Below are positions 1 to 64,000 of a stretch of 64,000 nucleotides of DNA, piece by piece. Numbering within the stretch: the first letter of the stretch is position 1; each line of letters opens with the position of its first letter. This DNA comes from an uncultured Planctomycetia bacterium (GTDB taxonomy: Bacteria; Omnitrophota; Gorgyraeia; Gorgyraeales; Gorgyraeaceae). Below the pieces are notes generated by a model. The model did not search any database and was not told the DNA's origin. It saw nothing but the letters and a program-made list of their open reading frames with translations. The DNA lies in NCBI GenBank assembly GCA_964652265.1, contig CAZZAL010000004.1, forward strand, positions 590 to 64,589, given 5' to 3'. Both the position numbers and the translations under genes were made by a program.

Positions 1-768
1 AAGCTTGGAAAAGCAATCTATAAGTTGTTCTTCTTCGCCCTTATTAGTGCTCCCTGCCGTAAACAATATATCTTCATCTCTTATGCCAAGTTTTTCCCTG
101 AGCTCCCGATTCTTCATTACAGAATCAGATAGCGAAAGGTCAAATTTTAAATTACCTGTCACAAAAACATTTTCCTTAGGCGCTCCTAATTCCAACATCC
201 TCGTAGCATCCTGCTCCGACTGCATCAGCATAAGAGAAATCTTATTTAAAATGCGGGAGATTATAAATCCGATTCTTTTATAGCCCCTGTGAGAACTATC
301 GGAAACTCTACCGTTCACGAGAACGATCTTTGTATTGGCTCTATAGAGAGAATTTATGAGATTGGGCCATAATTCTGCCTCGAGTAATAAAAATAACTCC
401 GGCTTGATAATCCCTACCACTCTATCTGTTATAAAGCTCACATCTAGCGGGAGGTAAAAAACTCCTTCGTCAGCTGTTGCAATCGTCCTGGCAACCTTAT
501 TACCCGTATGCGTAACGCTGGAAAATAAAAGTGTATGTTGCGGAAATGCCTTTCTTAAAAGAGGTGCCAGGATACTGGCCGCCTTCATCTCGCCCAGGCT
601 GACTGCGTGTATCCAGATAACCTTGCCCCTGGAAGAAATAGCTCTTAGGCGCTTGGAGAGAAATCCAAACCTGTTGGCCATGCCATACCTATAACGCTTC
701 GTCACTATTAGGTATGGAAAATAGACTATACTAAAGATTATAAATACCAGATTATATAATATTCTCAT
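1..768 (-). CDS. waaA: Kdo transferase (3-deoxy-D-manno-octulosonic-acid transferase), N-terminal ~256 codons; the 3' end runs off the window
   Basis: My own minus-strand translation from the ATG at 768-766 stays open to position 1, so it is absent from the ORF track (no stop in window). Sequence MRILYNLVFIIFSIVYFPYLIVTKRYRYGMANRFGF...GKVIWIHAVSLGEMKAA... shows an N-terminal anchor plus the W-x-H-A-x-S-x-G-E motif typical of KdtA/WaaA. Confidence 0.75.
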   Translation of the reverse strand, partial: MRILYNLVFIIFSIVYFPYLIVTKRYRYGMANRFGFLSKRLRAISSRGKVIWIHAVSLGEMKAASILAPLLRKAFPQHTLLFSSVTHTGNKVARTIATADEGVFYLPLDVSFITDRVVGIIKPELFLLLEAELWPNLINSLYRANTKIVLVNGRVSDSSHRGYKRIGFIISRILNKISLMLMQSEQDATRMLELGAPKENVFVTGNLKFDLSLSDSVMKNRELREKLGIRDEDILFTAGSTNKGEEEQLIDCFSKL

Positions 769-814
769 TGTTGATTTTACAGGTCTCGGATGTCCGAGGT
801 TTAGCCTCGAACGC

Positions 815-1183
815 TTATTTGTAATAAGTGGCGCAAGAGGAATCCGATTCCCAAACAGATACTGATTTTACAAAAAGATTTTTATCCCTTATAGAAGATT
901 TAAGTCTATCAAAGATGTACTTTGCAATATTCTCTGCAGATGGATTGCTTCTCTTAAATGCTTTTAATTTATTAAGATGTGTATGGTCCAGATCGCCGAG
1001 CACATTCTTAAGCCTGGATTTCAATATCTTAAAATCCGCTGCCATGCCGATGTCATCAAGAAAAGGACTTTCAAGCCTCGTCTCGACCTTCCAGTTATGG
1101 CCGTGCAGCCCTTCACATTTTCCCTTATAACCTCGAAGATTGTGAGCGCCGCAAAAATCTGACTTTATCAAGATCTCATACAT
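815..1183 (-). CDS. queD: 6-carboxy-5,6,7,8-tetrahydropterin synthase (QueD / PTPS family)
   Basis: 122 aa. SDFCGAHNLRGYKGKCEGLHGHNW matches the QueD/PTPS catalytic Cys and His cluster. It overlaps murI by 8 nt. Confidence 0.8.
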   Translation of the reverse strand: MYEILIKSDFCGAHNLRGYKGKCEGLHGHNWKVETRLESPFLDDIGMAADFKILKSRLKNVLGDLDHTHLNKLKAFKRSNPSAENIAKYIFDRLKSSIRDKNLFVKSVSVWESDSSCATYYK

Positions 1184-1976
1184 AATCTGCCCGCCTCGCC
1201 TTTTTAATCTTTCTGCCTAAAAATTCTTCACCAACCTTTATAAACTGCTCGACCGCATCTGTAGCAAAAAAACTATGCATTGGCTTCCTGGATGTAGCGG
1301 CCAATCTACCTGAAGCCTGTAATATTTTAGCCACCTCTTCTGTTACTGAACTCGCGGAATCGACTATCCTCACATCCCTCCCGACCACCTTTTTTATTAC
1401 CTTTCTTAAAAGCGGATAATGCGTGCAGCCTAAAACAAGCGTATCTATTTTTTTTTCGGACAGGGGCACCAGGTATTTCTTTACGATATCAAGCGTTATC
1501 TTTCCGTTCAGCCATCCTTCCTCAGCGAGAGGCACAAATAAAGGGCACGACCTAGAAATTATCTTTTTATGCCCAGAGATACGCTTTATCTCTTTTTCAT
1601 AGGCCTTGCTTTTTACTGTCGTCGGAGTACCTATGACTCCTATCCTGCCGCTCCTTGTTACCCTTATAGCTTTTCTGGCTCCAGGCTTGATGACACCTAC
1701 TATAGGAACCTTGAACCTCTTTCTTAGAGTAGCCAGCGCAATGCTCGAAGCAGTATTACAGGCTACAATAATAAGTTTAACCTTAAATTGCTTGAGAAAC
1801 TTAGCGTTTTCTACTGAGAAGCGCTTTACAGCCTGATCTGACTTTGTACCATAAGGCACCCTGGCTGTATCACCCAGATAGATTATTCTTTCATCAGGAA
1901 GAGCTTTCATGACTTCTTTAACAACTGTAAGCCCGCCCACACCAGAATCAAATATACCGATAGGTCGATTATCCAT
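1176..1976 (-). CDS. murI: glutamate racemase
   Basis: 266 aa with the DSGVGGLTV, ACNTAS and GCTHYP motifs. Confidence 0.9.
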   Translation of the reverse strand: MDNRPIGIFDSGVGGLTVVKEVMKALPDERIIYLGDTARVPYGTKSDQAVKRFSVENAKFLKQFKVKLIIVACNTASSIALATLRKRFKVPIVGVIKPGARKAIRVTRSGRIGVIGTPTTVKSKAYEKEIKRISGHKKIISRSCPLFVPLAEEGWLNGKITLDIVKKYLVPLSEKKIDTLVLGCTHYPLLRKVIKKVVGRDVRIVDSASSVTEEVAKILQASGRLAATSRKPMHSFFATDAVEQFIKVGEEFLGRKIKKARRADYV

Positions 1977-1991
1977 AAATTATATTACTAT

Positions 1992-2705
1992 CTACGTAAC
2001 GCAGATTTTCCTTCGCATAGTGCCTAATTTTCCGAAACAGATAAGCTTATCTTCCAATAAAATCTTTGTCCTTGCAGGAGGATTCGGAATAGTCAGACCT
2101 TTTCTTTCAATAGCCAGCACTGTAATATCTTCTTTTCTTAAATTAGAATCCATAAGAGTCTTTTCCAGCATAGGGCTGTTTTCACATATCTCTATCTGTG
2201 TTACGCCATAGCCGCCTGTCGAAACCACCAGCTCTTCAAAAGAAACGCGCTTCACTATATCTTTTTTTATAATGCGTGACCTTATATAACGAGTCAATTT
2301 TTCCGTAATCTTAGTATGTGTAAAAATCTTATAGCTGATATATAGAAAAAGTGCGATTGTTATCAGATTGATCCAGGGTAATAGGTATGAGGGAAACACA
2401 AGGCGCAGAAATGGGATTGTAAATCTAGGCAAGTTGGATGGCCTTAAGGAATTAGCAAATGTTGCGATCAAGGTAACAAAACCGGCATTTCCTAATATCA
2501 TAAGAAAAGCAGCGATTTTTCTCCTCTGGGTATTCCCAGTAATAAGCTCTGCTTCTCTTGTCGTAAATCCTGTTCTTGTAAAGCAAGAAAGCGCCTGAAA
2601 CTTTGCCAAAGATCCTTCGAGACCTGTTACTTCAAATGCTATGGCCCCTATTCGTACCGCTATAAATGAGACGATAATCGTAAATATAAACAGGATAAGA
2701 TTCAT
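1992..2705 (-). CDS. membrane protein with a C-terminal RCK_C/TrkA-C-like domain
   Basis: The ORF track gives 1992-2795. I prefer the ATG at 2705 because a GGGGGA Shine-Dalgarno lies ~7 nt upstream and the preceding 30 codons look non-coding. TM helices are followed by VTQIEICENSPMLEKTLMDSNLRKEDITVLAIERKG...LICFG, which resembles TrkA-C. Confidence 0.5.
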   Translation of the reverse strand: MNLILFIFTIIVSFIAVRIGAIAFEVTGLEGSLAKFQALSCFTRTGFTTREAELITGNTQRRKIAAFLMILGNAGFVTLIATFANSLRPSNLPRFTIPFLRLVFPSYLLPWINLITIALFLYISYKIFTHTKITEKLTRYIRSRIIKKDIVKRVSFEELVVSTGGYGVTQIEICENSPMLEKTLMDSNLRKEDITVLAIERKGLTIPNPPARTKILLEDKLICFGKLGTMRRKICVT

Positions 2706-2796
2706 AGATATCCCCCTAATAAAATGGTGGACCCGGTCACAACCAATTCGAAACACAGCTGAGATCCAAGCCCATATAAAAATACTCCCTGTCAAA

Positions 2797-2982
2797 CACC
2801 CTCATTTATACCAGAAATTAGCCCAAAAAGCAACCGAATTACACTTACTGGGCATGTCATACAAAAAGATAGCCAAAATCCTAAGCATTGACCCCAAAAC
2901 CGTAAAGAAAGCGACCGAGGACGCAATGTCCGAGGAAGTGCCGAACTCAACTGAGTTCGGCCAATCTCAAAAGGAGGAATAA
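2797..2982 (+). pseudogene. possible remnant of a helix-turn-helix (resolvase/LuxR/sigma-r4-like) gene
   Basis: The frame encodes ...LAQKATELHLLGMSYKKIAKILSIDPKTVKKATED..., a convincing HTH. There is no canonical start codon between the upstream gene and the HTH. The ATG at 2641 offered by the ORF track lies antisense inside the neighbouring gene. Confidence 0.25.
2940..2961. repeat. perfect 22-bp palindrome GCCGAACTCA-AC-TGAGTTCGGC
   Basis: Read directly from the sequence: 10-bp arms around a 2-bp centre, 25 nt upstream of the 2986 ORF. A 2-nt centre is too small for an RNA hairpin loop, so a protein-binding site is more likely. Confidence 0.4.
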
Positions 2983-2985
2983 CCC

Positions 2986-3192
2986 ATGACCTGGCCATAC
3001 AGCATCATTTACCGATTTCTATGCTCAAGCGAAAGATACATCTGGGCCCAAGTCCGCATATTACACGAAACCAATAAAGCTATTCTTGTCTACAACGGTA
3101 TGAAAATCTGGATACCTAAGTCACAGATATACGGAATAAGATTGCGAAATAACATCTTTGAGATTTATATTAAGGAAAGGGTGATTGGATAA
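2986..3192 (+). CDS. small hypothetical protein (68 aa)
   Basis: AGGAGG lies 8 nt upstream of the ATG. The ...KAILVYNGMKIWIPKSQI... segment resembles small phage/plasmid-borne proteins of unknown function. Confidence 0.5.
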   Translation: MTWPYSIIYRFLCSSERYIWAQVRILHETNKAILVYNGMKIWIPKSQIYGIRLRNNIFEIYIKERVIG

Positions 3193-3207
3193 TCAGATCT
3201 CAACTTA

Positions 3208-3390
3208 TTACTTAGTTAATTCATAAATCTTTTTCTCTATGACTGATTTATGCTTTTGTTCTTCAGTAAGTAAACTATAAAATATATCTTTTAAATCTGA
3301 ATCTGGGTGGTCAGCGATTAACTTTTGGTATAATTCTATTGATTTTTCTTCGTTCGATAAAGCTATTTCCAAAACTTCGACATTAGTCAT
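3208..3390 (-). CDS. small rubrerythrin/ferritin-like half-domain protein (60 aa)
   Basis: The ORF track starts at a TTG at 3393. The adjacent ATG at 3390 has GGAGGAGG upstream. An E...EEQKH (E / ExxH) pattern fits one half of a diiron four-helix bundle. Confidence 0.55.
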   Translation of the reverse strand: MTNVEVLEIALSNEEKSIELYQKLIADHPDSDLKDIFYSLLTEEQKHKSVIEKKIYELTK

Positions 3391-3406
3391 CAATGCCTCC
3401 TCCTAT

Positions 3407-3538
3407 TCAATTTTGATCCTTAAAATAACTACTTCTTAACTGCAATTTTAATTCTTTTCCTGAAGCATCATCAGACGAAAAACTCCAATCAGTCTCCTTA
3501 TCAACGTTAAACAAAATAAATCCTTTTATGTTTTTCAT
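3407..3538 (-). CDS. possible 43-aa ORF (MKNIKGFILFNVDKETDWSFSSDDASGKELKLQLRSSYFKDQN)
   Basis: Found by hand; it is below the ORF-track size cut-off. Its ATG overlaps the stop of the upstream TPR gene as ATGA, which suggests translational coupling. No recognisable family. Confidence 0.25.
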   Translation of the reverse strand: MKNIKGFILFNVDKETDWSFSSDDASGKELKLQLRSSYFKDQN

Positions 3539-4005
3539 GCTCTTGATATCTTCTTTGCCTTATCATACTGACCATCCCAGATGTAGACCTTAGCTAATTC
3601 TCTTTGAGCATCAATATCATCTTCTTCCATCGTTATAACCTCTTTATACAGGGATATTGCCTTTTTATATTCTTTTTCCCATGAGTAGGTCTTGGCCAAT
3701 GATTTTTTTATTTTGTAATTTTGCGGATCAAGGGAAAGGGCTTTTCGGAAGACTCCTATTGCCTTTTCGAATCTATCTGTCCACTGATAGGAATAAGCTA
3801 TTTCTTTAAGCGCATCTAACCTTAGAGGTTCTATTGCGAGGGTTTGTTCGTAGAACTCTACTGCTTTATTATATTCGCCTTTTTCAAATAGTCTGTAGCC
3901 TTGGTAATAATTTATGTCGGCCTGTTGGGTATTTTGATAGACAAATGTGGTTAGCACGGAGGTCGATATTAATACAATAATAAACCAGATTATTTTTATA
4001 TTCAT
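3535..4005 (-). CDS. membrane-anchored TPR-repeat protein
   Basis: 156 aa. An N-terminal TM helix is followed by 34-aa TPR-like repeats (YNKAVEFYEQTLAIEP, FEKAIGVFRKALSLDP, YKKAISLYKEVI). Confidence 0.7.
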   Translation of the reverse strand: MNIKIIWFIIVLISTSVLTTFVYQNTQQADINYYQGYRLFEKGEYNKAVEFYEQTLAIEPLRLDALKEIAYSYQWTDRFEKAIGVFRKALSLDPQNYKIKKSLAKTYSWEKEYKKAISLYKEVITMEEDDIDAQRELAKVYIWDGQYDKAKKISRA

Positions 4006-4016
4006 ATGCTATTTTT

Positions 4017-4472
4017 TTATAGAATTACTTCCTTAATCCAGGCGCCATGCAAATTGCATAACTCAACAGCGGCTAATTTTCCAGCCTTTGCCTTAAGATG
4101 AAGCGCAGCTGCTGGATTAAGCCTATCAGGAGTCAAAATAACCCTGGACAGAAATTCATTGTCTATATAAAAGTCGATGTGCACAATATAGTGCTCGGGC
4201 TGCATCGGATGTTGAATTTCTCCAATCTTAACATGCACGTCTTGACAACCCTCTGGTATCAATCCGCATGTTTTGACAACTTTGATAGCAGGGATATGTT
4301 TTTTCTCGGTTTCTGTCAAATTATTTACATCCTTAGCAGTCTTCATAGCATCCTTTTTCTCTTCAAAAGATGTCTTTGGCGCGCCGCAAACAGGACATTT
4401 TTCTGGCGCACTTCCATTTATTGATATAAACCCACAAACTTTACAAACAAATCCTTTCATAGACTCTTCCAT
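4017..4472 (-). CDS. superoxide reductase (neelaredoxin-type domain) with an N-terminal rubredoxin-like CxxC...CxxC domain
   Basis: 151 aa. N-terminus: CKVCGF-x14-CPVCG. SOR centre-II motifs: [29 protein letters not shown]. Confidence 0.75.
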
Positions 4473-4584
4473 AATTTCACCTCTTCTTTAGTGAGCACTA
4501 ACAACCGCCCCTTTTTCCTCTTGTTAAGTAAAGCGATTTGAGAATTTATATTTTCTATTTTTCTTAAAAGATTATCTTTTTTAT

Positions 4585-5499
4585 TCATTTCCACGGTCCA
4601 GACATTCTCCATTCTTCATCAAATTCCTGCCTCTTCTCGATTGTATCAAGCGGCTTATTAAGGAATTCTTCGATTTCTCTGGCTGTAGTAGACAATTTTT
4701 CCGGTGCGTGTTTAATATTTCCCTTTTTCAAAAAGGCCTTCCATAGGATCTGGCGATCGGATTTATCGTCATAGATTTCCTCGGTAAATAATGGCCTATA
4801 TTTTGGTAAAAGAGTTTTACGATGGGCAAAAGTTCTTTTTAATGCTTCACTAAGCTTCGATCCATTAAAATTAAACCGACGCATCATTAACCAGATATCA
4901 TAGAAATCTTTCATACGGCTATTGAGAAGGCCAAGTTTTACCATGGTTTCAAATTTCTCGCTAACTACGCTTTCTACCGGATAACTTTTGAGGTGAGGCT
5001 TTGGAAAATCCAGAATTACCGGGTAATCAATAACTCTTGGCTTGGGATAGATAACATCACCGAAACCTACATCGATTTGCATCGCGATACGTGAACGCTC
5101 TAAAAATCCCCTAAACTTTATGCGCACGCCTTCATAATCCATATTTTCTCTTATCCTCTGGCCTTTTACTATTTGAGGATCGAATATAAGTCCATCCGGA
5201 GTTACGGAAACTTTACAGACGTCTTTGATCATTCTTTCTATGCTTGCTATCTGATTGTCATAACGAGCTGAGAAATCTATATCAAGAGTTGTCCGTCTTT
5301 CAGGAACCTGCCATACGGTAAACATAAGCGCGCCTTTCAGAATAAACCTATCCGCATATTTTGAACGGCTTACTCTATAAAGAAATCTTTCCATCCCGTA
5401 ATATTGCAAAATTTCCGAGAACGGGCGATTGGTTTCCTTGGCTTTATTTTGAAGCCGGGCTCGTACAGAGGCCTGTATATTCTTGATATCTTTTCTCAT
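4585..5499 (-). CDS. AbiEii/AbiGii-family nucleotidyltransferase toxin (type IV TA)
   Basis: 304 aa. The N-terminus ...IQASVRARLQNKAKETNRPFSEILQYYGMERFLYR...FILKGALMF is typical of AbiEii. It overlaps the upstream antitoxin gene by 4 nt. Confidence 0.8.
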   Translation of the reverse strand: MRKDIKNIQASVRARLQNKAKETNRPFSEILQYYGMERFLYRVSRSKYADRFILKGALMFTVWQVPERRTTLDIDFSARYDNQIASIERMIKDVCKVSVTPDGLIFDPQIVKGQRIRENMDYEGVRIKFRGFLERSRIAMQIDVGFGDVIYPKPRVIDYPVILDFPKPHLKSYPVESVVSEKFETMVKLGLLNSRMKDFYDIWLMMRRFNFNGSKLSEALKRTFAHRKTLLPKYRPLFTEEIYDDKSDRQILWKAFLKKGNIKHAPEKLSTTAREIEEFLNKPLDTIEKRQEFDEEWRMSGPWK

Positions 5500-6098
5500 A
5501 GCATGGCTTCGAGTATCGGTTTTATGATATTATCAACACGGCAAATCTTGGCATAATACATAACATCTTTTGGTTTTATGTATTTTTCCATAATGGCAAC
5601 TTTGAGAGCATTCCTTGCGACATTAATGCCTATTTTATTTCGGAATTTAAAACAATCGGCTATTGTCTTGGCAAGACTGTAAATTCTAATATTATAACCT
5701 TCCATTTTACGTTCTTCGATCCCAGCCTTCCATGCTTTATCTGCGAATCGGTAAAATCTTACCGGAGGATATTTAATCTTATTGGCATGAGTACCCCGTA
5801 GAATTGCTATATCTACAGATTTAGGAATTTCATTTGTAGCCTCATGAAAAGCAAGGGCAGAAAGTAGACATACCACCCCTCTAGGAACCTTGATTGAAAC
5901 AGCTACAAGATCTGGATTCGAAAGACTAGAGCCATCAGAGAGTCTATACAGAGCACGATCTATTTTTTGAATCAGGCCAGAACTCAGGACAGTCTTAAGA
6001 AGGGTCTTATTAAACCCGGCCTTAATAATCTCCGCATAGCTGGCAAGGCCTCCTCTTTTCTTAAGAAAGCTTATAAGTTCTATCTTTTTAACATCCAT
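5496..6098 (-). CDS. AbiEi-family antitoxin / transcriptional regulator
   Basis: 200 aa. An N-terminal winged-helix-like segment (GGLASYAEIIKAGFNKTLLKTVLSSGLIQKIDRALYRL) and its position directly upstream of AbiEii support the call. Confidence 0.75.
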   Translation of the reverse strand: MDVKKIELISFLKKRGGLASYAEIIKAGFNKTLLKTVLSSGLIQKIDRALYRLSDGSSLSNPDLVAVSIKVPRGVVCLLSALAFHEATNEIPKSVDIAILRGTHANKIKYPPVRFYRFADKAWKAGIEERKMEGYNIRIYSLAKTIADCFKFRNKIGINVARNALKVAIMEKYIKPKDVMYYAKICRVDNIIKPILEAML

Positions 6099-6132
6099 AA
6101 AAATACCCCCTATTCCTATACATTTATTAACA

Positions 6133-6161
6133 AGTGTATAGCATTAGGAGGGGAATGTCAA
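6133..6161 (-). promoter_or_regulatory. sigma70-like promoter for abiEi-abiEii
   Basis: Minus strand reads TTGACA-17 nt-TACACT. An AGGGGG Shine-Dalgarno precedes the ATG at 6098. Confidence 0.4.
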
Positions 6162-6175
6162 GAATTATTTCATCT

Positions 6176-6237
6176 AAATAGGGGACAGCGACCGTTTTTA
6201 GCACTCTTTTCAAAAAAACAATCACTGTCCCCTATTT
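6176..6237. repeat. 13-bp perfect inverted repeat AAATAGGGGACAG ... CTGTCCCCTATTT with a 36-nt spacer
   Basis: Read directly. It lies just upstream of the abiE -35 element. A third ATAGGGG copy sits at the abiEi ribosome-binding site (6103-6116). Confidence 0.6.
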
Positions 6238-6281
6238 TCCCGCACGAATCACGAACGACTAACGACGAGCCACGAAACTGA

Positions 6282-6310
6282 CGGAGGGTTCCCTCCGTCG
6301 CGAAAATCAA
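6282..6310. repeat. left 29-nt inverted repeat of the recombinase cassette
   Basis: Plus strand reads CGGAGGGTTCCCTCCGTCGcGAAAATCAA. It contains the palindrome GACGGAGGG-TT-CCCTCCGTC (6280-6299). Confidence 0.7.
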
Positions 6311-6376
6311 GCACTGCTCTTTTAAAATAAAGTTCATGAACCAATCTTTTGGCCCTCTACCATGAAAGGAGTCGCT

Positions 6377-7852
6377 ATGCGATACTTTCTTTATGCTCGT
6401 AAGTCCACAGATGAAGAAGATAGACAGATTCTATCAATCGAGGCGCAAGTGACGGAAGTCAAGGACTATGCCATAAAAGAGAATCTCCAAATCGCTCAGG
6501 AGTTCATCGAGTCAAAGTCAGCCAAGATTCCCGGTAGACCCATATTCAATGAGATGATGTCGCTCTTGCAGAAGGGCAAGGCCGATGCGATACTGTCATG
6601 GCATCCTGATAGACTCGCTCGTAACTCGCTTGATGGCGGTAAGATCATATATCTCGTTGATAAGGGTGTGATTGAAGACCTACGATTCCCTACGTATCGC
6701 TTCGATAACACCGCACAGGGTAAATTCATGCTATCCATCGCATTCGGTCAGAGTAAGTACTATATCGATAATCTCTCTGAGAATATCAAGCGAGGCATAC
6801 GTCAGAAGGTGCGTAACGGAGTATATCCGTCACTTGCGCCTGTCGGCTACCTGAACGATCCTAAGAGTCGCAATATCGTTATCGATAAGGATAAGGCGCC
6901 ACTGATTCGTAAGATCTTCGAACTATACGCTACAGGAGATTATACGCTTGATCGTCTCAAGGATACTGTCACCTCGATAGGCTTTAGAACCACTAACGAT
7001 AAGATGATAGGCGTAAGTAAGCTACGCCTTATCCTCATGAATCCTTTCTACTATGGCATGTTTAAGTATTGGGGTGAGACCTTCGAAGGAACTCACGAAC
7101 CAATTATTACAAAGAAACTTTTTGAAAAATGCCAGAGTGTTATGAAACGACGTGGTAAACCGAGAAAGGCCAAGCATCGATTTATCTTTCGTGGGGTTAT
7201 GAAGTGCGGTGAGTGCGGCCGGATGATCACGGCTGAGATACATAAAGACTATATATATTACAGGTGTACTAAGCGATATACGACCTGCTCGCAGAAGTAT
7301 ATACGAGAAGAAGCTCTGGCTAAACAAATTCGAGGCATTTTTCAAAAAGTTTCTTTGTGTGATGACTGGACATCCAAGATACTGCGAGAATTAGAGAAAG
7401 ATAGAGTTCGTGATGTCCAGTCATCACGTCCCCATCAGCAAAATCTCGAACGTGAGATAGCTAGTATAGACACCAAGATAAATAGACTTGTGGATATCTA
7501 CTTAGAAGACACCATTACTAAAGACGAATACACTAAAAAGAAAGAATCTCTCCTTAATAAAAAGAAGGATTTACAAGAAGCTCTACGAGATTTTGCTGAT
7601 GGGGACAATAATTGGTTCGAACAAGCAAGCTCCTTCGTAACGCTATTGAACCGAGCCGGTTACATCATGCGAGGGGGAAATTTAGAATCCCAGAAAGAAT
7701 TTCTGGAAAAGATTGGTTCGAACTTTATTTTAAAAGAGCGGCGATTGATTTTCTCGACGGAGGGAACCCTCCGCCTTTATCTTTCGCACACTCCATTTTC
7801 CACATGGTGGAGGCGGCGGAAATCGAATCCGCGTCCTCTAGTATCCCAATAA
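6377..7852 (+). CDS. large serine recombinase (resolvase catalytic domain + recombinase domain + zinc ribbon + coiled coil)
   Basis: The YARKSTDEEDRQILSIEAQ catalytic-Ser motif sits at the N-terminus, and CGECGRMITAEIHKDYIYYRC forms a zinc ribbon. I prefer the ATG at 6377 (AAAGGAG upstream) to the track start at 6362. The last 16 codons are antisense to the tmRNA 3' end. Confidence 0.85.
   Translation: MRYFLYARKSTDEEDRQILSIEAQVTEVKDYAIKENLQIAQEFIESKSAKIPGRPIFNEMMSLLQKGKADAILSWHPDRLARNSLDGGKIIYLVDKGVIEDLRFPTYRFDNTAQGKFMLSIAFGQSKYYIDNLSENIKRGIRQKVRNGVYPSLAPVGYLNDPKSRNIVIDKDKAPLIRKIFELYATGDYTLDRLKDTVTSIGFRTTNDKMIGVSKLRLILMNPFYYGMFKYWGETFEGTHEPIITKKLFEKCQSVMKRRGKPRKAKHRFIFRGVMKCGECGRMITAEIHKDYIYYRCTKRYTTCSQKYIREEALAKQIRGIFQKVSLCDDWTSKILRELEKDRVRDVQSSRPHQQNLEREIASIDTKINRLVDIYLEDTITKDEYTKKKESLLNKKKDLQEALRDFADGDNNWFEQASSFVTLLNRAGYIMRGGNLESQKEFLEKIGSNFILKERRLIFSTEGTLRLYLSHTPFSTWWRRRKSNPRPLVSQ
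7745..7773. repeat. right 29-nt inverted repeat of the recombinase cassette
   Basis: Plus strand reads TTGATTTTCtCGACGGAGGGAACCCTCCG. Its reverse complement, CGGAGGGTTCCCTCCGTCGaGAAAATCAA, matches the left copy with one mismatch. Confidence 0.7.
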
Positions 7853-8193
7853 CAGTATCTACATGTTTAGTCTACCTTTTAGTCTCGCTTGAAGAGCTCC
7901 GGTAAACGGGATATCATCAAGCAAAGCCCTTTTATGCTCCTCGCCATTTCCAAAAAGACGTAAAAGAAATAGCCAGCCTGCTAATGGCGCCTATCAAGTC
8001 CCGCAGGCAAGACCTGTAGGCGGGTTGCCTAATTAGGCAACAGCTAGCGCCTCGCTGGAGACAAGAATGCCTTCAGCTTCAGCTACTGCATTGTAGTTGG
8101 CGTTTAATTTGTGCCAGGTGTTTTTCGAGGCCTCCTGACAACCTCGACATGCTGCTCTTACCAAGCGTACCAAAGTCGAAACCTGTCGCCCCC
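7805..8193 (-). ncRNA. ssrA: tmRNA (SsrA)
   Basis: The 5' end GGGGGCGACAGGTTTCGAC pairs with the 3' end ...GGATTCGATTTCCGCCGCCTCCACCA, giving an acceptor stem with a G3:U pair and a T-arm. An internal tag ORF ends GCT GTT GCC TAA, with the stop in the loop of the hairpin GTTGCC-TAATTA-GGCAAC. Confidence 0.9.
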
Positions 8194-8200
8194 TCCTTTT

Positions 8201-8665
8201 TTATACTTTATACCTCTTTGCCCTTGCTATCACACGTTCTGCTTCTTTACGTTTTATAGCCTCACGTTTATCGTATTGCTTTTTTCCTTTTGCCACTGCT
8301 AGCTCAAGCTTGGCAAGTCCCTTCTTAAAATAGACATTTAAAGGGATCAATGGAAGGCGCTTCTGTAACAACTGAACCATAAGATAATCTATTTCTTTTC
8401 TATGTAAAAGTAATTTTTTGGGCCTTAATGGGTCTTGCTCTTTCTCGGCAGTATATTTATAAGGGCTTATATGCATATGATACAAGAAAATCTCGCTGCC
8501 CTCAACCTTAGCAAAGCTCTCGGCCAAGCTTGCCTTTCCTGCCCTTAATGACTTAACCTCACTTCCTTTTAGCTCAATGCCTGCCTCAAAGGCCTCCAGT
8601 ATAAAATAATCCCTTCTAGCCTTCCTGTTCGTAACCACCGCTTCTATCTTGTGTTTTTTCTTCAT
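8201..8665 (-). CDS. smpB: SsrA-binding protein SmpB
   Basis: NRKARRDYFILEAFEAGIELKGSEVKSLR...LLLHRKEI are SmpB signatures. I prefer the ATG at 8665 to the track start at 8704. The gene ends 7 nt before the ssrA 5' end. Confidence 0.9.
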   Translation of the reverse strand: MKKKHKIEAVVTNRKARRDYFILEAFEAGIELKGSEVKSLRAGKASLAESFAKVEGSEIFLYHMHISPYKYTAEKEQDPLRPKKLLLHRKEIDYLMVQLLQKRLPLIPLNVYFKKGLAKLELAVAKGKKQYDKREAIKRKEAERVIARAKRYKV

Positions 8666-8745
8666 ATGACATCTTAATATAGCAAGAAATCGCCTAAAAA
8701 TCAAGGCTAATATTGATTGGACAAATTGTAAATTAGATTGACAAA

Positions 8746-9933
8746 TTGTCCATTATCGTGTATACTTACAATGTGATAGAAAGAGACCTTTCTAAAAAAT
8801 TGCTTTCGGTGTCAAAGAGCTTTCCTGTGGTGACCATCATCGGACCGCGGCAATCTGGAAAAACTACGCTTGTCAAGATGGCCTTTCCTGATAAACCGTA
8901 TCTATCCATGGAAGATCTGGACACGCGGGAATACGCGACTAACGACCCTCGAGGATTTTTGTCGGATCACTCAAAGGGAGCTATCCTTGACGAGATCCAA
9001 CGAACACCTCAGCTCTTTTCCTATATTCAGACAAATGTAGACACATACAATAAACCCGGGAGATTCATATTAACAGGTTCGCGGCACTTCCTACTTCAGG
9101 AAAATATATCACAAACATTGGCTGGAAGAGTTGCTATTTTAAAACTATTGCCTTTCAGTCTAAATGAACTGAATAAGACACAATTTAGATTTAGCAATTA
9201 TGAAGAATACTTATTTAAAGGGTTGTATCCTAGGATCTATGATAAAAAGATAAGCCCCCTTGACTGGTATCCTAATTATATACAGACATACCTTGAAAGA
9301 GATTTGCGGCTCATAAAAAACATCAATGACCTCAGCGCGTTCCAAACCTTTCTTAAAATGTGCTCTGCACGTATTGGACAGCTCTTAAACTTATCTGCTC
9401 TTGCGGCAGACTGCGGCATCACCCACAATACCGCCAAATCATGGATTTCTGTTCTTGAGGCAAGTTTTATCGCATTCCTTTTGCGGCCGCACCATAAAAA
9501 TTTCAATAAGCGTCTGGTCAAGATGCCTAAACTGTACTTTTTTGACACTGGCATAGCCTGTTCTCTTCTTGGAATAGAGAGCAAAAAACAATTGCAGACA
9601 CATTCACTTAAAGGAAATATTTTCGAATCTTTTGTGCTTTCCGAAATACTTAAAAACAGGTACAATAAGGGCTCTGATTCTAATATCTATTTCTGGCGCG
9701 ACAAGACAGGGCATGAGATAGATTGCGTAATAGAAAAATCTAATAAGCTACTCCCTGTTGAGATAAAATCAGGAAAAACGTTGACAAAAGACCAGTTTAA
9801 AAATCTAATATACTGGAATAAGCTATCTAAAGGAAATGCTAAAGATTCTTACATCGTATATGGAGGGGATTTAACGCAAAAACGCTCTTGCGGCAACCTT
9901 ATCGGCTGGAAAAATATCAATTCTTTTCTATAA
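8746..9933 (+). CDS. AAA+ ATPase with a C-terminal DUF4143-like domain (COG1373-type)
   Basis: Walker A GPRQSGKTTL, with length and layout typical of AAA_14/DUF4143 proteins. The start is uncertain: TTG at 8746, or GTG at 8773 which gives MIERDLSKKL... Confidence 0.7.
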   Translation: MSIIVYTYNVIERDLSKKLLSVSKSFPVVTIIGPRQSGKTTLVKMAFPDKPYLSMEDLDTREYATNDPRGFLSDHSKGAILDEIQRTPQLFSYIQTNVDTYNKPGRFILTGSRHFLLQENISQTLAGRVAILKLLPFSLNELNKTQFRFSNYEEYLFKGLYPRIYDKKISPLDWYPNYIQTYLERDLRLIKNINDLSAFQTFLKMCSARIGQLLNLSALAADCGITHNTAKSWISVLEASFIAFLLRPHHKNFNKRLVKMPKLYFFDTGIACSLLGIESKKQLQTHSLKGNIFESFVLSEILKNRYNKGSDSNIYFWRDKTGHEIDCVIEKSNKLLPVEIKSGKTLTKDQFKNLIYWNKLSKGNAKDSYIVYGGDLTQKRSCGNLIGWKNINSFL

Positions 9934-10020
9934 GCGGAAGTGGCGGAACTGGCAGACGCGCAGGCCTCAGAAGTCTGTGAGCGCAAGCTCATGTGGGTTC
10001 AACTCCCACCTTCCGCACCA
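9934..10020 (+). tRNA. tRNA-Leu (anticodon CAG), type II with a long variable arm and an encoded CCA
   Basis: Folded by hand. Acceptor GCGGAAG/CTTCCGC, D stem GCG/CGC, anticodon stem CAGGC/GTCTG with loop CTCAGAA, variable arm TGAGCGCAAGCTCAT, T arm GTGGG-TTCAACT-CCCAC. Confidence 0.95.
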
Positions 10021-10054
10021 TTGAATACAAAATCTCCATTATTGTAGGAATATT

Positions 10055-10084
10055 ATAGGAAAATTTTCCTATTTTTACTCTTTT
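10055..10084 (+). terminator. weak AT-rich hairpin plus T-run downstream of tRNA-Leu
   Basis: The palindrome ATAGGAAAATTTTCCTAT is followed by TTTTACTCTTTT. Confidence 0.35.
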
Positions 10085-10107
10085 ATGTCAGCCAATAAGG
10101 GTGTTTT

Positions 10108-10776
10108 TTATTTTGTACAGATAAACACAAAATGGTTTGATAAATAAAATGGTATGAGAAAATTGCGCAACCAACTCACTATGGGTTTGTTGAATTTATT
10201 ATGACGGGTTATTGTTAATATAGATAACCCGGCATTCTCGATCAAATCTTTCCACTCTTTAAAGGAATAAAGGGCCTCTATTTCCTGATGTTTAACCGAT
10301 CCGGAGCCTTTTCTTAAAGTCTCCCAAATAAACTTATAATAATAAATATTTGGGGTTGCAATGGCGATTTTTCCGCCTTTTTTCACTACACGCTTTACCT
10401 CTTTGAGTATCTGCGGAATAGATGGATAATGTTCAATTACTCCCCAGGCTGTAAGATAATCAAATTCATCGTCATTAAAAGGTAAAACATTTGTATCTAT
10501 GCAAATTATTTGCTCAGATTTTCTAACTCTTTTTTTTGCAAATTCGGATGCGTTTTTAGAGATATCAATGCCCCACAGGTCAAGTCCGCTTTCTTTTAAT
10601 GCTTTTAAGAACGTTCCTGTACCACATCCTACATCCAATAGTTTTTTCCCTGGTTTAGGACAAACTAGTCTTTTGTAAAATTTATTTTGTCTAATTACGG
10701 ATGGAGATAACGTATCGGCTTGACTATTAAAATTTAATTTCTTATAATAAAATTTGTCGTAAAAATTATCACTCAC
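10108..10776 (-). CDS. class I SAM-dependent methyltransferase
   Basis: 222 aa with motif I LLDVGCGTG and a later IAIATPN segment. Confidence 0.7.
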   Translation of the reverse strand: MSDNFYDKFYYKKLNFNSQADTLSPSVIRQNKFYKRLVCPKPGKKLLDVGCGTGTFLKALKESGLDLWGIDISKNASEFAKKRVRKSEQIICIDTNVLPFNDDEFDYLTAWGVIEHYPSIPQILKEVKRVVKKGGKIAIATPNIYYYKFIWETLRKGSGSVKHQEIEALYSFKEWKDLIENAGLSILTITRHNKFNKPIVSWLRNFLIPFYLSNHFVFICTK

Positions 10777-11026
10777 TTGTGAATCCTTTTTTTTGAAAAA
10801 ACCTCTATTATGGAAACTTAATATGTTCCGTTAGTATCTATTTCTTTTACCACGCCTTTGTGGTTAAGTATTTATATAATACTACTATAGTGCTTAAAAA
10901 ACAAGCTAAAACAAAGCCGGCTAAATCTCTATGCCTTCTATTTACTATATTTCCTATTAATCTATTGCTGGGGTAAAAATATAATGGTACAATATTTCTA
11001 TAATAAGCTTTATAAAAAGGAGGCTA

Positions 11027-11383
11027 ATGATGTTTAAAAATCTATTTAATTTTTCTTATAAGAGAACGCCTCTGGAAGCATTGGGTTTTTATATTGCCTA
11101 CATGGTTATTATTATTGTTGTTATTTTTCTTGTGGGAAGTACCGTGGGCCAGCTTACAGGCACAAGGGGGAACTTTTCGCTTTTAGCCATAATCCCGGGA
11201 GTCCTACTTGCTGCTATATTTTGCCTGGTCTTGTCATTTATGGTTCTGGTCAAGAAAAAACTTACAGGCAATATCTTTTATGTAATCCTTGCTGTTATCT
11301 CAGGTATTTTAGGCACCTTGATAGTTGGATCTATTGGATTAATAATAACCTCGTTTCTTACCACGAGAGAATCCAAGACTTAA
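11027..11383 (+). CDS. small integral membrane protein (hypothetical)
   Basis: 118 aa with 3-4 predicted TM helices. AAAGGAGG lies upstream of the ATG. Confidence 0.5.
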   Translation: MMFKNLFNFSYKRTPLEALGFYIAYMVIIIVVIFLVGSTVGQLTGTRGNFSLLAIIPGVLLAAIFCLVLSFMVLVKKKLTGNIFYVILAVISGILGTLIVGSIGLIITSFLTTRESKT

Positions 11384-11422
11384 AACTCATCCATATCTAC
11401 TCCAAAATCACTCCAGGATATT

Positions 11423-11935
11423 CTAATTAAAGAGAGATTTTACTTTAGGGCGGGTAAAGTAGTAAATAAAAGCTACTGCGAAACCAATATCAATGATATA
11501 TACTACGGCCACGGAAGACCAAAGTGATATCTTGAAAACTAATTCACGGGTCAGGATATCTATCGGGGGCATCGTGCTCAAAACATCTTGAGTGGCTTTT
11601 TCAGCAATATCTTTCAATCTAAAAAACGGGTGCTTCCACGGCATAATGCAAATAGTTATAAAACAAAGTAAAAGGCCTATCTTTCTAAAGATATCTTTTA
11701 AGAATAAAATTCCCGCAGCCGAAGCTAGCACCAAAAATCTATTAATAATTGAGAGAAAATACCGAATCCTTGCAAATGTCTCTGGCAAGAATCTAACAGT
11801 AGTCCTGTAATAATCGTAATTCAAATGTGCCATCGACCAGATAAGCGTGCTCAAAATAAGCAAAATTGCGAATATAATAACGCCCGGAAATCTTTTTCTA
11901 TCTATCAGCTTTTCCTTTTTTTGGGGATTATCCAT
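11423..11935 (-). CDS. integral membrane protein (hypothetical)
   Basis: 170 aa with several hydrophobic helices and no recognised motifs. Confidence 0.5.
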   Translation of the reverse strand: MDNPQKKEKLIDRKRFPGVIIFAILLILSTLIWSMAHLNYDYYRTTVRFLPETFARIRYFLSIINRFLVLASAAGILFLKDIFRKIGLLLCFITICIMPWKHPFFRLKDIAEKATQDVLSTMPPIDILTRELVFKISLWSSVAVVYIIDIGFAVAFIYYFTRPKVKSLFN

Positions 11936-11960
11936 AATAATAAACTCTTTTATGTGTCAG

Positions 11961-11992
11961 AAAAAGCCTCGCACCCATTAAGATGCGAGGCT
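11961..11992 (-). terminator. rho-independent terminator-like hairpin (AGCCTCGCA-10 nt-TGCGAGGCT followed by TTTTT on the minus strand)
   Basis: Read directly. It lies 129 nt downstream of the pfkA stop and only 26 nt upstream of the ATG at 11935. Confidence 0.65.
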
Positions 11993-12120
11993 TACTGGCA
12001 ACTGCACCTCTCCGACAAGGTAGCCGAGCTACCGAAAAGAAGCTCGTTTAAGCTGCCATTACTTTTATGCCACAAAATTCTACCGATGTCAAACTTATTG
12101 CTCTCTCTGGCAGGAAAAAA

Positions 12121-13209
12121 CTACACAGCAAATGAGCTCCCAACAGCAAGGGCTGACTTGATAATAGGATCTTTTGGGTCTACCCTTCTTATAGATTTAA
12201 CTGCATCTTTTAAATCAACTGCCGTAATATTCTTACCCCTAAAAGCTACCATCTTGCCAAAATCACCTCTTGCCACTAAGTCACAAGCATATGTACCTAA
12301 GCGAGTTGCGAGCATCCTGTCAAAAGGGGAAGGAACTCCGCCTCTCTGGAGATGACCAAGGATAGTCACTCTTGCTTCAAGCCCAGTATTTTTCTCGATA
12401 TCCATGGCTATCTTACTTCCTATCCCGCCAAGACGAAGAGGTTCTGCAGAACCTTTGACAATCTTTTTTACAACCATCCGGCCGCCCTTTGGTCTAGCTC
12501 CCTCTGCTATGACAACTATACTAAATCTCTTGCCATGCTTGTATCTTTCCATGACCTTCTGGCATACTTTTTTAATATCATAAGGTATCTCGGGTATTAT
12601 GATTATATCGCCTCCACCTGCTACTCCCGCATAAAGCGTAAGCCATCCAGCATACCTGCCCATTAGCTCGATCACCATTACTCTGTGATGGGACTGTGCT
12701 GTTGTATGAAGCTTATCTATCGCCTCGGTCGCTGTTATTACTGCAGAATCAAAACCAATAGTCACGTCAGTTGCCCGCAAATCATTATCTATAGTTTTGG
12801 GTATCCCAACTAGATCCAAGCCTTTTTTGTAGAGCTTATTGGCTACGGTAAGAGTACCATCCCCGCCTATACAGACAAGACCGTTTAATCCCATCATCTT
12901 GACATTCCTTAATACTGCGCCGGAAAGATCTTTGGGTTTACCGCTATTGGAATGATATCTAAAAGGATTTGCTTTGTTGGATGCGCCAAGAAAAGTGCCA
13001 CCCTCTGTCAGAATACCTGATACATCTTCATAGCAAAGGGGAATACTCTTATTCTCTACAAGGCCTTCGTAGCCATCCTTTATGCCAATGACCTCCATTC
13101 CGTAATTAAGAATGGCTGTCTTCGTCACTGCCCTTATCGCAGCATTTAAACCAGGGCAATCGCCTCCGCCCGTCAGAACGCCTATTCTTTTATTAGCTGC
13201 GCCTGGCAT
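12121..13209 (-). CDS. pfkA: ATP-dependent 6-phosphofructokinase
   Basis: GVLTGGGDCPGLNAAIR, GGDGT, PKTIDNDL and MGR motifs are present. GGDGT (rather than GGDD) suggests the ATP-dependent type. Confidence 0.85.
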   Translation of the reverse strand: MPGAANKRIGVLTGGGDCPGLNAAIRAVTKTAILNYGMEVIGIKDGYEGLVENKSIPLCYEDVSGILTEGGTFLGASNKANPFRYHSNSGKPKDLSGAVLRNVKMMGLNGLVCIGGDGTLTVANKLYKKGLDLVGIPKTIDNDLRATDVTIGFDSAVITATEAIDKLHTTAQSHHRVMVIELMGRYAGWLTLYAGVAGGGDIIIIPEIPYDIKKVCQKVMERYKHGKRFSIVVIAEGARPKGGRMVVKKIVKGSAEPLRLGGIGSKIAMDIEKNTGLEARVTILGHLQRGGVPSPFDRMLATRLGTYACDLVARGDFGKMVAFRGKNITAVDLKDAVKSIRRVDPKDPIIKSALAVGSSFAV

Positions 13210-13260
13210 GACGTTTGCCTTTTCTTTTCTTTTTAAGCTTTGCTCTTCTTTTTTTTCGCG

Positions 13261-13617
13261 TCATTTTTTCTCCAGTCTTTTCTCCATCTCATCAAGGATC
13301 CTGTTTATCCCTTCAGCAATAGACTTCAATTCATCCTTTTTTCTAAACCTTATCCTTATTGAAAAATTTCCCTTTGCTATATCCTGCAGGTCCTTTTCCA
13401 GTCGATAAACAGGTCCGGCCAGACGATGAGATAAGATCAAGACACGCCAAGAAAGTAATATAACTGCAACAGTACAAACAACTAAAACAACTGGATTAAA
13501 CTTGAAATAATATAAGAATGCAAAAATGAAGACAAGAGGAAAGATCATCCATTCTAAAAAAAAGCTGGCCTGCAATCTTTTGTTTACAAGGTAACGCCTT
13601 CTCCTCTTTTTAGCCAT
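13261..13617 (-). CDS. small membrane protein with a HAMP domain only
   Basis: 118 aa. Two TM helices are followed by RLAGPVYRLEKDLQDIAKGNFSIRIRFRKKDELKSIAEGINRILDEME, which is HAMP-like. Confidence 0.6.
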   Translation of the reverse strand: MAKKRRRRYLVNKRLQASFFLEWMIFPLVFIFAFLYYFKFNPVVLVVCTVAVILLSWRVLILSHRLAGPVYRLEKDLQDIAKGNFSIRIRFRKKDELKSIAEGINRILDEMEKRLEKK

Positions 13618-13636
13618 GTGATCCCAGATACAAGCC

Positions 13637-14002
13637 CTATAAGCTTTTTATTGAAACAAGCACACCATTATGATACATCTCTACCCGATAATCCTTAATA
13701 TACCCGTACCTATCTCTGTATACCTTTGGTACGCGTATCTCTGTCTTATGCCAACCCTTTTTAAGATTATTGTGGCCGGCACTCGTAAAAGAAAGCTCTA
13801 CATCCTTGCTGAATGTGCATAATAGCTTAAAGATCAACCCATCCGTCCACTTGTCCTTTGTCTGATAATTTATCTTAAAGAAGTAGCCTTTTGATGTGCG
13901 AATCTTACTTAAGCTCTCTATGAAAGAATTAGACGCAAGGGAAGGACGAGCAAAAAAAAGAAATAGCGCCACTATTATTACTATGCGAGAAGTCTTATGC
14001 AT
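13637..14002 (-). CDS. secreted hypothetical protein
   Basis: 121 aa with the signal peptide IVIIVALFLFFARPSLA. Confidence 0.5.
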   Translation of the reverse strand: MHKTSRIVIIVALFLFFARPSLASNSFIESLSKIRTSKGYFFKINYQTKDKWTDGLIFKLLCTFSKDVELSFTSAGHNNLKKGWHKTEIRVPKVYRDRYGYIKDYRVEMYHNGVLVSIKSL

Positions 14003-14128
14003 ATTCTTTCTAAATTATACTGTCAGAACAGGAAATAGTCAAGATTTTTTGGTCACCATCCGTCTGCGTCTTATGTCAACATCTCTCCAGATTATTCAAA
14101 GAACTACCTATCCCTTAGCACGCCCCCC

Positions 14129-14908
14129 CTACAATATTTCCATCTGAGAAGGGTCACAGAGTACTATCTCGTAAGTACCCTTGTATTCCTTTATCACACC
14201 GTACACCCTTATTGTCTTATACTTAAAGTAGCTCTCAGGTGAACGCAAAACCTCTTTTGGAAAAGACTCCAGGTTATTCCTGAATATAATTACCTTGAAA
14301 TTATTCTTGCAGTTCAATATCAAGACTTTCTCCGAAAGAAATGTATCGTAAACCTGAGTTTCTACCATCCTGAGCATACCCACATTCTGCTTGACCTGAG
14401 AAGAAGATATGGCATTAGACTCTAAACCGCTCCACAAACCTCTCTTATTCTCCCTTGCAAATCTCTGCGCCTCTAAAAACTCCTCCGCATATTTTATGTT
14501 CGGCGGGTAGGCATATATCATCGCGTAGCCCTCTTTGACCATCTCAAGATTGACCATTCTTTCTCCGACATATACATAGGCAAGGAGACGGCCATATTTA
14601 TCATTTTTTTGGACATCAAATTCCAGGCGAATAGACTTACCCTCTACAAGCCTTTGATTAAAATCCTTTGCCTCTTTTGCATAAGGCCTTGGGTTATAGA
14701 ACCATCCCAAGCCCTTTCTTTCGCGCACCTCTGGTGTATCTATGCCTATATATCTCACCCTCTGGCCATTTGAAAGTTCTATAGTATCGCCATCGATTAT
14801 ATGCGATACATATAATCCATCCTGATAACTGCGTGGAACAATACCTGCCCTGGCCAATAATAATACAAAAGCCATGAAAATTACTACGGCAAGATAAATC
14901 TTTTTCAT
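14129..14908 (-). CDS. secreted thermonuclease (SNase) family protein with a C-terminal OB-like extension
   Basis: Signal anchor, then DGDTIELSNGQRVRYIGIDTPE and RLLAYVYV motifs of staphylococcal-nuclease homologues. ATGA overlap with the upstream PilZ gene. Confidence 0.75.
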   Translation of the reverse strand: MKKIYLAVVIFMAFVLLLARAGIVPRSYQDGLYVSHIIDGDTIELSNGQRVRYIGIDTPEVRERKGLGWFYNPRPYAKEAKDFNQRLVEGKSIRLEFDVQKNDKYGRLLAYVYVGERMVNLEMVKEGYAMIYAYPPNIKYAEEFLEAQRFARENKRGLWSGLESNAISSSQVKQNVGMLRMVETQVYDTFLSEKVLILNCKNNFKVIIFRNNLESFPKEVLRSPESYFKYKTIRVYGVIKEYKGTYEIVLCDPSQMEIL

Positions 14909-16935
14909 AAATCCTGCTTAAGCATCAGGGGATTGTAACCATACTTGGCAAATATCGTGTATGCTGTCCCGGCTGTGGAGCCGGTCCTTGAACCGCGTGC
15001 CACTCTCCATCCGTGGCCGGTATCAACATCATCTTGGGAGGCATAAGGAAGGCATCCTTCACCCTGACCTACTTTGGACGGGCTTATTATCACCATCTTT
15101 TCTAATTCTGAAAGGTAAAAACTTGCTTTTCTTTTGTAATAACTCTCTTTTGTAAATTCATTTCTTTCTCTATGATAGACCGCCATTATCTTTAAGGTCA
15201 CTACCATCTGCGCTGTCCACTCTGTAGATACAATGCCGCCCCGCGCCAGATGTTCATATTTTCCAAAGTCAAAACCAGTTACTTTAAGATTTTCCCCATC
15301 AGGTCTTAGGTAATCCGTGGTAACAAGGCAATTGGTCTCTGCAAAATCGATAATCTGGTCAGGATCCATATCTAATCCCTTCAGGACTTGTGGGCCAATA
15401 GCCGCAATAGCCCATGCAAACGTATCTGTTGCTATAGTAGCGTCTCCTTTGCCTCTGTTAAGTCGGCCTTCTCGCTTATTAAAGGCATTGTTCTTGATCC
15501 ACCTCAGCGCCCTCTGCTGCGCATCCAGATACCTGCTGTCATCTGTTGTGCTATAGAGCATTCCAAAAAACGCATAGGCATCTAGGTTATGCTCGGTGCT
15601 AAACCAGCTGACATTAGGCCCTCCTCTTATTCCAAATTCCTTGTCTTCTTTCTGCAGGAGAATAACCCATCTCGCTATATCTTCAGCTACTGAAAGAAAT
15701 TGTTCATCTTTAAACTTATCGGCGTACTGAAGAATAGCTATCCCAAGCCATACATTGGGACCCACATGCATGTTATACTCCAAGACGGAACCTGAATAGG
15801 CATCATAGGCATTTGCAAATCCTCCTTCTATTTTCTCGGCCCTTCTTTTGTAAAAATTGAGGATTTTTTGTGCATTACCCTGGTCACCCATTAGGATAAA
15901 AGACTGGCAAGCAAGCGATTGATCATAGGTAAATGCCCAACCCTTCAGGTCTCTATCGCCTTCATAACTTATCACTAAACCCGTAACGCTATTCTGATGA
16001 TTCTTTATCCACTTGTACATATTAGATATGCTCTTCTCCTCTATTATCCTGAATGAGGCCAGGATATCTTCCAGGCTTTCTTCTGCAGAAACCCTGTCTT
16101 GTGACAGTTTTGAAATCCGCTGTTTCAAATATTCTGCTTCCTCTGACAACTCTTCCACTTTTTCAGAAAGCCCTGCCTTTTCAGACACGGCCTCTTTTAG
16201 CAGCTTCCTTGCCTCTACCTTGTCTTGCTCCAGAGTTGCAAGGAGTTTATCTTTTTCCTTGAGTTCGATACTCTTTGACTCTAACTGCCTGACCTTATCC
16301 TGATACCTTTTAAGTTCCGCTTGATTCTCAAAAAGCTCTAGTTCTATTTCTTCGCGCGCGCTGTCAAAATCTAGGATGTTCTTCTCGAGGCCTGACTTCT
16401 TACCTGAGATCTCGACAAGCTGCTGCACCAATTTCTTGTTTTCGCTCCTTAATTTAAAATCTGTCGAATAAAAATAAACGAGACTAGCGATCAAAACCAA
16501 GACTAGGACTGAAATAAGCTTAGGGGCTAACGATATCCTCCTGGCATGGAAATAAATGCGACTGCTTTCTTTTGGGTCTATCTGCAGAAACGAAAGCCCG
16601 ATAAGATATTTATTTGGATACCCTGCCTTTATCTTCTTATGCCAAGCAATAGCTGCTACAGCCTTTGTCTCTCTGGAACTCAAAGGAATATGAAGACGCA
16701 GATCCAGCCTGGGCTTTTTTTGCTTTAGGAGCTGTTCAAAACCCTCATCTACATTATTGACCTCAAGACAAATGCCGCCTTTGCCTACATCCCTTGTAAA
16801 ACCCTGCTTTATACCACTGATCGAACCACCTGTTTCAGGGTCCAAAAGCTGGAACTCCACAGGAAATACCACATTTAACCGGATGTATCTTCGATGTTCA
16901 GCATGCTGAATTTGTTCATCGTGGATTCTTTTCAT
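14905..16935 (-). CDS. PilZ domain - TM - coiled coil - C-terminal alpha/alpha-toroid-like domain protein
   Basis: 676 aa. N-terminal RRYIR...DVGKGG matches the PilZ RxxxR / DxSxxG pattern. One TM helix is followed by ~130 aa of heptad-rich sequence. The C-terminal ~370 aa resemble a six-hairpin glycosidase-like fold; this is inference only. Confidence 0.6.
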   Translation of the reverse strand: MKRIHDEQIQHAEHRRYIRLNVVFPVEFQLLDPETGGSISGIKQGFTRDVGKGGICLEVNNVDEGFEQLLKQKKPRLDLRLHIPLSSRETKAVAAIAWHKKIKAGYPNKYLIGLSFLQIDPKESSRIYFHARRISLAPKLISVLVLVLIASLVYFYSTDFKLRSENKKLVQQLVEISGKKSGLEKNILDFDSAREEIELELFENQAELKRYQDKVRQLESKSIELKEKDKLLATLEQDKVEARKLLKEAVSEKAGLSEKVEELSEEAEYLKQRISKLSQDRVSAEESLEDILASFRIIEEKSISNMYKWIKNHQNSVTGLVISYEGDRDLKGWAFTYDQSLACQSFILMGDQGNAQKILNFYKRRAEKIEGGFANAYDAYSGSVLEYNMHVGPNVWLGIAILQYADKFKDEQFLSVAEDIARWVILLQKEDKEFGIRGGPNVSWFSTEHNLDAYAFFGMLYSTTDDSRYLDAQQRALRWIKNNAFNKREGRLNRGKGDATIATDTFAWAIAAIGPQVLKGLDMDPDQIIDFAETNCLVTTDYLRPDGENLKVTGFDFGKYEHLARGGIVSTEWTAQMVVTLKIMAVYHRERNEFTKESYYKRKASFYLSELEKMVIISPSKVGQGEGCLPYASQDDVDTGHGWRVARGSRTGSTAGTAYTIFAKYGYNPLMLKQDL

Positions 16936-17028
16936 ATTTATAAGATATTAGCAGTGATTTCTTATAAAAGCAAGTGAAATTCTTAACTTGCAATTCCTGC
17001 CTGACTCCAATAGAATATAGTTAACATT

Positions 17029-17439
17029 ATGTTAGGCAAAAATACAAATAATTCGGGGTTTACTCTTCTAGAACTCATGATAGGCGCTGCAGTTCTGATC
17101 ATCGCCCTGGTAGGACTTATAGCAGCTTATATAGGGTGTTTTGCCCTCAATGAAAGCGCAAAGAATCTTACGATCGCCACAAACCACGCCCAATGCGTAA
17201 TGGAAGAGATCCGTGATCGCAACGTTACTTCTAATATCACCCAGGAAGACTGGACAGCATGGGCAGCAGCAGATCTTCCGGATGGCGGAGGCTGCAATAC
17301 CCTGGATACTGAGGCAGTCCAAGTAAGCTATCCCTCTGGCACAACTATAGACCCATTAGAGATCCTGGTTACGATCAGCTGGTCAGATAGAGGTAGAACA
17401 AAGAATATTCAGACAGTAACCTTATTGACGGAACGGTAA
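17029..17439 (+). CDS. prepilin-type minor pseudopilin (GspI/PilV-like)
   Basis: G|FTLLELMIGAAVLIIAL is an N-terminal cleavage/methylation motif. The C-terminal ...LVTISWSDRGRTKNIQTVTLL is typical of GspI/PilV. Confidence 0.7.
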   Translation: MLGKNTNNSGFTLLELMIGAAVLIIALVGLIAAYIGCFALNESAKNLTIATNHAQCVMEEIRDRNVTSNITQEDWTAWAAADLPDGGGCNTLDTEAVQVSYPSGTTIDPLEILVTISWSDRGRTKNIQTVTLLTER

Positions 17440-17442
17440 ATT

Positions 17443-17880
17443 ATGAAGGGGCTTAGTCTAATTGAATTAATGATCACACTACTTATCTTCTCGGTCATCC
17501 TTGGCGCGATATACGGCGTCATGACCATGGGGCGGTCCTCTTATCAAACCGGGGATATCCAGATCACTGTCCAGCAAGAAGCGAGAAAGGCGATGAACAA
17601 GATAACAACTGAACTGCGAGAAGCTAGCTCCGTCAATCTCAGCAATGAATACCCGTTTACTATCTGGGGGCAAAAGATAAAATACGAAGTTACCGATAAC
17701 CAACTACAAAAGGTCATCCAGGGAGGCAGCACTACTGTGCTGGCAAACAACGTCGGGAACATTCAGTTTACTCTCTATGGCGGTGATACAGTCTACGTAA
17801 GCGTGTCAACGCAAAAAAATACCTTTCTCGGACGGAGCTTAAGTGCAAATTTAACATCTCAGGTTACGCTGAGAAACTAA
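17443..17880 (+). CDS. prepilin-type minor pseudopilin (GspJ/PilW-like)
   Basis: MKG|LSLIELMITLLIFSVILGAIY is a methylation motif. 145 aa. Confidence 0.7.
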   Translation: MKGLSLIELMITLLIFSVILGAIYGVMTMGRSSYQTGDIQITVQQEARKAMNKITTELREASSVNLSNEYPFTIWGQKIKYEVTDNQLQKVIQGGSTTVLANNVGNIQFTLYGGDTVYVSVSTQKNTFLGRSLSANLTSQVTLRN

Positions 17881-17884
17881 AATA

Positions 17885-19174
17885 ATGCTGAAAAATAAAA
17901 AAGGAATTGTCCTCATCGCTTCATATATAGTGATCGTAGTCCTTACGATCCTCGGGGCTGCCTTTATCTCCAGAAGCTTAAGTGAAACAAGGATCGCTGA
18001 GCGAGAAAGAAATTATATGCAGGCATTCTATATTGCTGAGGCTGGGGTAGATTATGCGATTGAACAGCTGCGTGGCGGGACATCATCAGGCCAAAACTCT
18101 GCCACCATGAATGATGCCAACGCTAACAGCATAGGATACTATAATTCCACATGGCAGAGAATGGGCTCTTCCTCAAGGTGGGAGGTCATATCCAGCGGCT
18201 TTGTCGGAGATACAGAACGAAAGGTTCGTATAGAGCTCGTGCCTGATACATTTGCGCGCTATCTTTACTTTACCGATAACGAACACTTCCGCTGGAGATG
18301 GTGGAGGATACCTGTGTGGTTTACAACAGGTGATAACTTAGGAGGACCTCTGCAGACAAATGCCCACTTTCATATCTCTGGTGATCCTGTATTTACTGAT
18401 TCGAATTTTCACCTCCCAGTTAAAAGCGAAGACGATTTCATTACCTACATGAATGGAGGCTGGCCAATAAACAGTACTGCTACTTCCAATGCGCCAACAG
18501 ACAACCCTGTTTTTCAAGAGGGGCTAGAATTAGATGCGGACAGGATACCTTTCCCCAGTAAAGCCCTAGATTTACGCACTGCCGCTGTTCATGACGGACT
18601 TATGCTTACCGGTCCAACAACTATCGTACTCAAGGACGACGGAACTATGGATGTTACCAATTCACATCGCGGCTGGGTAAACGAAAACACACCCTTACCT
18701 GAAAATGGAGCCTTATTTGTCAATGGAGGCAATCTTGATATCTCAGGAATATTAAATGGACAGCTGAGTGTAGGGACAAACAGGAGCATTGTTATACCTG
18801 ATAATATTACTTACAACACAAACCCCAGGACAGACCCCACGTCCACAGATACCCTGGGTCTGATTGCTGAAAAGGACGTGGTAATTAGTAGAAATGCCCC
18901 TCATGATTTAGAAATTGCTGCAAGCGTTATGGCACTAGGTGATTCGTTTACGGTCGAAGAGTACTGGCAGGGACCAGCAAAAGGCACGCTGAGTGTTTAT
19001 GGAGGTATCATCCAGGATGAACGCGGCCCTGTAGGTACATTTAATGCCAGCACCAATACTAAAGTAAGCGGTTATAGTAAAGACTACCAGCATGACACAA
19101 GGCTAATGAATAATCCACCGCCTTTCTATCCTACAACAGGTGACTATGTTGTAGCATCATGGCAGGAGGAATAA
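17885..19174 (+). CDS. PilX/GspK-like pseudopilin-related protein (429 aa)
   Basis: The N-terminus KKGIVLIASYIVIVVLTILGAAFISRS...AFYIAEAGVDYAIEQL looks like PilX_N/GspK. The remainder looks like a beta-rich domain. Confidence 0.6.
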   Translation: MLKNKKGIVLIASYIVIVVLTILGAAFISRSLSETRIAERERNYMQAFYIAEAGVDYAIEQLRGGTSSGQNSATMNDANANSIGYYNSTWQRMGSSSRWEVISSGFVGDTERKVRIELVPDTFARYLYFTDNEHFRWRWWRIPVWFTTGDNLGGPLQTNAHFHISGDPVFTDSNFHLPVKSEDDFITYMNGGWPINSTATSNAPTDNPVFQEGLELDADRIPFPSKALDLRTAAVHDGLMLTGPTTIVLKDDGTMDVTNSHRGWVNENTPLPENGALFVNGGNLDISGILNGQLSVGTNRSIVIPDNITYNTNPRTDPTSTDTLGLIAEKDVVISRNAPHDLEIAASVMALGDSFTVEEYWQGPAKGTLSVYGGIIQDERGPVGTFNASTNTKVSGYSKDYQHDTRLMNNPPPFYPTTGDYVVASWQEE

Positions 19175-19175
19175 T

Positions 19176-19595
19176 ATGAATAAACAAAAAATAAAAAATA
19201 TTGAGCTTAATATAGCTATTTTCTTGGCAATAGCTTTATTAATAACAATTGCCGTCATCTTTTCAAAGGGCAACAAGAAAAAAATAGAGCCTATCAAAGC
19301 GCCTGAGGTAAAAAAAGAACAAACAGCTCTAAAACCACAGATTCCTCAACCAGCAATCGAAGAAATCAAAGATGACTATATTGAAAAAGCAGAGACTATT
19401 GCAGAAGAGGCTGTTGAAGAAGAAAAAGAAGAACCATACGAAGAAATTACACTGTTAAAAGACCTCCCTCTTGATTTAACCGCCGATGAACAAAAGATGC
19501 TTGAAGAGACAGAAGAGAGTAAAACCTCCCTTAATACCCAGCCCAGCTACGAAGACATAAAGGTCATCCAGCAAAAAAATCTCGTCATCTATTAA
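19176..19595 (+). CDS. membrane-anchored acidic protein (hypothetical)
   Basis: 139 aa with one TM helix and a Glu/Lys-rich tail. Tightly linked to the pseudopilin genes. Confidence 0.45.
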   Translation: MNKQKIKNIELNIAIFLAIALLITIAVIFSKGNKKKIEPIKAPEVKKEQTALKPQIPQPAIEEIKDDYIEKAETIAEEAVEEEKEEPYEEITLLKDLPLDLTADEQKMLEETEESKTSLNTQPSYEDIKVIQQKNLVIY

Positions 19596-19635
19596 CTTAG
19601 GGCTTCTGGTAATGTCAAAAATGTCAAATTAGCAC

Positions 19636-19664
19636 TTGACAAAGATAGTTTGGTATGCTAATAT
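19636..19664 (+). promoter_or_regulatory. near-consensus sigma70 promoter of the marR-tolC-RND operon
   Basis: TTGACA-17 nt-TAATAT. A tandem AATGTCAAA AATGTCAAA repeat lies just upstream. Confidence 0.55.
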
Positions 19665-19681
19665 TTAGTTAGGCGAACTAA
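19665..19681. promoter_or_regulatory. candidate MarR operator palindrome TTAGTT-aggcg-AACTAA
   Basis: Perfect 6-bp arms start immediately after the -10 element, ahead of the AGGAGG and the ATG at 19702. Confidence 0.45.
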
Positions 19682-19701
19682 GTAACTATAGGAGGTTATT
19701 T

Positions 19702-20136
19702 ATGGCTACGATTGACGAATTAACCCGTGAAATCTCTATAATGGTTCCCAAGCTTATGAAAGGCGCCAGATCAAACTTTCTCGCTAAATCCAATATCTCA
19801 ACCGCTCAGATGATAATGCTCGTCTCGATCCATGATCACGGACAATGTAAGCTCAAGACCCTAGCCAAGGAACGCGGCATCTCCCCTCCTACTGCAACAG
19901 GTCTCATAGATAGGCTCTTGGGGGCTGGTTATGTAAAAAGGGGCTCTGACCCTGAAGACAGACGGGTCGTGATGGTGTCTCTTACAAAAAAAGGCGAAAA
20001 TGCCGTGCAGGACTTTTTGAGCACAGTGCGAAAAAGATGGAAGAATATTCTGGTCCACCTTACTTCAAAAGAACAGCACCAATACCTTAATATAGTCAAA
20101 AAAATCGTTTCCATCTTATCAGGAAAAGAAGGCTGA
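19702..20136 (+). CDS. MarR-family transcriptional regulator
   Basis: 144 aa with the winged-HTH segment LKTLAKERGISPPTATGLIDRLLGAGYVKRGSDPEDRRVVMVSLTKKG. Confidence 0.85.
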   Translation: MATIDELTREISIMVPKLMKGARSNFLAKSNISTAQMIMLVSIHDHGQCKLKTLAKERGISPPTATGLIDRLLGAGYVKRGSDPEDRRVVMVSLTKKGENAVQDFLSTVRKRWKNILVHLTSKEQHQYLNIVKKIVSILSGKEG

Positions 20137-20141
20137 TTAAA

Positions 20142-21614
20142 TTGAAACTCCTCTTGAACCTTTTAATAATATTAAACCTTGTACTTTTTCCGTGCCGAGA
20201 AATCCTATCCCGGGAAATAGAAAAGGATCCGCCTCTATATATATCAGTCAATGACGTCAGATTAATCGCCATAAGCAATAACCTTGATATAAAACTTGCG
20301 CGATTGGATTCCAAGATAAAAGGTACTGAGCTCAGTTATGAAGAAGCTATTTTTGATACAATTCTAAATGGGGAGATAGGCTATACCGACGACCAAAGAA
20401 AGGTCCCATCGTCTCTTTCCGGCACAAAAGGCCTGACAAATAACTACAATATAGGTATTGATAAAAAACTCAGGAGCGGAACTGACGTAGAAATAGATTT
20501 TACCAACAAAAGAGAATGGACAGATTCTACCTATGTCTCTACAAATCCATATCATGAATCCCAGATAGAGATAAACCTTACCCAGCCAATAGCCAAGAAC
20601 TTCTTTGGCCTGATTGACCGTGGCAACATAGAAATAGTCAAATATGAAATAAAAAACTCTGAACTAGACTCATATATAAAAATAGAAGATGCCATCATCC
20701 TAACTGAAAAGGCATATTGGGAACTGGTGCTTGCCCAAGAAGAATTCAAAATAAAAAAAGAAATACTTAAAAAAGCTATTAGGCTTTTCAATCAGCATCG
20801 TAAAAAATTAAAGATCGGGATTATTGAAACAGGTGATGTACTGGCAAGCGAAGCAAATATGCACTCCAGAGAAAGCGACCTTTTAATGGCATCGAATGCA
20901 CTAGAGACATCTGAAGAACTCTTAAGGGTCAGGCTAAATATAAAAAACGAAATTAACCTATCCCCTACTGATACCCTTGTAGGCGCAGATTTAAACGCCA
21001 CTCTTGTAGGGAGTCTGCGATTGGCCTTTAAAAACAGGCGTGATTACCTATCAGCAAAAAATGACATAGAGGGCAAAAAAATAAAACTAAAGATGAAATC
21101 TAATTCCCTCTTCCCGCAGATAGACCTAAAAACTACCTTTGCTCAAAATGGAATTGATTCTGGATACGCCAGAGCAATCGAAGGCGTCTATGAAGATTCA
21201 AATCCTAAATACTATGTAGGTATAGAATTCTCGTATCCACTTGAGAACAATGAAGCCAAGAGCGAGCACAAAAGCGCAAAATTAGAAAAGGCAAAAGCTA
21301 TCGTGAGCCTGCAAAAAACAGAAAGGCTCATCATATCTGATATCGACGAGAAATTCAGAAATCTATCTGTAAACAAGGTGAATATCTCAAAGATGGAACG
21401 CGTGGAAAATCTTCAAAACGGGAAATTGCGCCAGGAAGAAAAAAGGTTTGAATATGGGCGTTCGTCTTCGGATACACTGATACGCTATCAGGAAGACCTT
21501 TTAAATGCTAAACTGGCAACACAAAAGGCATATCTCGACTACAGGATCTCTATATTGGAATTGATGGGAGCCGAAGATAGCTTTCTTAAGCATGTAGGAT
21601 TGGAGCAATTATGA
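20142..21614 (+). CDS. TolC-family outer-membrane efflux protein
   Basis: 490 aa. Signal peptide and duplicated coiled-coil/beta architecture typical of OEP proteins. Confidence 0.75.
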   Translation: MKLLLNLLIILNLVLFPCREILSREIEKDPPLYISVNDVRLIAISNNLDIKLARLDSKIKGTELSYEEAIFDTILNGEIGYTDDQRKVPSSLSGTKGLTNNYNIGIDKKLRSGTDVEIDFTNKREWTDSTYVSTNPYHESQIEINLTQPIAKNFFGLIDRGNIEIVKYEIKNSELDSYIKIEDAIILTEKAYWELVLAQEEFKIKKEILKKAIRLFNQHRKKLKIGIIETGDVLASEANMHSRESDLLMASNALETSEELLRVRLNIKNEINLSPTDTLVGADLNATLVGSLRLAFKNRRDYLSAKNDIEGKKIKLKMKSNSLFPQIDLKTTFAQNGIDSGYARAIEGVYEDSNPKYYVGIEFSYPLENNEAKSEHKSAKLEKAKAIVSLQKTERLIISDIDEKFRNLSVNKVNISKMERVENLQNGKLRQEEKRFEYGRSSSDTLIRYQEDLLNAKLATQKAYLDYRISILELMGAEDSFLKHVGLEQL

Positions 21615-24600
21615 GCTTACCGCGTTTTAGTATCAACCAATCTCTTTTTGTCAATCTGGTCTCCATCCTCATAATCATATTCGGGCTGATAGTAGTAGTA
21701 GGTATGAATAGAGAAGTATTTCCGAATGTTGACTTCGATATAGTAAGCGTGACCACTGTATATCCAGGAGCTACCCCTCTTGATATTGAAAAACTTATAA
21801 GCGTGCCCATTGAAAAAGAATTAAAGGAAGTAGATGGTATAAAAGAGATAAAATCATCCTCAGCAGCAGGCGCATCTTTTATTGTAGTCAAGCTAGACCC
21901 TGACGAACAAGACAAGAAAAAAGTCGTAAACGATATTCAGACTGCTGTGGACCGCGTAAAAGACCTGCCTAAAGATATATACGAAGACCCTATTGTAGTC
22001 GAGGTTTCTTCCAAGCAATATCCTGTAATCGAAGTATCTATTTCAGGTAATATGCGTGAGAAAAAACTGCAATATTACGCCGATGGGCTCGAAGATCTTC
22101 TCGAAGATATAAAAGGAGTTGCCAAGATAAATAAATCCGGTTACAGAGATAGGGAACTTCAGGTCCATCTTGATCCTGTAAAAATGCGCGAGAAGTATGT
22201 CTCCTTTGACGAAATCGAAGGAGCCCTTTCTTCTCGCAACATCAGCGTGCCTGCAGGTGAGATTAACACAAAAACCACGGAATACAGCATAAGGACCACA
22301 GGGGAATTCTCTACTGCCAAAGAAGTCGAAAATATAATAATCAGGGCAAATGATACGGGAAACTGGCTCAGGATCAAGGATATAGCAGAAGTGATCGATT
22401 CATTTAAAAAAGAAGACATAATAAACAAGACCCTTGGCACGCGTTCTATCAACCTCGTAGTAATGAAAAAAGAGTCCGGCGATGCTATTACCGTTGTTAA
22501 GAAACTCAAAAAAATATGCACTACCTTTCTAAAAAACTGCCGCGATGATCTCGAAATCTCATATGTAAACGATTATTCCTTCTTCGCAAGAAGACGCCTC
22601 AATGTATTGAAAAACAATGGATGGGCCAGTCTTATCCTGGTTATCCTTGCGATGCTACTCTTTTTACAGCGTCGCGTTGCACTTATGACAGTCCTTGGAA
22701 TCCCAATCGCGTTTCTTGCGACTTTTATAGCAATGGGAATGATGGGTATCACCATAAATCTGATAAGCATGTTCGGATTAATCATAGTCCTCGGAATGCT
22801 GGTAGACGACGGGATTATAATCGCTGAAAATGTATACCGTTATATGGAACAAGGTATGCGCCCAAGAGAAGCAGCTGTCAAGGGCTCTGAAGAAGTCATG
22901 GGCGCAGTCACAACAGCTGTCTTCACCACAATAGCAGCTTTCTCTCCCCTTCTATTTATGACAGGTATTATAGGTAAATTTATAAGAAACATCCCAACCG
23001 TGCTCATTGTAGCACTACTGGCTTCTTTAGGAGAAGCACTTATAATATTACCGAGCCATTTGGCAGATTTTGTAAAGATAAAATATGACTCCTACGGAAA
23101 ACCCACAAATATGACAAAAGACATGCCATGGTTTAAGAAACTGATAGAGTTTTATACAAAAGTGGTAAGGGCTGCTATAAAGAGAAAATATAAGGTCGTT
23201 GCGAGCCTTACAATAGTGCTTCTCATATGTACCTTTCTTGCGTTTTCAGTGATTAAATTCATACTTTTTCCGTCATCAGGCATAAATTATTTCTTTGTAA
23301 GGGGTGAAGCGCCGATTGGAACGCCGCTACAGAAAACAAACGAACTCATACTTCCTGTAGAAGAGATAGTATCGCAGCTGCCTCCTGAAGAACTAGAAAC
23401 ATTTGTAACCTCTGTAGGAAACATAGCGGAAGACCGGCATGACCCTTTTGCGGGACAGGCAAGTCGTCTTGTGCAAGTAGCTGTGTATCTCACGCCTGAA
23501 GCGGACAGAAAAAGGCAGGTTGAAGACATAATAGAAGATGTCCGCGTAAAGGCAAAAGATATAAAAGGCTTCGTAGATCTCAGATTTGACAAACCCGAAT
23601 CAGGACCTCCCGTAGGTAAGGCAGTAGAGGCAAAGATCCGAGGTGAAGATTTTGATACACTCGATGAGATCGCAGGAGAATATATGGACTATCTCAAGAC
23701 TATAGAAGGGACTACTGATGTAACATGGGACCATAAGCCTGGCAAGGAAGAGATACGCGTAAAAGTTGACAATGATAAAGCTACATTAGCAGGTCTCAGC
23801 GTAGCACAGATAGCCAAAAGTGTAAGAACAGTCTTTGAAGGAAGTATCGCCACAAAGATCAAGCCTGTTAAGGCAGAAGAAGAAACCGACGTGACTATAA
23901 TGTTCCCTGAAGAGATTTCAGGAAACATGAATGTCTTTGACGAGATACTCATTCGTAATAAATTTGGTAATCTCATCCCGCTTAAAAACGTAGCGACCAT
24001 AGAAACAGTACCAGGTACGACGACTATCCACCACCTCGACGGAAAACGAGTAGTCACTGCCTCTGCTAACGTAGATACGGATAAGACGACTTCTCTCAAG
24101 GTCAACGGTATGCTGGAGAAAAAATTCAAAGATCTATCGCAGCTCTATTTAGGATATTCTGTTAAATACGGGGGTGAACAGGAAGAAACCCTGGATTCAT
24201 TGATGAGCCTCCTGAAGGCCTTTTTCTTCGCCTTTCTCATTATATATCTTATTCTAGCCTCTTCTTTTAAATCTATTGTCCAGCCGTTCATTATAATGCT
24301 TGCTATTCCATTCGGCTTGATCGGCGTGATTATAGCATTTCTAGTACATGGCATGCCATTGTCATTTATGGCTATCCTGGGGATAGTTGGACTTAACGGC
24401 ATTGTTGTCAATGATTCAATTGTGCTTGTAGATTTTATTAACAAACTACGAAGAGAAGGTATGAACAGGCGTGAATCAATAATAAAGGCCGGACAGATGA
24501 GGCTGAGGCCAGTCCTCCTGACCACAATCACCACAGTAGGCGGGCTTTCTACTGTTGCCTACGGCATAGGAGGAAAAGATCCATTCCTTGTGCCAATGGC

Positions 24601-24751
24601 GCTTTCTATATGCTGGGGCATCAGCTTTGCAACAATCCTCACATTAATAGTAATCCCGTGCATCTATTCTATAGTAGACGATATGGCGCTGAGAATAGCA
24701 AAAAAACCGAGTTTTATCCGCACCGCCAAGATCAACGACAATAAAGTTTAA
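21611..24751 (+). CDS. RND efflux transporter permease (AcrB/CzcA superfamily)
   Basis: 1046 aa. 12-TM layout with two large periplasmic loops. The N-terminus FSINQSLFVNLVSILIIIFGL...VYPGATPLDIE is typical. Confidence 0.85.
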   Translation: MSLPRFSINQSLFVNLVSILIIIFGLIVVVGMNREVFPNVDFDIVSVTTVYPGATPLDIEKLISVPIEKELKEVDGIKEIKSSSAAGASFIVVKLDPDEQDKKKVVNDIQTAVDRVKDLPKDIYEDPIVVEVSSKQYPVIEVSISGNMREKKLQYYADGLEDLLEDIKGVAKINKSGYRDRELQVHLDPVKMREKYVSFDEIEGALSSRNISVPAGEINTKTTEYSIRTTGEFSTAKEVENIIIRANDTGNWLRIKDIAEVIDSFKKEDIINKTLGTRSINLVVMKKESGDAITVVKKLKKICTTFLKNCRDDLEISYVNDYSFFARRRLNVLKNNGWASLILVILAMLLFLQRRVALMTVLGIPIAFLATFIAMGMMGITINLISMFGLIIVLGMLVDDGIIIAENVYRYMEQGMRPREAAVKGSEEVMGAVTTAVFTTIAAFSPLLFMTGIIGKFIRNIPTVLIVALLASLGEALIILPSHLADFVKIKYDSYGKPTNMTKDMPWFKKLIEFYTKVVRAAIKRKYKVVASLTIVLLICTFLAFSVIKFILFPSSGINYFFVRGEAPIGTPLQKTNELILPVEEIVSQLPPEELETFVTSVGNIAEDRHDPFAGQASRLVQVAVYLTPEADRKRQVEDIIEDVRVKAKDIKGFVDLRFDKPESGPPVGKAVEAKIRGEDFDTLDEIAGEYMDYLKTIEGTTDVTWDHKPGKEEIRVKVDNDKATLAGLSVAQIAKSVRTVFEGSIATKIKPVKAEEETDVTIMFPEEISGNMNVFDEILIRNKFGNLIPLKNVATIETVPGTTTIHHLDGKRVVTASANVDTDKTTSLKVNGMLEKKFKDLSQLYLGYSVKYGGEQEETLDSLMSLLKAFFFAFLIIYLILASSFKSIVQPFIIMLAIPFGLIGVIIAFLVHGMPLSFMAILGIVGLNGIVVNDSIVLVDFINKLRREGMNRRESIIKAGQMRLRPVLLTTITTVGGLSTVAYGIGGKDPFLVPMALSICWGISFATILTLIVIPCIYSIVDDMALRIAKKPSFIRTAKINDNKV

Positions 24752-24783
24752 CTTTACTCTCTTATTATAAAATAATTGGGAAA

Positions 24784-25191
24784 TTACTCTAGGTTGGTTG
24801 AGACATTGTTCAGGATTCCTTCTTCTACAAAGATAGGCGCTTTTGCGCGAATGGCAAGAGCAATACTATCGCTCGGCCTTGCATCAATCTCTTCTACTCT
24901 TGAATCTATCTGTAAAACCAATTTAGCAAAAAAGGTGTTCTGTTCCAGCTTTGTAATAACTATCTTGCCTATTTTTCCACCGAGTTTATTTACAGCGCTA
25001 CACAATAGGTCATGAGTCATAGGACGAGGTGGCGTGATACCGCTTATCTTCATCTTGATGGCAGTGACTTCCATTATGCCTATAACTATAGGCAGAATGC
25101 GATTCCCGCTTTTCTCTTTGAGAACAATAACCTGCTCTCCCCTGTTTTCGTCTATCCGTATTTTATTTAACTCCATCTCTACCATAGCCAT
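24784..25191 (-). CDS. bifunctional nuclease (BFN/DUF151) family protein
   Basis: 135 aa. ...VIVLKEKSGNRILPIVIGIMEVTAIKMKISGITPPRPMTHDLL... matches DUF151. Confidence 0.7.
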   Translation of the reverse strand: MAMVEMELNKIRIDENRGEQVIVLKEKSGNRILPIVIGIMEVTAIKMKISGITPPRPMTHDLLCSAVNKLGGKIGKIVITKLEQNTFFAKLVLQIDSRVEEIDARPSDSIALAIRAKAPIFVEEGILNNVSTNLE

Positions 25192-25225
25192 CGCACCCTC
25201 AGAATATCTTAACTTTATATTTTTG

Positions 25226-25672
25226 TCAATGTAAAAACTGTGAGGTTAGCTCTTCTACAGCCTTGGAGACCTCGTCACTTAAGCCCTCTCCAAGCTTGTT
25301 AGACTTTGGCTTTACTCCTAATAGATAAATATCAGCATTCGTAGAAGATTTAAGATATTCTATCAAGAGCTTCGGAGATACATCATGCGTAGAAACCTTT
25401 CCCACTCGAAGATCGTCTCCTGAAAAAAGCCTAGCCTCCCCTGCCCCACCGTCAAATTGAATAGCGTCTACGATAATAATCACCTCAGGCTTTAATTTTG
25501 TTATAACACCTGTATAATTTTCAGGTGCGACTCCAGCGTCTATGACCTCGCAAGGAACCTTTCCTTTTATTGCTAAGGCAAGGTACGGGCCAACACCATC
25601 ATCCCCCCGGTCAATATTACCAATACAGAGCACCACTGTGCGTTCTGTTAAAAGAGATTTTAGATTAATCAT
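25226..25672 (-). CDS. hycI: hydrogenase maturation endopeptidase (HycI/HybD family)
   Basis: VVLCIGNIDRGDDGVGPYLA...DAIQFDG...STHDVS motifs. I prefer the ATG at 25672 to the track start at 25720. Confidence 0.8.
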   Translation of the reverse strand: MINLKSLLTERTVVLCIGNIDRGDDGVGPYLALAIKGKVPCEVIDAGVAPENYTGVITKLKPEVIIIVDAIQFDGGAGEARLFSGDDLRVGKVSTHDVSPKLLIEYLKSSTNADIYLLGVKPKSNKLGEGLSDEVSKAVEELTSQFLH

Positions 25673-25680
25673 GGATTTTA

Positions 25681-26283
25681 TTATGTCTCTAGAGTAATTT
25701 CTCGCCTGCACGTAGGGCAAAGCACCTTTATGCGATCCTGACGAGTTAGCTTCTCTGATTTTTCAACATTAAGATATGCCAATTTTAGATCTTTTAGTGC
25801 GGATAGATATGAAGTGGGGCTTGAGTATGCTAGTGGGCCAAGTTTTTTTGCGATCCATATTAAATGAACTTTTGCTCCTACCGTGCAACCACAGCCCTCG
25901 CATAAAACCAGGTCTTTTTCAACAGATTCAATGGCCTCGTTTCTGTCAAACACAGACAAGTCATCAAGCTTATTGGATAACTTTATGCCTTCCTGGGTGA
26001 TGCAATTTGCCTGGCATTGACCACAGAATATGCAATTGCCATAACGCAGGTTGAACTTTCTCATGGGAGGATTAGCGTCAATAACATCGGTCATTGTTAT
26101 AGCTCCCGGAGGACAGACCTCGCTACATGCGCCACACCCTACGCACTTCTCCTCATGATATTCTGGTTTTCCTCTATATCTCTTCTCAGGCACATGCGGC
26201 TTAAAAGGAAACTTTGACGTATAAGGTCCTTTGATCACCGCCTTTATTGCCTCAGCCAATTCTCGTAATTTCGGATATCGCAT
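25681..26283 (-). CDS. NuoI/MbhN/HycF-like 2x[4Fe-4S] subunit of the membrane-bound hydrogenase
   Basis: CVGCGACSEVCP and CIFCGQCQANC cluster motifs. A C-terminal Cys-rich extension is also present. Confidence 0.75.
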   Translation of the reverse strand: MRYPKLRELAEAIKAVIKGPYTSKFPFKPHVPEKRYRGKPEYHEEKCVGCGACSEVCPPGAITMTDVIDANPPMRKFNLRYGNCIFCGQCQANCITQEGIKLSNKLDDLSVFDRNEAIESVEKDLVLCEGCGCTVGAKVHLIWIAKKLGPLAYSSPTSYLSALKDLKLAYLNVEKSEKLTRQDRIKVLCPTCRREITLET

Positions 26284-26285
26284 AA

Positions 26286-26612
26286 TTATTTTCCGTCTTC
26301 AGCGTATTTATCGACTACGCTTTTCTCCCATAGTTTTACACCTGATTTATAAGCAGCCCGTGCCAGCGCATGAGCAGATACAGGCGAGGTCAATATCAAA
26401 AAGACCATGCATAAAAACGCCTTTATGCCCAATATTGAAAATCCATCTATAATGATAACTCCTAATAAAATACTGCAGGTCCCAAGGGTTATACATTTAG
26501 TAGCTGCCTGAAGACGATTGTATACATCAGGAAACCTCACAAGTCCGAGACACCCAATAAGATCAAAGAAAAGGCCAATAGATATAAAAACTATGCCGAC
26601 TGTATCAATCAT
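26286..26612 (-). CDS. MrpG/MnhG-like subunit (MbhC-like)
   Basis: 108 aa. GCLGLVRFPDVYNRLQAATKCITLG is the MnhG signature. Confidence 0.75.
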   Translation of the reverse strand: MIDTVGIVFISIGLFFDLIGCLGLVRFPDVYNRLQAATKCITLGTCSILLGVIIIDGFSILGIKAFLCMVFLILTSPVSAHALARAAYKSGVKLWEKSVVDKYAEDGK

Positions 26613-26979
26613 CGAATGATTTTCCTTCTAAAAATTTTGCCAGTGCTAATGTCGCTATAAAGCTCTGTAAAGCCCATGCAATCGCAATATCAATATACCA
26701 GCTCCTTCCAGTTGAAATGCCCATGATAGCGCAAAAACCGACTATCAGGATACCGAGCATATCAATAGTCACTGCCCTGTCTGCAGAAGTAGGGCCTCTC
26801 ATTATCCTGTATAAACATAAAATACATGCCAGTAAAAGAACATAAAACGCTCGCCTTAAAAAACCCAGAAACGGCATATCCTGACAGAAAAGTATAGACA
26901 AGGATCCAAACATAATTACAGCTAATGCTGCTAGAATAATAATCGCTCCTATTATATAACGAAACCTTTGTCGTCTCAT
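26605..26979 (-). CDS. MrpF/MnhF-like subunit (MbhB-like)
   Basis: 124 aa, 3 TM helices, RGPTSADRAVTIDMLG motif. Confidence 0.7.
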   Translation of the reverse strand: MRRQRFRYIIGAIIILAALAVIMFGSLSILFCQDMPFLGFLRRAFYVLLLACILCLYRIMRGPTSADRAVTIDMLGILIVGFCAIMGISTGRSWYIDIAIAWALQSFIATLALAKFLEGKSFDD

Positions 26980-27473
26980 TCTTCGAATATCCTCTTCAAG
27001 ATCCTTTCAAACTTTTCCACTATAAACTTTGTCGCCTTTATAACATCCTTATGCCTTACTTCGATCCAGTGCACGTACAAAAACCCTTTTTCTCTATCTA
27101 TATCAACAGTTAATGTCCCCGGCGTAAGCGTAATGGAATTCGCCAGAAACGTAAGCGCAGTATCTGATTTAAGAGAGGTCTTGACCTTTACTATGCCAGG
27201 ATGTATCGGCATATCAGGATGAATCACCCTGTACGCCACGTCAATATTAGCTTTAAAACATTCCCACATAAAAACAGGGACATAATACAAAAACCAGAGA
27301 TAACGACTTGCATGCGTCAAAAGATGCGGTCTTTTTACAAAAAAATCTCCTGTCATATACGCGACAAAGGCTGAAGCAAAAACGCCTACAACGATATGCT
27401 GCCAGTCGGGTACCCAATTCAGAAAAACCCAAGCAACGATCCCTAATACAAATAGAATAATTCGGCTCTTCAT
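26976..27473 (-). CDS. MrpE/MnhE-like subunit (MbhA-like)
   Basis: 165 aa with the SITLTPGTLTVDID motif. Confidence 0.7.
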   Translation of the reverse strand: MKSRIILFVLGIVAWVFLNWVPDWQHIVVGVFASAFVAYMTGDFFVKRPHLLTHASRYLWFLYYVPVFMWECFKANIDVAYRVIHPDMPIHPGIVKVKTSLKSDTALTFLANSITLTPGTLTVDIDREKGFLYVHWIEVRHKDVIKATKFIVEKFERILKRIFEE

Positions 27474-28975
27474 TATCTTATAGCTCCAAAAACTGTAGCA
27501 ATGTAATCTTTCTGCCCAGCCAACACCGTATCTTTTGCAATGTCAAGAAGATATCCGGAAATAGCCGGCAGGAGAAGCAGGCCTCCAACTAAACAAATAA
27601 CTGCCAGCACGACCATTGAAAACTTCATAAAAAACGGGCATTCTTTTATGTGGCTAAATGTCCCTTTTAACTCCCCGAAAAAGGCATAGCGCTGAACCTT
27701 CATAAAATAAGCCAGAGTCAGGATGCTTGCGAAAACTGCCCAGAATGCGTGCATAAAATGCTGCGCCTGGATACACGCGACAATAATAATCAATTTGCTC
27801 CAGAAGCCATTAAATGGTGGGACGCCCGCGATAGACATAGATCCTACAAGCGATGTATTTGCCGTAACTGGCATTTTCTCCTTCAACCCACCCATCTTCT
27901 GTAAATCCCTTGTCCCAGTAGAATATTCGATTGCGCCCGAATTCAAAAATAAGAGTGATTTAAACACAGAATGATTTAATAAATGAAACAACCCTCCCAG
28001 AATCCCTAGGGGAGTCCCTAGACCAATGCCAAGTATCACATAACCGATCTGATTTACAGAGCTATAGGCTAACAACCTTTTAAAATCCCACTGCCCTAGG
28101 GCAAGGGCCGCTCCGATAATAATCGACAATGTCCCTATGGTCATAAAAATCGATAAGATCTGCTGGCTTGCGCCCAGCACGCTAAAAAATACTCTTATCA
28201 ATGCATAAACTCCGAGGGATTTTATAAGTACTCCTGAAAGCATCGCTGAAATAGGCGCAGGCGCAGATGGATGGGCATCCGGAAGCCATGCATGGAAAGG
28301 AACAAGCGCTGATTTCAGGCCAAATCCCATAAGAAATAAAACGCTCACAAGCAATACTATACGAGACGGGCCTTTTTCAAGTAACTGGATTGCCATATCA
28401 GCCATGTTCAGTGTAGAAGTAAAGCTGTATAAAAACGCGATACCTAATAATATAAAGGTAGAAGCAAGGCTACCCATCACTGCATATTTAAAAGACGCCT
28501 CGAGCTCTTCATGCTCGGTACCGAATGCAACCAGAGAATAACTCGCAATCGCAGCAATCTCAAGAAATACATACAGGTTGAACATGTCACCGCTTATTAT
28601 CACGCCATTCATACCAGCAATCATCAATAAAAACAGACAATAAAAGAGCGATTTCTCCGTATACTTGTTCATATAATCTATGGAATAAACGCTTATGAGA
28701 AACGCGATGATATTAATCGTCACCAGCATGAAAACCGTAAGCCCATCCATGACCATTGCTATGCCTATCGGTGCTATCCAACCACCCACCCTATAAACAA
28801 TCGCGCCGTTCTCTTTAAACAGAAACACAGCATACACTGAGACGGCGGCTAAACAAAACGTAGCGATACTAGACAATATATCTGAAAATCCCTTTATCCT
28901 TTTCCCCAAAAGGGAATTCAAAAAAGCGCTCGCCAGCGGTATGGCAACAAATAATGGCAATATGTTCTGTGTCAT
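27473..28975 (-). CDS. MrpD/NuoM/NuoN-like antiporter subunit (MbhH-like)
   Basis: 500 aa, ~14 TM helices. WLPDAHPSAPAPISAMLSGVLIK is the proton-conducting-membrane-transporter signature. Confidence 0.8.
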   Translation of the reverse strand: MTQNILPLFVAIPLASAFLNSLLGKRIKGFSDILSSIATFCLAAVSVYAVFLFKENGAIVYRVGGWIAPIGIAMVMDGLTVFMLVTINIIAFLISVYSIDYMNKYTEKSLFYCLFLLMIAGMNGVIISGDMFNLYVFLEIAAIASYSLVAFGTEHEELEASFKYAVMGSLASTFILLGIAFLYSFTSTLNMADMAIQLLEKGPSRIVLLVSVLFLMGFGLKSALVPFHAWLPDAHPSAPAPISAMLSGVLIKSLGVYALIRVFFSVLGASQQILSIFMTIGTLSIIIGAALALGQWDFKRLLAYSSVNQIGYVILGIGLGTPLGILGGLFHLLNHSVFKSLLFLNSGAIEYSTGTRDLQKMGGLKEKMPVTANTSLVGSMSIAGVPPFNGFWSKLIIIVACIQAQHFMHAFWAVFASILTLAYFMKVQRYAFFGELKGTFSHIKECPFFMKFSMVVLAVICLVGGLLLLPAISGYLLDIAKDTVLAGQKDYIATVFGAIR

Positions 28976-28978
28976 AAA

Positions 28979-29317
28979 TTAACCTTTTAACCTGCGAATC
29001 TTTGTAATATCAAACGTCCCGTATTTTTCATAGACTCTAACCGCAATAGACGCTATCAAGGCCGTAACTGCAAGCCCTATAACTATGGCGGTTAAAACAA
29101 GCGCCTGCGGCAATGGATCGACCATATTAACTATCACCTGGTCAGGCGCATGTATGGGCGCACGGCCATGCATCCTGTATCCTACAAGTATGAAAAAAAG
29201 ATTCACGGCATACTCTGTTATAGCTATGCCTATAATAATCTTTATAAGATTTCGTTTTCTAAGTATACAATAGAGCCCTACACAAAAAAGTACTAAACAT
29301 AAAAAGTAAAGACTCAT
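28979..29317 (-). CDS. MrpC/NuoK-like subunit (MbhG-like)
   Basis: 112 aa, 3 TM helices. Position and size match MnhC/NuoK. Confidence 0.7.
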   Translation of the reverse strand: MSLYFLCLVLFCVGLYCILRKRNLIKIIIGIAITEYAVNLFFILVGYRMHGRAPIHAPDQVIVNMVDPLPQALVLTAIVIGLAVTALIASIAVRVYEKYGTFDITKIRRLKG

Positions 29318-29766
29318 TATTCCCCGCCCTTTTTAGGCAACTTGAAGGTTACCAGAATAATAAAAATAATAAAAAGACCCGCGCCTACCTTAAAACTTAT
29401 AGCCACATTATATAAAGGTATGAGCCCTGATGAAAAGAGCTCAAAGGGTTCGCCCTTAGCAATAAAATTCAAAAAGAAATATCCACTGGCAATACCAAGG
29501 ATCGCCAAAGTTACAAACATTATCGCGCCGAAGCTTTCAAAAAACGAAGCAACATTCTGGTTTACCTTTTTAAGCGCTGCGTCTTTTCCAAACGCGAGCA
29601 TAAGGTGTATGAAGGAAAGCGCAACAATCACCCCACCTGCAAAACCTCCACCAGGTGAAATATGGCCATGGCTGATAATATAGATACCAAACAAAAGTAT
29701 CAGTCCCACCGTAAGCCGCGTGATCGTCTTTACTATTAGCGTCATTCCTTTTCTGGGATCGTCCAT
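29317..29766 (-). CDS. MrpB/MnhB-domain subunit (MbhF-like)
   Basis: 149 aa with GHISPGGGFAGG. Confidence 0.65.
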   Translation of the reverse strand: MDDPRKGMTLIVKTITRLTVGLILLFGIYIISHGHISPGGGFAGGVIVALSFIHLMLAFGKDAALKKVNQNVASFFESFGAIMFVTLAILGIASGYFFLNFIAKGEPFELFSSGLIPLYNVAISFKVGAGLFIIFIILVTFKLPKKGGE

Positions 29767-30284
29767 TATTTCTTCCTTCCCACTTTCCTCATAACTGCCA
29801 GGACTCCAATCACCGCTGTAAAAAGAATGGTTGCTTCGCCCAAGGTGTCATACGCGCGGTAATCCAAGACTATCGCAGATACTAGATTTGTAGCTCCGGT
29901 TTGTTTCAAACCCTGAGTCAAAAAGGTCTGCGCCACCCTCATTATAGGCTCTCCAAACTGTGGCAGATCCTTCATGCAAAAATAGCCAAAAGCTAAAAAT
30001 ACGACAAGGAACGCAAACGTCATAAAGGTATTAAAAAACCAGCGTCCGCTCGTAGAAAACGGGAGGTCCTTCCTGATAGTAGCCCTTATCAATATTATTA
30101 CAACTAGGATCTCGACTACGAGCTGTGCGATCGCAAGGTCTGGCGCCTTAAGGATCAAAAATGCTAGAGACAGGCCAAGACCTACTGTACCTACTGCGAT
30201 AACAGATGATAGAAGATCTTTTGCCTTCACCGCTACTATTGCGCCTATAATCATAAATACTAAAAGTATCTGTAATTCAAGCAT
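29766..30284 (-). CDS. DUF4040/MnhB-N fusion subunit (MbhD/E-like, equivalent to the MrpA C-terminal part)
   Basis: 172 aa. NLVSAIVLDYRAYDTLGEATILF motif follows N-terminal DUF4040-like TM helices. Confidence 0.65.
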   Translation of the reverse strand: MLELQILLVFMIIGAIVAVKAKDLLSSVIAVGTVGLGLSLAFLILKAPDLAIAQLVVEILVVIILIRATIRKDLPFSTSGRWFFNTFMTFAFLVVFLAFGYFCMKDLPQFGEPIMRVAQTFLTQGLKQTGATNLVSAIVLDYRAYDTLGEATILFTAVIGVLAVMRKVGRKK

Positions 30285-30290
30285 CTTATA

Positions 30291-32090
30291 TTACCTCACA
30301 AGAGCAAAAAGAAAAATCATTATACCTAGTATGCACCATATAAGATATGTCGGTAATACGCCATTATGCAAATATTTAAATATACGTATAAAGAAAAATA
30401 CAAACTTCTTCCCGACCTCATATATATCAAAAAACTTTTTCTCTGCCTTTTTGTATATAGTTCTTATAAGCGGTAATTCTTTTATTGTATTGTAAAATTC
30501 TGTCCCGGAAAGCCTCATATCTTTTCCGAGGTCTTCTCCTCCTATATAAGAGCCTGTTTCTCTTATACCTTTAAAGTTGCCAGTCAGATACACCAGGACA
30601 CCAACGCCAAGCCCTATGGCTAAAAATAACGTAGCTTTTAAAGACGGCCACATGCCAATAAATCTTATATCCGACAGGATAGGCACTATAAAATGCTTTA
30701 AGGGGACTATATAGGCGAATATTCCAAATACGATACAAAGAGTAGCAAGTATTACAGGCGGAATCCACATACTCCAGGAAACTTCATCCCGCTGTTTGGC
30801 ATCTCCTGATTGCCGTTCATTCTTGGCCTTGCCCAAGAATATTGCATGTATAAATTTTATAAACGACGCCAGTGTAAGGCCACTACCAAACATAGCGGCT
30901 ACAATACAGAATATCCACAATACCCCGCCTGATTTGCCCTTTTCTATCAATCCCTGATAGACCATCCATTTTGAAAAGAAACCATTGAATGGCGGCACAC
31001 CCGATATTGACAGGGCTGCTATAAGCGCAGAAAAGAACGTTATCGGCATTATCTTGGCAAGACCACCAAGAGAATCTAAATCTGATGTCTTGGTTTTATG
31101 TTGAACATTGCCGCCTGAAAGAAAGAGACAGCTCTTATATAGCGTATTATTAAGCATGTGAAAAAGTCCGCCTGCAATACCTATCGGGTTGCCTGTGCCA
31201 AGTCCGAGCACCATATAGCCGACCTGGCTTACCGCATGATAACCAAGAAGCCTTTTGAAATCGTGCTGCACGAGTGCCATCATTACTGCTGCCACTATGG
31301 TAACAGCCCCGATTACCATAAGAAGCGCATAAGTATTGCCATCCAGTATAAACACATTCAATACCAACCTCGCCAGCAAATAAATGCCGAGTAATTTATC
31401 AAGGGACGCTGGCAGAAATGCAGTCACTGGCACTGGCGCCTCTTTTGCTGTATCAGGTATCCACGTGTGAAACGGCATTGCACCTGCCTTTGCAAACGCG
31501 CCTATGGCTATCAATAAAAATGCCCAGAAAGACAAAGAACTATCTATGGCTATCCTTATGCTGGAGAGATTTAAATCACCTGTAATAAGCCAGACAATAG
31601 CAAAACCCAAAATCATGAGGCTATCTGAACCACCTATTATTATAAAGGTCTTTTTGCTTGCACCTGCTGCAGCCGGACCAGCTACATTGATAAGCATATA
31701 TAAGGTAAACCCGAGGAAACCCCATGCTACTAGAAGTATCACGATATTATTAGAAAGGGCTGCCAGAAGAGAAAATCCAATGGTCCATATTACATTCGCA
31801 TAATACGAACGAAACTGTTTAAAAGAAGCCATGAACCGCAGCGAATACAGGCTTACCAGCGCCCCGAAAAATCCTATACCAAGCACGATAAATCTCGAAA
31901 GTCCATCAACGTATAGATAATCTGCATGGATAGGCGCCTTTGCAAATATTCTTATTGAGGCAATAAACAAATAAACAGCAATTGCGAGACTAAATCCCTC
32001 CACCAGCTTCCTGAACCTCTTAGGAATAAAAAGTACGAAGCTTCCCGCTAATATCGAAATCAAAATTGGCTGTAACAATATCTCCATCAT
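30291..32090 (-). CDS. NuoL/MrpA/HyfB-like large antiporter subunit
   Basis: 599 aa, >14 TM helices. FHTWIPDTAKEAPVPVTAFLPASLDK signature. Confidence 0.8.
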   Translation of the reverse strand: MMEILLQPILISILAGSFVLFIPKRFRKLVEGFSLAIAVYLFIASIRIFAKAPIHADYLYVDGLSRFIVLGIGFFGALVSLYSLRFMASFKQFRSYYANVIWTIGFSLLAALSNNIVILLVAWGFLGFTLYMLINVAGPAAAGASKKTFIIIGGSDSLMILGFAIVWLITGDLNLSSIRIAIDSSLSFWAFLLIAIGAFAKAGAMPFHTWIPDTAKEAPVPVTAFLPASLDKLLGIYLLARLVLNVFILDGNTYALLMVIGAVTIVAAVMMALVQHDFKRLLGYHAVSQVGYMVLGLGTGNPIGIAGGLFHMLNNTLYKSCLFLSGGNVQHKTKTSDLDSLGGLAKIMPITFFSALIAALSISGVPPFNGFFSKWMVYQGLIEKGKSGGVLWIFCIVAAMFGSGLTLASFIKFIHAIFLGKAKNERQSGDAKQRDEVSWSMWIPPVILATLCIVFGIFAYIVPLKHFIVPILSDIRFIGMWPSLKATLFLAIGLGVGVLVYLTGNFKGIRETGSYIGGEDLGKDMRLSGTEFYNTIKELPLIRTIYKKAEKKFFDIYEVGKKFVFFFIRIFKYLHNGVLPTYLIWCILGIMIFLFALVR

Positions 32091-33262
32091 TATCTCTTCA
32101 TCCGTGCTGTCTTTTCCTGGGACAGCCGGATCAGATCTTGGCCATCCATTATTTTCTTACCGCTCTTATGATCTACAACCGCCATTCTCTCTGTACAGCA
32201 ATAGCACGGATCCACTGCAGCTAAGATTATAGTAGCATCTGAAACTGTCTCGCCTATAACTGCTTTTTTATTAGAGAAGACGTTCATGAAGCTTGGCGCC
32301 CTTACCTTGTGACGGACAGGACTGTTTCCACCATCAGACATGATATAGTGAAATACCTCGCCACGCGGCGCCTCGTGTCTCCCAATACCCTCTCCAACCG
32401 GCATATCTTTTATATTAAGGTCTATCGGACCTTTTGGTATCTTATCAAGACACTGAAGTATTATATTTGTCGATTCATAAAGTTCCAAAAGTCTCACAAC
32501 TGCCTTTGAAAAAACTCCTCCGCCTTCAGCAGTTATGACTTTCCAGTCAACTTTATCATAAGCTGCGTAAGGATCATCCCGGCGTACATCAATAGCCACA
32601 CCTGAAGCCCTTGCTGTTGGCCCTACAACGGAATAATCATGCACATCTTGCTTTGTCAGCACGCCCACGTCTTCGGTCCTCGCTCGTATCACGGGATCAT
32701 CAATAACAGCACCTTTGAACATGTCAAATTTAGGTATCAAGCTCTTCAGTGTCTTTTTTATCCACGGGAAATCTGCTTCATCCAGATCCCTTCGCATGCC
32801 ACCTGGCTTAAACATGGCATAATGATTCCTGTTCCCAGTGATCCTTTCGAATATATCAAGGACCGGTTCCCTGTATTTCCACGCCCACATCCATACAGTG
32901 TTATATCCTAAAAAATGGCCCGCAAGGCCAACCCATAAAAGATGACTATGTATCCGTTCTAATTCTCCGATTATAGTACGTATATAAAGTGCTCTCTCTG
33001 GAACCTGGACTCCTAATAGATCATCAATAGCATTTGTATAGGCAAAAGGATGCGATGTCGAGCAGATCCCGCAAATCCTCTCGACCAGAAACGTTACTTG
33101 GTCATAGCTCTTGGACTCAGCTATCTTCTCGATAGCCCGGTGGTTATATCCAATCTCTATATCCATATCCACAACAGTCTCGCCGTCAACGTGCAACCTG
33201 AAAAACTCTGGCTCTTCCTGTAGTGGATGATAAGGACCTATTGGAATAATCTTTTTCGCCAT
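32090..33262 (-). CDS. group-4 [NiFe] hydrogenase large subunit (MbhL/EchE/HycE-like, NuoD homologue)
   Basis: N-terminal RICGICSTSH (RxCGxCxxxH) and C-terminal DPCYCCTER (DPCxxCxxR) Ni-Fe ligand motifs are both present. A ~32-aa tail follows, consistent with HycI processing. Confidence 0.9.
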   Translation of the reverse strand: MAKKIIPIGPYHPLQEEPEFFRLHVDGETVVDMDIEIGYNHRAIEKIAESKSYDQVTFLVERICGICSTSHPFAYTNAIDDLLGVQVPERALYIRTIIGELERIHSHLLWVGLAGHFLGYNTVWMWAWKYREPVLDIFERITGNRNHYAMFKPGGMRRDLDEADFPWIKKTLKSLIPKFDMFKGAVIDDPVIRARTEDVGVLTKQDVHDYSVVGPTARASGVAIDVRRDDPYAAYDKVDWKVITAEGGGVFSKAVVRLLELYESTNIILQCLDKIPKGPIDLNIKDMPVGEGIGRHEAPRGEVFHYIMSDGGNSPVRHKVRAPSFMNVFSNKKAVIGETVSDATIILAAVDPCYCCTERMAVVDHKSGKKIMDGQDLIRLSQEKTARMKR

Positions 33263-33265
33263 GCC

Positions 33266-33700
33266 TTACTCGTCCCTTCTTAAAGGATAATTCCCTTCAG
33301 GCCAATCGTCTTTTAAAAGTAGATGCTTCAGATTCGGGTGGTCTTTAAAATTCACTCCCAAGAGCTCGTGGATTTCTCTTTCTATCCACTCTGCACATTT
33401 CATCAGAGGTGTCAAACTATCTACTTGGAGGTCAGATTTATCCAAAACAACTCTCAACGAAACTATAAGTCCGATCTCGTCAACTGAAAAATGATAAAGT
33501 ATCTCGATTGCCTTTCGTGTATCCACTCCGGACGCGATTGAAAACCTTGCCCTTACGTCCTTAAAGAGGTACCGAGCTATCTTTGGCAATATCTCTTTTT
33601 TAATAGTAACGTAGACACGCTTCTCTGAACGATCTTCAATCTCCAGCATGTCTCCTCCGGCCCGCACCTTTATATTTTCTATAACGTCTATTCTTCTCAT
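33266..33700 (-). CDS. NuoC/MbhK-like subunit
   Basis: The 30-kDa-subunit-like ...CAEWIEREIHELLGVNFKDHPNLKHLLL... is present. I prefer the ATG at 33700, which forms an ATGA overlap with the upstream gene, to the track start at 33769. Confidence 0.75.
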   Translation of the reverse strand: MRRIDVIENIKVRAGGDMLEIEDRSEKRVYVTIKKEILPKIARYLFKDVRARFSIASGVDTRKAIEILYHFSVDEIGLIVSLRVVLDKSDLQVDSLTPLMKCAEWIEREIHELLGVNFKDHPNLKHLLLKDDWPEGNYPLRRDE

Positions 33701-34122
33701 TTCTTGCCCTGTAGTTTTTGAATCAATTTCACAATACCCAGTATCATTGCCTCTGGTTTTGGCGGACATCCTGGTATATAGACATTGACTGGAAGTAAAG
33801 AATCCACTGGATCCGGCGTATTATACCCTTTTGCAAAAATACCTTGGTCACAAGAACACGCGCCTATCGCAATCACAACACACGGCTTTGGCGCCTGATC
33901 ATATACAGCCTTTACCCTAGGTATTGTCTTTAGATTCAACGCACCTGTCACCAGTATTGCATCAGCATGCTTCACGCTTCCGACAAGCAGTATGCCAAAC
34001 CTCTCTACGTCAAAACGCGGGGTCAAAAGATCCAGTATCTCTATGTCGCAATTATTGCAACTGCCTGTTGAAAGGTGATAAACCCAAATCGATTTAGTTA
34101 ATGCCTTAAGTTTTAAACTCAT
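33697..34122 (-). CDS. [NiFe] hydrogenase small subunit (NuoB/MbhJ-like)
   Basis: GSCNNCD, GACSC and GCPPKPE Cys ligands for one [4Fe-4S] cluster. Confidence 0.85.
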   Translation of the reverse strand: MSLKLKALTKSIWVYHLSTGSCNNCDIEILDLLTPRFDVERFGILLVGSVKHADAILVTGALNLKTIPRVKAVYDQAPKPCVVIAIGACSCDQGIFAKGYNTPDPVDSLLPVNVYIPGCPPKPEAMILGIVKLIQKLQGKK

Positions 34123-34123
34123 G

Positions 34124-35029
34124 CTACATCCCCAATGTTGCCAGTAAAACTGCGACGCTAGCTATAAGCGTCATCTTGCCCCAGAAAAATCTCATTGCCT
34201 GATCAATCCTCACGCGAGGATTTGTATTCCTCATAAGAATTATAACCACCAATAAAATCACGTACTTCCATATGCTAAACCCGCCCCAAAATACCGTGGT
34301 CAAAAATACTGGGAGCGCGACCATCATCATTGTCTTTGTGAGTTTCAGAATAGCCAAAAGCATACCTGAATATTCTATATAAGCCCCTGCCATTATCTCT
34401 GTCTCTGCCTCGCCCATATCAAACGGCACAAGTCCCAATTTTGCCTGCATGCAAAATATCGCTACCAAAATCGCCAGAACTCCAGAGAAATTTGAAACAA
34501 ACGCGCCATTTGCTGCCTGAAAAGCAATTAAATCCGTCAACCTCAATAACCCGTTGCTTTTAATAATAGGCACGATAAGGGCTATAATAAAAGGTAATTC
34601 ATAAGCAAGGATTAATTTTATCTCTCTTGATGCGCCAAGAGATGCCAGTGGATTGCCGCTTGCTGATGAGCCCAATATAAGTGCGATCGCCGGCAATGTC
34701 AATAGATACAGGATAACGATAAGGTCTCCTGTAAAACCACTCGCACCCAATTCTATATTCGCCAACCATATAAAGGTAGATGCCAGTATAACTGCGCTAA
34801 GTCCCATGAGCGGAGAAAAGAAAAATACCAGCTTTGAAGCTCCCCTTGGAACAGTTATCTCCTTTATACTCAATTTCACCAGATCAACAAAAGGCTGATA
34901 CCATGGCGGTCCCACCCTCCATTGTACACGGGCAGTTACCTTGCGATCTATCCAGCTCGCTAGGAGGCCTACTGCAGCTGTAAATAAAAATCCAGGAAAT
35001 ACTATGAAATTAAATAAATGTCTCATCAT
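34124..35029 (-). CDS. NuoH/MbhM/HycD-like membrane subunit
   Basis: ~300 aa, 8 TM helices, RKVTARVQWRVGPP motif. I prefer the ATG at 35029, which forms an ATGA overlap with the upstream gene. Confidence 0.8.
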   Translation of the reverse strand: MMRHLFNFIVFPGFLFTAAVGLLASWIDRKVTARVQWRVGPPWYQPFVDLVKLSIKEITVPRGASKLVFFFSPLMGLSAVILASTFIWLANIELGASGFTGDLIVILYLLTLPAIALILGSSASGNPLASLGASREIKLILAYELPFIIALIVPIIKSNGLLRLTDLIAFQAANGAFVSNFSGVLAILVAIFCMQAKLGLVPFDMGEAETEIMAGAYIEYSGMLLAILKLTKTMMMVALPVFLTTVFWGGFSIWKYVILLVVIILMRNTNPRVRIDQAMRFFWGKMTLIASVAVLLATLGM

Positions 35030-35508
35030 GGGTGAAGCTTCTTCCACGCCTTTGCGTACACGGCTATATTTTTACCTACTAAATATATATCGTCTTTTTC
35101 TGAGGGTTTTACATCTATAAATTTCACCGCACCATCAACAGAGCAAGTCTTCGCGCAGAGCGGCTCATCCTTCTTGCAACGATCAATACATTCATCGCAC
35201 TGCGACGTTATATAAGGTACTGTCTCTAGTGGTATTGTGCCAAAAGGGCATGCCAGGCTACATGACTTGCACGATACGCAGCGCATTGTGTAGCGCTTCA
35301 CTGTACCGTCAGAATCTTTTTCCAGTGCCTCTTTTGGACACGCGTTTATGCAAGGTGCCTCTTCGCACTTCCTGCAGATATACCTAAACTGGCCTATCTC
35401 TCTAAGACGGATCACTCCGTCATTTCCAGGGTGATAATAGTAACTGCACTTTGCTGTAGGTTTTTCGCAACTATATAATTTTTCAAGGTCTACAAGTAAG
35501 CGCTTCAT
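35026..35508 (-). CDS. poly-ferredoxin-like Fe-S protein (HycB/CooF-like)
   Basis: 160 aa with CRKCEEAPCINACP, CVSCKSCSLACP and CDECIDRC...C motifs. Confidence 0.7.
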   Translation of the reverse strand: MKRLLVDLEKLYSCEKPTAKCSYYYHPGNDGVIRLREIGQFRYICRKCEEAPCINACPKEALEKDSDGTVKRYTMRCVSCKSCSLACPFGTIPLETVPYITSQCDECIDRCKKDEPLCAKTCSVDGAVKFIDVKPSEKDDIYLVGKNIAVYAKAWKKLHP

Positions 35509-35511
35509 ATG

Positions 35512-36336
35512 CTAATCCCAGATTTCGTGGATATTGCTTATCTTATCGTACCTGAATACTGGCCCGTCTTTACAGACATAGAAATTTCCGAGCCTGCAAT
35601 GACCGCACTTGCCAAAACCACAACTCATATTCTTTTCCATCGATAGATATATCTGTTCTTCCTTGTATCCTATCTCGATAAGCTTAAAAGTGCTGAATTT
35701 CATCATGATCGGAGGGCCACATACCACCGCAACGCTATTCTTAAGATCTATCTTTAGGTTGTCCAGGGTAGTAGTTACAAGACCTTCTTTGCCCTTCCAG
35801 TCCTTGTCTTTCTTATCAACCGTGATCCTGAAATTGACCTTTTTATCTATCTTCTGCCATTTATCCAGCACGCTTTCCTTATATATAATGTCAGATGGGG
35901 TCCTGGAACCGCAGCAAAATGTTATGCTCTTGTATTTCTTCACATCATGGACCAGGGCTAAGAATAGAGATCTTAACGGTGCCAGTCCCACGCCTCCTCC
36001 GACCAATAAAACATCTTTTCCTTCATAATCAGAAAGAGGGTATTCGTTTCCATAAGGTCCGCGTAGCCCCACTGTATCGCCTTTTTTTAGATCATGGATC
36101 TTTCCGGTAATCTGACCTGCCTTCATAATACTAATCTCCAGCTTTTGTTTTTCATGCGGAGAAGAAGAAGGAGTAAAAGGTGCCTCGCCCAGACCTGGCA
36201 CAGTCATCTCCATAAACTGGCCTGCTTTAAAAGACAGCGGGGTTTCTGGTTTAAGAGTAACTGTCTTGATCGTAGAACTTTCTTCGCAGATACCCAAAAC
36301 CTCTGTCTTTACCGGAGCATAAGGATTATCTATCAT
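35512..36336 (-). CDS. FNR-fold FAD/NAD(P)-binding oxidoreductase with a C-terminal [2Fe-2S] (sulfhydrogenase gamma HydG / AsrB / PyrK-like)
   Basis: 274 aa. LLVGGGVGLAPL nucleotide-binding loop and CGFGKCGHCRLGNFYVC cluster motif. Confidence 0.75.
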   Translation of the reverse strand: MIDNPYAPVKTEVLGICEESSTIKTVTLKPETPLSFKAGQFMEMTVPGLGEAPFTPSSSPHEKQKLEISIMKAGQITGKIHDLKKGDTVGLRGPYGNEYPLSDYEGKDVLLVGGGVGLAPLRSLFLALVHDVKKYKSITFCCGSRTPSDIIYKESVLDKWQKIDKKVNFRITVDKKDKDWKGKEGLVTTTLDNLKIDLKNSVAVVCGPPIMMKFSTFKLIEIGYKEEQIYLSMEKNMSCGFGKCGHCRLGNFYVCKDGPVFRYDKISNIHEIWD

Positions 36337-37367
36337 AACTTACTCAACACTTCCCTGATATCTATCTTTCCCGGACATGCCTCAGTGCATCTTCCGCAAC
36401 CAGTGCAGCCAAATTTCCCAATCACATCAGGGAAAAAATTAAACTTCTTATCAAAACGGTTTCTCAGGCGCTCGGCCAGAAGCTTTCTTGGGTTCGCCCC
36501 GCCCGCAACCCTTGCAAAAGACAAGAGAAGGCATGAATCCCACAGCCTGAGTCTTTCGAATCCCTTACCAACATCTTGGTCCTTTAGAATAAAGCAGTGG
36601 CATGCCGGACAAATCATATTGCATGCACCGCATTCGACGCAAGTCTTTATTGTTTCTTCCCATAGCCTTGAGTCAAATTTTTTCTTGAAACCTTCTTGTA
36701 TAGAATCCTTTTTCGGGATTTTACTTTCCTTTACGTGTTCCAAAAGGCTTTCTTTTAATTTCTTCCTGTTTTCCGCTTTTTTTTCAGTATAAAGATTAGC
36801 ACTCTGAAACAACTTAAAATATTCCTTTATTATTTTTTCTCCTTTTTCAGAACCTACCTCTATCACATATCCGCTAGCCACCTCTGAAAGATTTATATCA
36901 AAGTCTTCGCTCGGATAAGGCATTATGCCTAAGGCGACGCAAAAACAACTCCCGCCATACAACGTGCAATCACTTGAGATTATCAGTCCTTCTTCTCTCC
37001 TAGAGACATATAGAGGATCCTTAAGGGGATCCTGCATGTATACATAATCCATTATCTTAAGCGAGGCCAGGTCACACGACTTGGCCCCTATTATCGCTAT
37101 AGGCCTTGATTTTTTCTCAGGAGTAGCTTCAGAAAAATAATCTGATACCTTTGTGCGGGCAGGAAAATAAAAACTCTTTATGGTCTGGACCGCTCTTATC
37201 TCTCCAACGACAACATCCTCAAACCCTTCGTCTCTTACTCTTCTGTAAGATATCTTATCTTCGGATTTTACAGGAATATAGACCCTGTATGTCTTGGAAA
37301 GCGACTTGGCTAGCCTATCAAGATTCGGCCTGTTGATAAAATACGTGTTCAACGAAGTACCTTTCAA
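36333..37367 (-). CDS. 4Fe-4S dicluster protein (sulfhydrogenase beta HydB / AsrA-like)
   Basis: 344 aa with CVECGACNMICPACHC and CTGCGRCTEACP motifs. The track start is a TTG. A second TTG five codons downstream has GAAAGG upstream, so the start is uncertain. Confidence 0.7.
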   Translation of the reverse strand: MKGTSLNTYFINRPNLDRLAKSLSKTYRVYIPVKSEDKISYRRVRDEGFEDVVVGEIRAVQTIKSFYFPARTKVSDYFSEATPEKKSRPIAIIGAKSCDLASLKIMDYVYMQDPLKDPLYVSRREEGLIISSDCTLYGGSCFCVALGIMPYPSEDFDINLSEVASGYVIEVGSEKGEKIIKEYFKLFQSANLYTEKKAENRKKLKESLLEHVKESKIPKKDSIQEGFKKKFDSRLWEETIKTCVECGACNMICPACHCFILKDQDVGKGFERLRLWDSCLLLSFARVAGGANPRKLLAERLRNRFDKKFNFFPDVIGKFGCTGCGRCTEACPGKIDIREVLSKL

Positions 37368-37375
37368 GAAATGAC

Positions 37376-37395
37376 TTTGTGAAAATTATCACAAA
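37376..37395. promoter_or_regulatory. CRP/FNR-type palindrome TTTGTGA-aaatta-TCACAAA in the operon leader
   Basis: An exact TGTGA-N6-TCACA core lies 8 nt upstream of the first start codon and downstream of the predicted -10 element. Confidence 0.45.
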
Positions 37396-37428
37396 CTTTT
37401 AAAAAAATAAAAGACAACTTAAGTTATG

Positions 37429-37456
37429 ATTATAATACAAAGCTAGTTTATGTCAA
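37429..37456 (-). promoter_or_regulatory. consensus sigma70 promoter of the hydrogenase operon
   Basis: Minus strand reads TTGACA-16 nt-TATAAT. Confidence 0.6.
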
Positions 37457-37481
37457 GTAAAAAATAACTTTGCGTTTTTAA

Positions 37482-37889
37482 TTAAAAATGTAACTCCATT
37501 GCTCGGGGTGGACATGCCTTTATGCATAGCTCACAAGCAATACACTTCTCGCTATAGAACTCAACCTTACGCGTCTTTGTATCTATCACGAGCGCCTCTG
37601 TCGGACATATCGGAACACATGCGCCGCAATGAGTACACTTTACCTCATTCCGCTTTATATCCTTAGAAAGCGGCTGCACGCTAACGCCCAGAGATTTTGC
37701 AAACGCTATGGCCTTATTAAATTTCTTATCCTCACCTGTAAGTTCAAGTACAAGAAGCCCTTCTTCTCTCGGCGTAACATAGGCTTTCAATATATTAAAC
37801 TCGAGGTCGTAATCTTTCACCATCCTGTAAATTACCGGTTGATCCACGAGCCTATGCGGAAATTTTAACACTATCCTCTCTGACTTCAT
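37482..37889 (-). CDS. NIL domain - 2x[4Fe-4S] ferredoxin fusion protein
   Basis: The N-terminus RIVLKFPHRLVDQPVIYRMVKDYDLEFNILKA is NIL-like, followed by CTHCGACVPICP and CIACELCIKACP. I prefer the ATG at 37889, which has GGAGGGG upstream. Confidence 0.75.
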   Translation of the reverse strand: MKSERIVLKFPHRLVDQPVIYRMVKDYDLEFNILKAYVTPREEGLLVLELTGEDKKFNKAIAFAKSLGVSVQPLSKDIKRNEVKCTHCGACVPICPTEALVIDTKTRKVEFYSEKCIACELCIKACPPRAMELHF

Positions 37890-37929
37890 ATTCCCCTCCA
37901 TCTTAAATTTACATACCAAAAGTGTAAAG

Positions 37930-38661
37930 TTAGGCTAATTCTATATTGCCAGATACGCCGAAATCCTTTTTATAAACTATCAATGCTCCGCGTATTTCTT
38001 TTATAGAAATAGCAAATTTAAGCGCGGGTTTAATATCTTCTTTCTTCTTCACCCTATTACATGTAGCTGTAGCAACTGCGTCTGCCAAGGATGCAGACTG
38101 AGCCATTATAACACAGGCATCTGCTTTTCCAAAGCTCAAAGAATGTCCTATAGTGCCTGATGATGTACATACGCCAACCGGCGTATCCTCTGGCTTTACC
38201 TTTATAGAAAGTTTGTTACTAAGAGGTGACCCTCCGGCAAAAATTGTTATAGTGCGTTCCTTGCCGGAAGAGATAAAAATGTCTCCTCCGTTCTCTACGA
38301 TAATTTGCTTCGAATACGACAAAAGCTCTTTTCCTGTAAACTCTGCGACTGCGCCTGCGACACTAGCCATTGGTCCAACACCTGCTGCTTTTGAAGCGAG
38401 AATCATATCTTTTATAATCTCAGAAGCAGGTAAAACCAAATCCAATGGCTCAAGATTAGTTTTAAAATCAGGGTGCCTTCTTATATAATCTTCTATCTCA
38501 GTTCTATACTTTTCAACAAGTTTTTCTGCAATATCCTTTACATCCTTTTCTGCAGAAATAAGAATGTCTGTCTCGCCAACAATCACTTCTTGTGTAATGA
38601 GGTCTCTAGACGCTGTCCATTTCCTATAAAATCTCTCTTGGTAGCCTTTACTCTTAGCCAT
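37930..38661 (-). CDS. UPF0280 (ApbE-superfamily, COG2122-type) protein
   Basis: 243 aa. The N-terminus YQERFYRKWTASRDLITQEVIVGETDILISAEKD is typical of UPF0280. Confidence 0.65.
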   Translation of the reverse strand: MAKSKGYQERFYRKWTASRDLITQEVIVGETDILISAEKDVKDIAEKLVEKYRTEIEDYIRRHPDFKTNLEPLDLVLPASEIIKDMILASKAAGVGPMASVAGAVAEFTGKELLSYSKQIIVENGGDIFISSGKERTITIFAGGSPLSNKLSIKVKPEDTPVGVCTSSGTIGHSLSFGKADACVIMAQSASLADAVATATCNRVKKKEDIKPALKFAISIKEIRGALIVYKKDFGVSGNIELA

Positions 38662-38662
38662 G

Positions 38663-39007
38663 TTAAACTATCTCTACAGAGTCCACATTGATCCCGATGC
38701 CAGAGATTACATCGTTAACGTTACTTTTGCACCTCGGGCAACCTTTTAACCCTTCTTGCCCCTTAAATTCAGTACTGCAGTCTTTACACCTAAACCGCGC
38801 CTCAACAGTTTTAAAATTTAATTTCGCATTTTTAAGAAGGCTACTTTTTGTCCGTTCTCTAAAATGAAATTCGAAATGCTCTGGACTGATATGCTCGAGC
38901 TCTCCTATAGATATATTAACACTCTTAACCTTTGATATCTCTTTTTTGTCCCTTAATTTAGCGCTAATCGCGCTTAAGATATCATCCATAATCCCTATCT
39001 CATGCAT
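38663..39007 (-). CDS. hypA: hydrogenase nickel-insertion protein HypA
   Basis: MHEIGIMDDIL N-terminus, plus CKDC...CPRC zinc-site motifs. Confidence 0.85.
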   Translation of the reverse strand: MHEIGIMDDILSAISAKLRDKKEISKVKSVNISIGELEHISPEHFEFHFRERTKSSLLKNAKLNFKTVEARFRCKDCSTEFKGQEGLKGCPRCKSNVNDVISGIGINVDSVEIV

Positions 39008-39061
39008 TGTTTCTCCTTACGGCAAGTTCAAGGCTGAACATTAAACTATATAAACTCAAAA

Positions 39062-40051
39062 TCAGCAAATGCGTGGAAGTTGTTCACCCTGTAACATATC
39101 CAAAATACGCGTACCGCCAACCATGGTCTTAAGATAAACTCTTTTGCGCTTAACTTTGTCCACTTCGCCTATTATTTTACTGTTTTTCCCAAGCGGATGT
39201 CTTCTCATGCGGGATAAAATCTTCGACGCAGAGTTTCTAGACACTACTGCTAAAACCTTGCCTTCGTTCGCCATATAAAGTGAATCTAAACCCAATGCCT
39301 CGCATAATGCCTTTACAGATTCCTTCACAGGAATCCTTGACTCATCTATGCTGATATTATAACCGCATTCCTGTGCTATCTCATTTAATGTAGTAGCAAG
39401 TCCTCCTCTTGTAGGATCCCTCATAAATCTTACATCTCTACAGATTATCGAAGATACCAAACTATTGAGAGACGCACAGTCACTAAAGAGCTTTGATTTA
39501 AATTTTAGCTCTTCCCTTGCAACAAGCACAGCCAACGCATGATCTCCTACCGTACCGTTTATTATGATTTTATCACCAGGCTTTATATAACCTGCTCCAA
39601 GCCTAGCTTCTTTAAAAATCTCTCCGATACCAGAGGTATTTATAAAAATTTTATCAACAGCACCTTTCTCGACCACCTTAAAATCTCCAGCGACTACGCT
39701 GACACCTGAACTCTTGCAGGTATCTTTTATTGATAATGTTATCCTCTCCAGATCTTTATAATCAAACCCTTCTTCAACGATCATACCACAGGATAAATAC
39801 TTAGGTCTGGCACCAGACACGCATAAATCATTAACTGTCCCACAGACAGCCAGTTTTCCTATGTCGCCTCCCGGAAAAAATATAGGGTTAATAACAAATG
39901 AATCTGTAGTATAGGCTAAATTTTTATCGATTAATGCAGCATCTCCTAATTTATTCAAAAAAGGATTTGCCAGGTTCTTGAGGAACAATCCTTTTATCAA
40001 ATCATGCATTAGACTTCCGCCGCTTCCATGGGATAAGGTTATCTTTTTCAT
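39062..40051 (-). CDS. hypE: hydrogenase maturation protein HypE
   Basis: 329 aa with an AIR-synthase-like fold. LSHGSGG near the N-terminus and the invariant C-terminal PRIC. Confidence 0.9.
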   Translation of the reverse strand: MKKITLSHGSGGSLMHDLIKGLFLKNLANPFLNKLGDAALIDKNLAYTTDSFVINPIFFPGGDIGKLAVCGTVNDLCVSGARPKYLSCGMIVEEGFDYKDLERITLSIKDTCKSSGVSVVAGDFKVVEKGAVDKIFINTSGIGEIFKEARLGAGYIKPGDKIIINGTVGDHALAVLVAREELKFKSKLFSDCASLNSLVSSIICRDVRFMRDPTRGGLATTLNEIAQECGYNISIDESRIPVKESVKALCEALGLDSLYMANEGKVLAVVSRNSASKILSRMRRHPLGKNSKIIGEVDKVKRKRVYLKTMVGGTRILDMLQGEQLPRIC

Positions 40052-41136
40052 CGTCGATATTTATAATACGCTGCGCAAGTACCTTCGCTTGAAACCATAC
40101 ACGCGCCAACAGGTTTTAAAGGAGTGCATTTTTTAGCAAATAATCTGCAATCGAACGGTGTCTTTATACCTTTAAGGACGCTACCACAGATGCATCCCGT
40201 ATCAGGCAGGGTCTTTATCTTCGGCAATCGAAATGTACTCTCGGCATCAAACGAAGAATATTTTTTATTCAACATCAATCCGCTTTTTGGCAACACGCCT
40301 ATGCCGCGCCACTCAGAATTTCTTCTCGAAAAAACCTCATCCATAAGGCCAAGGCCTTTTTTGTTCCCAGATTTTTTAACCACCCTTTTATACTGATTTT
40401 TAACAGACGCTTTTCCTGAAGTGATCTGTTCTGTAAGCATCAGAATGCCCTGCAGCACATCAAGCGGTTCAAAACCAGTCACCACGCATGGTATCCTGTA
40501 TTTTCTGGCAATAACCTCATAAGGCCTTGTTCCGATTATAGCACTCACATGCGCAGGACATAAAAACCCGTCTATATTTATTCCCTTATCTTCGACTAAT
40601 GCCCTCATCGCAGGCAATACGACCTTGTGACCTGCATATACAAAAAAATTCTTTATCTTTTTTTTCTTTGCATACACTACACTCGATGCAATAGTAGGTG
40701 TCGTAGTTTCAAAACCTATACCGAGAAAAATTATATTTCTATCAGGGTGCTTTTCAGCAAGTTCGACTGCATCCAGACAAGAATACACAACCTTTACTTT
40801 GCCTCCCTTTGCCTTTTCCTCTGCCAGACTAGAATGCGAACCAGGAACCCTCATCATATCACCAAAAGTAGCTATAATAACGCCAGGGATACTGCAAAAT
40901 CCAATTGCCCTGTCAATATAAGCTTTTGGAGTAACGCAAACAGGACAACCTGGTCCAGAAATAAGATTTATACTATCAGGCAATAGGCTTCGAATCCCAA
41001 ACTTACAGATAGACATAGTATGAGTACCGCATACCTCCATGATATTCATACGCCTCAGGCCCTTTGTCTTCCTAAAAATAACACCTGAAATATCCTTTGC
41101 TATTCTATTATTCCTGAATTCGTCTATATATCTCAT
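40048..41136 (-). CDS. hypD: hydrogenase maturation protein HypD
   Basis: GPGCPVCVTP and GFETTTPT motifs. Confidence 0.9.
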   Translation of the reverse strand: MRYIDEFRNNRIAKDISGVIFRKTKGLRRMNIMEVCGTHTMSICKFGIRSLLPDSINLISGPGCPVCVTPKAYIDRAIGFCSIPGVIIATFGDMMRVPGSHSSLAEEKAKGGKVKVVYSCLDAVELAEKHPDRNIIFLGIGFETTTPTIASSVVYAKKKKIKNFFVYAGHKVVLPAMRALVEDKGINIDGFLCPAHVSAIIGTRPYEVIARKYRIPCVVTGFEPLDVLQGILMLTEQITSGKASVKNQYKRVVKKSGNKKGLGLMDEVFSRRNSEWRGIGVLPKSGLMLNKKYSSFDAESTFRLPKIKTLPDTGCICGSVLKGIKTPFDCRLFAKKCTPLKPVGACMVSSEGTCAAYYKYRR

Positions 41137-41342
41137 CTGGTCTCTTCTAATATGCGCAATGTCTCTTCTGCTTCTTTTGGATCAAGTTTTTCTATTGCAA
41201 AACCTGCGTGAACCATCACATAATCGCCTATCTTAGGCCTAGTCAAGAAATTGACAGCGATCCTGCGTTTTACTGTCCCGGCAGAGACCACTGCCCTATC
41301 ACCCTCTATCTTTAAAATCTTCATTGGTATTGCCAAACACAT
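41133..41342 (-). CDS. hypC: hydrogenase maturation chaperone HypC
   Basis: 69 aa with the MCLAIPMKI N-terminus. Confidence 0.9.
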   Translation of the reverse strand: MCLAIPMKILKIEGDRAVVSAGTVKRRIAVNFLTRPKIGDYVMVHAGFAIEKLDPKEAEETLRILEETR

Positions 41343-41344
41343 CT

Positions 41345-42481
41345 CTATCGTCTCGCAGCCAATACTGCCTGGCCCAATGCAATGTTTCCGTCATGGACTG
41401 GTACACTTTTGTTAAAATATACCTTAAATCCGCTCTCACCTAGAAGCACTTTTACATTACGCGCTATATACTTATTTTGAAACACGCCACCGCTCATAGA
41501 AACCTTGTCCATCTTGTATTTCTTCCTCAATAATTTAGAGACATCCCTTACCATATAACAGATGGCATTGTGAAATTTTAAAGAAATCTCAGGCTTACTT
41601 TTTTTAACTTGTAGATCCTTGATGATACCTTTAATCACTGGAGTCCAATCTATCACAATAACTCCTTTTTCCTCTTTATATCTAAAATTATAACTACTGT
41701 GTGGCGCAAGACATGAAGGGTGAGGCAAGATCTCTTTTTCCAGTTCAATCGCTGCCTGGCCAACATATCTTGCAACACCGCAAATACCTAAAAGCGCAGA
41801 AACAGCATCAAAAAGCCTACCTATGCTTGAAGTTAGCGGAGAATTTATATTTTTGTCTATAATCTGCGCAAGGAGTTCTGTATTAGCATTGTTTAACCTC
41901 GTCAAAAAATCCAACTTTAGATGTTTAAGCCTCCAGCTGTATATACTATAAAGGTAACTGAATGCCATGCGCCATGGTTCCCTGATAGATGCCTCCCCTC
42001 CGGGCATGGGAATATACTTTAACTGCGCGACTCTTTTAAAGCCACCGAGAGTGCCTATAAAAAACTCGCCTCCCCAGATATTGCCGTCCAGGCCAAATCC
42101 TGTACCATCAAAAGCAATGCCTATCACCTTACCTTTAATATCATTATCTACTATGCAGCTTGCTATATGAGCATGGTGATGCTGAACCGGCCTAAGGCTT
42201 AAACCTTGAGATTCCGCTATATCGTTTGCTAGCTTAGTTGAGGCGTACCCTGGGTGTAAATCACATGCAATGATTCTTGGCCTTGCTTTAAGGCCATTTT
42301 GAGCTTTTTTTAGTCTGGCTTCGAAGACCCTGGTGCCTTCCAGACTAGTTAACCCTCCGTCAGGTTTTGAAACATATGCTGTACTACCTTTAACAAAACA
42401 AAAGCTAGCCTTGGCCTCGGCGCCTAATGCTAAAACATCATATTTTATTTTATGCGGTAGATCTACCTTTATATAATCCAT
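41345..42481 (-). CDS. hypF: HypF-like carbamoyltransferase, C-terminal Kae1-like domain only
   Basis: 378 aa. VLALGAEAKASFCF..., ACDLHPGYASTKLA and VQHHHAHIASC match the C-terminal half of HypF. No acylphosphatase, zinc-finger or YrdC-like segments are present. Confidence 0.75.
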   Translation of the reverse strand: MDYIKVDLPHKIKYDVLALGAEAKASFCFVKGSTAYVSKPDGGLTSLEGTRVFEARLKKAQNGLKARPRIIACDLHPGYASTKLANDIAESQGLSLRPVQHHHAHIASCIVDNDIKGKVIGIAFDGTGFGLDGNIWGGEFFIGTLGGFKRVAQLKYIPMPGGEASIREPWRMAFSYLYSIYSWRLKHLKLDFLTRLNNANTELLAQIIDKNINSPLTSSIGRLFDAVSALLGICGVARYVGQAAIELEKEILPHPSCLAPHSSYNFRYKEEKGVIVIDWTPVIKGIIKDLQVKKSKPEISLKFHNAICYMVRDVSKLLRKKYKMDKVSMSGGVFQNKYIARNVKVLLGESGFKVYFNKSVPVHDGNIALGQAVLAARR

Positions 42482-42542
42482 GACTAAAATAATTACCCAA
42501 ATCTTATAATATTAAAAATGGGTAACTAAAAATAAACTCTTA

Positions 42543-43577
42543 TTAAGTTAACTTGTCTTTTGCTAATCGCGCTACCCTGGTAAGCTTGGCTATTATATCC
42601 TGCGTCAAATCCTCAGAAAGGGTGCCCATCCCGCAGCTTGGCGTGAGTAAAGAATTAGATATCAATAACTTTCGGGGAACTCCTTTTTTCTCCAGACCTT
42701 CAATCTCATCTTTTAATCTAGTAAAAAGTGAACCTTCATCCTCTTTCAACACTGATTTAGAAGTCGGGACAATGCCCCATGCCAGAGCACCGCCTTTCTT
42801 CAAGAATTCCTTTATGTTTTCCGGGTACAGCGAGAAGCCACCGGCATATGAATACGCATCAAAATTGATAATATCGACTTCTGTCTCGGTAAATAACGAC
42901 CAGTCTGTATTTCCGCAACAATGAATACCCGCCAATGCACCCTTCGCATGTATCTTATCTATGAGGGCATTTAAAGCCAGTATTACGTCTTGCCTCTGGA
43001 TATTTACAAAGCTGGAACCAAAACTCGTAAGGTATGGCTCGTCTATAAATATAATGACCTTTCTAGAAACCTCTTTTAGTCTATCGATCTGCCATGCAGC
43101 CTTTATCTCCAGAAGTTTAAGGAAGGCCTCCTTAAGGGTCTCATTATATATTATAGACTTCCCTTTCTCGTCGACGACACTAAGTCCGAAACTCACAGGG
43201 CCCGTGAGATGGCCTTTTGCGTAATCCAGGTCTAATTTTTTTGCTGCGTCCAAAAAAACGTAAAAACCCTCTGCAAAATCTTTCCTTAATGAAAAGGTAT
43301 TATAATCTTCTGAAAGATACACCTCGTATAGCCTGCCCAGCCCCTCGCTCAAATCCCTTCCGGTATCCACATGTACTTTTCTATTTTTCTCGTCGATAAT
43401 AAGCGCAGGTAGCCCCTCGGCATACTGGACATACATGTTTTCCTTAAAACTCCTTTTGGGAAGCTGTGGCCAGAATGGTATGTCAAACGCATCGCATATA
43501 GCCTTAACGCCTCTTGCTGCATCAAGATACGGTAAACTTCCTATCCCGGTTGTAAGAAATTTCTCCTTGATCTTCAT
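42543..43577 (-). CDS. short cobalamin-independent methionine-synthase-like protein (MetE C-terminal/core type)
   Basis: 344 aa. Zn-ligand pattern GIHCCGN ... E ... LLTPSCGMG, as in Meth_synt_2 domains. Confidence 0.6.
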   Translation of the reverse strand: MKIKEKFLTTGIGSLPYLDAARGVKAICDAFDIPFWPQLPKRSFKENMYVQYAEGLPALIIDEKNRKVHVDTGRDLSEGLGRLYEVYLSEDYNTFSLRKDFAEGFYVFLDAAKKLDLDYAKGHLTGPVSFGLSVVDEKGKSIIYNETLKEAFLKLLEIKAAWQIDRLKEVSRKVIIFIDEPYLTSFGSSFVNIQRQDVILALNALIDKIHAKGALAGIHCCGNTDWSLFTETEVDIINFDAYSYAGGFSLYPENIKEFLKKGGALAWGIVPTSKSVLKEDEGSLFTRLKDEIEGLEKKGVPRKLLISNSLLTPSCGMGTLSEDLTQDIIAKLTRVARLAKDKLT

Positions 43578-43619
43578 AATGTCCTATTTTAACATTTTAA
43601 GAAATTCCGGTCAATCACA

Positions 43620-43868
43620 TTACTTTAACCGCAGATCCTTACCCAGTTCCTTTATGATATAGGAACGCGTCAAGCGACCCTGGGTATTATATCTGTAAAG
43701 CATCGCCCTTTGTCTATCCAGAAAATATATGACATTGCTTTCCCCTGAAAAAGCAATGCTGGACGGTATCAGAGGTCCTCCTACTGCCTTCTTTGAACTT
43801 GCAGAAAATAAAATCCAGGCGCAGAGAAAACCTATTACAAAAATCAGAATCCTGCTCCCCTTAACCAT
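43620..43868 (-). CDS. small membrane-anchored hypothetical protein
   Basis: 82 aa with an N-terminal TM/signal segment. It overlaps the end of bioD by 25 nt. Confidence 0.4.
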   Translation of the reverse strand: MVKGSRILIFVIGFLCAWILFSASSKKAVGGPLIPSSIAFSGESNVIYFLDRQRAMLYRYNTQGRLTRSYIIKELGKDLRLK

Positions 43869-44515
43869 CGTATCCTCCTTTTGTTTCTTCTTCTGTTATA
43901 ATGCATGATTCCCAGGACCCTTATCCTTGATAGCCTTTCTATCGTTTCAGGGTTTGTTTTTACTGAAGCGTCTTTTTTTACGCGAGATGTATGATTAAAA
44001 ATAATCCCTTTTATTTTTACGCCTCGGGTCTTGAGTGCCTTTACGGTCATAAGAGTATGGTTTATAGTACCAAGATCTGGCCTCGAAACTATAATAACCG
44101 GGAGATGCATCTTTAAAATCATATCAAATACATAAAACACCTTCTTACCTTTTTTATAGAGCGGTACCATTACGCCGCCAATACCCTCTACTATAATCAT
44201 GTCACTATTTTTCTTTAATCTTTTGAATCTGCGCCAGATAATCCCTGTATCAAATCTTTTGTTCTCCAAGGCGCTTGCTACCAATGGCGCAAGCGGAGAC
44301 CTAAAAGATACGGGATTAATGCAATCTATTGAAGCATTTGATCTAGAGAACCTCCTTAAAATCTGAGCATCCTTGCAAAATGTCTTAAAACCAGTTGCAA
44401 CAGGTTTCATTACGCTAACCTTAAGACCTTTTTGCGAAAATCTCTTTGCAAGATACGCTGCTACTTCGGTCTTCCCGACACCGGTATCAGTCCCTGTTAC
44501 AAAAAAACCTTTCAT
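43844..44515 (-). CDS. bioD: dethiobiotin synthase
   Basis: FFVTGTDTGVGKT P-loop, with size and operon context matching BioD. Confidence 0.85.
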   Translation of the reverse strand: MKGFFVTGTDTGVGKTEVAAYLAKRFSQKGLKVSVMKPVATGFKTFCKDAQILRRFSRSNASIDCINPVSFRSPLAPLVASALENKRFDTGIIWRRFKRLKKNSDMIIVEGIGGVMVPLYKKGKKVFYVFDMILKMHLPVIIVSRPDLGTINHTLMTVKALKTRGVKIKGIIFNHTSRVKKDASVKTNPETIERLSRIRVLGIMHYNRRRNKRRIRWLRGAGF

Positions 44516-45674
44516 TCTTTAATCTCCTGAATACCTCTACTGCATCATCTATATGTCTTTCTGTATGCGTTGTCATTAAAGATGTCCTTATCCTGCACTT
44601 TGCCTTTGGTACTGTTGGAGGCCTTATGCCTGGCGCAAAGATACCATTTTTAAACAAAAATTCTGAGGCCTTCATTGTCGTAGGCGCATCTTTAATGTAA
44701 ATCGGGACTATCTGTGTCTCTGAACCCATTATATTAAAATCTAATTCCTGCAGCGCGCTACGAAACTTTCTAATATTGACCCAGAGCCTCTTTCTCAATC
44801 CAGGATCTTTCTCAACTATATCTATGGCCTTTATAGAGCCACCTAGTATTGCAGGTGGAAGCGCAGTGGAATAAATAAAAGACCTGGCTTTATTGCGTAT
44901 GTAATCTACGAGAAGCCTGGAACCAGCTATAAATCCGCCAAGATTCCCTATCGCCTTGCTAAGTGTGCCCATCTGGATATGCACACCTTTTTTTATTCCA
45001 TAATGTTCGCATGTCCCTCTTCCGGTCTTACCCAAGACACCTGTCGCATGCGCGTCATCCAGCATCAAGATAGCGTCGAATCTCTCTGCGAGTTCGATGA
45101 GTTCAGGAAGAAAAGCTATGTCGCCATCCATACTAAAGATCCCGTCACTAATAATAATTTTCCTTCTATACGAGGTAGCTTTTTTCAGAATATCCTTTAA
45201 TCTTCCCATATTCTTATGAGGATATACTCTCATGGTTGCGCCGCTTAAACGCGCACCATCTATGATGCTGGCATGATTCAATTTATCACAAGCTATAAGG
45301 TCTTTTTCGCTTGAAACAGCACTTATGGTCCCAACATTTGCCATGTAACCCGTAGGAAATACAATAGCCCCCTCAGTTCCCTTAAAAGCAGCTATCCTCT
45401 CTTCGAGTTTTTCATGCAGACTCATGTTTCCAGAAACTAGTCGCGATGCACAAGCTCCTGCGCCAAACTCCTCTAGAGCCTGTGCCTGTGCCTTGATTAC
45501 TTCTGGATGAAAGGCTAATCCCAGATAATTATTAGAGGAAAGTAAAGTTACCTTTTTCCCGTCGATGATTACTTCAGGACCTTGGATAGTGTCTATACGC
45601 TTCGTCTGCCTATAAAGCCCCGAGGTCTTAAACTCTTCGAGTTCTTGTTGCAAGAGATAATCAAAATCAAACAT
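44487..45674 (-). CDS. bioF: 8-amino-7-oxononanoate synthase
   Basis: Class-II aminotransferase with DDAHATGVLG and GTLSKAIG (PLP lysine). Lies in the bio operon. Confidence 0.8.
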   Translation of the reverse strand: MFDFDYLLQQELEEFKTSGLYRQTKRIDTIQGPEVIIDGKKVTLLSSNNYLGLAFHPEVIKAQAQALEEFGAGACASRLVSGNMSLHEKLEERIAAFKGTEGAIVFPTGYMANVGTISAVSSEKDLIACDKLNHASIIDGARLSGATMRVYPHKNMGRLKDILKKATSYRRKIIISDGIFSMDGDIAFLPELIELAERFDAILMLDDAHATGVLGKTGRGTCEHYGIKKGVHIQMGTLSKAIGNLGGFIAGSRLLVDYIRNKARSFIYSTALPPAILGGSIKAIDIVEKDPGLRKRLWVNIRKFRSALQELDFNIMGSETQIVPIYIKDAPTTMKASEFLFKNGIFAPGIRPPTVPKAKCRIRTSLMTTHTERHIDDAVEVFRRLKNERFFCNRD

Positions 45675-45703
45675 AAAGGAAGTTATCTAGTGACTCAGAT
45701 AAC

Positions 45704-46651
45704 TTATTTCAGTATCATTGGCATGAATTCTGTAGAACCAAACATGCCGTATATCTTATGCTTTTTAAGCCAGGTGGCGCGCTTCAGGTATCCGAGTGCA
45801 GGTCCAATGACATTGGCTGCCATTGAAGTCTCGTCTCCAAGTATAAACCTATGACTTGAACGCTTGCCCTCAAATGTAGTGCCTGTAAGTGTCATTGTAG
45901 TAGAGACAGGTTTTTTTGCATGCCTCGTATCCATCACGCCTCCCACTGAAACCATTTTTAAAGAATCTACGACCCCTGCCCTTTTAAGCAGGATATCATC
46001 TGCATGTTCCATATCGTGCAATTCGAGTTTCCCATCTGTCCTATCCAAGTATCTCTCGACATCCCTGTCTGACATCCTCTTTGCCCTATTGACTGTATAG
46101 CCAGGCAGATGAGCGATATCTTCTCTGATCGTAGCCTTATATGCATCCCAGTTGGAAATACCGACTCCCCACCGGATGTTTACATCCTCGACCTTTGTAA
46201 ATGACTGGGCTGCCAAGACTGCTGCAGCTGAAAGAAGCCCAGGGGTCGCACCGCAGCCAGCTATATAAACACTCTTGTTTCTTTTTAATCCAGAGTCTAA
46301 TTTCATCATCAGTTTAATAGCACTAGTGCGCTTCAAGGCGCATGTAAAAATCCCATTATACCTCGCTTTCATAAAGCGCTTTACCACGCTGGGTATAAAT
46401 TCATTGGGTAGATTAGGAAGTGCCACAAAAATCCCGTCAAATCTATTCTTTAATTTTATAATCTCTCCTATAGAATCTTTGGAAGGGCACAACCTCATTA
46501 AATCCCCAACACCTATTCCCTTTTCAGAATATAAAAAACCGTGAGAATCGCAAATCCCGACAACTTTTGCCTCGTTTTTCTTTGCTACTACATCCAGGCA
46601 CGCCTTCCCTAATCCTCCTGCCCCTAAAACCGCTATCCTGAGCTTTTTCAT
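45704..46651 (-). CDS. NAD(P)-binding dehydrogenase-like protein (DAP-dehydrogenase/saccharopine-dehydrogenase-like); candidate BioU
   Basis: 315 aa. Rossmann-type N-terminus KLRIAVLGAGGLGKA. It sits between bioB and bioF in an operon that lacks bioA. Confidence 0.4.
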   Translation of the reverse strand: MKKLRIAVLGAGGLGKACLDVVAKKNEAKVVGICDSHGFLYSEKGIGVGDLMRLCPSKDSIGEIIKLKNRFDGIFVALPNLPNEFIPSVVKRFMKARYNGIFTCALKRTSAIKLMMKLDSGLKRNKSVYIAGCGATPGLLSAAAVLAAQSFTKVEDVNIRWGVGISNWDAYKATIREDIAHLPGYTVNRAKRMSDRDVERYLDRTDGKLELHDMEHADDILLKRAGVVDSLKMVSVGGVMDTRHAKKPVSTTMTLTGTTFEGKRSSHRFILGDETSMAANVIGPALGYLKRATWLKKHKIYGMFGSTEFMPMILK

Positions 46652-46664
46652 GTTGCCTCCTTTT

Positions 46665-47627
46665 TTATACTTTAAACCCCAAATCCTTTATCATCTGCAA
46701 ATCCTCTTCTACGGATCTGCCTTTTGTAGTAAGATACCCTCCTATTATCATGCCGTTCGCGCCTGAGGCAAATGCCATTGCCTGCAAGTCACGCAAACCC
46801 TTCTCTCTGCCACCTGCGATCTTTATTGTTGCCCTAGGTAAGACTAATCTGCAAACCGCAATAGTCTTTATTGTCTCTAGCGGCGAAATAGTCTCCATGT
46901 TCTCAAGGGGAGTCCCTTTTCTAGGATCGAGTATATTTATCGGCACACAGCTGATATTTAATCTTTTTAGAGTAAACATAAGCTCTATCCTATCCTCTGG
47001 CGACTCGCCCATACCTATGATTCCGCCACAGCAAGGCTCCAGGCCAACATCCTTTAACATACCCAGCATACTTAATCTGTTTTTATAAGGATGTGTCGTG
47101 CAAATATTTTTATAATAATCCCCTGAAGTCTCCAAATTATGGTTATACCTATCGATGCCCAGCGCCTTTAAATCCCTTACCATTCCTATCTCAAGTACAC
47201 CTAGGGAACAATCCACCTTTATGCCGACTTCTTCATTTATTCTTTCTATTGCATTTTTTATCTTCTTAAATTCTTCTCTCGTTGGCCCCTCACCACTAGT
47301 AACAATACAAAAGTGACCAGCGCCTATTCTTTTTGCCTCTTTGGCGGACTTGAGGATCTTTCCGACGCTGATCAAGGGGTAAACCTTACAACCAGCCTTA
47401 TGCCTCGATGACTGGGCACAAAATTTACAATCCTCCGAACACAAGCCGCTCTTTGCGTTTACTAAAGAACATAGATCCATCTTATCACCGCAAAATCTTC
47501 GCCGTAGGGTATCAGAAGCATGCATAAGAAAAGACAATTCATCTCTTCCCACAGCCAATAAGGTCCTTGCATCTTTAAGCTCTAGTTCTTGACCGGCGAG
47601 CACTCTATCTAGAATAGGTATAATCAT
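46665..47627 (-). CDS. bioB: biotin synthase (radical SAM)
   Basis: CSEDCKFCAQS radical-SAM motif and YNHNLETS. The track start at 47663 is the TTG of a TTGACA hexamer, so I prefer the ATG at 47627. Confidence 0.85.
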   Translation of the reverse strand: MIIPILDRVLAGQELELKDARTLLAVGRDELSFLMHASDTLRRRFCGDKMDLCSLVNAKSGLCSEDCKFCAQSSRHKAGCKVYPLISVGKILKSAKEAKRIGAGHFCIVTSGEGPTREEFKKIKNAIERINEEVGIKVDCSLGVLEIGMVRDLKALGIDRYNHNLETSGDYYKNICTTHPYKNRLSMLGMLKDVGLEPCCGGIIGMGESPEDRIELMFTLKRLNISCVPINILDPRKGTPLENMETISPLETIKTIAVCRLVLPRATIKIAGGREKGLRDLQAMAFASGANGMIIGGYLTTKGRSVEEDLQMIKDLGFKV

Positions 47628-47676
47628 ACAGTAATAGTTTAACCTGTATTTTTGAATTGTCAACGGAAGTATATAG

Positions 47677-48678
47677 CTAGGTTAACAAACGGCAGGAAGA
47701 ACGTTTTATTAATTCACATTGAAGTTGTGTCTTTTTATTGCCTTTGGACTTTTTAGTTATAATCTTCTGCAATGTCTCTGTCGCAACCATCGCCATCTCA
47801 TGCAAAGGCTGCCTTATAGTAGTAACAGAAACGGGTGAAAAACTAAGAGCCAATGGATTATCATCAAATCCTATGACAGACAGATCGCCAGGAACATTAA
47901 CTCCGCTTTCAATCGCGACTTGTATCGCACCTACAGCCATCTCGTCGCTCGCAGCAAAAATAGCCGTAGGTGGTGTCTTTAATTTTATAAGCTCTTTTGT
48001 AGCCTTGATAGCAGAATCCCTTCCAAAATCCCCATATTTTACATAATTATCCTTTTTTTCTATCTTATTTTTATCAAGTGCCTCCACAAATCCATCCATC
48101 CTGTCTATGGCAACCTGTGATCTTAATTCTCCGGTTATAGTAGCGATTTTAGTATGCCCGAGCTTAACAAGATATTCTACTGCCTTCATGGCTCCTCCGA
48201 TATTATTTATGGCTACGCACGAAACAGGAAGATCCTTTGTAAGATAATTCATAATAACACACGGAATATCCATCTGCAGCACATTGTCCACTTGATCTTC
48301 GTTCTCTATGATATCAGAGAATATCACGCCCTCGACAGCTGACGTATTCAAAAAGGTACCTCCGTTTGTAATATGCAGAAGTAGATCCAGCCTCATCCTT
48401 TCCACTGCAAGGCCAACACCCTGAAGAATCTGAAGCGCGTAAAACGAATGAAATATATCGGCGTATCTAGGAATCACAAGGCCGATAGCATTATTTTGTT
48501 TTGCTGCAAGTCTTTGCGCACTCACATTAGGCCTGAACTTCAGCTTCTTAATCGCGGCCTCAACCCTTGCCTTATTCTCCCTCTTGACAGTAGACAATCT
48601 ATTTACAACCCTAGAAACAGTCGCTATGGAAACTCCTGCTTCTCTTGCCACGTCTTTGATATTGATAATTTTACTCAT
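47677..48678 (-). CDS. LacI-family transcriptional regulator
   Basis: N-terminal HTH IKDVAREAGVSIATVSRVVN plus a periplasmic-binding-protein-like core. ATGA overlap with the upstream secretin gene. Confidence 0.85.
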   Translation of the reverse strand: MSKIINIKDVAREAGVSIATVSRVVNRLSTVKRENKARVEAAIKKLKFRPNVSAQRLAAKQNNAIGLVIPRYADIFHSFYALQILQGVGLAVERMRLDLLLHITNGGTFLNTSAVEGVIFSDIIENEDQVDNVLQMDIPCVIMNYLTKDLPVSCVAINNIGGAMKAVEYLVKLGHTKIATITGELRSQVAIDRMDGFVEALDKNKIEKKDNYVKYGDFGRDSAIKATKELIKLKTPPTAIFAASDEMAVGAIQVAIESGVNVPGDLSVIGFDDNPLALSFSPVSVTTIRQPLHEMAMVATETLQKIITKKSKGNKKTQLQCELIKRSSCRLLT

Positions 48679-50177
48679 TGCAGTTTCTCCCCGGTCCGGC
48701 TCAAGACAGTAGCAGTCACAAATATCAGAAGATTTTTCCTCTCCACGCTGTCTGAGTCTTTCCTGAATAGAGGGCCGAATAAAGGTAGGTCCCCTAAAAA
48801 AGGTGTCTTTGTCTCTACCTTAGTTCTGGTTTCCTTTATCAATCCGCCAAGTACTACTGTATCTCCGTTCTTTACTACTATATTCGTGGTCAAATTCCTT
48901 GTCGTAAATTTAGGGAGCTTAACCTCTCCGCTGTATTGAAATGCATTAGCTGTTGCCTCGCTCACTTCAGGCTTTAGCGTCAATGTTATCATTTCCTTAT
49001 TTCTGCCCACGTTCGGTGTCACCTGAAGTAATATCCCTATGTCCCTTGTCTCAAAACCCTGCGGCACATTCACAAACCTTGTTTCTTTCACGCCATTCAC
49101 TGTATCAAGAAAATCTCCGTCATTATTCAAATCTTCTTTTATCAAAGTAGGTTCATATCTCGACGGATACACATATTCGTTCGCTATCTCTATAGTCGCT
49201 GTGTGGTTATTCAGCGTCGTGATCTTCGGGGAAGAAAGGGTCTTGAGATTTGTTTTTCTCTCCATAGCATGCAAGACCACTGAAAACTGCGGTTTAGTCA
49301 GCATGCCCTGATATGTAAGATTAAGACCTTCGTTCGGAGCTCCCGTAAATGCCATAAAGTTCGAACCACTACCGCTAGATATCTGATTCACTGACTGACC
49401 ATCATCCTTATAAATCGCAAAAGGGCTGTCTAAAGAAAGATTCATACCTAATTCGCTCAGATCTGTTACGTTTACCTCTATAAATCTGGTCTCTATGAGA
49501 ATCTGGGTTGTGTCTATGTCCAGATTGTAAAGTATGTCTTCTATGATCCTTAGATTCGACGGGCTATTTGTAATTATCAGTGCCCCTGTGCGCCCATCCA
49601 GATTGATCTTGGCATCGCTGGGCCACCGCACTGCATCCTCCAGGACATCCTTTATGGTATTGATCTTTGATATACCGGCTGCTCCCCCAAATCCTTCTCC
49701 TGTAGAACTGGCCGTCTTTCCGCTAAACTCTGTAAACATCGCCAGGCCCTGATTTAAATAATAAATCCTGGTCTCCAGATCTTCTTCTTCCATGGCATCC
49801 ATAGTATCCACCCATACCGCATTCTTTTCAATCCTGTATACAAGACCCTGATTTCTAAATATATATTTTAACAGGCTTTCCAGAGTCATATCCTTTACTC
49901 TAATAGTAACCTTTTTGTCTTCGGACTTAACAGTGCTCCCTGTAATTATATTCACTCCTGTCGCATCTGAAAGAAAATCCAGCACATAGTCAAGATTTAC
50001 ATCTCTGAAATCCACTGTTATGGGCGTCTTTAACTTCTCCCGGATCTGGGGGACCTCAACTATAGAATATTTATCTGTGCCCTCGCTACCATTTAAGGAC
50101 TTCACTTCGTAGGCATACGAAGACCCTGTGGAAAAAAGAAAAAAACCAAATAAAATTATACCCACATGCTTTATCAT
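48675..50177 (-). CDS. secretin (PilQ/GspD family), 500 aa
   Basis: Signal peptide, N-terminal STN-like domain (VDFRDVNLDYVLDFLSDATGVNII), and C-terminal secretin motif TPFLGDLPLFGPLFRKDSDSVERKNLLIFVTATVL. Confidence 0.85.
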   Translation of the reverse strand: MIKHVGIILFGFFLFSTGSSYAYEVKSLNGSEGTDKYSIVEVPQIREKLKTPITVDFRDVNLDYVLDFLSDATGVNIITGSTVKSEDKKVTIRVKDMTLESLLKYIFRNQGLVYRIEKNAVWVDTMDAMEEEDLETRIYYLNQGLAMFTEFSGKTASSTGEGFGGAAGISKINTIKDVLEDAVRWPSDAKINLDGRTGALIITNSPSNLRIIEDILYNLDIDTTQILIETRFIEVNVTDLSELGMNLSLDSPFAIYKDDGQSVNQISSGSGSNFMAFTGAPNEGLNLTYQGMLTKPQFSVVLHAMERKTNLKTLSSPKITTLNNHTATIEIANEYVYPSRYEPTLIKEDLNNDGDFLDTVNGVKETRFVNVPQGFETRDIGILLQVTPNVGRNKEMITLTLKPEVSEATANAFQYSGEVKLPKFTTRNLTTNIVVKNGDTVVLGGLIKETRTKVETKTPFLGDLPLFGPLFRKDSDSVERKNLLIFVTATVLSRTGEKLQ

Positions 50178-52735
50178 TGCACCAAAGACTCCTCTTGGAG
50201 CTCAATAGCATCAGCTATTACGCTTTCTTCTTTATTCAAAACTGTTGCCGTGACAAATATCAGAAGATTCCTACGCTCTACACCTTCGTAACTCTTTTTG
50301 AACAGACCGCCTACAATCGGCAGGTCTCCCAGAAAAGGTACCTTTGTCTTTGTAGTAGTGCTGCTTTCACTTATCAGGCCCCCCATGACAACCGTCTCTC
50401 CGCTTTCAACAATAACACTCGTGCTCAAATTTCTGGTTTTAAAGTTTGGTATCGAAACGCTACCTGAATATGAATATGACGAAGTAGTAGAGTCCTGTTC
50501 GCTCACCTCCGGAGTCAAGGCAAGTGTAATAGTCTTATTATCGACTCCCACGCTTGGCTTAACATGTAAAAGTATACCCACATCCCTTGTTACAAAATCC
50601 TGGGGTATGTTCGCCCATTCTGTCTCTCCTGCATCGTCAAAATCTCCATCGCCATTTATATCATACTGTACCAGACTCACTTCATATCTGGTAGGATATA
50701 TATATTCATCTATAACCTCTATGGTAGCTGCCTGATTATTCAATGTAGTTATCCTGGGAGCGGAAAGGGTTTTTACATTCTGTTTTTGCTCGAATGCGTG
50801 CAATACTGCTTGAAACTGCGGATGCGACAATATCCCCTGATACGTCAAATTAAAACCATAATCCTTGTTGCTAAAATCTGAAAAATCTACTCCGCTCGAA
50901 GAGGCAAATCCATGCTTGTTCTGTTTCGCATTGTTCTGACTAAGGCCAAAATCACTATTCAGTTTCCATTCAAAGCCCAATTCATCAGTATCTGTAATCT
51001 TTATTTCTAAAAATCTCGCCTCTACTGAAATCTGCGTAGGGGTAACATCAAGATTGTAGAGTAGATTTTCTATAATCTCCAGATTCGAAGGGATATTGTT
51101 TACTATAAGAGCTCCTGTCCTATCATCCACAGTCAATTTTGAATCCTTCGGCCAATCCACTGATTCCTCAAGGATATCTTTTATAGTACTAATCTCTGTC
51201 TCGGCAGAACTCCCGCCTTCTTCATCATACGTCCCTGAAAATTCTGCAAACCTGCCTACACCTTGATCCAAAAAATACACCCTTGTCTCTACTTGCTCAT
51301 TGTCCAGCTCTTCCTTTGTAGCCACCCAGACTGCATCTTCCTCTATCCTGTAAATAAGATCCTGCGATTTTAGGATATACCTCAATGCCTCCTCAAGCGG
51401 CATATCCTTTATCTTTATAGTAACCTTTTTCTCCTCCATGTCTATCTCGCCCGAAGGAATGATATTGACCCCGGTAGCATCAGAAAGAAAACTCAAGACA
51501 TAGTCCAGCTCTATGTCTTTAAAATCAACGCTGATCGGAATCTTTAATCTTTTCCTGATCTCAGGAACCCTTACAAGCGTCATCTTATTTTCTTTTTCCA
51601 GAATGCCATATTTTTCCTCAGGGAGTATATGTTTTTTAGCCACCTCTAGGAGCATCTTCTCCTCTGTAATCTCCCTTGCTTTCTTCAATGCTTTTTCCTC
51701 TATCTTTACTTTTTCAATTTCTACATAGTGCTTTATATCCTTAAATCTTTCGTTCTCCGGAAACTCTAACATGGCAGTGCTGAGCGTTTTTTCTGCGTCT
51801 TGGAACCTACGCTCTCCAGCATACGCCCTTATGGCATCCATCAAGCCCTCTACCCTGGCTATCTTTTCTCTTCTTTCCTTAATCCTTAATCTTTCTTCAA
51901 ATATCTTTTTAAGTCTTACTTTTTCTTTTTCTTTTCTTTCTCGCTCAATTTTTCTGCGCTTCTCTTCTATTTCCCTTTGCCTTTCTTCGCGCTCCATCTC
52001 AATCCTGGCAAACCTTGCAGCCTCCATCTTGGCCAAGAGTTCCTTTTCTTCTCCTTTTTTTATCTCCTTTTGAGCCTTATCTATCAATGCCTCGGCTTCA
52101 ATCACCAACCTACTTCTAGAATCAACTTCTTTTATCTTTTTAAATTCTACAATAGCCGCTGGATAATTCCCTTTTTTATAATATTTCATGGCACGCTCAT
52201 ATGTATCTCTGGCTGCCTGGGCTAACCGATATGCCTTCTTTTTCCTGGCCTCTTCTATAGTCATTCGCTTTTCTTTTTCTTCTTTTAAAATCCTTTCCTC
52301 TTGTTCTTTTGCCAATCCTTCTGCTTCTTTCTGCGCTATACGTTTCGCCTCGTCCACGACATCCCTTTTCATCCTAGCCCATTTTCTGTCTTCCAGTATA
52401 AGTAATTCCTTCATCCTTGCCCTGGATTTCTCAATGTAGATCTCTGCGAAAGGCGTAAAATAGGCCTCATTCTGAGATTTTTCTGTCTTGATAAGGGCTT
52501 CGAATACAATGACCGCCTCTTTATACTTTCCAGATTCAAACAAAAACATGGCCTTTTCAAAATATTTCTTCAAATCAGCCTTTGAAAGCCTCGTTACCCT
52601 GCTACCGGGGGAAGAATCCACGAATGCAGATGCTGGGGTACACAAAGACCAGCACAGCGATATTATAAAAATCAAAATGCTTATTGTGTAAACCAACGCC
52701 TTTCTCATTTCTCCCGCCTTCAAGACTTTGTTCAA
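50174..52735 (-). CDS. secretin (PilQ/GspD family) with a ~385-aa N-terminal TPR plus Glu/Arg/Lys-rich helical extension, 853 aa
   Basis: The C-terminal ~470 aa are paralogous to the downstream secretin (VPFLGDLPIVGGLFKKSYEGVERRNLLIFVTATVL). The N-terminus has TPR-like repeats and long ER/K tracts. Confidence 0.85.
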   Translation of the reverse strand: MNKVLKAGEMRKALVYTISILIFIISLCWSLCTPASAFVDSSPGSRVTRLSKADLKKYFEKAMFLFESGKYKEAVIVFEALIKTEKSQNEAYFTPFAEIYIEKSRARMKELLILEDRKWARMKRDVVDEAKRIAQKEAEGLAKEQEERILKEEKEKRMTIEEARKKKAYRLAQAARDTYERAMKYYKKGNYPAAIVEFKKIKEVDSRSRLVIEAEALIDKAQKEIKKGEEKELLAKMEAARFARIEMEREERQREIEEKRRKIERERKEKEKVRLKKIFEERLRIKERREKIARVEGLMDAIRAYAGERRFQDAEKTLSTAMLEFPENERFKDIKHYVEIEKVKIEEKALKKAREITEEKMLLEVAKKHILPEEKYGILEKENKMTLVRVPEIRKRLKIPISVDFKDIELDYVLSFLSDATGVNIIPSGEIDMEEKKVTIKIKDMPLEEALRYILKSQDLIYRIEEDAVWVATKEELDNEQVETRVYFLDQGVGRFAEFSGTYDEEGGSSAETEISTIKDILEESVDWPKDSKLTVDDRTGALIVNNIPSNLEIIENLLYNLDVTPTQISVEARFLEIKITDTDELGFEWKLNSDFGLSQNNAKQNKHGFASSSGVDFSDFSNKDYGFNLTYQGILSHPQFQAVLHAFEQKQNVKTLSAPRITTLNNQAATIEVIDEYIYPTRYEVSLVQYDINGDGDFDDAGETEWANIPQDFVTRDVGILLHVKPSVGVDNKTITLALTPEVSEQDSTTSSYSYSGSVSIPNFKTRNLSTSVIVESGETVVMGGLISESSTTTKTKVPFLGDLPIVGGLFKKSYEGVERRNLLIFVTATVLNKEESVIADAIELQEESLVQ

Positions 52736-52758
52736 AGCCAGGCCTTGAACAGTTTGAA

Positions 52759-53313
52759 CTACTCTTCGCTTGGCCCTTCTTCTTTCTTTTCCTGTTCCCT
52801 TTTGGAAGAGCTCAATATGACCTCTTCCCCGCCTTTTTTCCTAAGCACTACCTCTTTCTCATCTATGGTAACCACAAGAAAATCTCCTACCATATCGCCT
52901 TCCTGTACAAAAAAACTTTTTCCGGTACCTTGGTCTTCAATAACAACCATGATCTTTGAACCCATCATTGCCTTACCTTTATATTTAAGTATTACCTTTT
53001 TTGGTTCTTCCTTTTTAAGAGGTATCACTTCTACCTTTTTAATCTCTGAAACATCCCTAACCCTAAAAAATGGGCTTCTTTTCAAAAGAAGTTCATACAT
53101 ATCCAGGTTATCTTCTGTCTTAAGCATCTTAACATCCAATTTATCTTTTTTCGCCTTTTTCTTGGCTCTGCTTTTTTTCGTCGCCACCTCGATCTCTTTT
53201 AATAAATCCTTTGTCGCCCCTTCCTTTTTTCCCTGTGAAACAAAGCCAAAAACCAGCATACCTATAAATACAGCAGCAAGCGGCCAGAAAACAAGCTTTT
53301 CTTTTACTATCAT
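52759..53313 (-). CDS. PilP-like (or GspC HR-domain-like) pilus assembly protein
   Basis: 184 aa. TM anchor, Lys-rich linker, and C-terminal beta domain ...KGKAMMGSKIMVVIEDQGTGKSFFVQEGDMVGDFLVVTIDEKEVVL. Confidence 0.5.
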   Translation of the reverse strand: MIVKEKLVFWPLAAVFIGMLVFGFVSQGKKEGATKDLLKEIEVATKKSRAKKKAKKDKLDVKMLKTEDNLDMYELLLKRSPFFRVRDVSEIKKVEVIPLKKEEPKKVILKYKGKAMMGSKIMVVIEDQGTGKSFFVQEGDMVGDFLVVTIDEKEVVLRKKGGEEVILSSSKREQEKKEEGPSEE

Positions 53314-54071
53314 TCTGTTGCCCTCGCTACTCTAAACGTGCTTAAAACCAAGCTCGCCTCTATATCACCAGTCTCCATGTCGCTGCTTTTTATATGCACC
53401 TCTTTTACTGAAACCACCGGACTCTGATTCTTGAGCTCCAATAAAAGATCTATAAGAGTCTCTGTGTCTGTCCTTATCGAAATCTGAACAGGTATCTCAG
53501 TATAAAATACCTCTTTACTTAAAGGTTCTATATAATCTATTGACTTGAGAGGCTTTATGGCAGAAAATTCTATCAGTTCGCTTTTCAATAAAATATCCAC
53601 CACAAACTCTGCTGTCTCAAGCTGCCTTAAAAGAGTATCGACCATGCGTTCTTTAGGGAGTCCATCGCCAAATCCCAGATTTTCAGGTATCTTTATTTCG
53701 CTCGATGCTGCTTCGTCAGAAAATCTCTTCATCGAACCATGAAGTCTCTCTATAAAATAAAGGCCTGCCTCTGTGCTGGCCTCTGAAATCCGATTCTTTT
53801 CAGGATCCACAAAATCTGCGAGTTCTTTTAGTTTATTCTCTATCGCCTCATTTTGTTCTTCAAGTTTATCAAAGCCTTCTTTTGAAGGTAATGAGCCTGT
53901 GCGCGCAATGTACTTTTTTATATCTCCGGTCTTGCGCTCTAATTCTTCTTCTAGGATAGTACTACCTTCTTTTAAAAATGGGTTCAGGACAAAAAAGTAT
54001 AACGCCGCTATAACGCCAACAGCTATCACGCCCTGTTTCAAGATCGCCCTTTCTCTCGGAGAATTTAACAT
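53310..54071 (-). CDS. PilO-like pilus assembly protein
   Basis: 253 aa. N-terminal TM helix, coiled coil and a C-terminal ferredoxin-like segment. Position matches the pilM-N-O-P-Q order. Confidence 0.55.
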   Translation of the reverse strand: MLNSPRERAILKQGVIAVGVIAALYFFVLNPFLKEGSTILEEELERKTGDIKKYIARTGSLPSKEGFDKLEEQNEAIENKLKELADFVDPEKNRISEASTEAGLYFIERLHGSMKRFSDEAASSEIKIPENLGFGDGLPKERMVDTLLRQLETAEFVVDILLKSELIEFSAIKPLKSIDYIEPLSKEVFYTEIPVQISIRTDTETLIDLLLELKNQSPVVSVKEVHIKSSDMETGDIEASLVLSTFRVARATE

Positions 54072-54074
54072 CTT

Positions 54075-55601
54075 CTATTCCCCTCCTACCACAACATCCA
54101 TAGTTATGCTAAACCGAACTATCTCCTCGCCTGTATCCTCATCTGTCTCTATAGAAGAGGATACGGGTTTTACATCCTTAAAAATAGGTGATGACTTAAG
54201 ACTTGAAACAAAATTATTAACAGACTGATATGATAAGGCCCTGCCGCTTAAATCTAGCCTCCCGGGCCCACTCTTCTCTAAAGAAACTATACCCGAAAGA
54301 TCTGTTACCCACAACTCTTTAGGCAATATTTCTGAGGTTACATCCAAGACATCAAGCCATATAGCCCTGGAATCCGCCACCTGATATAATATATTAATCT
54401 TTTCCTTAAGTATATCCTCGGCGTCCTGCATCTTCTTTATCTTTGGCTCATAGGTCCTATATATCCCCAGCATCTCATCGATCTTTCCCATTTTCATTCT
54501 CTTTACAGAATAATCCTGCCTTGTAAAAATTGAAAAACTCACCAGTATCAACACTGCCATGGCTGCTGAAAAACGCGCGTAAAGGGACTTCTGAGCAAAA
54601 AGATGTCTTTCTGTCGTTATCTCTTTTAAAAAATTTACCTCTATTCTTAATGGTGTAAGGCCTCTAAGCGCAAGCCCGATCGCTACTGCAAGCTGGTTTT
54701 TGACGCTCTCTTCTCCTACATTCGAAAATATATCCTTGGATATCCTTAATTTTCTGAACGGGTCCATGACTTTTGTTTTTAGTCCAAACTTTGAAGCCAA
54801 TTTTGACTCCAACCCATCTATTAAACTACCTCCACCTGTCAATATCAACTCGTCCGGTTTGGTTTCCTCTTTTGATTCCTCTGTACCCTGCATGGAATAA
54901 TATTCTATTGACCGCTCTATCTCGCCCATAAACTCCTCGATGCCCTGCTCGCCAGTCTCCTGGATCTTCTCGCTTGCAATCGGAAAACTTCTTATCCAGA
55001 TATTTCCCTGCTTAAATATAACCAGGTTACTGGCCTTTGCTCCGATATCAAGAATAAGGCCAAGATTCCTACCATCACAATCCTCGTTGAATGACAGAGA
55101 ATTATATAAAGCGATAGGAGAAACATCGATTAATGTGGCTGATAACTTTATGGCCTTCAGTTTCAAAACAATATCTTCTACAAGGTTTTTCTTTATCGCT
55201 ACTATAACCGCCTTTTTTGTGATCTTCTTATCTCTATCCAACAAGGACCAATCCCATGCCACCTCATTCAGGGGAAACGGTATCTGGTTCTGCGCCTCAA
55301 ATTTCATTGTCTGCTTTAGTTTTTCCTCTTTCATCTGGAGGAGTTTCACAAACCTTACAAAGACAGACTGGCCTCCCGCTGAGATATTTACCTGACGCGC
55401 CTTTATATTATTTTCTGAAAATAACTGCGCTATTAATTGAAAAATAGTCTTATCTTTGCCTGTCTTTAAATCCTTTGGTATTTCTTTTATTCCAAATTTA
55501 TGCAATATAATAGAGTCTCCGCTCTTCTTAAGCTCCACAAGCTTTATATAGCGACTACCTATATCCAACCCTATTGAAGATTTTACTCTTCCAGACATCA
55601 T
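54075..55601 (-). CDS. PilM-PilN fusion (actin-like ATPase domain + TM + PilN-like domain)
   Basis: 508 aa. SIGLDIGSRYIKLVELKK is the PilM N-terminus. A TM helix lies near residue 345, followed by a coiled coil and a fimbrial-assembly-like domain. Confidence 0.75.
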   Translation of the reverse strand: MMSGRVKSSIGLDIGSRYIKLVELKKSGDSIILHKFGIKEIPKDLKTGKDKTIFQLIAQLFSENNIKARQVNISAGGQSVFVRFVKLLQMKEEKLKQTMKFEAQNQIPFPLNEVAWDWSLLDRDKKITKKAVIVAIKKNLVEDIVLKLKAIKLSATLIDVSPIALYNSLSFNEDCDGRNLGLILDIGAKASNLVIFKQGNIWIRSFPIASEKIQETGEQGIEEFMGEIERSIEYYSMQGTEESKEETKPDELILTGGGSLIDGLESKLASKFGLKTKVMDPFRKLRISKDIFSNVGEESVKNQLAVAIGLALRGLTPLRIEVNFLKEITTERHLFAQKSLYARFSAAMAVLILVSFSIFTRQDYSVKRMKMGKIDEMLGIYRTYEPKIKKMQDAEDILKEKINILYQVADSRAIWLDVLDVTSEILPKELWVTDLSGIVSLEKSGPGRLDLSGRALSYQSVNNFVSSLKSSPIFKDVKPVSSSIETDEDTGEEIVRFSITMDVVVGGE

Positions 55602-55786
55602 CTTGTCCTTCCCATTATGCCTCTGAGCTTTTTTATCTCATCTTCTGTATATTCACGCCACCCATTCAGCACATTCCTCTTGGGTCTTGGAAATACCTTC
55701 TTATTCTCATAGCGAATCAAAGTCTGTTTGGATATCCCCAGAAATTGCGCAGCCTCTGTTGCTGAATAGTATCTTGCTTTATTCAT
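55598..55786 (-). CDS. small MerR-superfamily / excisionase-type HTH protein (62 aa)
   Basis: YYSATEAAQFLGISKQTLIRYENKKVFP is an HTH_17/MerR-like motif. It overlaps pilMN by 4 nt. Confidence 0.7.
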   Translation of the reverse strand: MNKARYYSATEAAQFLGISKQTLIRYENKKVFPRPKRNVLNGWREYTEDEIKKLRGIMGRTR

Positions 55787-55839
55787 CCTGCTCCACTCCT
55801 CTTATCTAGCTTGAGGCTTCTGCTACCTCAAGTCAGGCT

Positions 55840-55881
55840 AAAAACCCCCTATTCAAAACCCTGATACAGGTTGATAGGGGG
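55840..55881 (-). terminator. terminator-like hairpin in the leader of the pilus operon
   Basis: Minus strand reads CCCCCTAT-21 nt-ATAGGGGG followed by TTTTT. It lies between the predicted promoter and the HTH start codon. Confidence 0.45.
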
Positions 55882-55888
55882 TGGTATA

Positions 55889-55917
55889 ACTATATACTAT
55901 CAGATAGTATTTGTCAA
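55889..55917 (-). promoter_or_regulatory. sigma70-like promoter with a perfect 15-bp palindrome in the spacer
   Basis: Minus strand reads TTGACA-17 nt-TATAGT. The spacer contains TACTATC-T-GATAGTA (55895-55909). Confidence 0.55.
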
Positions 55918-55998
55918 GGATGGTAGAAAAATAGTGGCATATACAATGTTGAATATATAACGTAACTATTTGTAAACAAAGGGATTACGTAAGGTAGG

Positions 55999-57801
55999 CT
56001 ATTCTTTCTTCCAGAAGCGAAATGGTCGCCTCTTGGGTATTCCTGGCTTTACAACACCCTCACCTATAGTCCAGGTCCTTTCTTCTGGCACTGGGTCTAT
56101 CTCATCAGTATCGATCTGGCCATTATTATTCACGTCCTTTGCTGCCTGGACCTTAAAATAATGATTACCTTCTGTCAAATCCTGCTTCTTCACAGATCTA
56201 TCTACAGACCAATCTGACCATTCTTCATCGTCAAACTTCCATCTAAAGACACAGCCATCCACAGTAGACTTAAAGGTAAATAGTGCCTCAGTAGATCTTG
56301 TCACCATGCTCGGTCCACTGGTTATTATGGTATCCGGGGCTATTATAATAAGCTCTATAGTATCGCTGAATATCTGCGATTCATTACCAGCAGTATCCTT
56401 GAACTTGACATAGACCTTTCTGGTGCCGCTTATCGCCGGAAGCATCCAATTGTCCCTCTTCGCGCTAAAGGTCTCCCATGACTCTGTATCAAAAACACCA
56501 TCATTTGATATAGACATGCTTTCGACATCTGTAGTAGAATCGCCTGCTGTAAGGATAAGATCTACATATACAGAATTCGTAAGGGCATCCTGATTATTTA
56601 CAATTATCGAACCCGTAGGCCCTTTTGTATCAACGACGAAACTCCATACAAGAGGTGCGGTTTTGTTCCCGACAAGGTCAGAGACTTGGAGAGCTATAAC
56701 ATTATCACCTTCGCTTAAACGAACAGATGGTATATACACAACCTCTCCTGCGCCATCGTCATAAGTCGCGCCAACGCTTGATTTATTTATAGTCATATCT
56801 ATGCCATCCGAGTTCACACCGCTCTTATCATCTGAAACTCTGATGGAAATCACAGGTACATCTGTCGATATGATAGAACTATTAGAAGGAGAATATGCTC
56901 CCACAACTGGAACACCTCTATCTATCCATATCTCAAAAGATGCCATATCGCTCCAGTTGCCGCCTGTGTTCTGCGCTGTAAGGTTAAAAACTCTCACGCC
57001 ATCTTCCAGTAAATCACCAGGGGTCTGATAAGAAACATCATTTGTGTCAATCTGATCATCAGGCGTGCTACCCCATGCATAACTATAACCGACTACCCTC
57101 GCGCCAGTAACCGGATACTCCCAGTACATGTAAGGCGTAGGACAATCCTGCCATAATTTAGCAGAAATATCTTCGCCTGCAGGAGAAACCTTTGCCCAGA
57201 TAACAGGGACCTCCATGTCTGAGGTAATAAGCCTGAACCCGTCTATCGCAGTCTCCCATCCTGAATAATCATAACCATCATTAACCCTGACCCGCCACCT
57301 GTAAGTAACAGATGCCTCTTCTGTAGGAAGTACAGGAGTAGTAAAGCTATCATCATCTGATTCTATAAGTCCTGAATCCACTATATTAGTAACAAAATTA
57401 TTCTTTGAGACTTGAACTTGATAATAAATCTGTGTATCAGCATCTTTATCATTATATGTCCACGATAATGTAGGAGTATCATCATCTATCAACGCGCCAT
57501 CATTATAAGATGCTATGCTAACATTGGGTATGGTATTCATGGCAGAAAGCCATCCTGAATATATCTTATAGCTAGTCCCAGTGGCAACCGAGGTGCCTAC
57601 AGGAGATCCAACGCTATTCTCAGCACTATAAGTTGCCGAGCTGCCGCTTGAGCCTCCGCCGTCCAGCATGCCAGTATGGAGTTTATAATTTTCACTGCTA
57701 GAGAGGCTGGCAGAGCTGACTCCTGAAAAAATAAAAAAAGCCGCTACAAAAAATACAGCGGTTTTAATAAAAACATCTTGTTTACCTTTTAAAGTATCCA
57801 T
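55999..57801 (-). CDS. secreted multi-domain (Ig/FN3-like) protein, adhesin-like
   Basis: 600 aa. Signal peptide, a Gly/Ser-rich N-terminal module with repeated S-x-Y motifs, then several ~90-aa beta-sandwich-like segments. Confidence 0.55.
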   Translation of the reverse strand: MDTLKGKQDVFIKTAVFFVAAFFIFSGVSSASLSSSENYKLHTGMLDGGGSSGSSATYSAENSVGSPVGTSVATGTSYKIYSGWLSAMNTIPNVSIASYNDGALIDDDTPTLSWTYNDKDADTQIYYQVQVSKNNFVTNIVDSGLIESDDDSFTTPVLPTEEASVTYRWRVRVNDGYDYSGWETAIDGFRLITSDMEVPVIWAKVSPAGEDISAKLWQDCPTPYMYWEYPVTGARVVGYSYAWGSTPDDQIDTNDVSYQTPGDLLEDGVRVFNLTAQNTGGNWSDMASFEIWIDRGVPVVGAYSPSNSSIISTDVPVISIRVSDDKSGVNSDGIDMTINKSSVGATYDDGAGEVVYIPSVRLSEGDNVIALQVSDLVGNKTAPLVWSFVVDTKGPTGSIIVNNQDALTNSVYVDLILTAGDSTTDVESMSISNDGVFDTESWETFSAKRDNWMLPAISGTRKVYVKFKDTAGNESQIFSDTIELIIIAPDTIITSGPSMVTRSTEALFTFKSTVDGCVFRWKFDDEEWSDWSVDRSVKKQDLTEGNHYFKVQAAKDVNNNGQIDTDEIDPVPEERTWTIGEGVVKPGIPKRRPFRFWKKE

Positions 57802-57854
57802 ATCCTATATATGATTATAGCGGCTTAATACATATATGCAAGCATAAATTTCAC

Positions 57855-60800
57855 CTAGCGGTTGAATACGGCCCAAATCTTCTTTTCGCTGAGCACCTTG
57901 CCTTTTCCCAGCGTCTGCGCGGTTGCGATAATCCTGTATATATCAGAATGAATCGTTACTAGGTTCGATATCTGCTTAAACCTTATCTTTTTATCAGAAT
58001 CGTCCGAACCCAGTGCATTACCTGAAATCAGATCTCCTATACCAAGCCGCAAACCATTTTTATTTCCAAAGACCCTGTTCCCTACGATGCTATCCGCAAT
58101 CTGGTTATCCATGCCAGGCATGACGCCAAGGACCTTGCTTGAGGCCGTATTGACATTTATCCTACCATCGATATAGTTCGCAGGATCCAGCCTTATGTAA
58201 TCAAAATGAGCACCGCCTGTCTTTGAGGCATTCTTTATTTTTAATTCCAGGATACCGGACGGCGTGGATATATCGCTTCCAGTTCCTACCTCTATATTTC
58301 CAAATAAAATACTCCCGTTTGGCCCTGGAGTAAGAGGAGGCGTAAAAGGTGTCCATACATCATCTACCAGTCGCAACGATACCGCAATCTCTTCTTCCTC
58401 TTCTCCAAATATCCGCAATGTATAATATCCGTCCATTAGTCCATCTTTTTGTTCCCAGCGCCACGTACCGACTGAATCCACGTTACCACTCTCAAAGTGA
58501 TCTGTCAAAGGCGCTGCACGCTGAAGGATCTTCCATCCGCCCGCAGCCCCAGGGACAACGTGCCATTCTGCCTCTAACCTGATTCCTGATACTGTCAATC
58601 TATCAGCTATTTTGGAAACATCCTCTAGCGGCATGTCCTCCCATTCGTCAAAACCTAGCGGCACAAACGCTATCTCTCCTACTGAAGAAAAATTTTTGTT
58701 TTTTACAATGACCTCTGTCACATCATGCTCTATTATCTCCTCGCCTATCTCCTCTGTCATCCCCTCATTATCGTTCGGAAGGGATGGCGTAGCCCCCTCT
58801 TCTGCGAGTGAGGAATACCAATTATCTGCTATACCATTCGAATTCGAATCCGCCACATAACTCGGATCTGATTTTTCCAGGCTTTTGTTTTCAGAAAACG
58901 TCCCGCTGAAATATTCAGCCTGATCAACGATATGTCCCATGGGATCTTTTAATGTTATAATATTCCCTCCTGCCTCAGGCTCATCAGAAAGTAGATCTGA
59001 ATCAGGTGTAACTGCCCTTACAAAATGCAGCTCTGCCGCTTTTCTATCCTTGCCCCATATGGAAAAAAATGATATACCATTACCATCGATACCGTCCTGC
59101 GAGTCATTCTTGTCGACACAAAGCGAAAGATGCTCATACGATCCAATAACAGTCCCAAGAGGAATAGAGGCAGGCCAGCCTTGTTTACTCGGACCTTCAA
59201 CGCTCCAACCTCCAAGGTTTACGTCTCTAGGCGTAAGATTTACCAATTCTATGTATTCAGCATCCGGCTCCTGTCTTAACTCAATCGAACCAAAATATGT
59301 CGAACCAGAGGAACGATTATTCTGTATCCTCACTGTAATCTTTCCACCAGAAACACTAATTACCCTGCCACCCCCGAATAAATTCCCATCTAGCATGCCT
59401 CTTGAATGGGCTCCATTTATCTCTACATCACCTACATATTCGCCTGTCATACCGGCAAAAACCTTTACATAATAATCCCCGTCAGACACATCTTTCCACG
59501 TCCAACTCCCCTCGCCTGCCTTGCCGCTTTTTGGCTCATTATTTTGATAATAATTACCCTGCAGCTCCCAATCACCACCAGGTTCCTGACCGCTAAAAAT
59601 ACCCCTAGTTACAAGCGGCCTCACCATGATCTCGTTTATCCTTATACCCTCAACACCTCTTAGCTCTAAAGAGGAAAATCCTTCCTGTCCCAATCTTGGA
59701 TATAACTCTAAATGCGAAAAATAAGAGACTTCGTCAGAGCTATTTTTGATCTCCAGGTTTAATGCTCTATTTTCAAACTGCATTGCTCCTAACCTTAATA
59801 TCTCTCCATGTTTTACTGAACCCTGAACCATGTCATTAACTGTAACATCTCCCACTAACTCATCCTTTACACCAAACATACCTATATAATACTCGCCTTC
59901 AGGCAAATTGATCCATGTAAGCGCGAGCGCTGTGCCATCTTTAACGCTGCTTTCGTAATGTCCGCTTTTCCATACCCAATCTCCCAGCGGCCCCCTGTTA
60001 ATGACAGAAAGACGATTGTATAATTTTGTTACAACGCTCTGGCTGAAATCGTCATCGCAGGCATCTATTATATTAACAGCTTTTTGAAACGGTTCCCGTA
60101 CACCTGCATCTTCAAGAAGCACTGCCAGAGATACAGCATCCATAAAATTTATGTTTTTGCGCGGCCGACCTTCTACATCCAGATTTTTATCAACCGAATA
60201 TGATGTTATATAGGCATACATCTCTTTAAATACATCATCCTTTATTGATCTTATCTTCGCGATCTCGAACGGAGTCTCGAATACACTGTCGTCACCATAC
60301 ACCCTTTGAGCAGAAAACTCCATGGGTTCATCAATGCCCTCACCAGCCTCATCTATAATGCCGTCTGCATTATTGTCTATACCATCTGAATCCATGATCC
60401 TCTGATTATTATCATCATCAAAACCAGCTTCGCCTGGCTTACCATCAAAGCCATATCTATAATCCAGGATATCTTCGTATGCCTTCTGCGAATCATCTAA
60501 TTGAAAAGAGGCAAGGAATTCTTGGAGGTCAACTTCGTAAGGGGTCCATCCTTCTGTGATTTTTAAAGGAGAGGTATTATGCTTCGTGGCAACGTTTATA
60601 TTTAAAAGACTCGTCTCGTCCCGAACCAAAACCGCATAACGGCCGATTGCCTCATCCATCTCGTCATAGACATATATCCACTTTGAATCTCCCTCGCCAT
60701 CGCCATCATTATCCACATCTCCTCCGCTAAAGAGCGTATACCATTTATCTTCAAAGCTATCTATGTCACTATCGTCCTCTTTTAAAACTGCCTGGGCATA

Positions 60801-60971
60801 ACTAACCCCTGCTTCTGCAAGATAGGACGCGGCAGTCGCCTCTATAAAGTTAGCAGCAGCCTTTAGTTCCAGCCGCATGGTAAAGGCAAACGACACCGCC
60901 ATTATGCCTGCGACTGCCAAAACACTAACTACCAAGATCAAGGCAACGCCTTTATTGCTATTATTCTTCAT
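57855..60971 (-). CDS. giant GspK/PilX-like minor pseudopilin (1038 aa) with inserted Ca-binding-like, lamin-tail-like and repeated beta-sandwich modules
   Basis: The N-terminus KGVALILVVSVLAVAGIMAVSFAF...YLAEAGVSYAQAVL...VRDETSLLNINVA looks like a GspK N-domain. The C-terminus INVNTASSKVLGVMPGMDNQIADSIVGNR looks like the GspK helix-hairpin-helix. The middle carries DSDGIDNNADGIIDEAGEGIDEP and IRINEI...EYIELVNLTPRDVNLGGWSV (LTD-like). Confidence 0.7.
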   Translation of the reverse strand: MKNNSNKGVALILVVSVLAVAGIMAVSFAFTMRLELKAAANFIEATAASYLAEAGVSYAQAVLKEDDSDIDSFEDKWYTLFSGGDVDNDGDGEGDSKWIYVYDEMDEAIGRYAVLVRDETSLLNINVATKHNTSPLKITEGWTPYEVDLQEFLASFQLDDSQKAYEDILDYRYGFDGKPGEAGFDDDNNQRIMDSDGIDNNADGIIDEAGEGIDEPMEFSAQRVYGDDSVFETPFEIAKIRSIKDDVFKEMYAYITSYSVDKNLDVEGRPRKNINFMDAVSLAVLLEDAGVREPFQKAVNIIDACDDDFSQSVVTKLYNRLSVINRGPLGDWVWKSGHYESSVKDGTALALTWINLPEGEYYIGMFGVKDELVGDVTVNDMVQGSVKHGEILRLGAMQFENRALNLEIKNSSDEVSYFSHLELYPRLGQEGFSSLELRGVEGIRINEIMVRPLVTRGIFSGQEPGGDWELQGNYYQNNEPKSGKAGEGSWTWKDVSDGDYYVKVFAGMTGEYVGDVEINGAHSRGMLDGNLFGGGRVISVSGGKITVRIQNNRSSGSTYFGSIELRQEPDAEYIELVNLTPRDVNLGGWSVEGPSKQGWPASIPLGTVIGSYEHLSLCVDKNDSQDGIDGNGISFFSIWGKDRKAAELHFVRAVTPDSDLLSDEPEAGGNIITLKDPMGHIVDQAEYFSGTFSENKSLEKSDPSYVADSNSNGIADNWYSSLAEEGATPSLPNDNEGMTEEIGEEIIEHDVTEVIVKNKNFSSVGEIAFVPLGFDEWEDMPLEDVSKIADRLTVSGIRLEAEWHVVPGAAGGWKILQRAAPLTDHFESGNVDSVGTWRWEQKDGLMDGYYTLRIFGEEEEEIAVSLRLVDDVWTPFTPPLTPGPNGSILFGNIEVGTGSDISTPSGILELKIKNASKTGGAHFDYIRLDPANYIDGRINVNTASSKVLGVMPGMDNQIADSIVGNRVFGNKNGLRLGIGDLISGNALGSDDSDKKIRFKQISNLVTIHSDIYRIIATAQTLGKGKVLSEKKIWAVFNR

Positions 60972-61023
60972 TATCTCTCATTTTATATAAAGCTGGTGAG
61001 TGATTGCAAGTAAATTTTAAAAT

Positions 61024-61059
61024 AAAAAGCCCTGTCCGCTTCAAGCGGACAGGGCCAAA
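61024..61059 (-). terminator. rho-independent terminator (GCCCTGTCCGC-ttcaa-GCGGACAGGGC with flanking A/T runs)
   Basis: An 11-bp GC-rich perfect stem lies 30 nt downstream of the stop at 61085. The minus strand is followed by TTTTTATTTT. Confidence 0.8.
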
Positions 61060-61084
61060 AACTAACACAAATCTTTACCGTGTC

Positions 61085-61765
61085 TTATTTTCCCTTTAGC
61101 TTGCCAATGAAATCATCCATCAGCTTACCAGCAGCATCCTTTGACCCAAGACCAAACGCTATAGCCAGAGCCAAACCCATAGAGGCAAGGATAATATTAA
61201 TAGCAAGATTCAAAACGGACGATGCGATATTCAGCTGCTCAAGAGTTATTATGGCTGCGAAGATCATAATGACAACCTGCGTAAGTTGTCCTAAAAATTT
61301 TGCCTGTGTAATACCAGCATTACTAGAGGCAGTACGAACTACCGTGCCTAGCATACTGGAGAAAAATATACCCAGGGCCAGGATAAACACAGCCGCTATT
61401 ACATTAGGTATGTAAAGAATCACCTTATCTAATAACGAAGCTGCAACCGTCATCCCGAGCGCATTTAAGGCAGTCATAAATACCAATAACATTACAAGCC
61501 AATAAATAAGTACGCCTATGAGTTCAGAAAGCGTCTGCCTTATACCGCCACGCCTTAAGACATCCCCGAGACCTGATTTTTCACTCGCAGTATCCAGCTG
61601 GATCAACTTCAAAACCTTCACTACGAGGTTTTTCAAGAGTCCTGCTATGATCCAACCAGCTATCAGTATTACGAGAACACCTAAAAGGATAGGCAAAAAC
61701 CCAGCCACCCTTGCCAGCATCGCTGTTACTGGCTCCATTACAACATTACTCCAATCCATATACAC
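61085..61765 (-). CDS. membrane protein with conserved TM-helix repeats (mechanosensitive-channel-related family)
   Basis: 226 aa with four or more TM helices. Repeated ...LLDKVILYIPNVIAAVFILALG... segments resemble the TM_helix repeat family. Confidence 0.5.
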   Translation of the reverse strand: MYMDWSNVVMEPVTAMLARVAGFLPILLGVLVILIAGWIIAGLLKNLVVKVLKLIQLDTASEKSGLGDVLRRGGIRQTLSELIGVLIYWLVMLLVFMTALNALGMTVAASLLDKVILYIPNVIAAVFILALGIFFSSMLGTVVRTASSNAGITQAKFLGQLTQVVIMIFAAIITLEQLNIASSVLNLAINIILASMGLALAIAFGLGSKDAAGKLMDDFIGKLKGK

Positions 61766-61788
61766 CCCCCTTTCTTCTAAGCAAAAAA

Positions 61789-61817
61789 GTATACCCTACG
61801 ACTATCAAATCGTCAAG
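61789..61817 (-). promoter_or_regulatory. sigma70-like promoter
   Basis: Minus strand reads TTGACG-17 nt-TATACT. A GAAAGGGGGG Shine-Dalgarno precedes the ATG at 61765. Confidence 0.45.
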
Positions 61818-61874
61818 GGCAGAAAGAAACATACCTTATCCATCTAAATCTTTCATTATTAAAAATGGGGGGTA

Positions 61875-62630
61875 TTATTTCTTGGCTTTTCCCTGGTTGG
61901 TAACTGCTGCCATTGCCTTTTTGATCTTCTCAGGGTCTCCGAGATAGTAATGTTTTACTGGAGTGAAGTCTCCTTTAAGTTCATACACGAGAGGTATGCC
62001 TGTGGGGATATTTAAGCTTACTATTTCTTCATCTGATACCTTATCAAGATATTTAACCAATGCCCTTAGGCTATTTCCATGAGCAGCTATGAGGACCTTT
62101 TTCCCGGATTTTATAACAGGTATGATAGTCTTCTCCCAATACGGCACAAAGCGCGCTACTGTATCCTTCAGGCACTCTGTCAGCGGTATATCCGCCTCAT
62201 CCACATCCTTATATAGTGGGTCATTGCCTGGATAACGCGGATCGGTTTTCTTTAATGCCTCTGGAGGGATGTCATAACTTCTGCGCCAGATAAGAACTTG
62301 TTCTTCTCCGAATTTCTTAGCCATTTCTGCCTTATTCAGTCCCTGCAATGCGCCATAATGCCTTTCATTCAACCTCCAGGAGCGCTCTACAGGTATCCCC
62401 ATAAGATCCATCTCTTTCAAGGCAATCCACAACGTCCTTATGGCTCTTTTCAAAACAGATGTAAATGCAATATCAAACGTATATCCTTCCTTCTTTAGCA
62501 CTCTTCCAGATTCCTTTGCCTCTTCTATGCCTTTCTCAGACAGATCCACATCTGTCCAGCCAGTAAACCTGTTTTCCTTATTCCAGATGCTTTCTCCGTG
62601 CCTCAATAAAACCAACTTTACGTTTTCCAT
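61875..62630 (-). CDS. gpmA: 2,3-bisphosphoglycerate-dependent phosphoglycerate mutase
   Basis: [20 protein letters not shown] and ...ERHYGALQG... motifs. Confidence 0.9.
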
Positions 62631-62759
62631 AATCTATCTCCTTATCCGATGCTCAATATACACCACTTAAATAGAAAAATCAAAGGAAATATTTATTTCA
62701 AGGGGGTAGCTTCACGAATCTTTCATTGTAAGAAATATGAAGTTAAAAATAGGGAGGGA

Positions 62760-64000
62760 TTACAGATTTGTTCTGTCGGGCTTTTTAATCTGACCCAAGC
62801 TACTACGAGACTCTAGAAATGCCTTTAATTCCTGGACCCGCTCCTCTACTGGAAGAACAGATATCGCATAAAAATCAGCACTACGTTTTCTCAGCGCCCC
62901 ATTATCTTCTAAATACTTACGCAGGGCCTCTGACTTTTTCTCTAAAAAATTTACATAGACCATCGGGTTTCTTCCGGACTCCATTAGTCGCTTTAACAAG
63001 CGCTTATCGAGCTCGAGTTCAATCTTCCCTATCCCTGGATCCTGTCTTCTGTCAGACACCTGTATCCTTTCTATCCTTGATACTATATCTCCACCGCCTA
63101 TCTCAGCACGGATGATCTCGCGAAGCATCATGGCCTCCAACTCTTCATCTCCCAATAAATCTTTTCTCAATAATTCCCAGGGTATCAATATAAATACCCC
63201 TTCAAAATCTGACCTAAGACCCATTATAGTAGTTGATAACTTATCCACTTTTAAATAAGGCTTAAGGTTCTCTCGTAGATATTTATTCTTAATCATGCCC
63301 GATGTTTCCTTGATTTGTCTAAAAATTCTATAGCCTCTCTCTAATCGCTCTATATATTGTTTATGTATGTCGCTCTGTTTACCTACATCAGCATTTTCAG
63401 TATAAACTGTATCTAAAACTGTCTTTAAAGTTCTTGGCGGGCCATAAAAAAGATCCGGCTGGATTTTATCAGATTGCATCTTTTTTATTATTGCATCGAT
63501 TATTATCCCGAAGGAAGTATCTGCATCGGGATTTCGTTTAATATTTTCTGTGGCAAAAACAGCAAGGATTCTGTCTAAATATTCTGTTTCAACGCTAAAA
63601 TCAGATGGATATTGATTCAATAATCTATTTACTATATATACAGCGAGCGCTGTAGCCGCAAAATCAATTTCCGAAGTAGGCAACTCTAACGATTTGGCAG
63701 TCAGTTCTGCCAATCTCTCGCCTGTCTGGTCAGCCTGGTCTGGTTCTAAGTTGTCTATTATCTCATCAGCTGCTTCTATGCCATAAAACATACGTTCCAT
63801 CTCTTCAAATTTGTATAAGACTCCATCTAGAGGAAATGTTGCTGATAAATTGACCTCAGGTAAGGCTTCAGCCCAAGCCTTTTTTTCTGAGATTTCATTT
63901 TTCAGGGCCTCCATAATAACATCCCTGCTCTTTAGACCTGCAGAATAAAACTTTTCTAAGGTACGAGAAGCTTTATCCGCCAGATGAGCATTTAACTTCC
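62760..64000 (-). CDS. hypothetical protein, probably 5'-truncated by the window edge
   Basis: The ORF track starts at the ATG at 63914. The same frame stays open to position 63999 (...KLNAHLADKASRTLEKFYSAGLKSRDVIMEALKN...). No recognisable domains. Confidence 0.45.
   Translation of the reverse strand, partial: KLNAHLADKASRTLEKFYSAGLKSRDVIMEALKNEISEKKAWAEALPEVNLSATFPLDGVLYKFEEMERMFYGIEAADEIIDNLEPDQADQTGERLAELTAKSLELPTSEIDFAATALAVYIVNRLLNQYPSDFSVETEYLDRILAVFATENIKRNPDADTSFGIIIDAIIKKMQSDKIQPDLFYGPPRTLKTVLDTVYTENADVGKQSDIHKQYIERLERGYRIFRQIKETSGMIKNKYLRENLKPYLKVDKLSTTIMGLRSDFEGVFILIPWELLRKDLLGDEELEAMMLREIIRAEIGGGDIVSRIERIQVSDRRQDPGIGKIELELDKRLLKRLMESGRNPMVYVNFLEKKSEALRKYLEDNGALRKRSADFYAISVLPVEERVQELKAFLESRSSLGQIKKPDRTNL

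What the first reader, a model, noticed from the sequence alone, without database searches (positions are those of the whole stretch)
25226..35029. Mrp-linked group-4 [NiFe] hydrogenase with two antiporter-like subunits and a non-canonical gene order
- Fourteen contiguous, mostly overlapping genes encode, in order: NuoH-like, NuoB-like small subunit, NuoC-like, NuoD-like large subunit, a 599-aa NuoL/MrpA-like subunit, DUF4040/MnhB-N, MnhB, MnhC, a 500-aa MnhD-like subunit, MnhE, MnhF, MnhG, a NuoI-like ferredoxin subunit, and HycI.
- The large subunit keeps both Ni-Fe ligand pairs (RICGICSTSH and DPCYCCTER) and a cleavable tail. It should therefore be a true hydrogenase, not an Mbx/Mbs-type sulfur reductase.
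- In the Pyrococcus furiosus mbhA-N paradigm the Mrp genes come first and there is a single MrpD-like subunit.
- Here the catalytic module comes first, a complete Mrp set is inserted between the large subunit and the NuoI-like subunit, and there are two large antiporter-like subunits.
- This places the complex architecturally between the Mbh, FHL-2/Hyf and complex I arrangements.
Basis: partly seen in the sequence, partly recalled or inferred. Interest (0 to 1): 0.6.

Follow-up and report, generated by a model that had tools for sequence, protein, structure and literature searches.

The report
NAD(P)H-linked Mrp-coupled [NiFe] hydrogenase operon

Summary
The 14 genes are present exactly as described, and the large subunit is a true [NiFe] hydrogenase.

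Three points change the reading.

1. **The unit is 17 genes, not 14.** It begins with homologues of the beta and gamma subunits of Pyrococcus sulfhydrogenase I (the NADPH-oxidising module) and a HycB/CooF-type ferredoxin. These are tightly packed onto the NuoH-like gene. They lie behind the only perfect sigma-70 consensus promoter in the window and a Rex (NADH-sensor) operator.

2. **The gene order is standard for a large clade.**
   - All 53 related loci with enough upstream DNA keep the three-gene input module.
   - 35 of 46 keep the exact downstream order.
   - Published MAG studies already call such Omnitrophota enzymes 'group 4g, Mrp-linked'. They also describe an 'Mbh-Mrp-oxidoreductase' type with AsrA/AsrB/CooF-like genes in Saganbacteria and Elusimicrobia.

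3. **The complex is a mosaic.** It combines an FHL-like peripheral arm, an MBS/Mrp-type membrane arm (a split MrpA plus MrpB-G) and an SHI-type diaphorase.

The best reading is a Rex-controlled, ion-coupled NAD(P)H:H+ oxidoreductase. This is inferred from sequence and context, not shown. I rate it a variant of a known kind that has never been characterised biochemically, of moderate interest.

The parts
37429..37456 (-). Sigma-70-type promoter, TTGACA-16 nt-TATAAT, in the 114-nt gap upstream of the first gene
   Evidence: It matches the consensus at 12 of 12 positions and is the only such site in the 64-kb window; none occurred in 100 shuffles. Similar -35/-10 boxes appear upstream of hydB-like genes in related loci.
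37377..37394 (-). Rex-operator-like palindrome TTGTGATAATTTTCACAA, 10 nt upstream of the hydB-like start
   Evidence: It has one mismatch to TTGTGAA-W4-TTCACAA (consensus from the PMC2883068 abstract). It is the only match with 2 or fewer mismatches in the window. Of 58 related loci, 24 have a site with 1 or fewer mismatches within 200 nt upstream of hydB, against a background of 1e-6 per position. rex genes lie directly upstream in L025, L029 and L091.
36333..37367 (-). SHI-beta / ShyB / AsrA-like iron-sulfur subunit (344 aa)
   Evidence: Pfam Fer4_22, 2e-29. NCBIfam sulfhyd_ShyB, 1e-54. Best solved structure is 9nez_B, sulfhydrogenase 1 beta, 3e-39 over the full length.
35512..36336 (-). SHI-gamma / AsrB-like FAD, NAD(P)H and [2Fe-2S] subunit (274 aa)
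   Evidence: Pfam FAD_binding_6, NAD_binding_1 and DHODB_Fe-S_bind. Best solved structure is 9nez_C, sulfhydrogenase 1 gamma, 1e-60, aligned end to end with the cofactor motifs conserved. The motifs are conserved across the family.
35026..35508 (-). HycB/CooF/HydN-type poly-[4Fe-4S] connector ferredoxin (160 aa)
   Evidence: Pfam Fer4_11. Best solved matches are HDCR HycB4/HycB3 and FHL HycB. Its stop codon overlaps the NuoH-like start as ATGA.
34124..35029 (-). NuoH/HycD/MbhM-like membrane anchor (ORF extends to 35047)
   Evidence: Pfam NADHdh, 7e-60.
33697..34122 (-). NuoB-like hydrogenase small subunit (141 aa)
   Evidence: Pfam Oxidored_q6, 2e-27. The CxxC...C...CPP cysteines are visible in the translation.
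33266..33700 (-). NuoC-like subunit (ORF extends to 33769; the likely start overlaps the NuoB stop as ATGA)
   Evidence: Pfam Complex1_30kDa, 2e-25. Coordinates.
32090..33262 (-). [NiFe] hydrogenase large subunit (390 aa) with both CxxC pairs and a 31-aa C-terminal tail
   Evidence: Pfam Complex1_49kDa + NiFeSe_Hases. Best solved matches are MbhL 6cfw_L (4.5e-88) and HycE 7z0s_E (1.5e-83); the tail aligns with the HycE tail. The motifs are conserved in 80 of 80 loci.
30291..32090 (-). MrpA-N / MbsH'-like antiporter-like subunit (599 aa) with a C-terminal extension
   Evidence: Best solved match is MrpA 7qru_A (1e-51). It aligns over its full length to MBS subunit 6u8y_X and to NCBIfam PRK08668. 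K201, K232, H311, K319 and K374 are kept, but the TM5 Glu is replaced by Gly124.
29766..30284 (-). MbhD+MbhE fusion, equivalent to the C-terminal domain of MrpA (172 aa)
   Evidence: Pfam MbhD + MbhE. NCBIfam hits map to residues ~605-790 of MrpA models.
29317..29766 (-). MrpB/MnhB-like subunit (149 aa)
   Evidence: Pfam MnhB, 1e-24.
28979..29317 (-). MrpC/NuoK-like subunit (112 aa)
   Evidence: Pfam Oxidored_q2, 8e-28.
27473..28975 (-). MrpD/MbhH-like antiporter-like subunit (500 aa)
   Evidence: Best solved matches are MbhH 6cfw_H (4e-83) and MrpD 7qru_D (4e-78). E139, K221, K252, H331, H335, K339 and K394 are all present and conserved in the family.
26976..27473 (-). MrpE/MnhE-like subunit (165 aa)
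   Evidence: Pfam MNHE, 9e-46.
26605..26979 (-). MrpF-like subunit (124 aa)
   Evidence: Pfam MrpF_PhaF, 5e-17.
26286..26612 (-). MrpG/MnhG-like subunit (108 aa)
   Evidence: Pfam PhaG_MnhG_YufB, 1e-27.
25681..26283 (-). NuoI/HycF-like 2x[4Fe-4S] subunit (200 aa) with a Cys-rich C-terminal extension
   Evidence: NCBIfam 'formate hydrogenlyase complex iron-sulfur subunit', 6e-29. Best solved match is HycF 7z0s_F, 2e-19.
25226..25672 (-). HycI-type maturation endopeptidase (ORF extends to 25720)
   Evidence: Pfam HycI. NCBIfam hycI, 9e-31.
38663..42481 (-). Upstream maturation genes: hypF (C-terminal half only), hypC, hypD, hypE, hypA. They are accessory and lie outside the Rex/promoter-delimited unit.
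   Evidence: Pfam HypF_C/HypF_C_2, HypD, AIRS/AIRS_C and HypA. HypC is identified by reading its translation (MCLAIPMKI...), with no family search. HypF matches only positions 382-740 of TIGR00143.

Best explanation
[quoted passage not shown] It is transcribed as one 17-gene unit, from the hydB-like gene to hycI.

**Proposed electron path (inferred).** NAD(P)H passes electrons to the FAD and [2Fe-2S] cluster of the SHI-gamma-like subunit. They then move through the [4Fe-4S] clusters of the SHI-beta-like subunit, the HycB-type connector, the HycF/NuoI-like subunit and the single cluster of the NuoB-like small subunit. They end at the Ni-Fe site of the large subunit, where protons are reduced to H2. 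The path could also run in reverse.

**Proposed coupling (inferred).** The NuoH-like anchor would couple this near-equilibrium redox reaction to ion movement through an MBS/Mrp-type membrane arm. That arm is a split MrpA (599 aa + 172 aa) plus MrpB, C, D, E, F and G. It would have two antiporter-like proton channels and a Na+/H+ exchange module.

**Proposed regulation (inferred).** A Rex operator between the promoter and the first gene would keep the operon off until the NADH/NAD+ ratio rises. The preferred physiological role is therefore a redox valve that disposes of pyridine-nucleotide reducing equivalents as H2. The ion gradient would either help drive the reaction or be built by it, depending on H2 partial pressure.

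**Shown:** gene content, order, motif integrity, conservation of the linkage and conservation of the operator.
**Inferred:** physical assembly of beta/gamma with the membrane complex, the donor, ion coupling, direction of the reaction and Rex binding.
For: - **Input-module homology.** The beta- and gamma-like proteins match full-length P. furiosus SHI beta and gamma (9nez_B 3e-39; 9nez_C 1e-60). The FAD, NAD(P)H and 2Fe-2S motifs are kept and conserved across the family.
- **Conserved linkage.** HydB-HydG-HycB sits directly before NuoH in every one of the 53 related loci with at least 2.7 kb upstream. One, L056, was flagged by the script only because a second hydrogenase cluster lies further upstream. 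This holds down to 67% large-subunit identity. It also holds at 58% (L084), 48% (L085) and 42% (L091) identity.
- **Co-divergence.** Identities of the three proteins fall together with those of the hydrogenase subunits.
- **Packing.** hydB/hydG overlap by 4 nt, hydG and hycB are 3 nt apart, and hycB/nuoH share an ATGA overlap.
- **Connector type.** HycB/CooF-type ferredoxins link partner enzymes to hydrogenases in FHL and HDCR, and they are the best solved matches here. The NuoI-like subunit is HycF-like.
- **Promoter and operator.** The unique 12/12 promoter and the Rex box lie immediately upstream of hydB. The box recurs at the same place in 24-27 of 58 loci, against a background of 1e-6 per position. 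rex genes are adjacent in L025, L029 and L091.
- **Modular membrane arm.** Relatives carry 0, 1, 2 or 3 antiporter-like subunits, while the beta/gamma-HycB-catalytic core is constant.
- **Independent proposal.** A 2026 study predicted with AlphaFold 3 that SHI-beta/gamma homologues wire into group-4b complexes (PMC13582414).
- **Thermodynamics (established values).** E0' of H+/H2 is -414 mV and of NAD(P)+/NAD(P)H is -320 mV. The reaction is therefore close to equilibrium at about 10 Pa H2 and could plausibly be coupled in either direction.
Against: - No biochemical, transcript or structural data exist for any member. Assembly of beta/gamma onto the membrane complex rests on gene context only.
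- MBH-type enzymes take electrons from ferredoxin directly at the NuoI-like subunit, and nothing here excludes that.
- Published Omnitrophota reconstructions assume ferredoxin as the donor (PMC8542988).
- Rex also controls ferredoxin-dependent and bifurcating hydrogenases in other phyla, so the operator does not prove an NADH substrate.
- Rex senses NADH, whereas SHI gamma uses NADPH.
- No rex gene is present in the 64-kb window.
- About half of the related loci lack a recognisable box at this spacing.
- In the most distant relatives (L085, L091) the gamma-like protein has a degenerate NAD-binding motif.
- The 599-aa subunit lacks the conserved TM5 glutamate, so it may not be a normal proton channel.
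Confidence: 0.55

Rival explanations
1. It is a ferredoxin-dependent, H2-evolving, Na+-translocating Mrp-Mbh that works like P. furiosus MBH. The SHI-beta/gamma-like and HycB-like proteins form a separate soluble enzyme, for example an NAD(P)H:ferredoxin or sulfide-dehydrogenase-like oxidoreductase, which is merely co-transcribed.
For: - The large subunit's best solved relative is MbhL.
- MrpD-, E-, F- and G-like subunits match MBH/Mrp.
- The literature assigns Omnitrophota enzymes of this kind to 'group 4g, ferredoxin-coupled (putative)' (PMC8542988, PMC10066038, PMC5037454).
- A NuoI-like subunit is enough for ferredoxin docking in MBH (established from PDB 6CFW).
Against: - The trio is invariably linked and translationally coupled to nuoH across 42-92% large-subunit identity.
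- HycB-type proteins are normally built-in connectors rather than free enzymes.
- Relatives that have lost every antiporter subunit still keep the trio.
Confidence: 0.2
2. It is the same complex working physiologically as an uptake enzyme. H2 oxidation would reduce NAD(P)+ and export ions, giving an energy-conserving H2:NAD(P)+ oxidoreductase that supplies reductant for acetogenic or lithotrophic growth.
For: - H2 to NAD(P)+ is exergonic by about 18 kJ/mol under standard conditions (established potentials). That is enough for roughly one translocated ion.
- Many Gorgyraia and Velamenicoccia Omnitrophota are predicted acetogens with Wood-Ljungdahl genes and 4g hydrogenases (PMC10066038).
- SHI itself works physiologically in the H2-to-NADPH direction (established for P. 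furiosus).
Against: - A Rex operator predicts induction when NADH is already in excess. That fits disposal of reductant better than its production.
- At environmental H2 concentrations the driving force vanishes.
- No Wood-Ljungdahl genes were seen among the ORFs scanned in this window; several ORFs were not scanned.
Confidence: 0.25
3. It is an electron-confurcating or bifurcating complex. Reduced ferredoxin, docking at the HycB- or HycF-like subunit, and NAD(P)H together would drive H2 formation.
For: - A branched Fe-S network with SHI-beta/gamma homologues was proposed for related group-4b clusters from AlphaFold 3 models (PMC13582414).
- The connector carries 15 cysteines, enough for at least three clusters.
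Against: - The Fdh-like third branch present in those 4b clusters and in Saganbacteria is absent from the window. It is also not conserved upstream in relatives.
- The SHI gamma flavin is not known to bifurcate.
- No second flavin or NuoF/HydB-type bifurcating module is encoded.
Confidence: 0.1
4. It is a sulfur- or polysulfide-reducing complex of the MBS/MBX or 'sulfhydrogenase' type.
For: - The membrane arm has the MBS composition, with H and H' subunits (PMC7684303).
- The beta subunit of SHI was historically linked to S0 reduction in vitro.
Against: - Both Ni-Fe CxxC pairs, the cleavable tail and HycI are intact and conserved in 80 of 80 loci.
- MbsL matches far less well than MbhL or HycE (2e-54 against 4.5e-88).
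Confidence: 0.03

Closest known systems
Pyrococcus furiosus MBH (group 4d, PDB 6CFW)
   Same: - True [NiFe] site.
- NuoB/C/D/H/I-like core.
- MrpD-like subunit (MbhH is the best solved match of the 500-aa protein, 4e-83).
- Homologues of MrpE, F, G, B and C and of MbhD/E.
- Large subunit about 43% identical.
   Different: - In MBH the mrp-like genes come first and there is a single antiporter-like subunit.
- MBH has no MrpA-N/H' subunit, no HycB-type connector and no NAD(P)H module.
- The donor in MBH is ferredoxin.
- The window's family does not cluster with MbhL in the rough tree.
Pyrococcus furiosus MBS/MBX (PDB 6U8Y)
   Same: It has two antiporter-like subunits, one of them a ~600-aa H'-type with a C-terminal extension. 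The 599-aa protein aligns over its full length to 6u8y_X. The rest of the Mrp-derived arm is also shared (PMC7684303).
   Different: - The MBS catalytic subunit has lost its Ni ligands and reduces polysulfide, whereas here the ligands are intact.
- MBS gene order is mrp-first.
- MBS has no beta/gamma or HycB-like subunits.
Escherichia coli formate hydrogenlyase FHL-1 / Hyf (group 4a, PDB 7Z0S)
   Same: - A HycB-type connector and a HycF-like NuoI subunit (best solved match).
- A HycI protease.
- A large-subunit C-terminal tail that aligns with the HycE tail.
- A partner enzyme wired in through HycB.
   Different: - The FHL partner is formate dehydrogenase, not an NAD(P)H module.
- The FHL membrane arm is HycC/HycD (plus HyfE-type subunits in Hyf), with no Mrp small subunits.
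- HycE is a NuoC-NuoD fusion.
- Large-subunit identity is only about 39%.
Thermococcus onnurineus Fdh2-Mfh2-Mnh2 and Codh-Mch-Mnh3 (group 4b, Mrp-linked formate/CO respiration)
   Same: The concept is the same: a soluble oxidoreductase plus a CooF/HycB-type ferredoxin, a group-4 hydrogenase and an Mrp module in one cluster (HydDB description in PMC5037454; recalled gene content).
   Different: - The partner here is SHI beta/gamma, not Fdh or CODH.
- The Mrp genes here are inserted inside the hydrogenase block.
- Sequence relationship was not testable here because no reference sequences were available.
MAG-described 'Mbh-Mrp-oxidoreductase' clusters (Saganbacteria RX5A, Elusimicrobia) and group-4b clusters with SHI-beta/gamma
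   Same: - AsrA-like, AsrB-like and CooF-like genes lie next to a group-4 hydrogenase with two Mrp antiporter-like subunits.
- The closest relatives were stated to be Omnitrophica and Zixibacteria (PMC6349859 Supplementary Note 5; 10.1101/765248).
- SHI-beta/gamma homologues have been proposed to feed group-4 complexes (PMC13582414).
   Different: - Those clusters also carry a molybdopterin (Fdh-like) protein. None is present here or conserved in the Omnitrophota loci.
- The 4b clusters have HyfE/HyfC-type arms rather than a full Mrp set.
Pyrococcus furiosus sulfhydrogenase I (group 3b, PDB 9NEZ)
   Same: Beta and gamma subunits are homologous over their full length. The FAD, NAD(P)H and Fe-S motifs are conserved.
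   Different: SHI is soluble, with a group-3 alpha/delta hydrogenase dimer. Here beta/gamma are attached genetically to a membrane-bound group-4 enzyme.
Stand-alone Mrp Na+/H+ antiporter (PDB 7QRU, 6Z16, 7D3U)
   Same: All seven subunits are present in the canonical A-B-C-D-E-F-G order. MrpA is the best solved match of the 599-aa protein and MrpD the second best of the 500-aa protein.
   Different: - MrpA is split into two genes.
- The TM5 Glu of the MrpA-N part is replaced by Gly.
- The set is embedded in a hydrogenase operon rather than standing alone.

Membership tests
Group 4 (energy-converting) [NiFe] hydrogenases | Large subunit related to NuoD, with N- and C-terminal CxxC Ni-Fe ligand pairs | tested here: met
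   RICGICSTSH and DPCYCCTER are present. Pfam gives Complex1_49kDa + NiFeSe_Hases. The motifs are conserved in 80 of 80 loci.
Group 4 (energy-converting) [NiFe] hydrogenases | NuoB-like small subunit with a single cluster, plus NuoC-, NuoI- and NuoH-like partners | tested here: met
   Pfam and NCBIfam hits for all four.
Group 4 (energy-converting) [NiFe] hydrogenases | C-terminal extension removed by a HycI-type endopeptidase | tested here: met
   A 31-aa tail follows the motif's Arg and aligns with the HycE tail. A hycI gene is the last gene of the operon. Cleavage itself has not been shown.
Group 4d (MBH type, ferredoxin-coupled, Mrp-linked) | Large subunit clusters with MbhL | tested here: not met
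   Identity to MbhL is about 43%. In a rough NJ tree of 133 sequences the family forms its own clade with P0124, apart from the MbhL cluster. Deep nodes of that tree are unreliable.
Group 4d (MBH type, ferredoxin-coupled, Mrp-linked) | Single antiporter-like subunit, mrp-like genes first, no extra input module | tested here: not met
   There are two antiporter-like subunits. The mrp set lies between the large subunit and the NuoI-like gene. Three input-module genes lie upstream.
Group 4g (HydDB 'ferredoxin-coupled, putative') | Assignment by the HydDB classifier or sequence-similarity network | not testable with these tools
   No HydDB tool or reference set was available. Other Omnitrophota Mrp-linked enzymes were assigned to 4g (PMC8542988, PMC10066038). 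Group 4g is described as loosely clustered and polyphyletic (PMC5037454, PMC13582414).
Group 4b (formate/CO-respiring, Mrp-linked) | Formate dehydrogenase or CO dehydrogenase partner in the cluster | tested here: not met
   No molybdopterin or CODH gene lies near the operon or is conserved upstream in relatives.
Group 4b (formate/CO-respiring, Mrp-linked) | HycB/CooF-type connector plus an Mrp module | tested here: met
   A Fer4_11 protein lies directly before nuoH, and a full Mrp set is present.
MBS/MBX sulfane-sulfur reductase | Catalytic subunit lacks the Ni-Fe cysteine ligands | tested here: not met
   All four cysteines are present and conserved. MbsL matches only at 2e-54.
MBS/MBX sulfane-sulfur reductase | Two antiporter-like subunits (H and H'), with H' carrying TMH15, helix HL and TMH16 | tested here: inconclusive
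   The 599-aa protein aligns to 6u8y_X over residues 9-596 and has a C-terminal extension of about 140 aa. The helix HL geometry was not modelled.
Mrp antiporter module | MrpA-G homologues, all present, in the order A-B-C-D-E-F-G | tested here: met
   Present as 599 aa + 172 aa (MrpA N- and C-terminal domains), then MnhB, MnhC, MrpD, MnhE, MrpF and MnhG.
Mrp antiporter module | Conserved charged residues of both antiporter-like subunits | tested here: inconclusive
   The MrpD-like subunit has all of them. The MrpA-N-like subunit keeps the Lys and His residues but has Gly in place of the TM5 Glu in 74 of the 75 family members whose alignment covers that position.
SHI-type NAD(P)H diaphorase module (beta/gamma of group 3b hydrogenases; AsrA/AsrB) | Beta-type Fer4_22 poly-ferredoxin, plus a gamma subunit with FAD, NAD(P)H and 2Fe-2S sites | tested here: met
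   9nez_B at 3e-39 and 9nez_C at 1e-60. The motifs GGGVGLAP, CGxGKCGHC, YxCKDGP, EAPFTPSS and RGPYG are conserved.
SHI-type NAD(P)H diaphorase module (beta/gamma of group 3b hydrogenases; AsrA/AsrB) | NAD(P)H oxidation activity and physical attachment to the hydrogenase | not testable with these tools
   This needs biochemistry or a multimer structure. Only conserved gene linkage is available.
Rex regulon | Operator TTGTGAA-W4-TTCACAA in the promoter region | tested here: met
   The site has one mismatch and lies between the -10 box and the start codon. It is conserved in 24-27 of 58 loci.
Rex regulon | A rex gene in the genome, and NADH-sensitive binding | tested here: inconclusive
   No rex gene lies in the 64-kb window. 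rex is adjacent to the operon in L025, L029 and L091. Binding was not testable.

The most novel reading that the evidence does not exclude
The operon encodes a reversible, ion-translocating NAD(P)H:H+ oxidoreductase. It would be the first group-4 (complex-I-like) hydrogenase to use pyridine nucleotides directly, through a grafted sulfhydrogenase beta/gamma module. It would be switched on by Rex when NADH accumulates. This would be a new coupling site that lets fermenters and syntrophs vent NAD(P)H as H2 without flavin-based bifurcation, either paying for or gaining an ion gradient. It would be widespread in Omnitrophota and neighbouring candidate phyla.
Probability: 0.45. Interest if true: 0.7.

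Novelty: new variant of a known kind. Interest (0 to 1): 0.5.

Why it matters
How anaerobes re-oxidise NAD(P)H to H2 is a long-standing bioenergetic question, because the reaction is uphill unless H2 is very low. The known answers are electron-confurcating [FeFe] hydrogenases and Rnf combined with ferredoxin-dependent hydrogenases.

A complex-I-like hydrogenase that takes NAD(P)H directly and is tied to an Mrp ion module would be a third answer. It would also be a natural example of the modular evolution proposed for MBH, MBS and complex I, since it joins a soluble NAD(P)H module, a hydrogenase core and a complete antiporter.

The operon is abundant in Omnitrophota, a globally distributed uncultured phylum. 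Metabolic models of that phylum currently treat this enzyme as ferredoxin-dependent.

The conserved Rex box gives a cheap experimental handle: EMSA or a reporter assay. It also provides a testable prediction for metatranscriptomes.

Tried and rejected
- **Fdh/CODH or molybdopterin partner.** I looked for one, as in group 4b and Saganbacteria, in the window and upstream of hydB in about 50 relatives. The upstream genes vary (a ~610-aa multi-pass membrane protein read as CPBP-type protease from its sequence, a PfkB-like sugar kinase, glutamine synthetase, hyp genes); only the PfkB call in L084 carries a Pfam hit and none of the sampled ORFs was family-searched. No such partner is conserved.
- **NIL-ferredoxin and UPF0280 genes (37919..37485, 38661..37933) as part of the unit.** Rejected. 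They lie beyond the 114-nt gap that holds the promoter and Rex box, and they are shared only by relatives with more than 80% identity.
- **Sulfur-reductase (MBS/MBX) reading.** Rejected on the intact Ni ligands.
- **Formal subgroup assignment.** Not possible without HydDB or reference sequences. I could only show separation from MbhL and HycE in a rough NJ tree and cite literature assignments.
- **Genomic context of the nearest non-family representatives (P0121, P0127, P0128, P0129).** The contigs are too short to be informative.
- **rex gene in the window.** None found.
- **Literature on NAD(P)H-linked Mrp-Mbh biochemistry.** Nothing found.
- **Complex modelling against MBH/MBS.** Not attempted, because the structure tool folds single chains only.

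Full report
**Observation**

The window carries 14 tightly packed ORFs on the minus strand between 35047 and 25226.
- NuoH-like (NADHdh, 7e-60)
- NuoB-like (Oxidored_q6)
- NuoC-like (Complex1_30kDa)
- the large subunit (Complex1_49kDa + NiFeSe_Hases)
- a 599-aa Proton_antipo_M protein
- an MbhD+MbhE fusion
- MnhB
- a NuoK/MnhC-like protein
- a 500-aa Proton_antipo_M protein
- MnhE, MrpF and MnhG
- a two-cluster ferredoxin
- HycI

Gaps are 6 nt or less, or the genes overlap. The large subunit has RICGICSTSH and DPCYCCTER followed by 31 residues. Both CxxC pairs and a tail of 31-47 residues are kept in all 80 related loci fetched. The tail aligns with the cleaved tail of E. coli HycE.

Three more genes sit on the same strand immediately upstream. 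The hydB-like and hydG-like genes overlap by 4 nt. The hydG-like and hycB-like genes are 3 nt apart. The hycB-like stop overlaps the nuoH-like ATG as ATGA.

- **The 344-aa protein.** It matches Fer4_22 and NCBIfam sulfhyd_ShyB/HydB. Its best solved relative is the beta subunit of P. furiosus sulfhydrogenase I (9nez_B, 3e-39, full length).
- **The 274-aa protein.** It is an FAD/NAD(P)H/[2Fe-2S] protein whose best solved relative is SHI gamma (9nez_C, 1e-60). The two align end to end, with the flavin, nucleotide and cluster motifs intact. These motifs are conserved across the family.
- **The 160-aa protein.** It is a Fer4_11 HycB/CooF/HydN-type poly-ferredoxin. Its best solved relatives are the HycB subunits of HDCR and FHL.

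**Operon boundary and regulation**

- The largest gap in the whole stretch is the 114 nt upstream of the hydB-like gene.
- That gap holds the only perfect TTGACA-16-TATAAT in the 64-kb window; none occurred in 100 shuffles.
- Ten nucleotides before the start codon lies the palindrome TTGTGATAATTTTCACAA. It differs at one position from the Rex operator TTGTGAA-W4-TTCACAA (consensus quoted in the abstract of PMC2883068). It is the only match with 2 or fewer mismatches in the window.
- In 58 related loci with enough upstream DNA, 24 have a site with 1 or fewer mismatches and 27 a site with 2 or fewer. Most lie 18-62 nt before hydB.
- The background frequency of sites with 1 or fewer mismatches is 1e-6 per position over 1.0 Mb of the same loci.
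- rex genes lie directly upstream of hydB in L025, L029 and L091. None is in the window.

I conclude that the transcription unit is hydB-like to hycI (17 genes). It is probably de-repressed when the NADH/NAD+ ratio rises. Rex binding is inferred, not shown.

**Conservation**

The large subunit's closest relatives (up to 92% identity) are all from Candidatus Omnitrophota MAGs and SAGs, plus a few bins labelled Elusimicrobiota or unclassified.

I ran tblastn of 20 window proteins against 80 species-level loci.
- HydB-HydG-HycB precedes NuoH in every one of the 53 loci with at least 2.7 kb upstream. One, L056, was flagged by the script only because a second hydrogenase cluster lies further upstream.
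- Of 46 loci with at least 7.6 kb downstream of the large subunit, 35 have exactly the window's order (34 counted directly, plus L056).
- Eight of the 46 add a third antiporter-like gene; in L030, the one inspected, a 206-aa ORF comes with it.
- Three of the 46 have a short arm without the Mrp small subunits (L080).

In the library clustered at 50% identity, the family collapses to two representatives (59% and 58% identity). The next neighbours are at 48% or less.
- The 58% representative has the identical 17-gene order (L084).
- The 48% neighbour keeps HydB-HydG-HycB-NuoH-B-C-D-NuoI but has no antiporter genes (L085).
- A 42% relative has rex-HydB-HydG-Fd-NuoH-B-C-D (L091).
- A 43% relative has the same HycB-H-B-C-D-[MrpA..G]-I order. 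However, it has lost its Ni ligands, and the cut ORF upstream of it looks molybdopterin-oxidoreductase-like from its translation, though it was not family-searched (L092).

The order is therefore characteristic of a broad clade. The beta/gamma-HycB-catalytic core is the constant part, and the membrane arm is modular.

**Anatomy of the complex**

- **Peripheral arm: FHL-like.** The NuoI-like subunit's best solved match is HycF (7z0s_F, 2e-19). The connector is HycB-type. The tail and protease are HycE/HycI-like.
- **Membrane arm: a complete Mrp.** The 599-aa protein's best solved match is MrpA (7qru_A, 1e-51). It aligns over its full length to the MBS H' subunit (6u8y_X). The 172-aa protein maps to residues ~605-790 of MrpA models. 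MrpA is therefore split into two genes and is followed by B, C, D, E, F and G.
- **Comparison with solved complexes.** The MBS structure paper describes this two-subunit arrangement, with helix HL clamping H and H', as shared by MBS and Mrp and reduced in MBH (PMC7684303).
- **Charged residues.** The 500-aa MrpD-like subunit keeps every canonical charged residue. The 599-aa subunit keeps the Lys and His residues, but the TM5 Glu is Gly in 74 of the 75 family members whose alignment covers that position. I cannot explain this.
- **Large-subunit relationships.** It is about 43% identical to MbhL and 39% to HycE. In a rough NJ tree the family, together with the antiporter-less P0124, forms its own clade apart from both.

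**Mechanism**

The most economical reading is a linear electron path. It runs from NAD(P)H through the FAD and [2Fe-2S] cluster of gamma, the clusters of beta, the HycB-like connector, the HycF-like subunit and the NuoB-like cluster to the Ni-Fe site.

The NuoH-like subunit would couple this path to an MBS/Mrp-type ion-translocating arm. With E0' of -320 mV for NAD(P)H and -414 mV for H2, the reaction is near equilibrium at roughly 10 Pa H2. It could therefore either consume or build an ion gradient.

The Rex operator favours a role as a valve for excess reducing equivalents.

The donor, the assembly of beta/gamma onto the complex, ion coupling and direction are all inferences from homology, conserved linkage and established potentials.

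The rival readings are:
- a plain ferredoxin-dependent MBH with a co-transcribed soluble enzyme;
- physiological H2 uptake with NAD(P)+ reduction;
- a confurcating enzyme;
- a sulfur reductase, which the intact Ni site excludes.

**Prior knowledge**

- Omnitrophota MAG studies list 'group 4g NiFe hydrogenase, Mrp-linked' and assume a ferredoxin donor (PMC8542988, PMC10066038).
[quoted passage not shown] A 2026 study finds it polyphyletic (PMC13582414).
- Matheus Carnevali et al. described an 'enigmatic' group-4 enzyme in Saganbacteria. It has two Mrp antiporters, asrA-like, asrB-like and cooF-like genes and a molybdopterin protein. Omnitrophica and Zixibacteria are its closest relatives (PMC6349859, Supplementary Note 5).
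- Meheust et al. named an 'Mbh-Mrp-oxidoreductase type' in Elusimicrobia (10.1101/765248).
- The 2026 study reports SHI-beta/gamma homologues beside degenerate Fdh-like proteins in group-4b clusters and proposes bifurcation.
- I found no biochemical work on an NAD(P)H-linked Mrp-hydrogenase.

**Verdict**

The feature is real and intact. It is a variant of the known energy-converting hydrogenases: a hydrogenase head, an MBS/Mrp arm and an SHI diaphorase, without the molybdopterin protein. It is common in public genomes and has been sighted before in MAG papers, but it is functionally uncharacterised. Its predicted donor and its Rex control have not been discussed for Omnitrophota.

Interest is moderate (0.5). 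A specialist would not be startled by the gene content. However, the NAD(P)H-coupled, ion-linked reading is testable and would matter if true.

Noticed in passing
window 37377-37394 and 37429-37456 (minus strand): A near-perfect Rex operator and the window's only perfect sigma-70 consensus promoter lie just upstream of the hydB-like gene. The operator recurs at the same place in 24-27 of 58 related loci, some of which have an adjacent rex gene.
   Followed up: yes
window 30291-32090 (599-aa subunit, residue 124): The TM5 glutamate, conserved in NuoL/M/N, is glycine here and in 74 of the 75 family members whose alignment covers that position. The Lys and His residues of the central axis are kept. 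I did not check whether MbsH' shares this.
   Followed up: partly
window 41345-42481: The hypF gene encodes only the C-terminal Kae1-like half (378 aa; positions 382-740 of the TIGR00143 model). The upstream ORF (42543-43577) is not the missing N-terminal part. A 58%-identity relative (L084) has a full-length 747-aa HypF.
   Followed up: partly
window 37482-38661: A NIL-domain ferredoxin and a UPF0280/PRK04334 protein sit between hypA and the operon. They are conserved only in relatives with more than 80% identity. From memory, similar pairs are linked to sulfide-dependent homocysteine synthesis in methanogens; I did not verify this.
   Followed up: partly
L030 11172-15072; L080 11206-13601; L085 5808-12011: The membrane arm is modular among relatives. 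Eight of the 46 loci have three antiporter-like genes (L030, the one inspected, also carries a 206-aa ORF). The short form has one antiporter-like subunit, which in L080 follows a 215-aa ORF. One relative, next to Rnf genes, has none. All keep the beta/gamma-HycB core.
   Followed up: partly
L092 3-11696: A 43%-identity relative from a high-GC organism has the same HycB-H-B-C-D-[MrpA..G]-I order. Its 'large subunit' has lost all four Ni-ligand cysteines, making it Ehr/Mbx-like. The cut ORF upstream of it looks molybdopterin-oxidoreductase-like from its translation; it was not family-searched.
   Followed up: partly
L085 6839-7720; L091 6000-6812: In the two most distant beta/gamma-linked relatives the gamma-like protein has a degenerate GGxGxxP nucleotide-binding motif, and no NAD_binding_1 Pfam hit is on record. 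These versions may not bind NAD(P)H.
   Followed up: no
L056 1-5541: A second, divergent NuoH/NuoB/NuoD-like cluster lies directly upstream of the operon in one Omnitrophota-like genome. It is followed by a 623-aa protein that reads from its sequence as a NuoI-like/GltD-like fusion (no family search).
   Followed up: no
L030 19626-20822; L080 14192-15388: In some relatives a conserved 398-aa gene of unknown identity follows the NuoI-like gene, in the position taken by hycI in the window.
   Followed up: no
window 48675-55601 and 20142-24751: Two tandem secretin genes (500 and 853 aa) lie near a PilM/PilN fusion. Elsewhere an OEP plus AcrB-type RND efflux pair sits on the plus strand just downstream of the operon. 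Neither is related to the finding.
   Followed up: no

What the first reader, a model, noticed from the sequence alone, without database searches (positions are those of the whole stretch)
35026..37367. HydB/HydG-like NAD(P)H-type electron-input module at the head of a membrane-bound, ion-translocating hydrogenase operon
- The three genes directly upstream, overlapping the membrane-hydrogenase genes, are: a HydB/AsrA-like 4Fe-4S protein, an FNR-fold flavoprotein with a GGGVGLAPL nucleotide loop and a C-terminal [2Fe-2S] motif (HydG/AsrB/PyrK-like), and a HycB/CooF-like polyferredoxin.
- In known systems the HydB/HydG pair couples soluble sulfhydrogenases (or AsrAB sulfite reductase) to NAD(P)(H).
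- Characterised group-4 hydrogenases take electrons from ferredoxin, formate or CO.
- NAD(P)H-to-H2 electron transfer is endergonic at standard potentials (about -320 mV versus -414 mV). Coupling it to an Mrp antiporter module implies one of two things: ion-gradient-driven H2 evolution from NAD(P)H, or H2-driven NAD(P)+ reduction that builds an ion gradient.
- As far as I know, that is an undescribed energy-converting configuration.
Basis: inference. Interest (0 to 1): 0.7.

Follow-up and report, generated by a model that had tools for sequence, protein, structure and literature searches.

The report
NAD(P)H module on membrane hydrogenase
An uncultivated Omnitrophota bacterium carries a 17-gene operon in which a membrane-bound, ion-pumping hydrogenase starts with a module resembling the NAD(P)H-binding part of soluble hydrogenases; the same layout recurs in many anaerobe lineages and may link NAD(P)H to H2 through the membrane ion gradient, but no one has tested this.

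Summary
Window 35026-37367 (minus strand) encodes three proteins:
- a HydB/AsrA-type Fe-S protein
- a HydG/AsrB-type FAD/NAD(P)/[2Fe-2S] flavoprotein
- a HycB/CooF-type polyferredoxin

They are packed against a true group-4 [NiFe] hydrogenase with a full Mrp module, a HycF-like subunit and HycI.

The layout is not a one-off:
- 50 of 53 related loci with enough flank keep the order HydB-HydG-CooF-NuoH-B-C-D, and 37 of 39 carry Mrp.
- Record titles name Omnitrophota, Atribacterota, Aegiribacteria/Fermentibacteria and Spirochaetota, among others.
- Relatives sampled down to 34% HydB identity keep the layout.
- The FAD, NAD(P) and [2Fe-2S] motifs are nearly invariant.

New here: a perfect Rex (NADH/NAD+ sensor) operator lies between a 12/12 promoter and hydB. 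Rex boxes or rex genes recur upstream in many related loci.

My best reading is an FHL-like complex in which a NAD(P)H dehydrogenase replaces formate dehydrogenase, that is, an ion-coupled NAD(P)H:H+ oxidoreductase that mainly disposes of NADH as H2.

The arrangement is not wholly undescribed. Two metagenomic papers recorded Mbh-Mrp clusters with an extra "oxidoreductase" module of unknown function, one naming asrA/asrB/cooF-like genes. Other papers treat such enzymes as ferredoxin-coupled Mbh or "group 4g".

The function is untested. I rate it a new variant of a known kind.

The parts
37429..37456 (-). sigma-70-type promoter (TTGACA, 16 nt spacer, TATAAT)
   Evidence: 12 of 12 consensus match, the best in the 17.5 kb scanned. 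It lies in the 114-nt gap between the NIL-ferredoxin gene and hydB.
37377..37394 (.). Rex operator, TTGTGATAATTTTCACAA on the coding strand (palindrome TTGTGA-N6-TCACAA)
   Evidence: It is the only zero-mismatch site in the 64 kb window. It sits about 35 nt downstream of the -10 box and 10-25 nt upstream of the hydB start. The same box recurs upstream of hydB or rex in related loci: 22 of 79 perfect and 30 of 79 with at most one mismatch, against 5 of 390 random 320-nt windows. It also occurs in the more distant loci L082, L084 and L085.
36333..37367 (-). HydB/ShyB/AsrA-like Fe-S subunit (beta-type), probable true start 37352
   Evidence: Pfam Fer4_22 2.4e-29. NCBIfam ShyB 185.7 bits, HydB 152.5, AsrA 140, all far below the equivalog cut-offs. 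9nez_B SHI beta 2.9e-39, with the conserved cysteines matched in the printed alignment. The top Foldseek hit of the AF2 model is 9nf0_B (the model is poor, pLDDT 60).
35512..36336 (-). HydG/AsrB/PyrK-like flavoprotein (FAD, NAD(P), [2Fe-2S]; gamma-type)
   Evidence: Pfam FAD_binding_6, NAD_binding_1 and DHODB_Fe-S_bind. NCBIfam AsrB 232.7 bits (cut-off 288.6) and HydG 212.5 (cut-off 650). 9nez_C 1.1e-60. The motifs GEAPFTPS, GGGxGxAPxR and the four C-terminal Cys are nearly invariant in 74 orthologues.
35026..35508 (-). HycB/CooF/HydN-like polyferredoxin (15 Cys, probably 3-4 [4Fe-4S] clusters), proposed connector
   Evidence: Pfam Fer4_11 6.4e-11. Best solved relatives are HycB4 7qv7_B and E. 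coli HycB 7z0s_B. Cysteines are conserved in 68 orthologues. It follows HydG in the 50 of 53 loci that keep the full core.
34124..35047 (-). NuoH/MbhM/HycD-like membrane subunit
   Evidence: Pfam NADHdh 7.4e-60.
33697..34122 (-). NuoB/MbhJ-like hydrogenase small subunit
   Evidence: Pfam Oxidored_q6 2.4e-27.
33266..33769 (-). NuoC/MbhK-like subunit (likely start 33700)
   Evidence: Pfam Complex1_30kDa 2.3e-25.
32090..33262 (-). [NiFe] large subunit, group 4 (NuoD/MbhL/HycE-like)
   Evidence: Pfam Complex1_49kDa and NiFeSe_Hases. 6cfw_L MbhL 4.5e-88 and 7z0s_E HycE 1.5e-83. RICGICSTSH and DPCYCCTER are invariant in 54 orthologues.
30291..32090 (-). MrpA/NuoL-like antiporter subunit (599 aa)
   Evidence: Pfam Proton_antipo_M 1.5e-56.
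29766..30284 (-). MbhD/MbhE-like membrane subunit
   Evidence: Pfam MbhD and MbhE.
29317..29766 (-). MnhB-like membrane subunit
   Evidence: Pfam MnhB 9.6e-25.
28979..29317 (-). MrpC/NuoK-like subunit
   Evidence: Pfam Oxidored_q2 7.7e-28.
27473..28975 (-). MrpD/NuoN-like antiporter subunit (500 aa)
   Evidence: Pfam Proton_antipo_M 1.8e-71.
26976..27473 (-). MrpE
   Evidence: Pfam MNHE 8.9e-46.
26605..26979 (-). MrpF
   Evidence: Pfam MrpF_PhaF 5.4e-17.
26286..26612 (-). MrpG
   Evidence: Pfam PhaG_MnhG_YufB 1.2e-27.
25681..26283 (-). NuoI/HycF-like 2x[4Fe-4S] subunit with a C-terminal CxxC...CxxC extension
   Evidence: Closest solved relative is E. coli HycF 7z0s_F, 2e-19, ahead of MbhN 6cfw_N, 2.7e-12. 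It is 200-208 aa in the six HydBG-linked loci where it was recovered. Four of the five relatives keep the extension cysteines and L074 lacks one. The unlinked group-4 hydrogenase next door in two Atribacterota loci has a 133-aa version.
25226..25720 (-). HycI-type large-subunit maturation protease
   Evidence: Pfam HycI 1.1e-16.

Best explanation
The operon encodes one membrane complex built like a formate hydrogenlyase, except that a NAD(P)H dehydrogenase takes the place of formate dehydrogenase.

Proposed electron path:
- HydG-like (FAD, [2Fe-2S]) binds NAD(P)H.
- HydB-like and then the HycB/CooF-like polyferredoxin carry electrons through Fe-S clusters.
- The HycF-like subunit, then the NuoB-like subunit, pass them to the [NiFe] site in the NuoD-like subunit.

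Proton reduction, or H2 oxidation, at the NuoD/NuoB/NuoH interface is coupled to ion movement through the NuoH-like subunit and a complete Mrp module.

Transcription starts at one strong promoter and is gated by Rex. The complex should therefore be made when NADH/NAD+ is high, and its main job should be to dispose of NAD(P)H as H2.
- At the very low H2 pressures of syntrophic or sediment habitats this reaction could run unaided or even pump ions.
- At higher H2 the ion gradient would have to drive it, as Ech, Eha and Ehb use a gradient to drive their uphill direction.

Shown here: gene identities, cofactor motifs, the tight operon, co-conservation and the Rex operator. Inferred: docking of the module on the complex, NAD(P)H as substrate, direction, and ion coupling.
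For: - Homology. HydG-like matches SHI gamma at 1.1e-60 and HydB-like matches SHI beta at 2.9e-39, with the conserved cysteines matched in the printed alignments. From established knowledge, in both characterised contexts (sulfhydrogenase and AsrABC) this protein pair connects NAD(P)(H) to a catalytic partner.
- Constraint. The FAD motif, the GGGxGxAPxR loop and the [2Fe-2S] cysteines are nearly invariant over 74 orthologues that are 50-89% identical.
- Synteny. 50 of 53 loci keep HydB-HydG-CooF-NuoH-B-C-D and 37 of 39 carry Mrp. Three representatives at 42%, 39% and 34% HydB identity also keep it.
- Inheritance as a unit. Divergence of HydB, HydG and CooF tracks that of NuoD, NuoH and MrpA (Spearman 0.67-0.76). 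Linked large subunits are 56-90% identical to the window's, while an unlinked neighbouring group-4 hydrogenase is 44%.
- FHL-like connectors. CooF-like is nearest to HycB and the NuoI-like subunit is nearest to HycF. The six linked NuoI-like subunits recovered carry a C-terminal extension that the unlinked hydrogenase in two Atribacterota loci lacks.
- Translational coupling. Genes overlap or are separated by a few nt.
- Rex. A perfect operator lies between promoter and hydB. Boxes are enriched upstream in related loci and rex is adjacent in 25 of 79. Induction at high NADH fits an NADH-consuming enzyme.
- Replacement. In Latescibacterota-labelled loci HydG is replaced by a different pyridine-nucleotide flavoprotein next to HydB and Mrp genes. 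The recurring element is therefore a NAD(P)H-type flavoprotein plus HydB.
Against: - There are no biochemical or expression data.
- Rex also controls the ferredoxin-dependent Ech hydrogenase and PFOR in Caldicellulosiruptor bescii (PMC6391272). The operator therefore shows a redox-balance role, not the identity of the donor.
- NADH versus NADPH is unresolved. Position 145 is always Lys or Arg, as in NADPH-using SHI gamma, and no acidic residue ends beta-2. Rex senses NADH.
- Both proteins score far below every curated equivalog cut-off, so transferring function from SHI or Asr is an inference.
- Ferredoxin could still feed the CooF-like or HycF-like clusters.
- One closed Omnitrophota genome has the module and NuoH-B-C-D, but no Mrp or HycF-like gene within the roughly 5.7 kb recovered downstream.
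- Published reconstructions assume ferredoxin as the donor.
Confidence: 0.5

Rival explanations
1. The complex is an ordinary ferredoxin-oxidising, H2-evolving Mbh-Mrp. The HydBG/CooF branch is a second exit, not the input. It would pass some ferredoxin- or H2-derived electrons to NAD(P)+, working as a membrane-attached SHI or a ferredoxin:NAD(P)+ reductase that supplies NAD(P)H for biosynthesis or the Wood-Ljungdahl pathway.
For: All characterised Mrp-linked Mbh enzymes use ferredoxin (HydDB table). From established knowledge, P. furiosus SHI is thought to run H2 to NADPH in vivo. The conserved Lys/Arg at position 145 matches NADPH-using SHI gamma. Omnitrophota carrying this hydrogenase are predicted acetogens (PMC10066038).
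Against: - Rex de-represses at high NADH, which is the wrong signal for an enzyme that makes more reduced pyridine nucleotide (inference).
- Electron transfer from ferredoxin to NAD(P)+ within the peripheral arm would bypass the coupling site and waste energy compared with Rnf, which these organisms are reported to have.
- By analogy with HycB on HycF in FHL, the CooF-like subunit would cover the HycF-like subunit where ferredoxin binds in Mbh.
Confidence: 0.2
2. The complex takes electrons from NAD(P)H (through HydBG) and from reduced ferredoxin (through CooF/HycF) at the same time. The exergonic ferredoxin electrons would help pull NADH oxidation, a membrane counterpart of confurcating [FeFe] hydrogenases.
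For: Two potential entry points exist, a flavoprotein and exposed polyferredoxin clusters. Fermenters produce both carriers. Rex also controls confurcating hydrogenases (PMC6391272).
Against: No known bifurcating flavoprotein type (NfnB/GltD, HdrA, EtfAB, NuoF-like) is encoded in the operon. The PyrK/HydG-type FAD is not the bifurcating site in Nfn (established knowledge). Simple mixing of two donors on one wire gives no thermodynamic help.
Confidence: 0.1
3. HydB, HydG and CooF form a separate soluble oxidoreductase that is merely co-transcribed with the hydrogenase. It could be, for example, a NAD(P)H:ferredoxin or other redox-balancing enzyme.
For: Both characterised homologues belong to soluble enzymes (SHI, AsrABC). 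One closed genome has the module and NuoH-B-C-D with no adjacent Mrp or HycF-like gene.
Against: - Fixed order and translational coupling persist across lineages whose HydB proteins share as little as 34% identity.
- Divergence of the module tracks that of the membrane subunits.
- Its connector is of the HycB type, and the HycF-like subunit has a specialised extension.
- No alternative catalytic partner is encoded in the operon.
Confidence: 0.08
4. The module reduces a sulfur compound (polysulfide, S0 or sulfite) or another unknown acceptor with electrons from H2 or ferredoxin, as proposed for sulfhydrogenase beta/gamma and for AsrAB.
For: There is homology to AsrA/AsrB and to the sulfhydrogenase beta/gamma subunits. 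In Latescibacterota-labelled variants HydG is replaced by a CoA-disulfide-reductase/NSR-like flavoprotein. A sister clade inserts an unclassified molybdopterin oxidoreductase.
Against: - No AsrC or siroheme protein was seen in the annotated parts of the window or in the four loci with Pfam gene tables.
- From established knowledge, the sulfur reductase activity of SHI is not regarded as physiological.
- The NAD(P) site is nearly invariant, which points to a pyridine-nucleotide substrate whatever else happens.
Confidence: 0.07

Closest known systems
Pyrococcus furiosus membrane-bound hydrogenase Mbh (group 4d; PDB 6CFW)
   Same: It has a NuoD-like [NiFe] large subunit (6cfw_L is the best solved match, 4.5e-88), NuoB-, NuoC-, NuoH- and NuoI-like subunits, MbhD/E, MnhB and Mrp-type membrane subunits, and ion translocation coupled to H2 chemistry.
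   Different: Mbh takes electrons directly from ferredoxin at MbhN and has no HydB, HydG or HycB-like subunits. It has one antiporter-like subunit, where the window has two (599 and 500 aa) plus MrpE, F and G. The window's NuoI-like subunit is closer to HycF than to MbhN.
Formate hydrogenlyase (E. coli Hyc, PDB 7Z0S) and the Thermococcus onnurineus Fdh-Mfh-Mnh formate-respiring complex (groups 4a and 4b)
   Same: A soluble dehydrogenase is wired to a group-4 hydrogenase through a HycB-type polyferredoxin and a HycF-type subunit. In T. onnurineus the complex is also Mrp-linked and works close to thermodynamic equilibrium (established knowledge).
   Different: The input enzyme here is a HydB/HydG-type flavoprotein pair, not a molybdopterin formate dehydrogenase. 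The window's operon has no molybdopterin gene. A sister clade (L082) has both.
Pyrococcus furiosus soluble sulfhydrogenase I (group 3b; PDB 9NEZ and 9NF0)
   Same: Its beta and gamma subunits are the closest solved relatives of the first two genes. They share the cysteine patterns, the FAD site, the NAD(P) loop and the [2Fe-2S] motif.
   Different: In SHI the beta/gamma pair docks on a soluble group-3b alpha/delta hydrogenase. Here no group-3b alpha or delta subunit was seen in the operon or the adjacent genes I annotated, and the partner genes encode a membrane-bound group-4 enzyme. The window proteins score far below the ShyB/HydB/HydG/ShyC equivalog cut-offs.
Salmonella anaerobic sulfite reductase AsrABC
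   Same: AsrA- and AsrB-like proteins form a NADH-to-Fe-S electron-input pair (NCBIfam AsrB 3.9e-69, AsrA 1e-40).
   Different: There is no AsrC. Scores are below the AsrA and AsrB cut-offs (140 against 323; 232.7 against 288.6).
Respiratory complex I (Nuo)
   Same: It follows the same design principle: a NADH dehydrogenase module attached to a NuoB/C/D/H/I core and antiporter-like subunits.
   Different: The N-module is NuoEFG (FMN), not HydBG (FAD). The acceptor is quinone, not H+. NuoD has lost the Ni-Fe cysteines that are retained here.
'Mbh-Mrp-oxidoreductase type' and 'enigmatic group 4' clusters of Saganbacteria and Elusimicrobia, and 'group 4g, Mrp-linked' of Omnitrophota and Cloacimonadota (metagenomic literature)
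   Same: This is probably the same gene family. Matheus Carnevali 2019 list cooF, asrA and asrB with a group-4 hydrogenase and Mrp, and name Omnitrophica and Zixibacteria as the closest relatives. Williams 2021 and Seymour 2023 assign Omnitrophota enzymes to group 4g.
   Different: Those reports leave the module's function open or assume ferredoxin. The Saganbacteria cluster also contains a molybdopterin oxidoreductase that the window lacks. None mentions Rex control or the breadth of conservation.

Membership tests
Group 4 (energy-converting) [NiFe] hydrogenase | The large subunit is of the NuoD/Complex1_49kDa type and has both pairs of Ni-Fe-binding cysteines (N-terminal CxxC and C-terminal CxxC). 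| tested here: met
   Pfam Complex1_49kDa and NiFeSe_Hases. RICGICSTSH and DPCYCCTER are present and invariant in 54 orthologues. MbhL and HycE are the best solved matches.
Group 4 (energy-converting) [NiFe] hydrogenase | NuoB-like small subunit, NuoC-, NuoH- and NuoI-like subunits and at least one antiporter-like membrane subunit in the same cluster, together with a maturation protease and hyp genes. | tested here: met
   HycI ends the operon, and hypA, hypE, hypD, hypC and a partial hypF lie directly upstream.
Mrp-linked ferredoxin-coupled Mbh (group 4d) | A complete Mrp-type module is encoded with the hydrogenase. | tested here: met
   MrpA/D-like (two copies), MbhD/E, MnhB, NuoK-like, MrpE, MrpF and MrpG.
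Mrp-linked ferredoxin-coupled Mbh (group 4d) | Reduced ferredoxin is the sole direct electron donor, with no extra dehydrogenase module. | tested here: not met
   Three extra redox subunits (HydB-, HydG- and HycB-like) head the operon and are co-conserved with it. Donor identity itself cannot be tested with these tools.
Formate hydrogenlyase and formate-respiring complexes (groups 4a and 4b) | HycB-type polyferredoxin and HycF-type subunit. | tested here: met
Formate hydrogenlyase and formate-respiring complexes (groups 4a and 4b) | A molybdopterin formate dehydrogenase is encoded with, or recruited to, the complex. | tested here: not met
   No molybdopterin protein occurs among the 17 operon genes or the adjacent genes scanned. 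The rest of the genome is unknown.
Group 3b sulfhydrogenase (HydABDG / ShyABCD) | Beta (HydB/ShyB) and gamma (HydG/ShyC) subunits that reach the equivalog thresholds. | tested here: not met
   ShyB 185.7 against 690, HydB 152.5 against 750, HydG 212.5 against 650 and ShyC 180.7 against 600 bits. These are clear homologues but not equivalogs.
Group 3b sulfhydrogenase (HydABDG / ShyABCD) | Soluble group-3b alpha and delta hydrogenase subunits adjacent. | tested here: not met
   The large subunit scores 48.5 bits against ShyA (cut-off 700) and 21.7 against HydA (cut-off 880). The neighbours are membrane subunits.
Anaerobic sulfite reductase AsrABC | AsrA and AsrB above the curated cut-offs, plus the AsrC siroheme subunit. 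| tested here: not met
   AsrA 140 against 323.15 and AsrB 232.7 against 288.6 bits. No AsrC-like gene was seen in the annotated parts of the window or in the four loci with Pfam gene tables.
HydG/AsrB/PyrK-type NAD(P)H flavoprotein (FNR fold plus [2Fe-2S]) | FAD-binding motif, glycine-rich NAD(P) loop and a C-terminal four-Cys [2Fe-2S] motif. | tested here: met
   All three Pfam domains are above their cut-offs. The motifs align with SHI gamma and are nearly invariant in the family. Actual nucleotide binding and NADH/NADPH preference are not testable here.
Rex regulon | An operator TTGTGA-N6-TCACAA in the promoter region, conserved in orthologous loci. | tested here: met
   A rex gene is adjacent in 25 of 79 loci. 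Binding and NADH response are not testable here.
HydDB 'group 4g' | Assignment of the large subunit by the HydDB classifier. | not tested
   HydDB is not available here. The literature assigns Omnitrophota Mrp-linked enzymes to 4g, and HydDB describes that group as of unknown function.
Respiratory complex I | NuoEFG N-module and a quinone-reducing NuoD without Ni-Fe ligands. | tested here: not met
   No NuoE, NuoF or NuoG occurs in the operon, and the Ni-Fe cysteines are retained.

The most novel reading that the evidence does not exclude
This is an independently evolved counterpart of complex I. A group-4 hydrogenase recruited a HydBG-type diaphorase instead of NuoEFG, giving a reversible ion-motive NAD(P)H:proton oxidoreductase. 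The enzyme would let fermenters and syntrophs turn NADH into H2 with the membrane gradient as a thermodynamic buffer: they gain ions at very low H2 and spend them at higher H2. It would be a widespread enzyme of uncultivated anaerobes and would give a function to a large share of the 'group 4g' hydrogenases. Affected lineages include Omnitrophota, Atribacterota, Aegiribacteria/Fermentibacteria and Spirochaetota, with literature reports suggesting Elusimicrobia and Saganbacteria.
Probability: 0.4. Interest if true: 0.85.

Novelty: new variant of a known kind. Interest (0 to 1): 0.65.

Why it matters
How anaerobes get rid of NADH as H2 is a central problem of fermentation and syntrophy, because the step is uphill unless H2 is kept extremely low. 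The known answers are:
- electron-confurcating [FeFe] hydrogenases
- Rnf combined with a ferredoxin-dependent hydrogenase
- NADH-dependent [FeFe] hydrogenases that work only at very low H2

A membrane [NiFe] hydrogenase that takes NAD(P)H directly and is coupled to an ion gradient would be a further solution in a single enzyme.

It would also change published metabolic reconstructions. Models for Omnitrophota, Atribacteria JS1 and Fermentibacteria currently draw this complex as a ferredoxin-only Mbh.

It would give a testable function to part of the uncharacterised group 4g.

It would add a second, independent example of a NAD(P)H module joining a Mbh-like core, the step thought to have produced complex I.

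The conserved Rex operator gives an immediate experimental handle.

Tried and rejected
- My first Rex pattern had the wrong spacing (TGTGAA-N6-TTCACA) and found nothing. The correct consensus TTGTGA-N6-TCACAA gave the single perfect site.
- The AF2 model of the HydB-like protein is poor (mean pLDDT 60, below 50 for the Fe-S half at residues 226-344). I use its Foldseek hit to SHI beta only as weak support.
- I did not run a second structure job. Multimer docking, the informative experiment, is not available.
- The listing of cluster members on ten distant representatives returned almost no organism names. No cultured host was found among the 80 scan loci, all from MAGs or single-cell genomes, or among these ten clusters.
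- A search for the paper behind the SHI structure found nothing in the held library. I therefore could not map the NADPH-contacting residues of 9NF0.
- I tried to decide NADH versus NADPH from the beta-2 region. It has a conserved Lys/Arg and no acidic residue. This is not decisive, because NADH-specific relatives can look similar.
- Flavin-based bifurcation: I rejected it as the main reading because no known bifurcating flavoprotein type is encoded.
- Sulfite reductase (Asr) and group-3b assignments failed their membership tests.
- I considered the NIL-ferredoxin and UPF0280 genes upstream as possible parts of the system. They lie upstream of the promoter, and the NIL-ferredoxin is missing in other clades, so I left them out.
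- Two fusions of HydB-like proteins to response-regulator or kinase domains gave no clue to a docking partner.

Full report
**1. What is in the sequence**

The finding's coordinates contain exactly three complete ORFs on the minus strand.

- 36333-37367, 344 aa, a HydB/ShyB/AsrA-type Fe-S protein.
  - Pfam Fer4_22 2.4e-29. NCBIfam ShyB 1.1e-54, HydB 1.3e-44, AsrA 1e-40.
  - The closest solved structure is the beta subunit of Pyrococcus furiosus sulfhydrogenase I (9nez_B, 2.9e-39). Its cysteine groups line up: C-x35-C-x6-CxC, CxxCxxCxxxCPxCxC, WDSC and CxxCxxCxxxCP.
- 35512-36336, 274 aa, a HydG/AsrB/PyrK-type flavoprotein.
  - Pfam FAD_binding_6, NAD_binding_1 and DHODB_Fe-S_bind. NCBIfam AsrB 3.9e-69, HydG 7.3e-63. 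9nez_C 1.1e-60.
- 35026-35508, 160 aa with 15 Cys, a HycB/CooF/HydN-type polyferredoxin.
  - Pfam Fer4_11 6.4e-11. The best solved relatives are HycB4 of the hydrogen-dependent CO2 reductase and E. coli HycB.

**2. The rest of the operon**

The three genes are followed without a break by fourteen more:
- NuoH-like, NuoB-like and NuoC-like subunits
- a NuoD-like large subunit
- MrpA/NuoL-like (599 aa), MbhD/E-like, MnhB-like and NuoK/MrpC-like subunits
- MrpD-like (500 aa), MrpE, MrpF and MrpG
- a NuoI/HycF-like subunit and the protease HycI

The large subunit keeps both Ni-Fe cysteine motifs (RICGICSTSH and DPCYCCTER). It is therefore a real hydrogenase and not an Mbx/Ehr-type relative. Its best solved matches are MbhL (6cfw_L, 4.5e-88) and HycE (7z0s_E, 1.5e-83).

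The NuoI-like subunit is closer to E. coli HycF (2e-19) than to MbhN (2.7e-12).

Successive genes overlap by 1-8 nt or are separated by at most 8 nt, once evident alternative starts are taken for NuoH, NuoC and HycI. This is the signature of one translationally coupled operon. Upstream lie hypF (C-terminal half only), hypC, hypD, hypE and hypA, then a UPF0280 protein and a NIL-ferredoxin.

**3. Promoter and a Rex operator (new)**

The 114-nt gap before hydB holds a 12/12 sigma-70 consensus promoter at 37456-37429, the best in the 17.5 kb scanned.

About 35 nt downstream of its -10 box lies the palindrome TTGTGATAATTTTCACAA (37394-37377). This is a perfect match to the Rex operator consensus TTGTGA-N6-TCACAA (consensus from my own knowledge of the Rex literature). 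It is the only zero-mismatch match in the 64 kb window.

Rex is the repressor that releases DNA when NADH/NAD+ rises (established knowledge; PMC6391272).

**4. Organism and breadth**

The closest HydB-like proteins (up to 91% identity) come from Candidatus Omnitrophota MAGs.

A scan of one genome per GTDB species with a HydB alignment found 393 relatives and kept the best 80, at 45-81% identity. I mapped the window's proteins onto the ORFs of these loci:
- 50 of 53 loci with at least 5.5 kb downstream have HydG-CooF-NuoH-NuoB-NuoC-NuoD in the same order and strand.
- 37 of 39 loci with at least 9 kb downstream carry Mrp subunits.
- Of the three loci that lack the full core, one (L070) contains masked N runs, one (L054) is the Latescibacterota-labelled variant described in section 7, and one (L060) was not followed up. 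The two loci without Mrp (L027, L070) both contain masked N runs.
- Record titles name Omnitrophota, Aegiribacteria/Fermentibacteria, Atribacterota, Spirochaetota, Latescibacterota and a Methylomirabilales-labelled MAG. Many are labelled 'uncultured Planctomycetia'.

A search of 1.84 billion cluster representatives found 824 clusters at E of 1e-30 or better. Three sampled representatives, at 42%, 39% and 34% identity, again sit in HydB-HydG-CooF-NuoHBCD-Mrp clusters. A fourth, at 31%, is on a short contig next to a divergent rex gene with a perfect Rex box.

All 150 listed representatives score above the level at which SHI beta matches (at least 181 bits against 138 bits; the two searches used different databases). 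The membrane-linked form is therefore a large family of its own.

**5. Signs that the module belongs to the complex**

- Identity of HydB, HydG and CooF to the window tracks identity of NuoD, NuoH and MrpA across loci. Pearson is 0.92-0.98, inflated by two clusters of points, and Spearman is 0.67-0.76.
- Large subunits from linked loci are 56-90% identical to the window's. A second, unlinked group-4 hydrogenase lying next door in Atribacterota is only 44% identical.
- The HycF-like subunit was recovered in only six linked loci, including the window. There it is 200-208 aa with a C-terminal CxxC...CxxC extension, and one locus (L074) lacks one of the four cysteines. The unlinked neighbour's subunit is 133 aa.
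- In 74 HydG orthologues the FAD motif (GEAPFTPS), the NAD(P) loop (GGGxGxAPxR) and the four [2Fe-2S] cysteines are nearly invariant. The Ni-Fe motifs are invariant in 54 large subunits.
- Rex boxes upstream of hydB or of an adjacent rex gene are perfect in 22 of 79 loci and have at most one mismatch in 30 of 79. The background is 5 of 390 random 320-nt windows. The rex gene is immediately upstream in 25 of 79 loci.

**6. Most likely mechanism**

The parts list is that of a formate hydrogenlyase (soluble dehydrogenase, then HycB, HycF, small subunit and [NiFe]) with an Mrp module, as in the Thermococcus formate-respiring complex. The difference is that the dehydrogenase is the beta/gamma pair. 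In its two characterised settings, sulfhydrogenase and AsrABC, that pair connects NAD(P)(H) to a catalytic partner (established knowledge; homology).

I therefore read the complex as a NAD(P)H:H+ oxidoreductase whose hydrogen chemistry is coupled to ion movement.

Rex logic argues for the NADH-consuming, H2-evolving direction. An enzyme that produces NADH would not sensibly be induced by high NADH (inference).

Thermodynamics, from standard potentials of -320 and -414 mV:
- At 1 bar H2 the reaction is uphill by about 18 kJ/mol.
- At about 10 Pa H2 it is near equilibrium.
- Below about 1 Pa H2 it is exergonic by roughly 10-16 kJ/mol.

The membrane arm could thus either be driven by the gradient, as Ech, Eha and Ehb are in their uphill direction, or conserve a little energy in syntrophic settings. 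Docking, substrate, direction and coupling are all inferred.

**7. Caveats and rivals**

- Rex also controls the ferredoxin-dependent Ech hydrogenase and PFOR in C. bescii (PMC6391272). The operator proves a redox-balance role, not the donor.
- NADH versus NADPH is open. Position 145 is always Lys or Arg, as in NADPH-using SHI gamma.
- The window proteins fall far below every curated equivalog cut-off.
- Rival readings are:
  - a ferredoxin-driven Mbh with HydBG as a NAD(P)+-reducing side exit
  - joint use of NADH and ferredoxin
  - a separate soluble enzyme that is merely co-transcribed
  - sulfur or another acceptor

Two variants bear on these readings:
- In Latescibacterota-labelled loci HydG is replaced by a CoA-disulfide-reductase/NSR-like pyridine-nucleotide flavoprotein beside HydB and Mrp genes.
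- In a sister clade an unclassified molybdopterin oxidoreductase sits between HydG and CooF.

The first variant supports 'a NAD(P)H flavoprotein plus HydB' as the recurring element. Both leave room for additional substrates.

**8. What is already known**

- HydDB defines group 4g as uncharacterised.
- Williams 2021 and Seymour 2023 assign the Omnitrophota Mrp-linked enzymes to 4g and treat them as redox-balancing Mbh.
- Papers on Atribacteria JS1 and Hyd24-12 draw a ferredoxin-dependent Mbh or energy-conserving hydrogenase. The Hyd24-12 paper separately lists a 'sulfhydrogenase'.
- Matheus Carnevali 2019 described the same kind of cluster in Saganbacteria as 'enigmatic'. It contained cooF, asrA and asrB, a group-4 hydrogenase, Mrp and a molybdopterin protein. 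They named Omnitrophica and Zixibacteria as the closest relatives and suggested a NuoE/F-like role for the extra genes.
- Meheust 2020 named a 'Mbh-Mrp-oxidoreductase type' of unknown function.
- Further searches found no paper proposing or testing an NAD(P)H-dependent Mbh. The held library does not cover most subscription journals.

**9. Verdict**

Module identity, co-conservation and a link to the pyridine-nucleotide redox state are solid. The enzymology is inferred. The arrangement had been noticed before, although not explained.
- Novelty: a new variant of a known kind, namely a group-4 Mrp-linked hydrogenase with an FHL-like architecture and a HydBG-type input.
- Interest: 0.65.

Noticed in passing
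window 41345-42481 (-), with hypC at 41133-41342: The HypF here is only the C-terminal Kae1-like half. It matches positions 382-740 of the hypF model and lacks the acylphosphatase, zinc-finger and YrdC domains. The preceding 344-aa ORF (42543-43577) has no HypF domains. A related locus (L085) has a full-length 767-aa HypF.
   Followed up: partly
window 37482-37919 and 37930-38661 (-): A NIL-domain 2x[4Fe-4S] ferredoxin and a UPF0280/PRK04334 protein sit between the hyp genes and the hydrogenase promoter. The pair is conserved at this position in the window's clade (L002-L026). In L085 only the UPF0280-like gene (AbpE_bact) is present. From memory, such proteins are linked to sulfide assimilation in methanogens. 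Their role here is unknown.
   Followed up: partly
L054 9263-18299 and L037 (Latescibacterota-labelled MAGs): This variant cluster reads Rex, HydB, MrpE, a 448-aa Pyr_redox_2 flavoprotein (CoA-disulfide-reductase/NSR-like, 255 bits, below cut-off), MrpF, MrpG and further Mrp subunits, then NuoH. HydG and CooF were not detected. It looks like a non-orthologous replacement of the NAD(P)H flavoprotein and recalls the Mbx/Mbs-NSR pairing of Thermococcales.
   Followed up: partly
L082 9001-19080 (metagenome contig; HydB 39% identical): A sister arrangement has a 611-aa molybdopterin oxidoreductase inserted between HydG and CooF. It is only partly Fdh-alpha-like (197.8 bits against a cut-off of 666). 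It matches the Saganbacteria cluster described in PMC6349859, and a Rex box with one mismatch lies 33 nt upstream of hydB.
   Followed up: partly
L045 and L069 (Atribacterota-labelled MAGs): Two group-4 hydrogenases lie side by side. An Ech/Mbh-like one has no HydBG, a 133-aa NuoI and a large subunit 44% identical to the window's (measured in L045). It is followed by rex (detected in L045 only) and the HydB-HydG-CooF-linked one.
   Followed up: partly
P0153 (682 aa) and P0166 (491 aa), distant HydB-like representatives: These HydB-like domains are fused, or mis-called as fused, to an N-terminal response-regulator receiver domain. P0153 also has a histidine-kinase ATPase domain.
   Followed up: no
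L001/L027 (closed Omnitrophota genome CP070780.1, positions 1-12198): This locus has rex, HydB, HydG, CooF and NuoH-B-C-D, followed by a radical-SAM gene. No Mrp, HycF-like or HycI gene lies in the roughly 5.7 kb recovered downstream, so the membrane and connector parts must be elsewhere or absent in this lineage.
   Followed up: no
window 17029-19595 (+) and 19702-24751 (+): A run of small proteins has type-IV-pilin-like N-termini (for example GFTLLELMIGAAVL). It is followed by a MarR regulator, a 490-aa ORF and a 1046-aa ORF that looks like an RND-type efflux pump. Only MarR was checked against Pfam.
   Followed up: no
whole window: GC skew is negative in all 2-kb windows except three between 18 and 24 kb (cumulative about -5.2), and most genes are on the minus strand. 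This suggests the window lies within one replichore.
   Followed up: no
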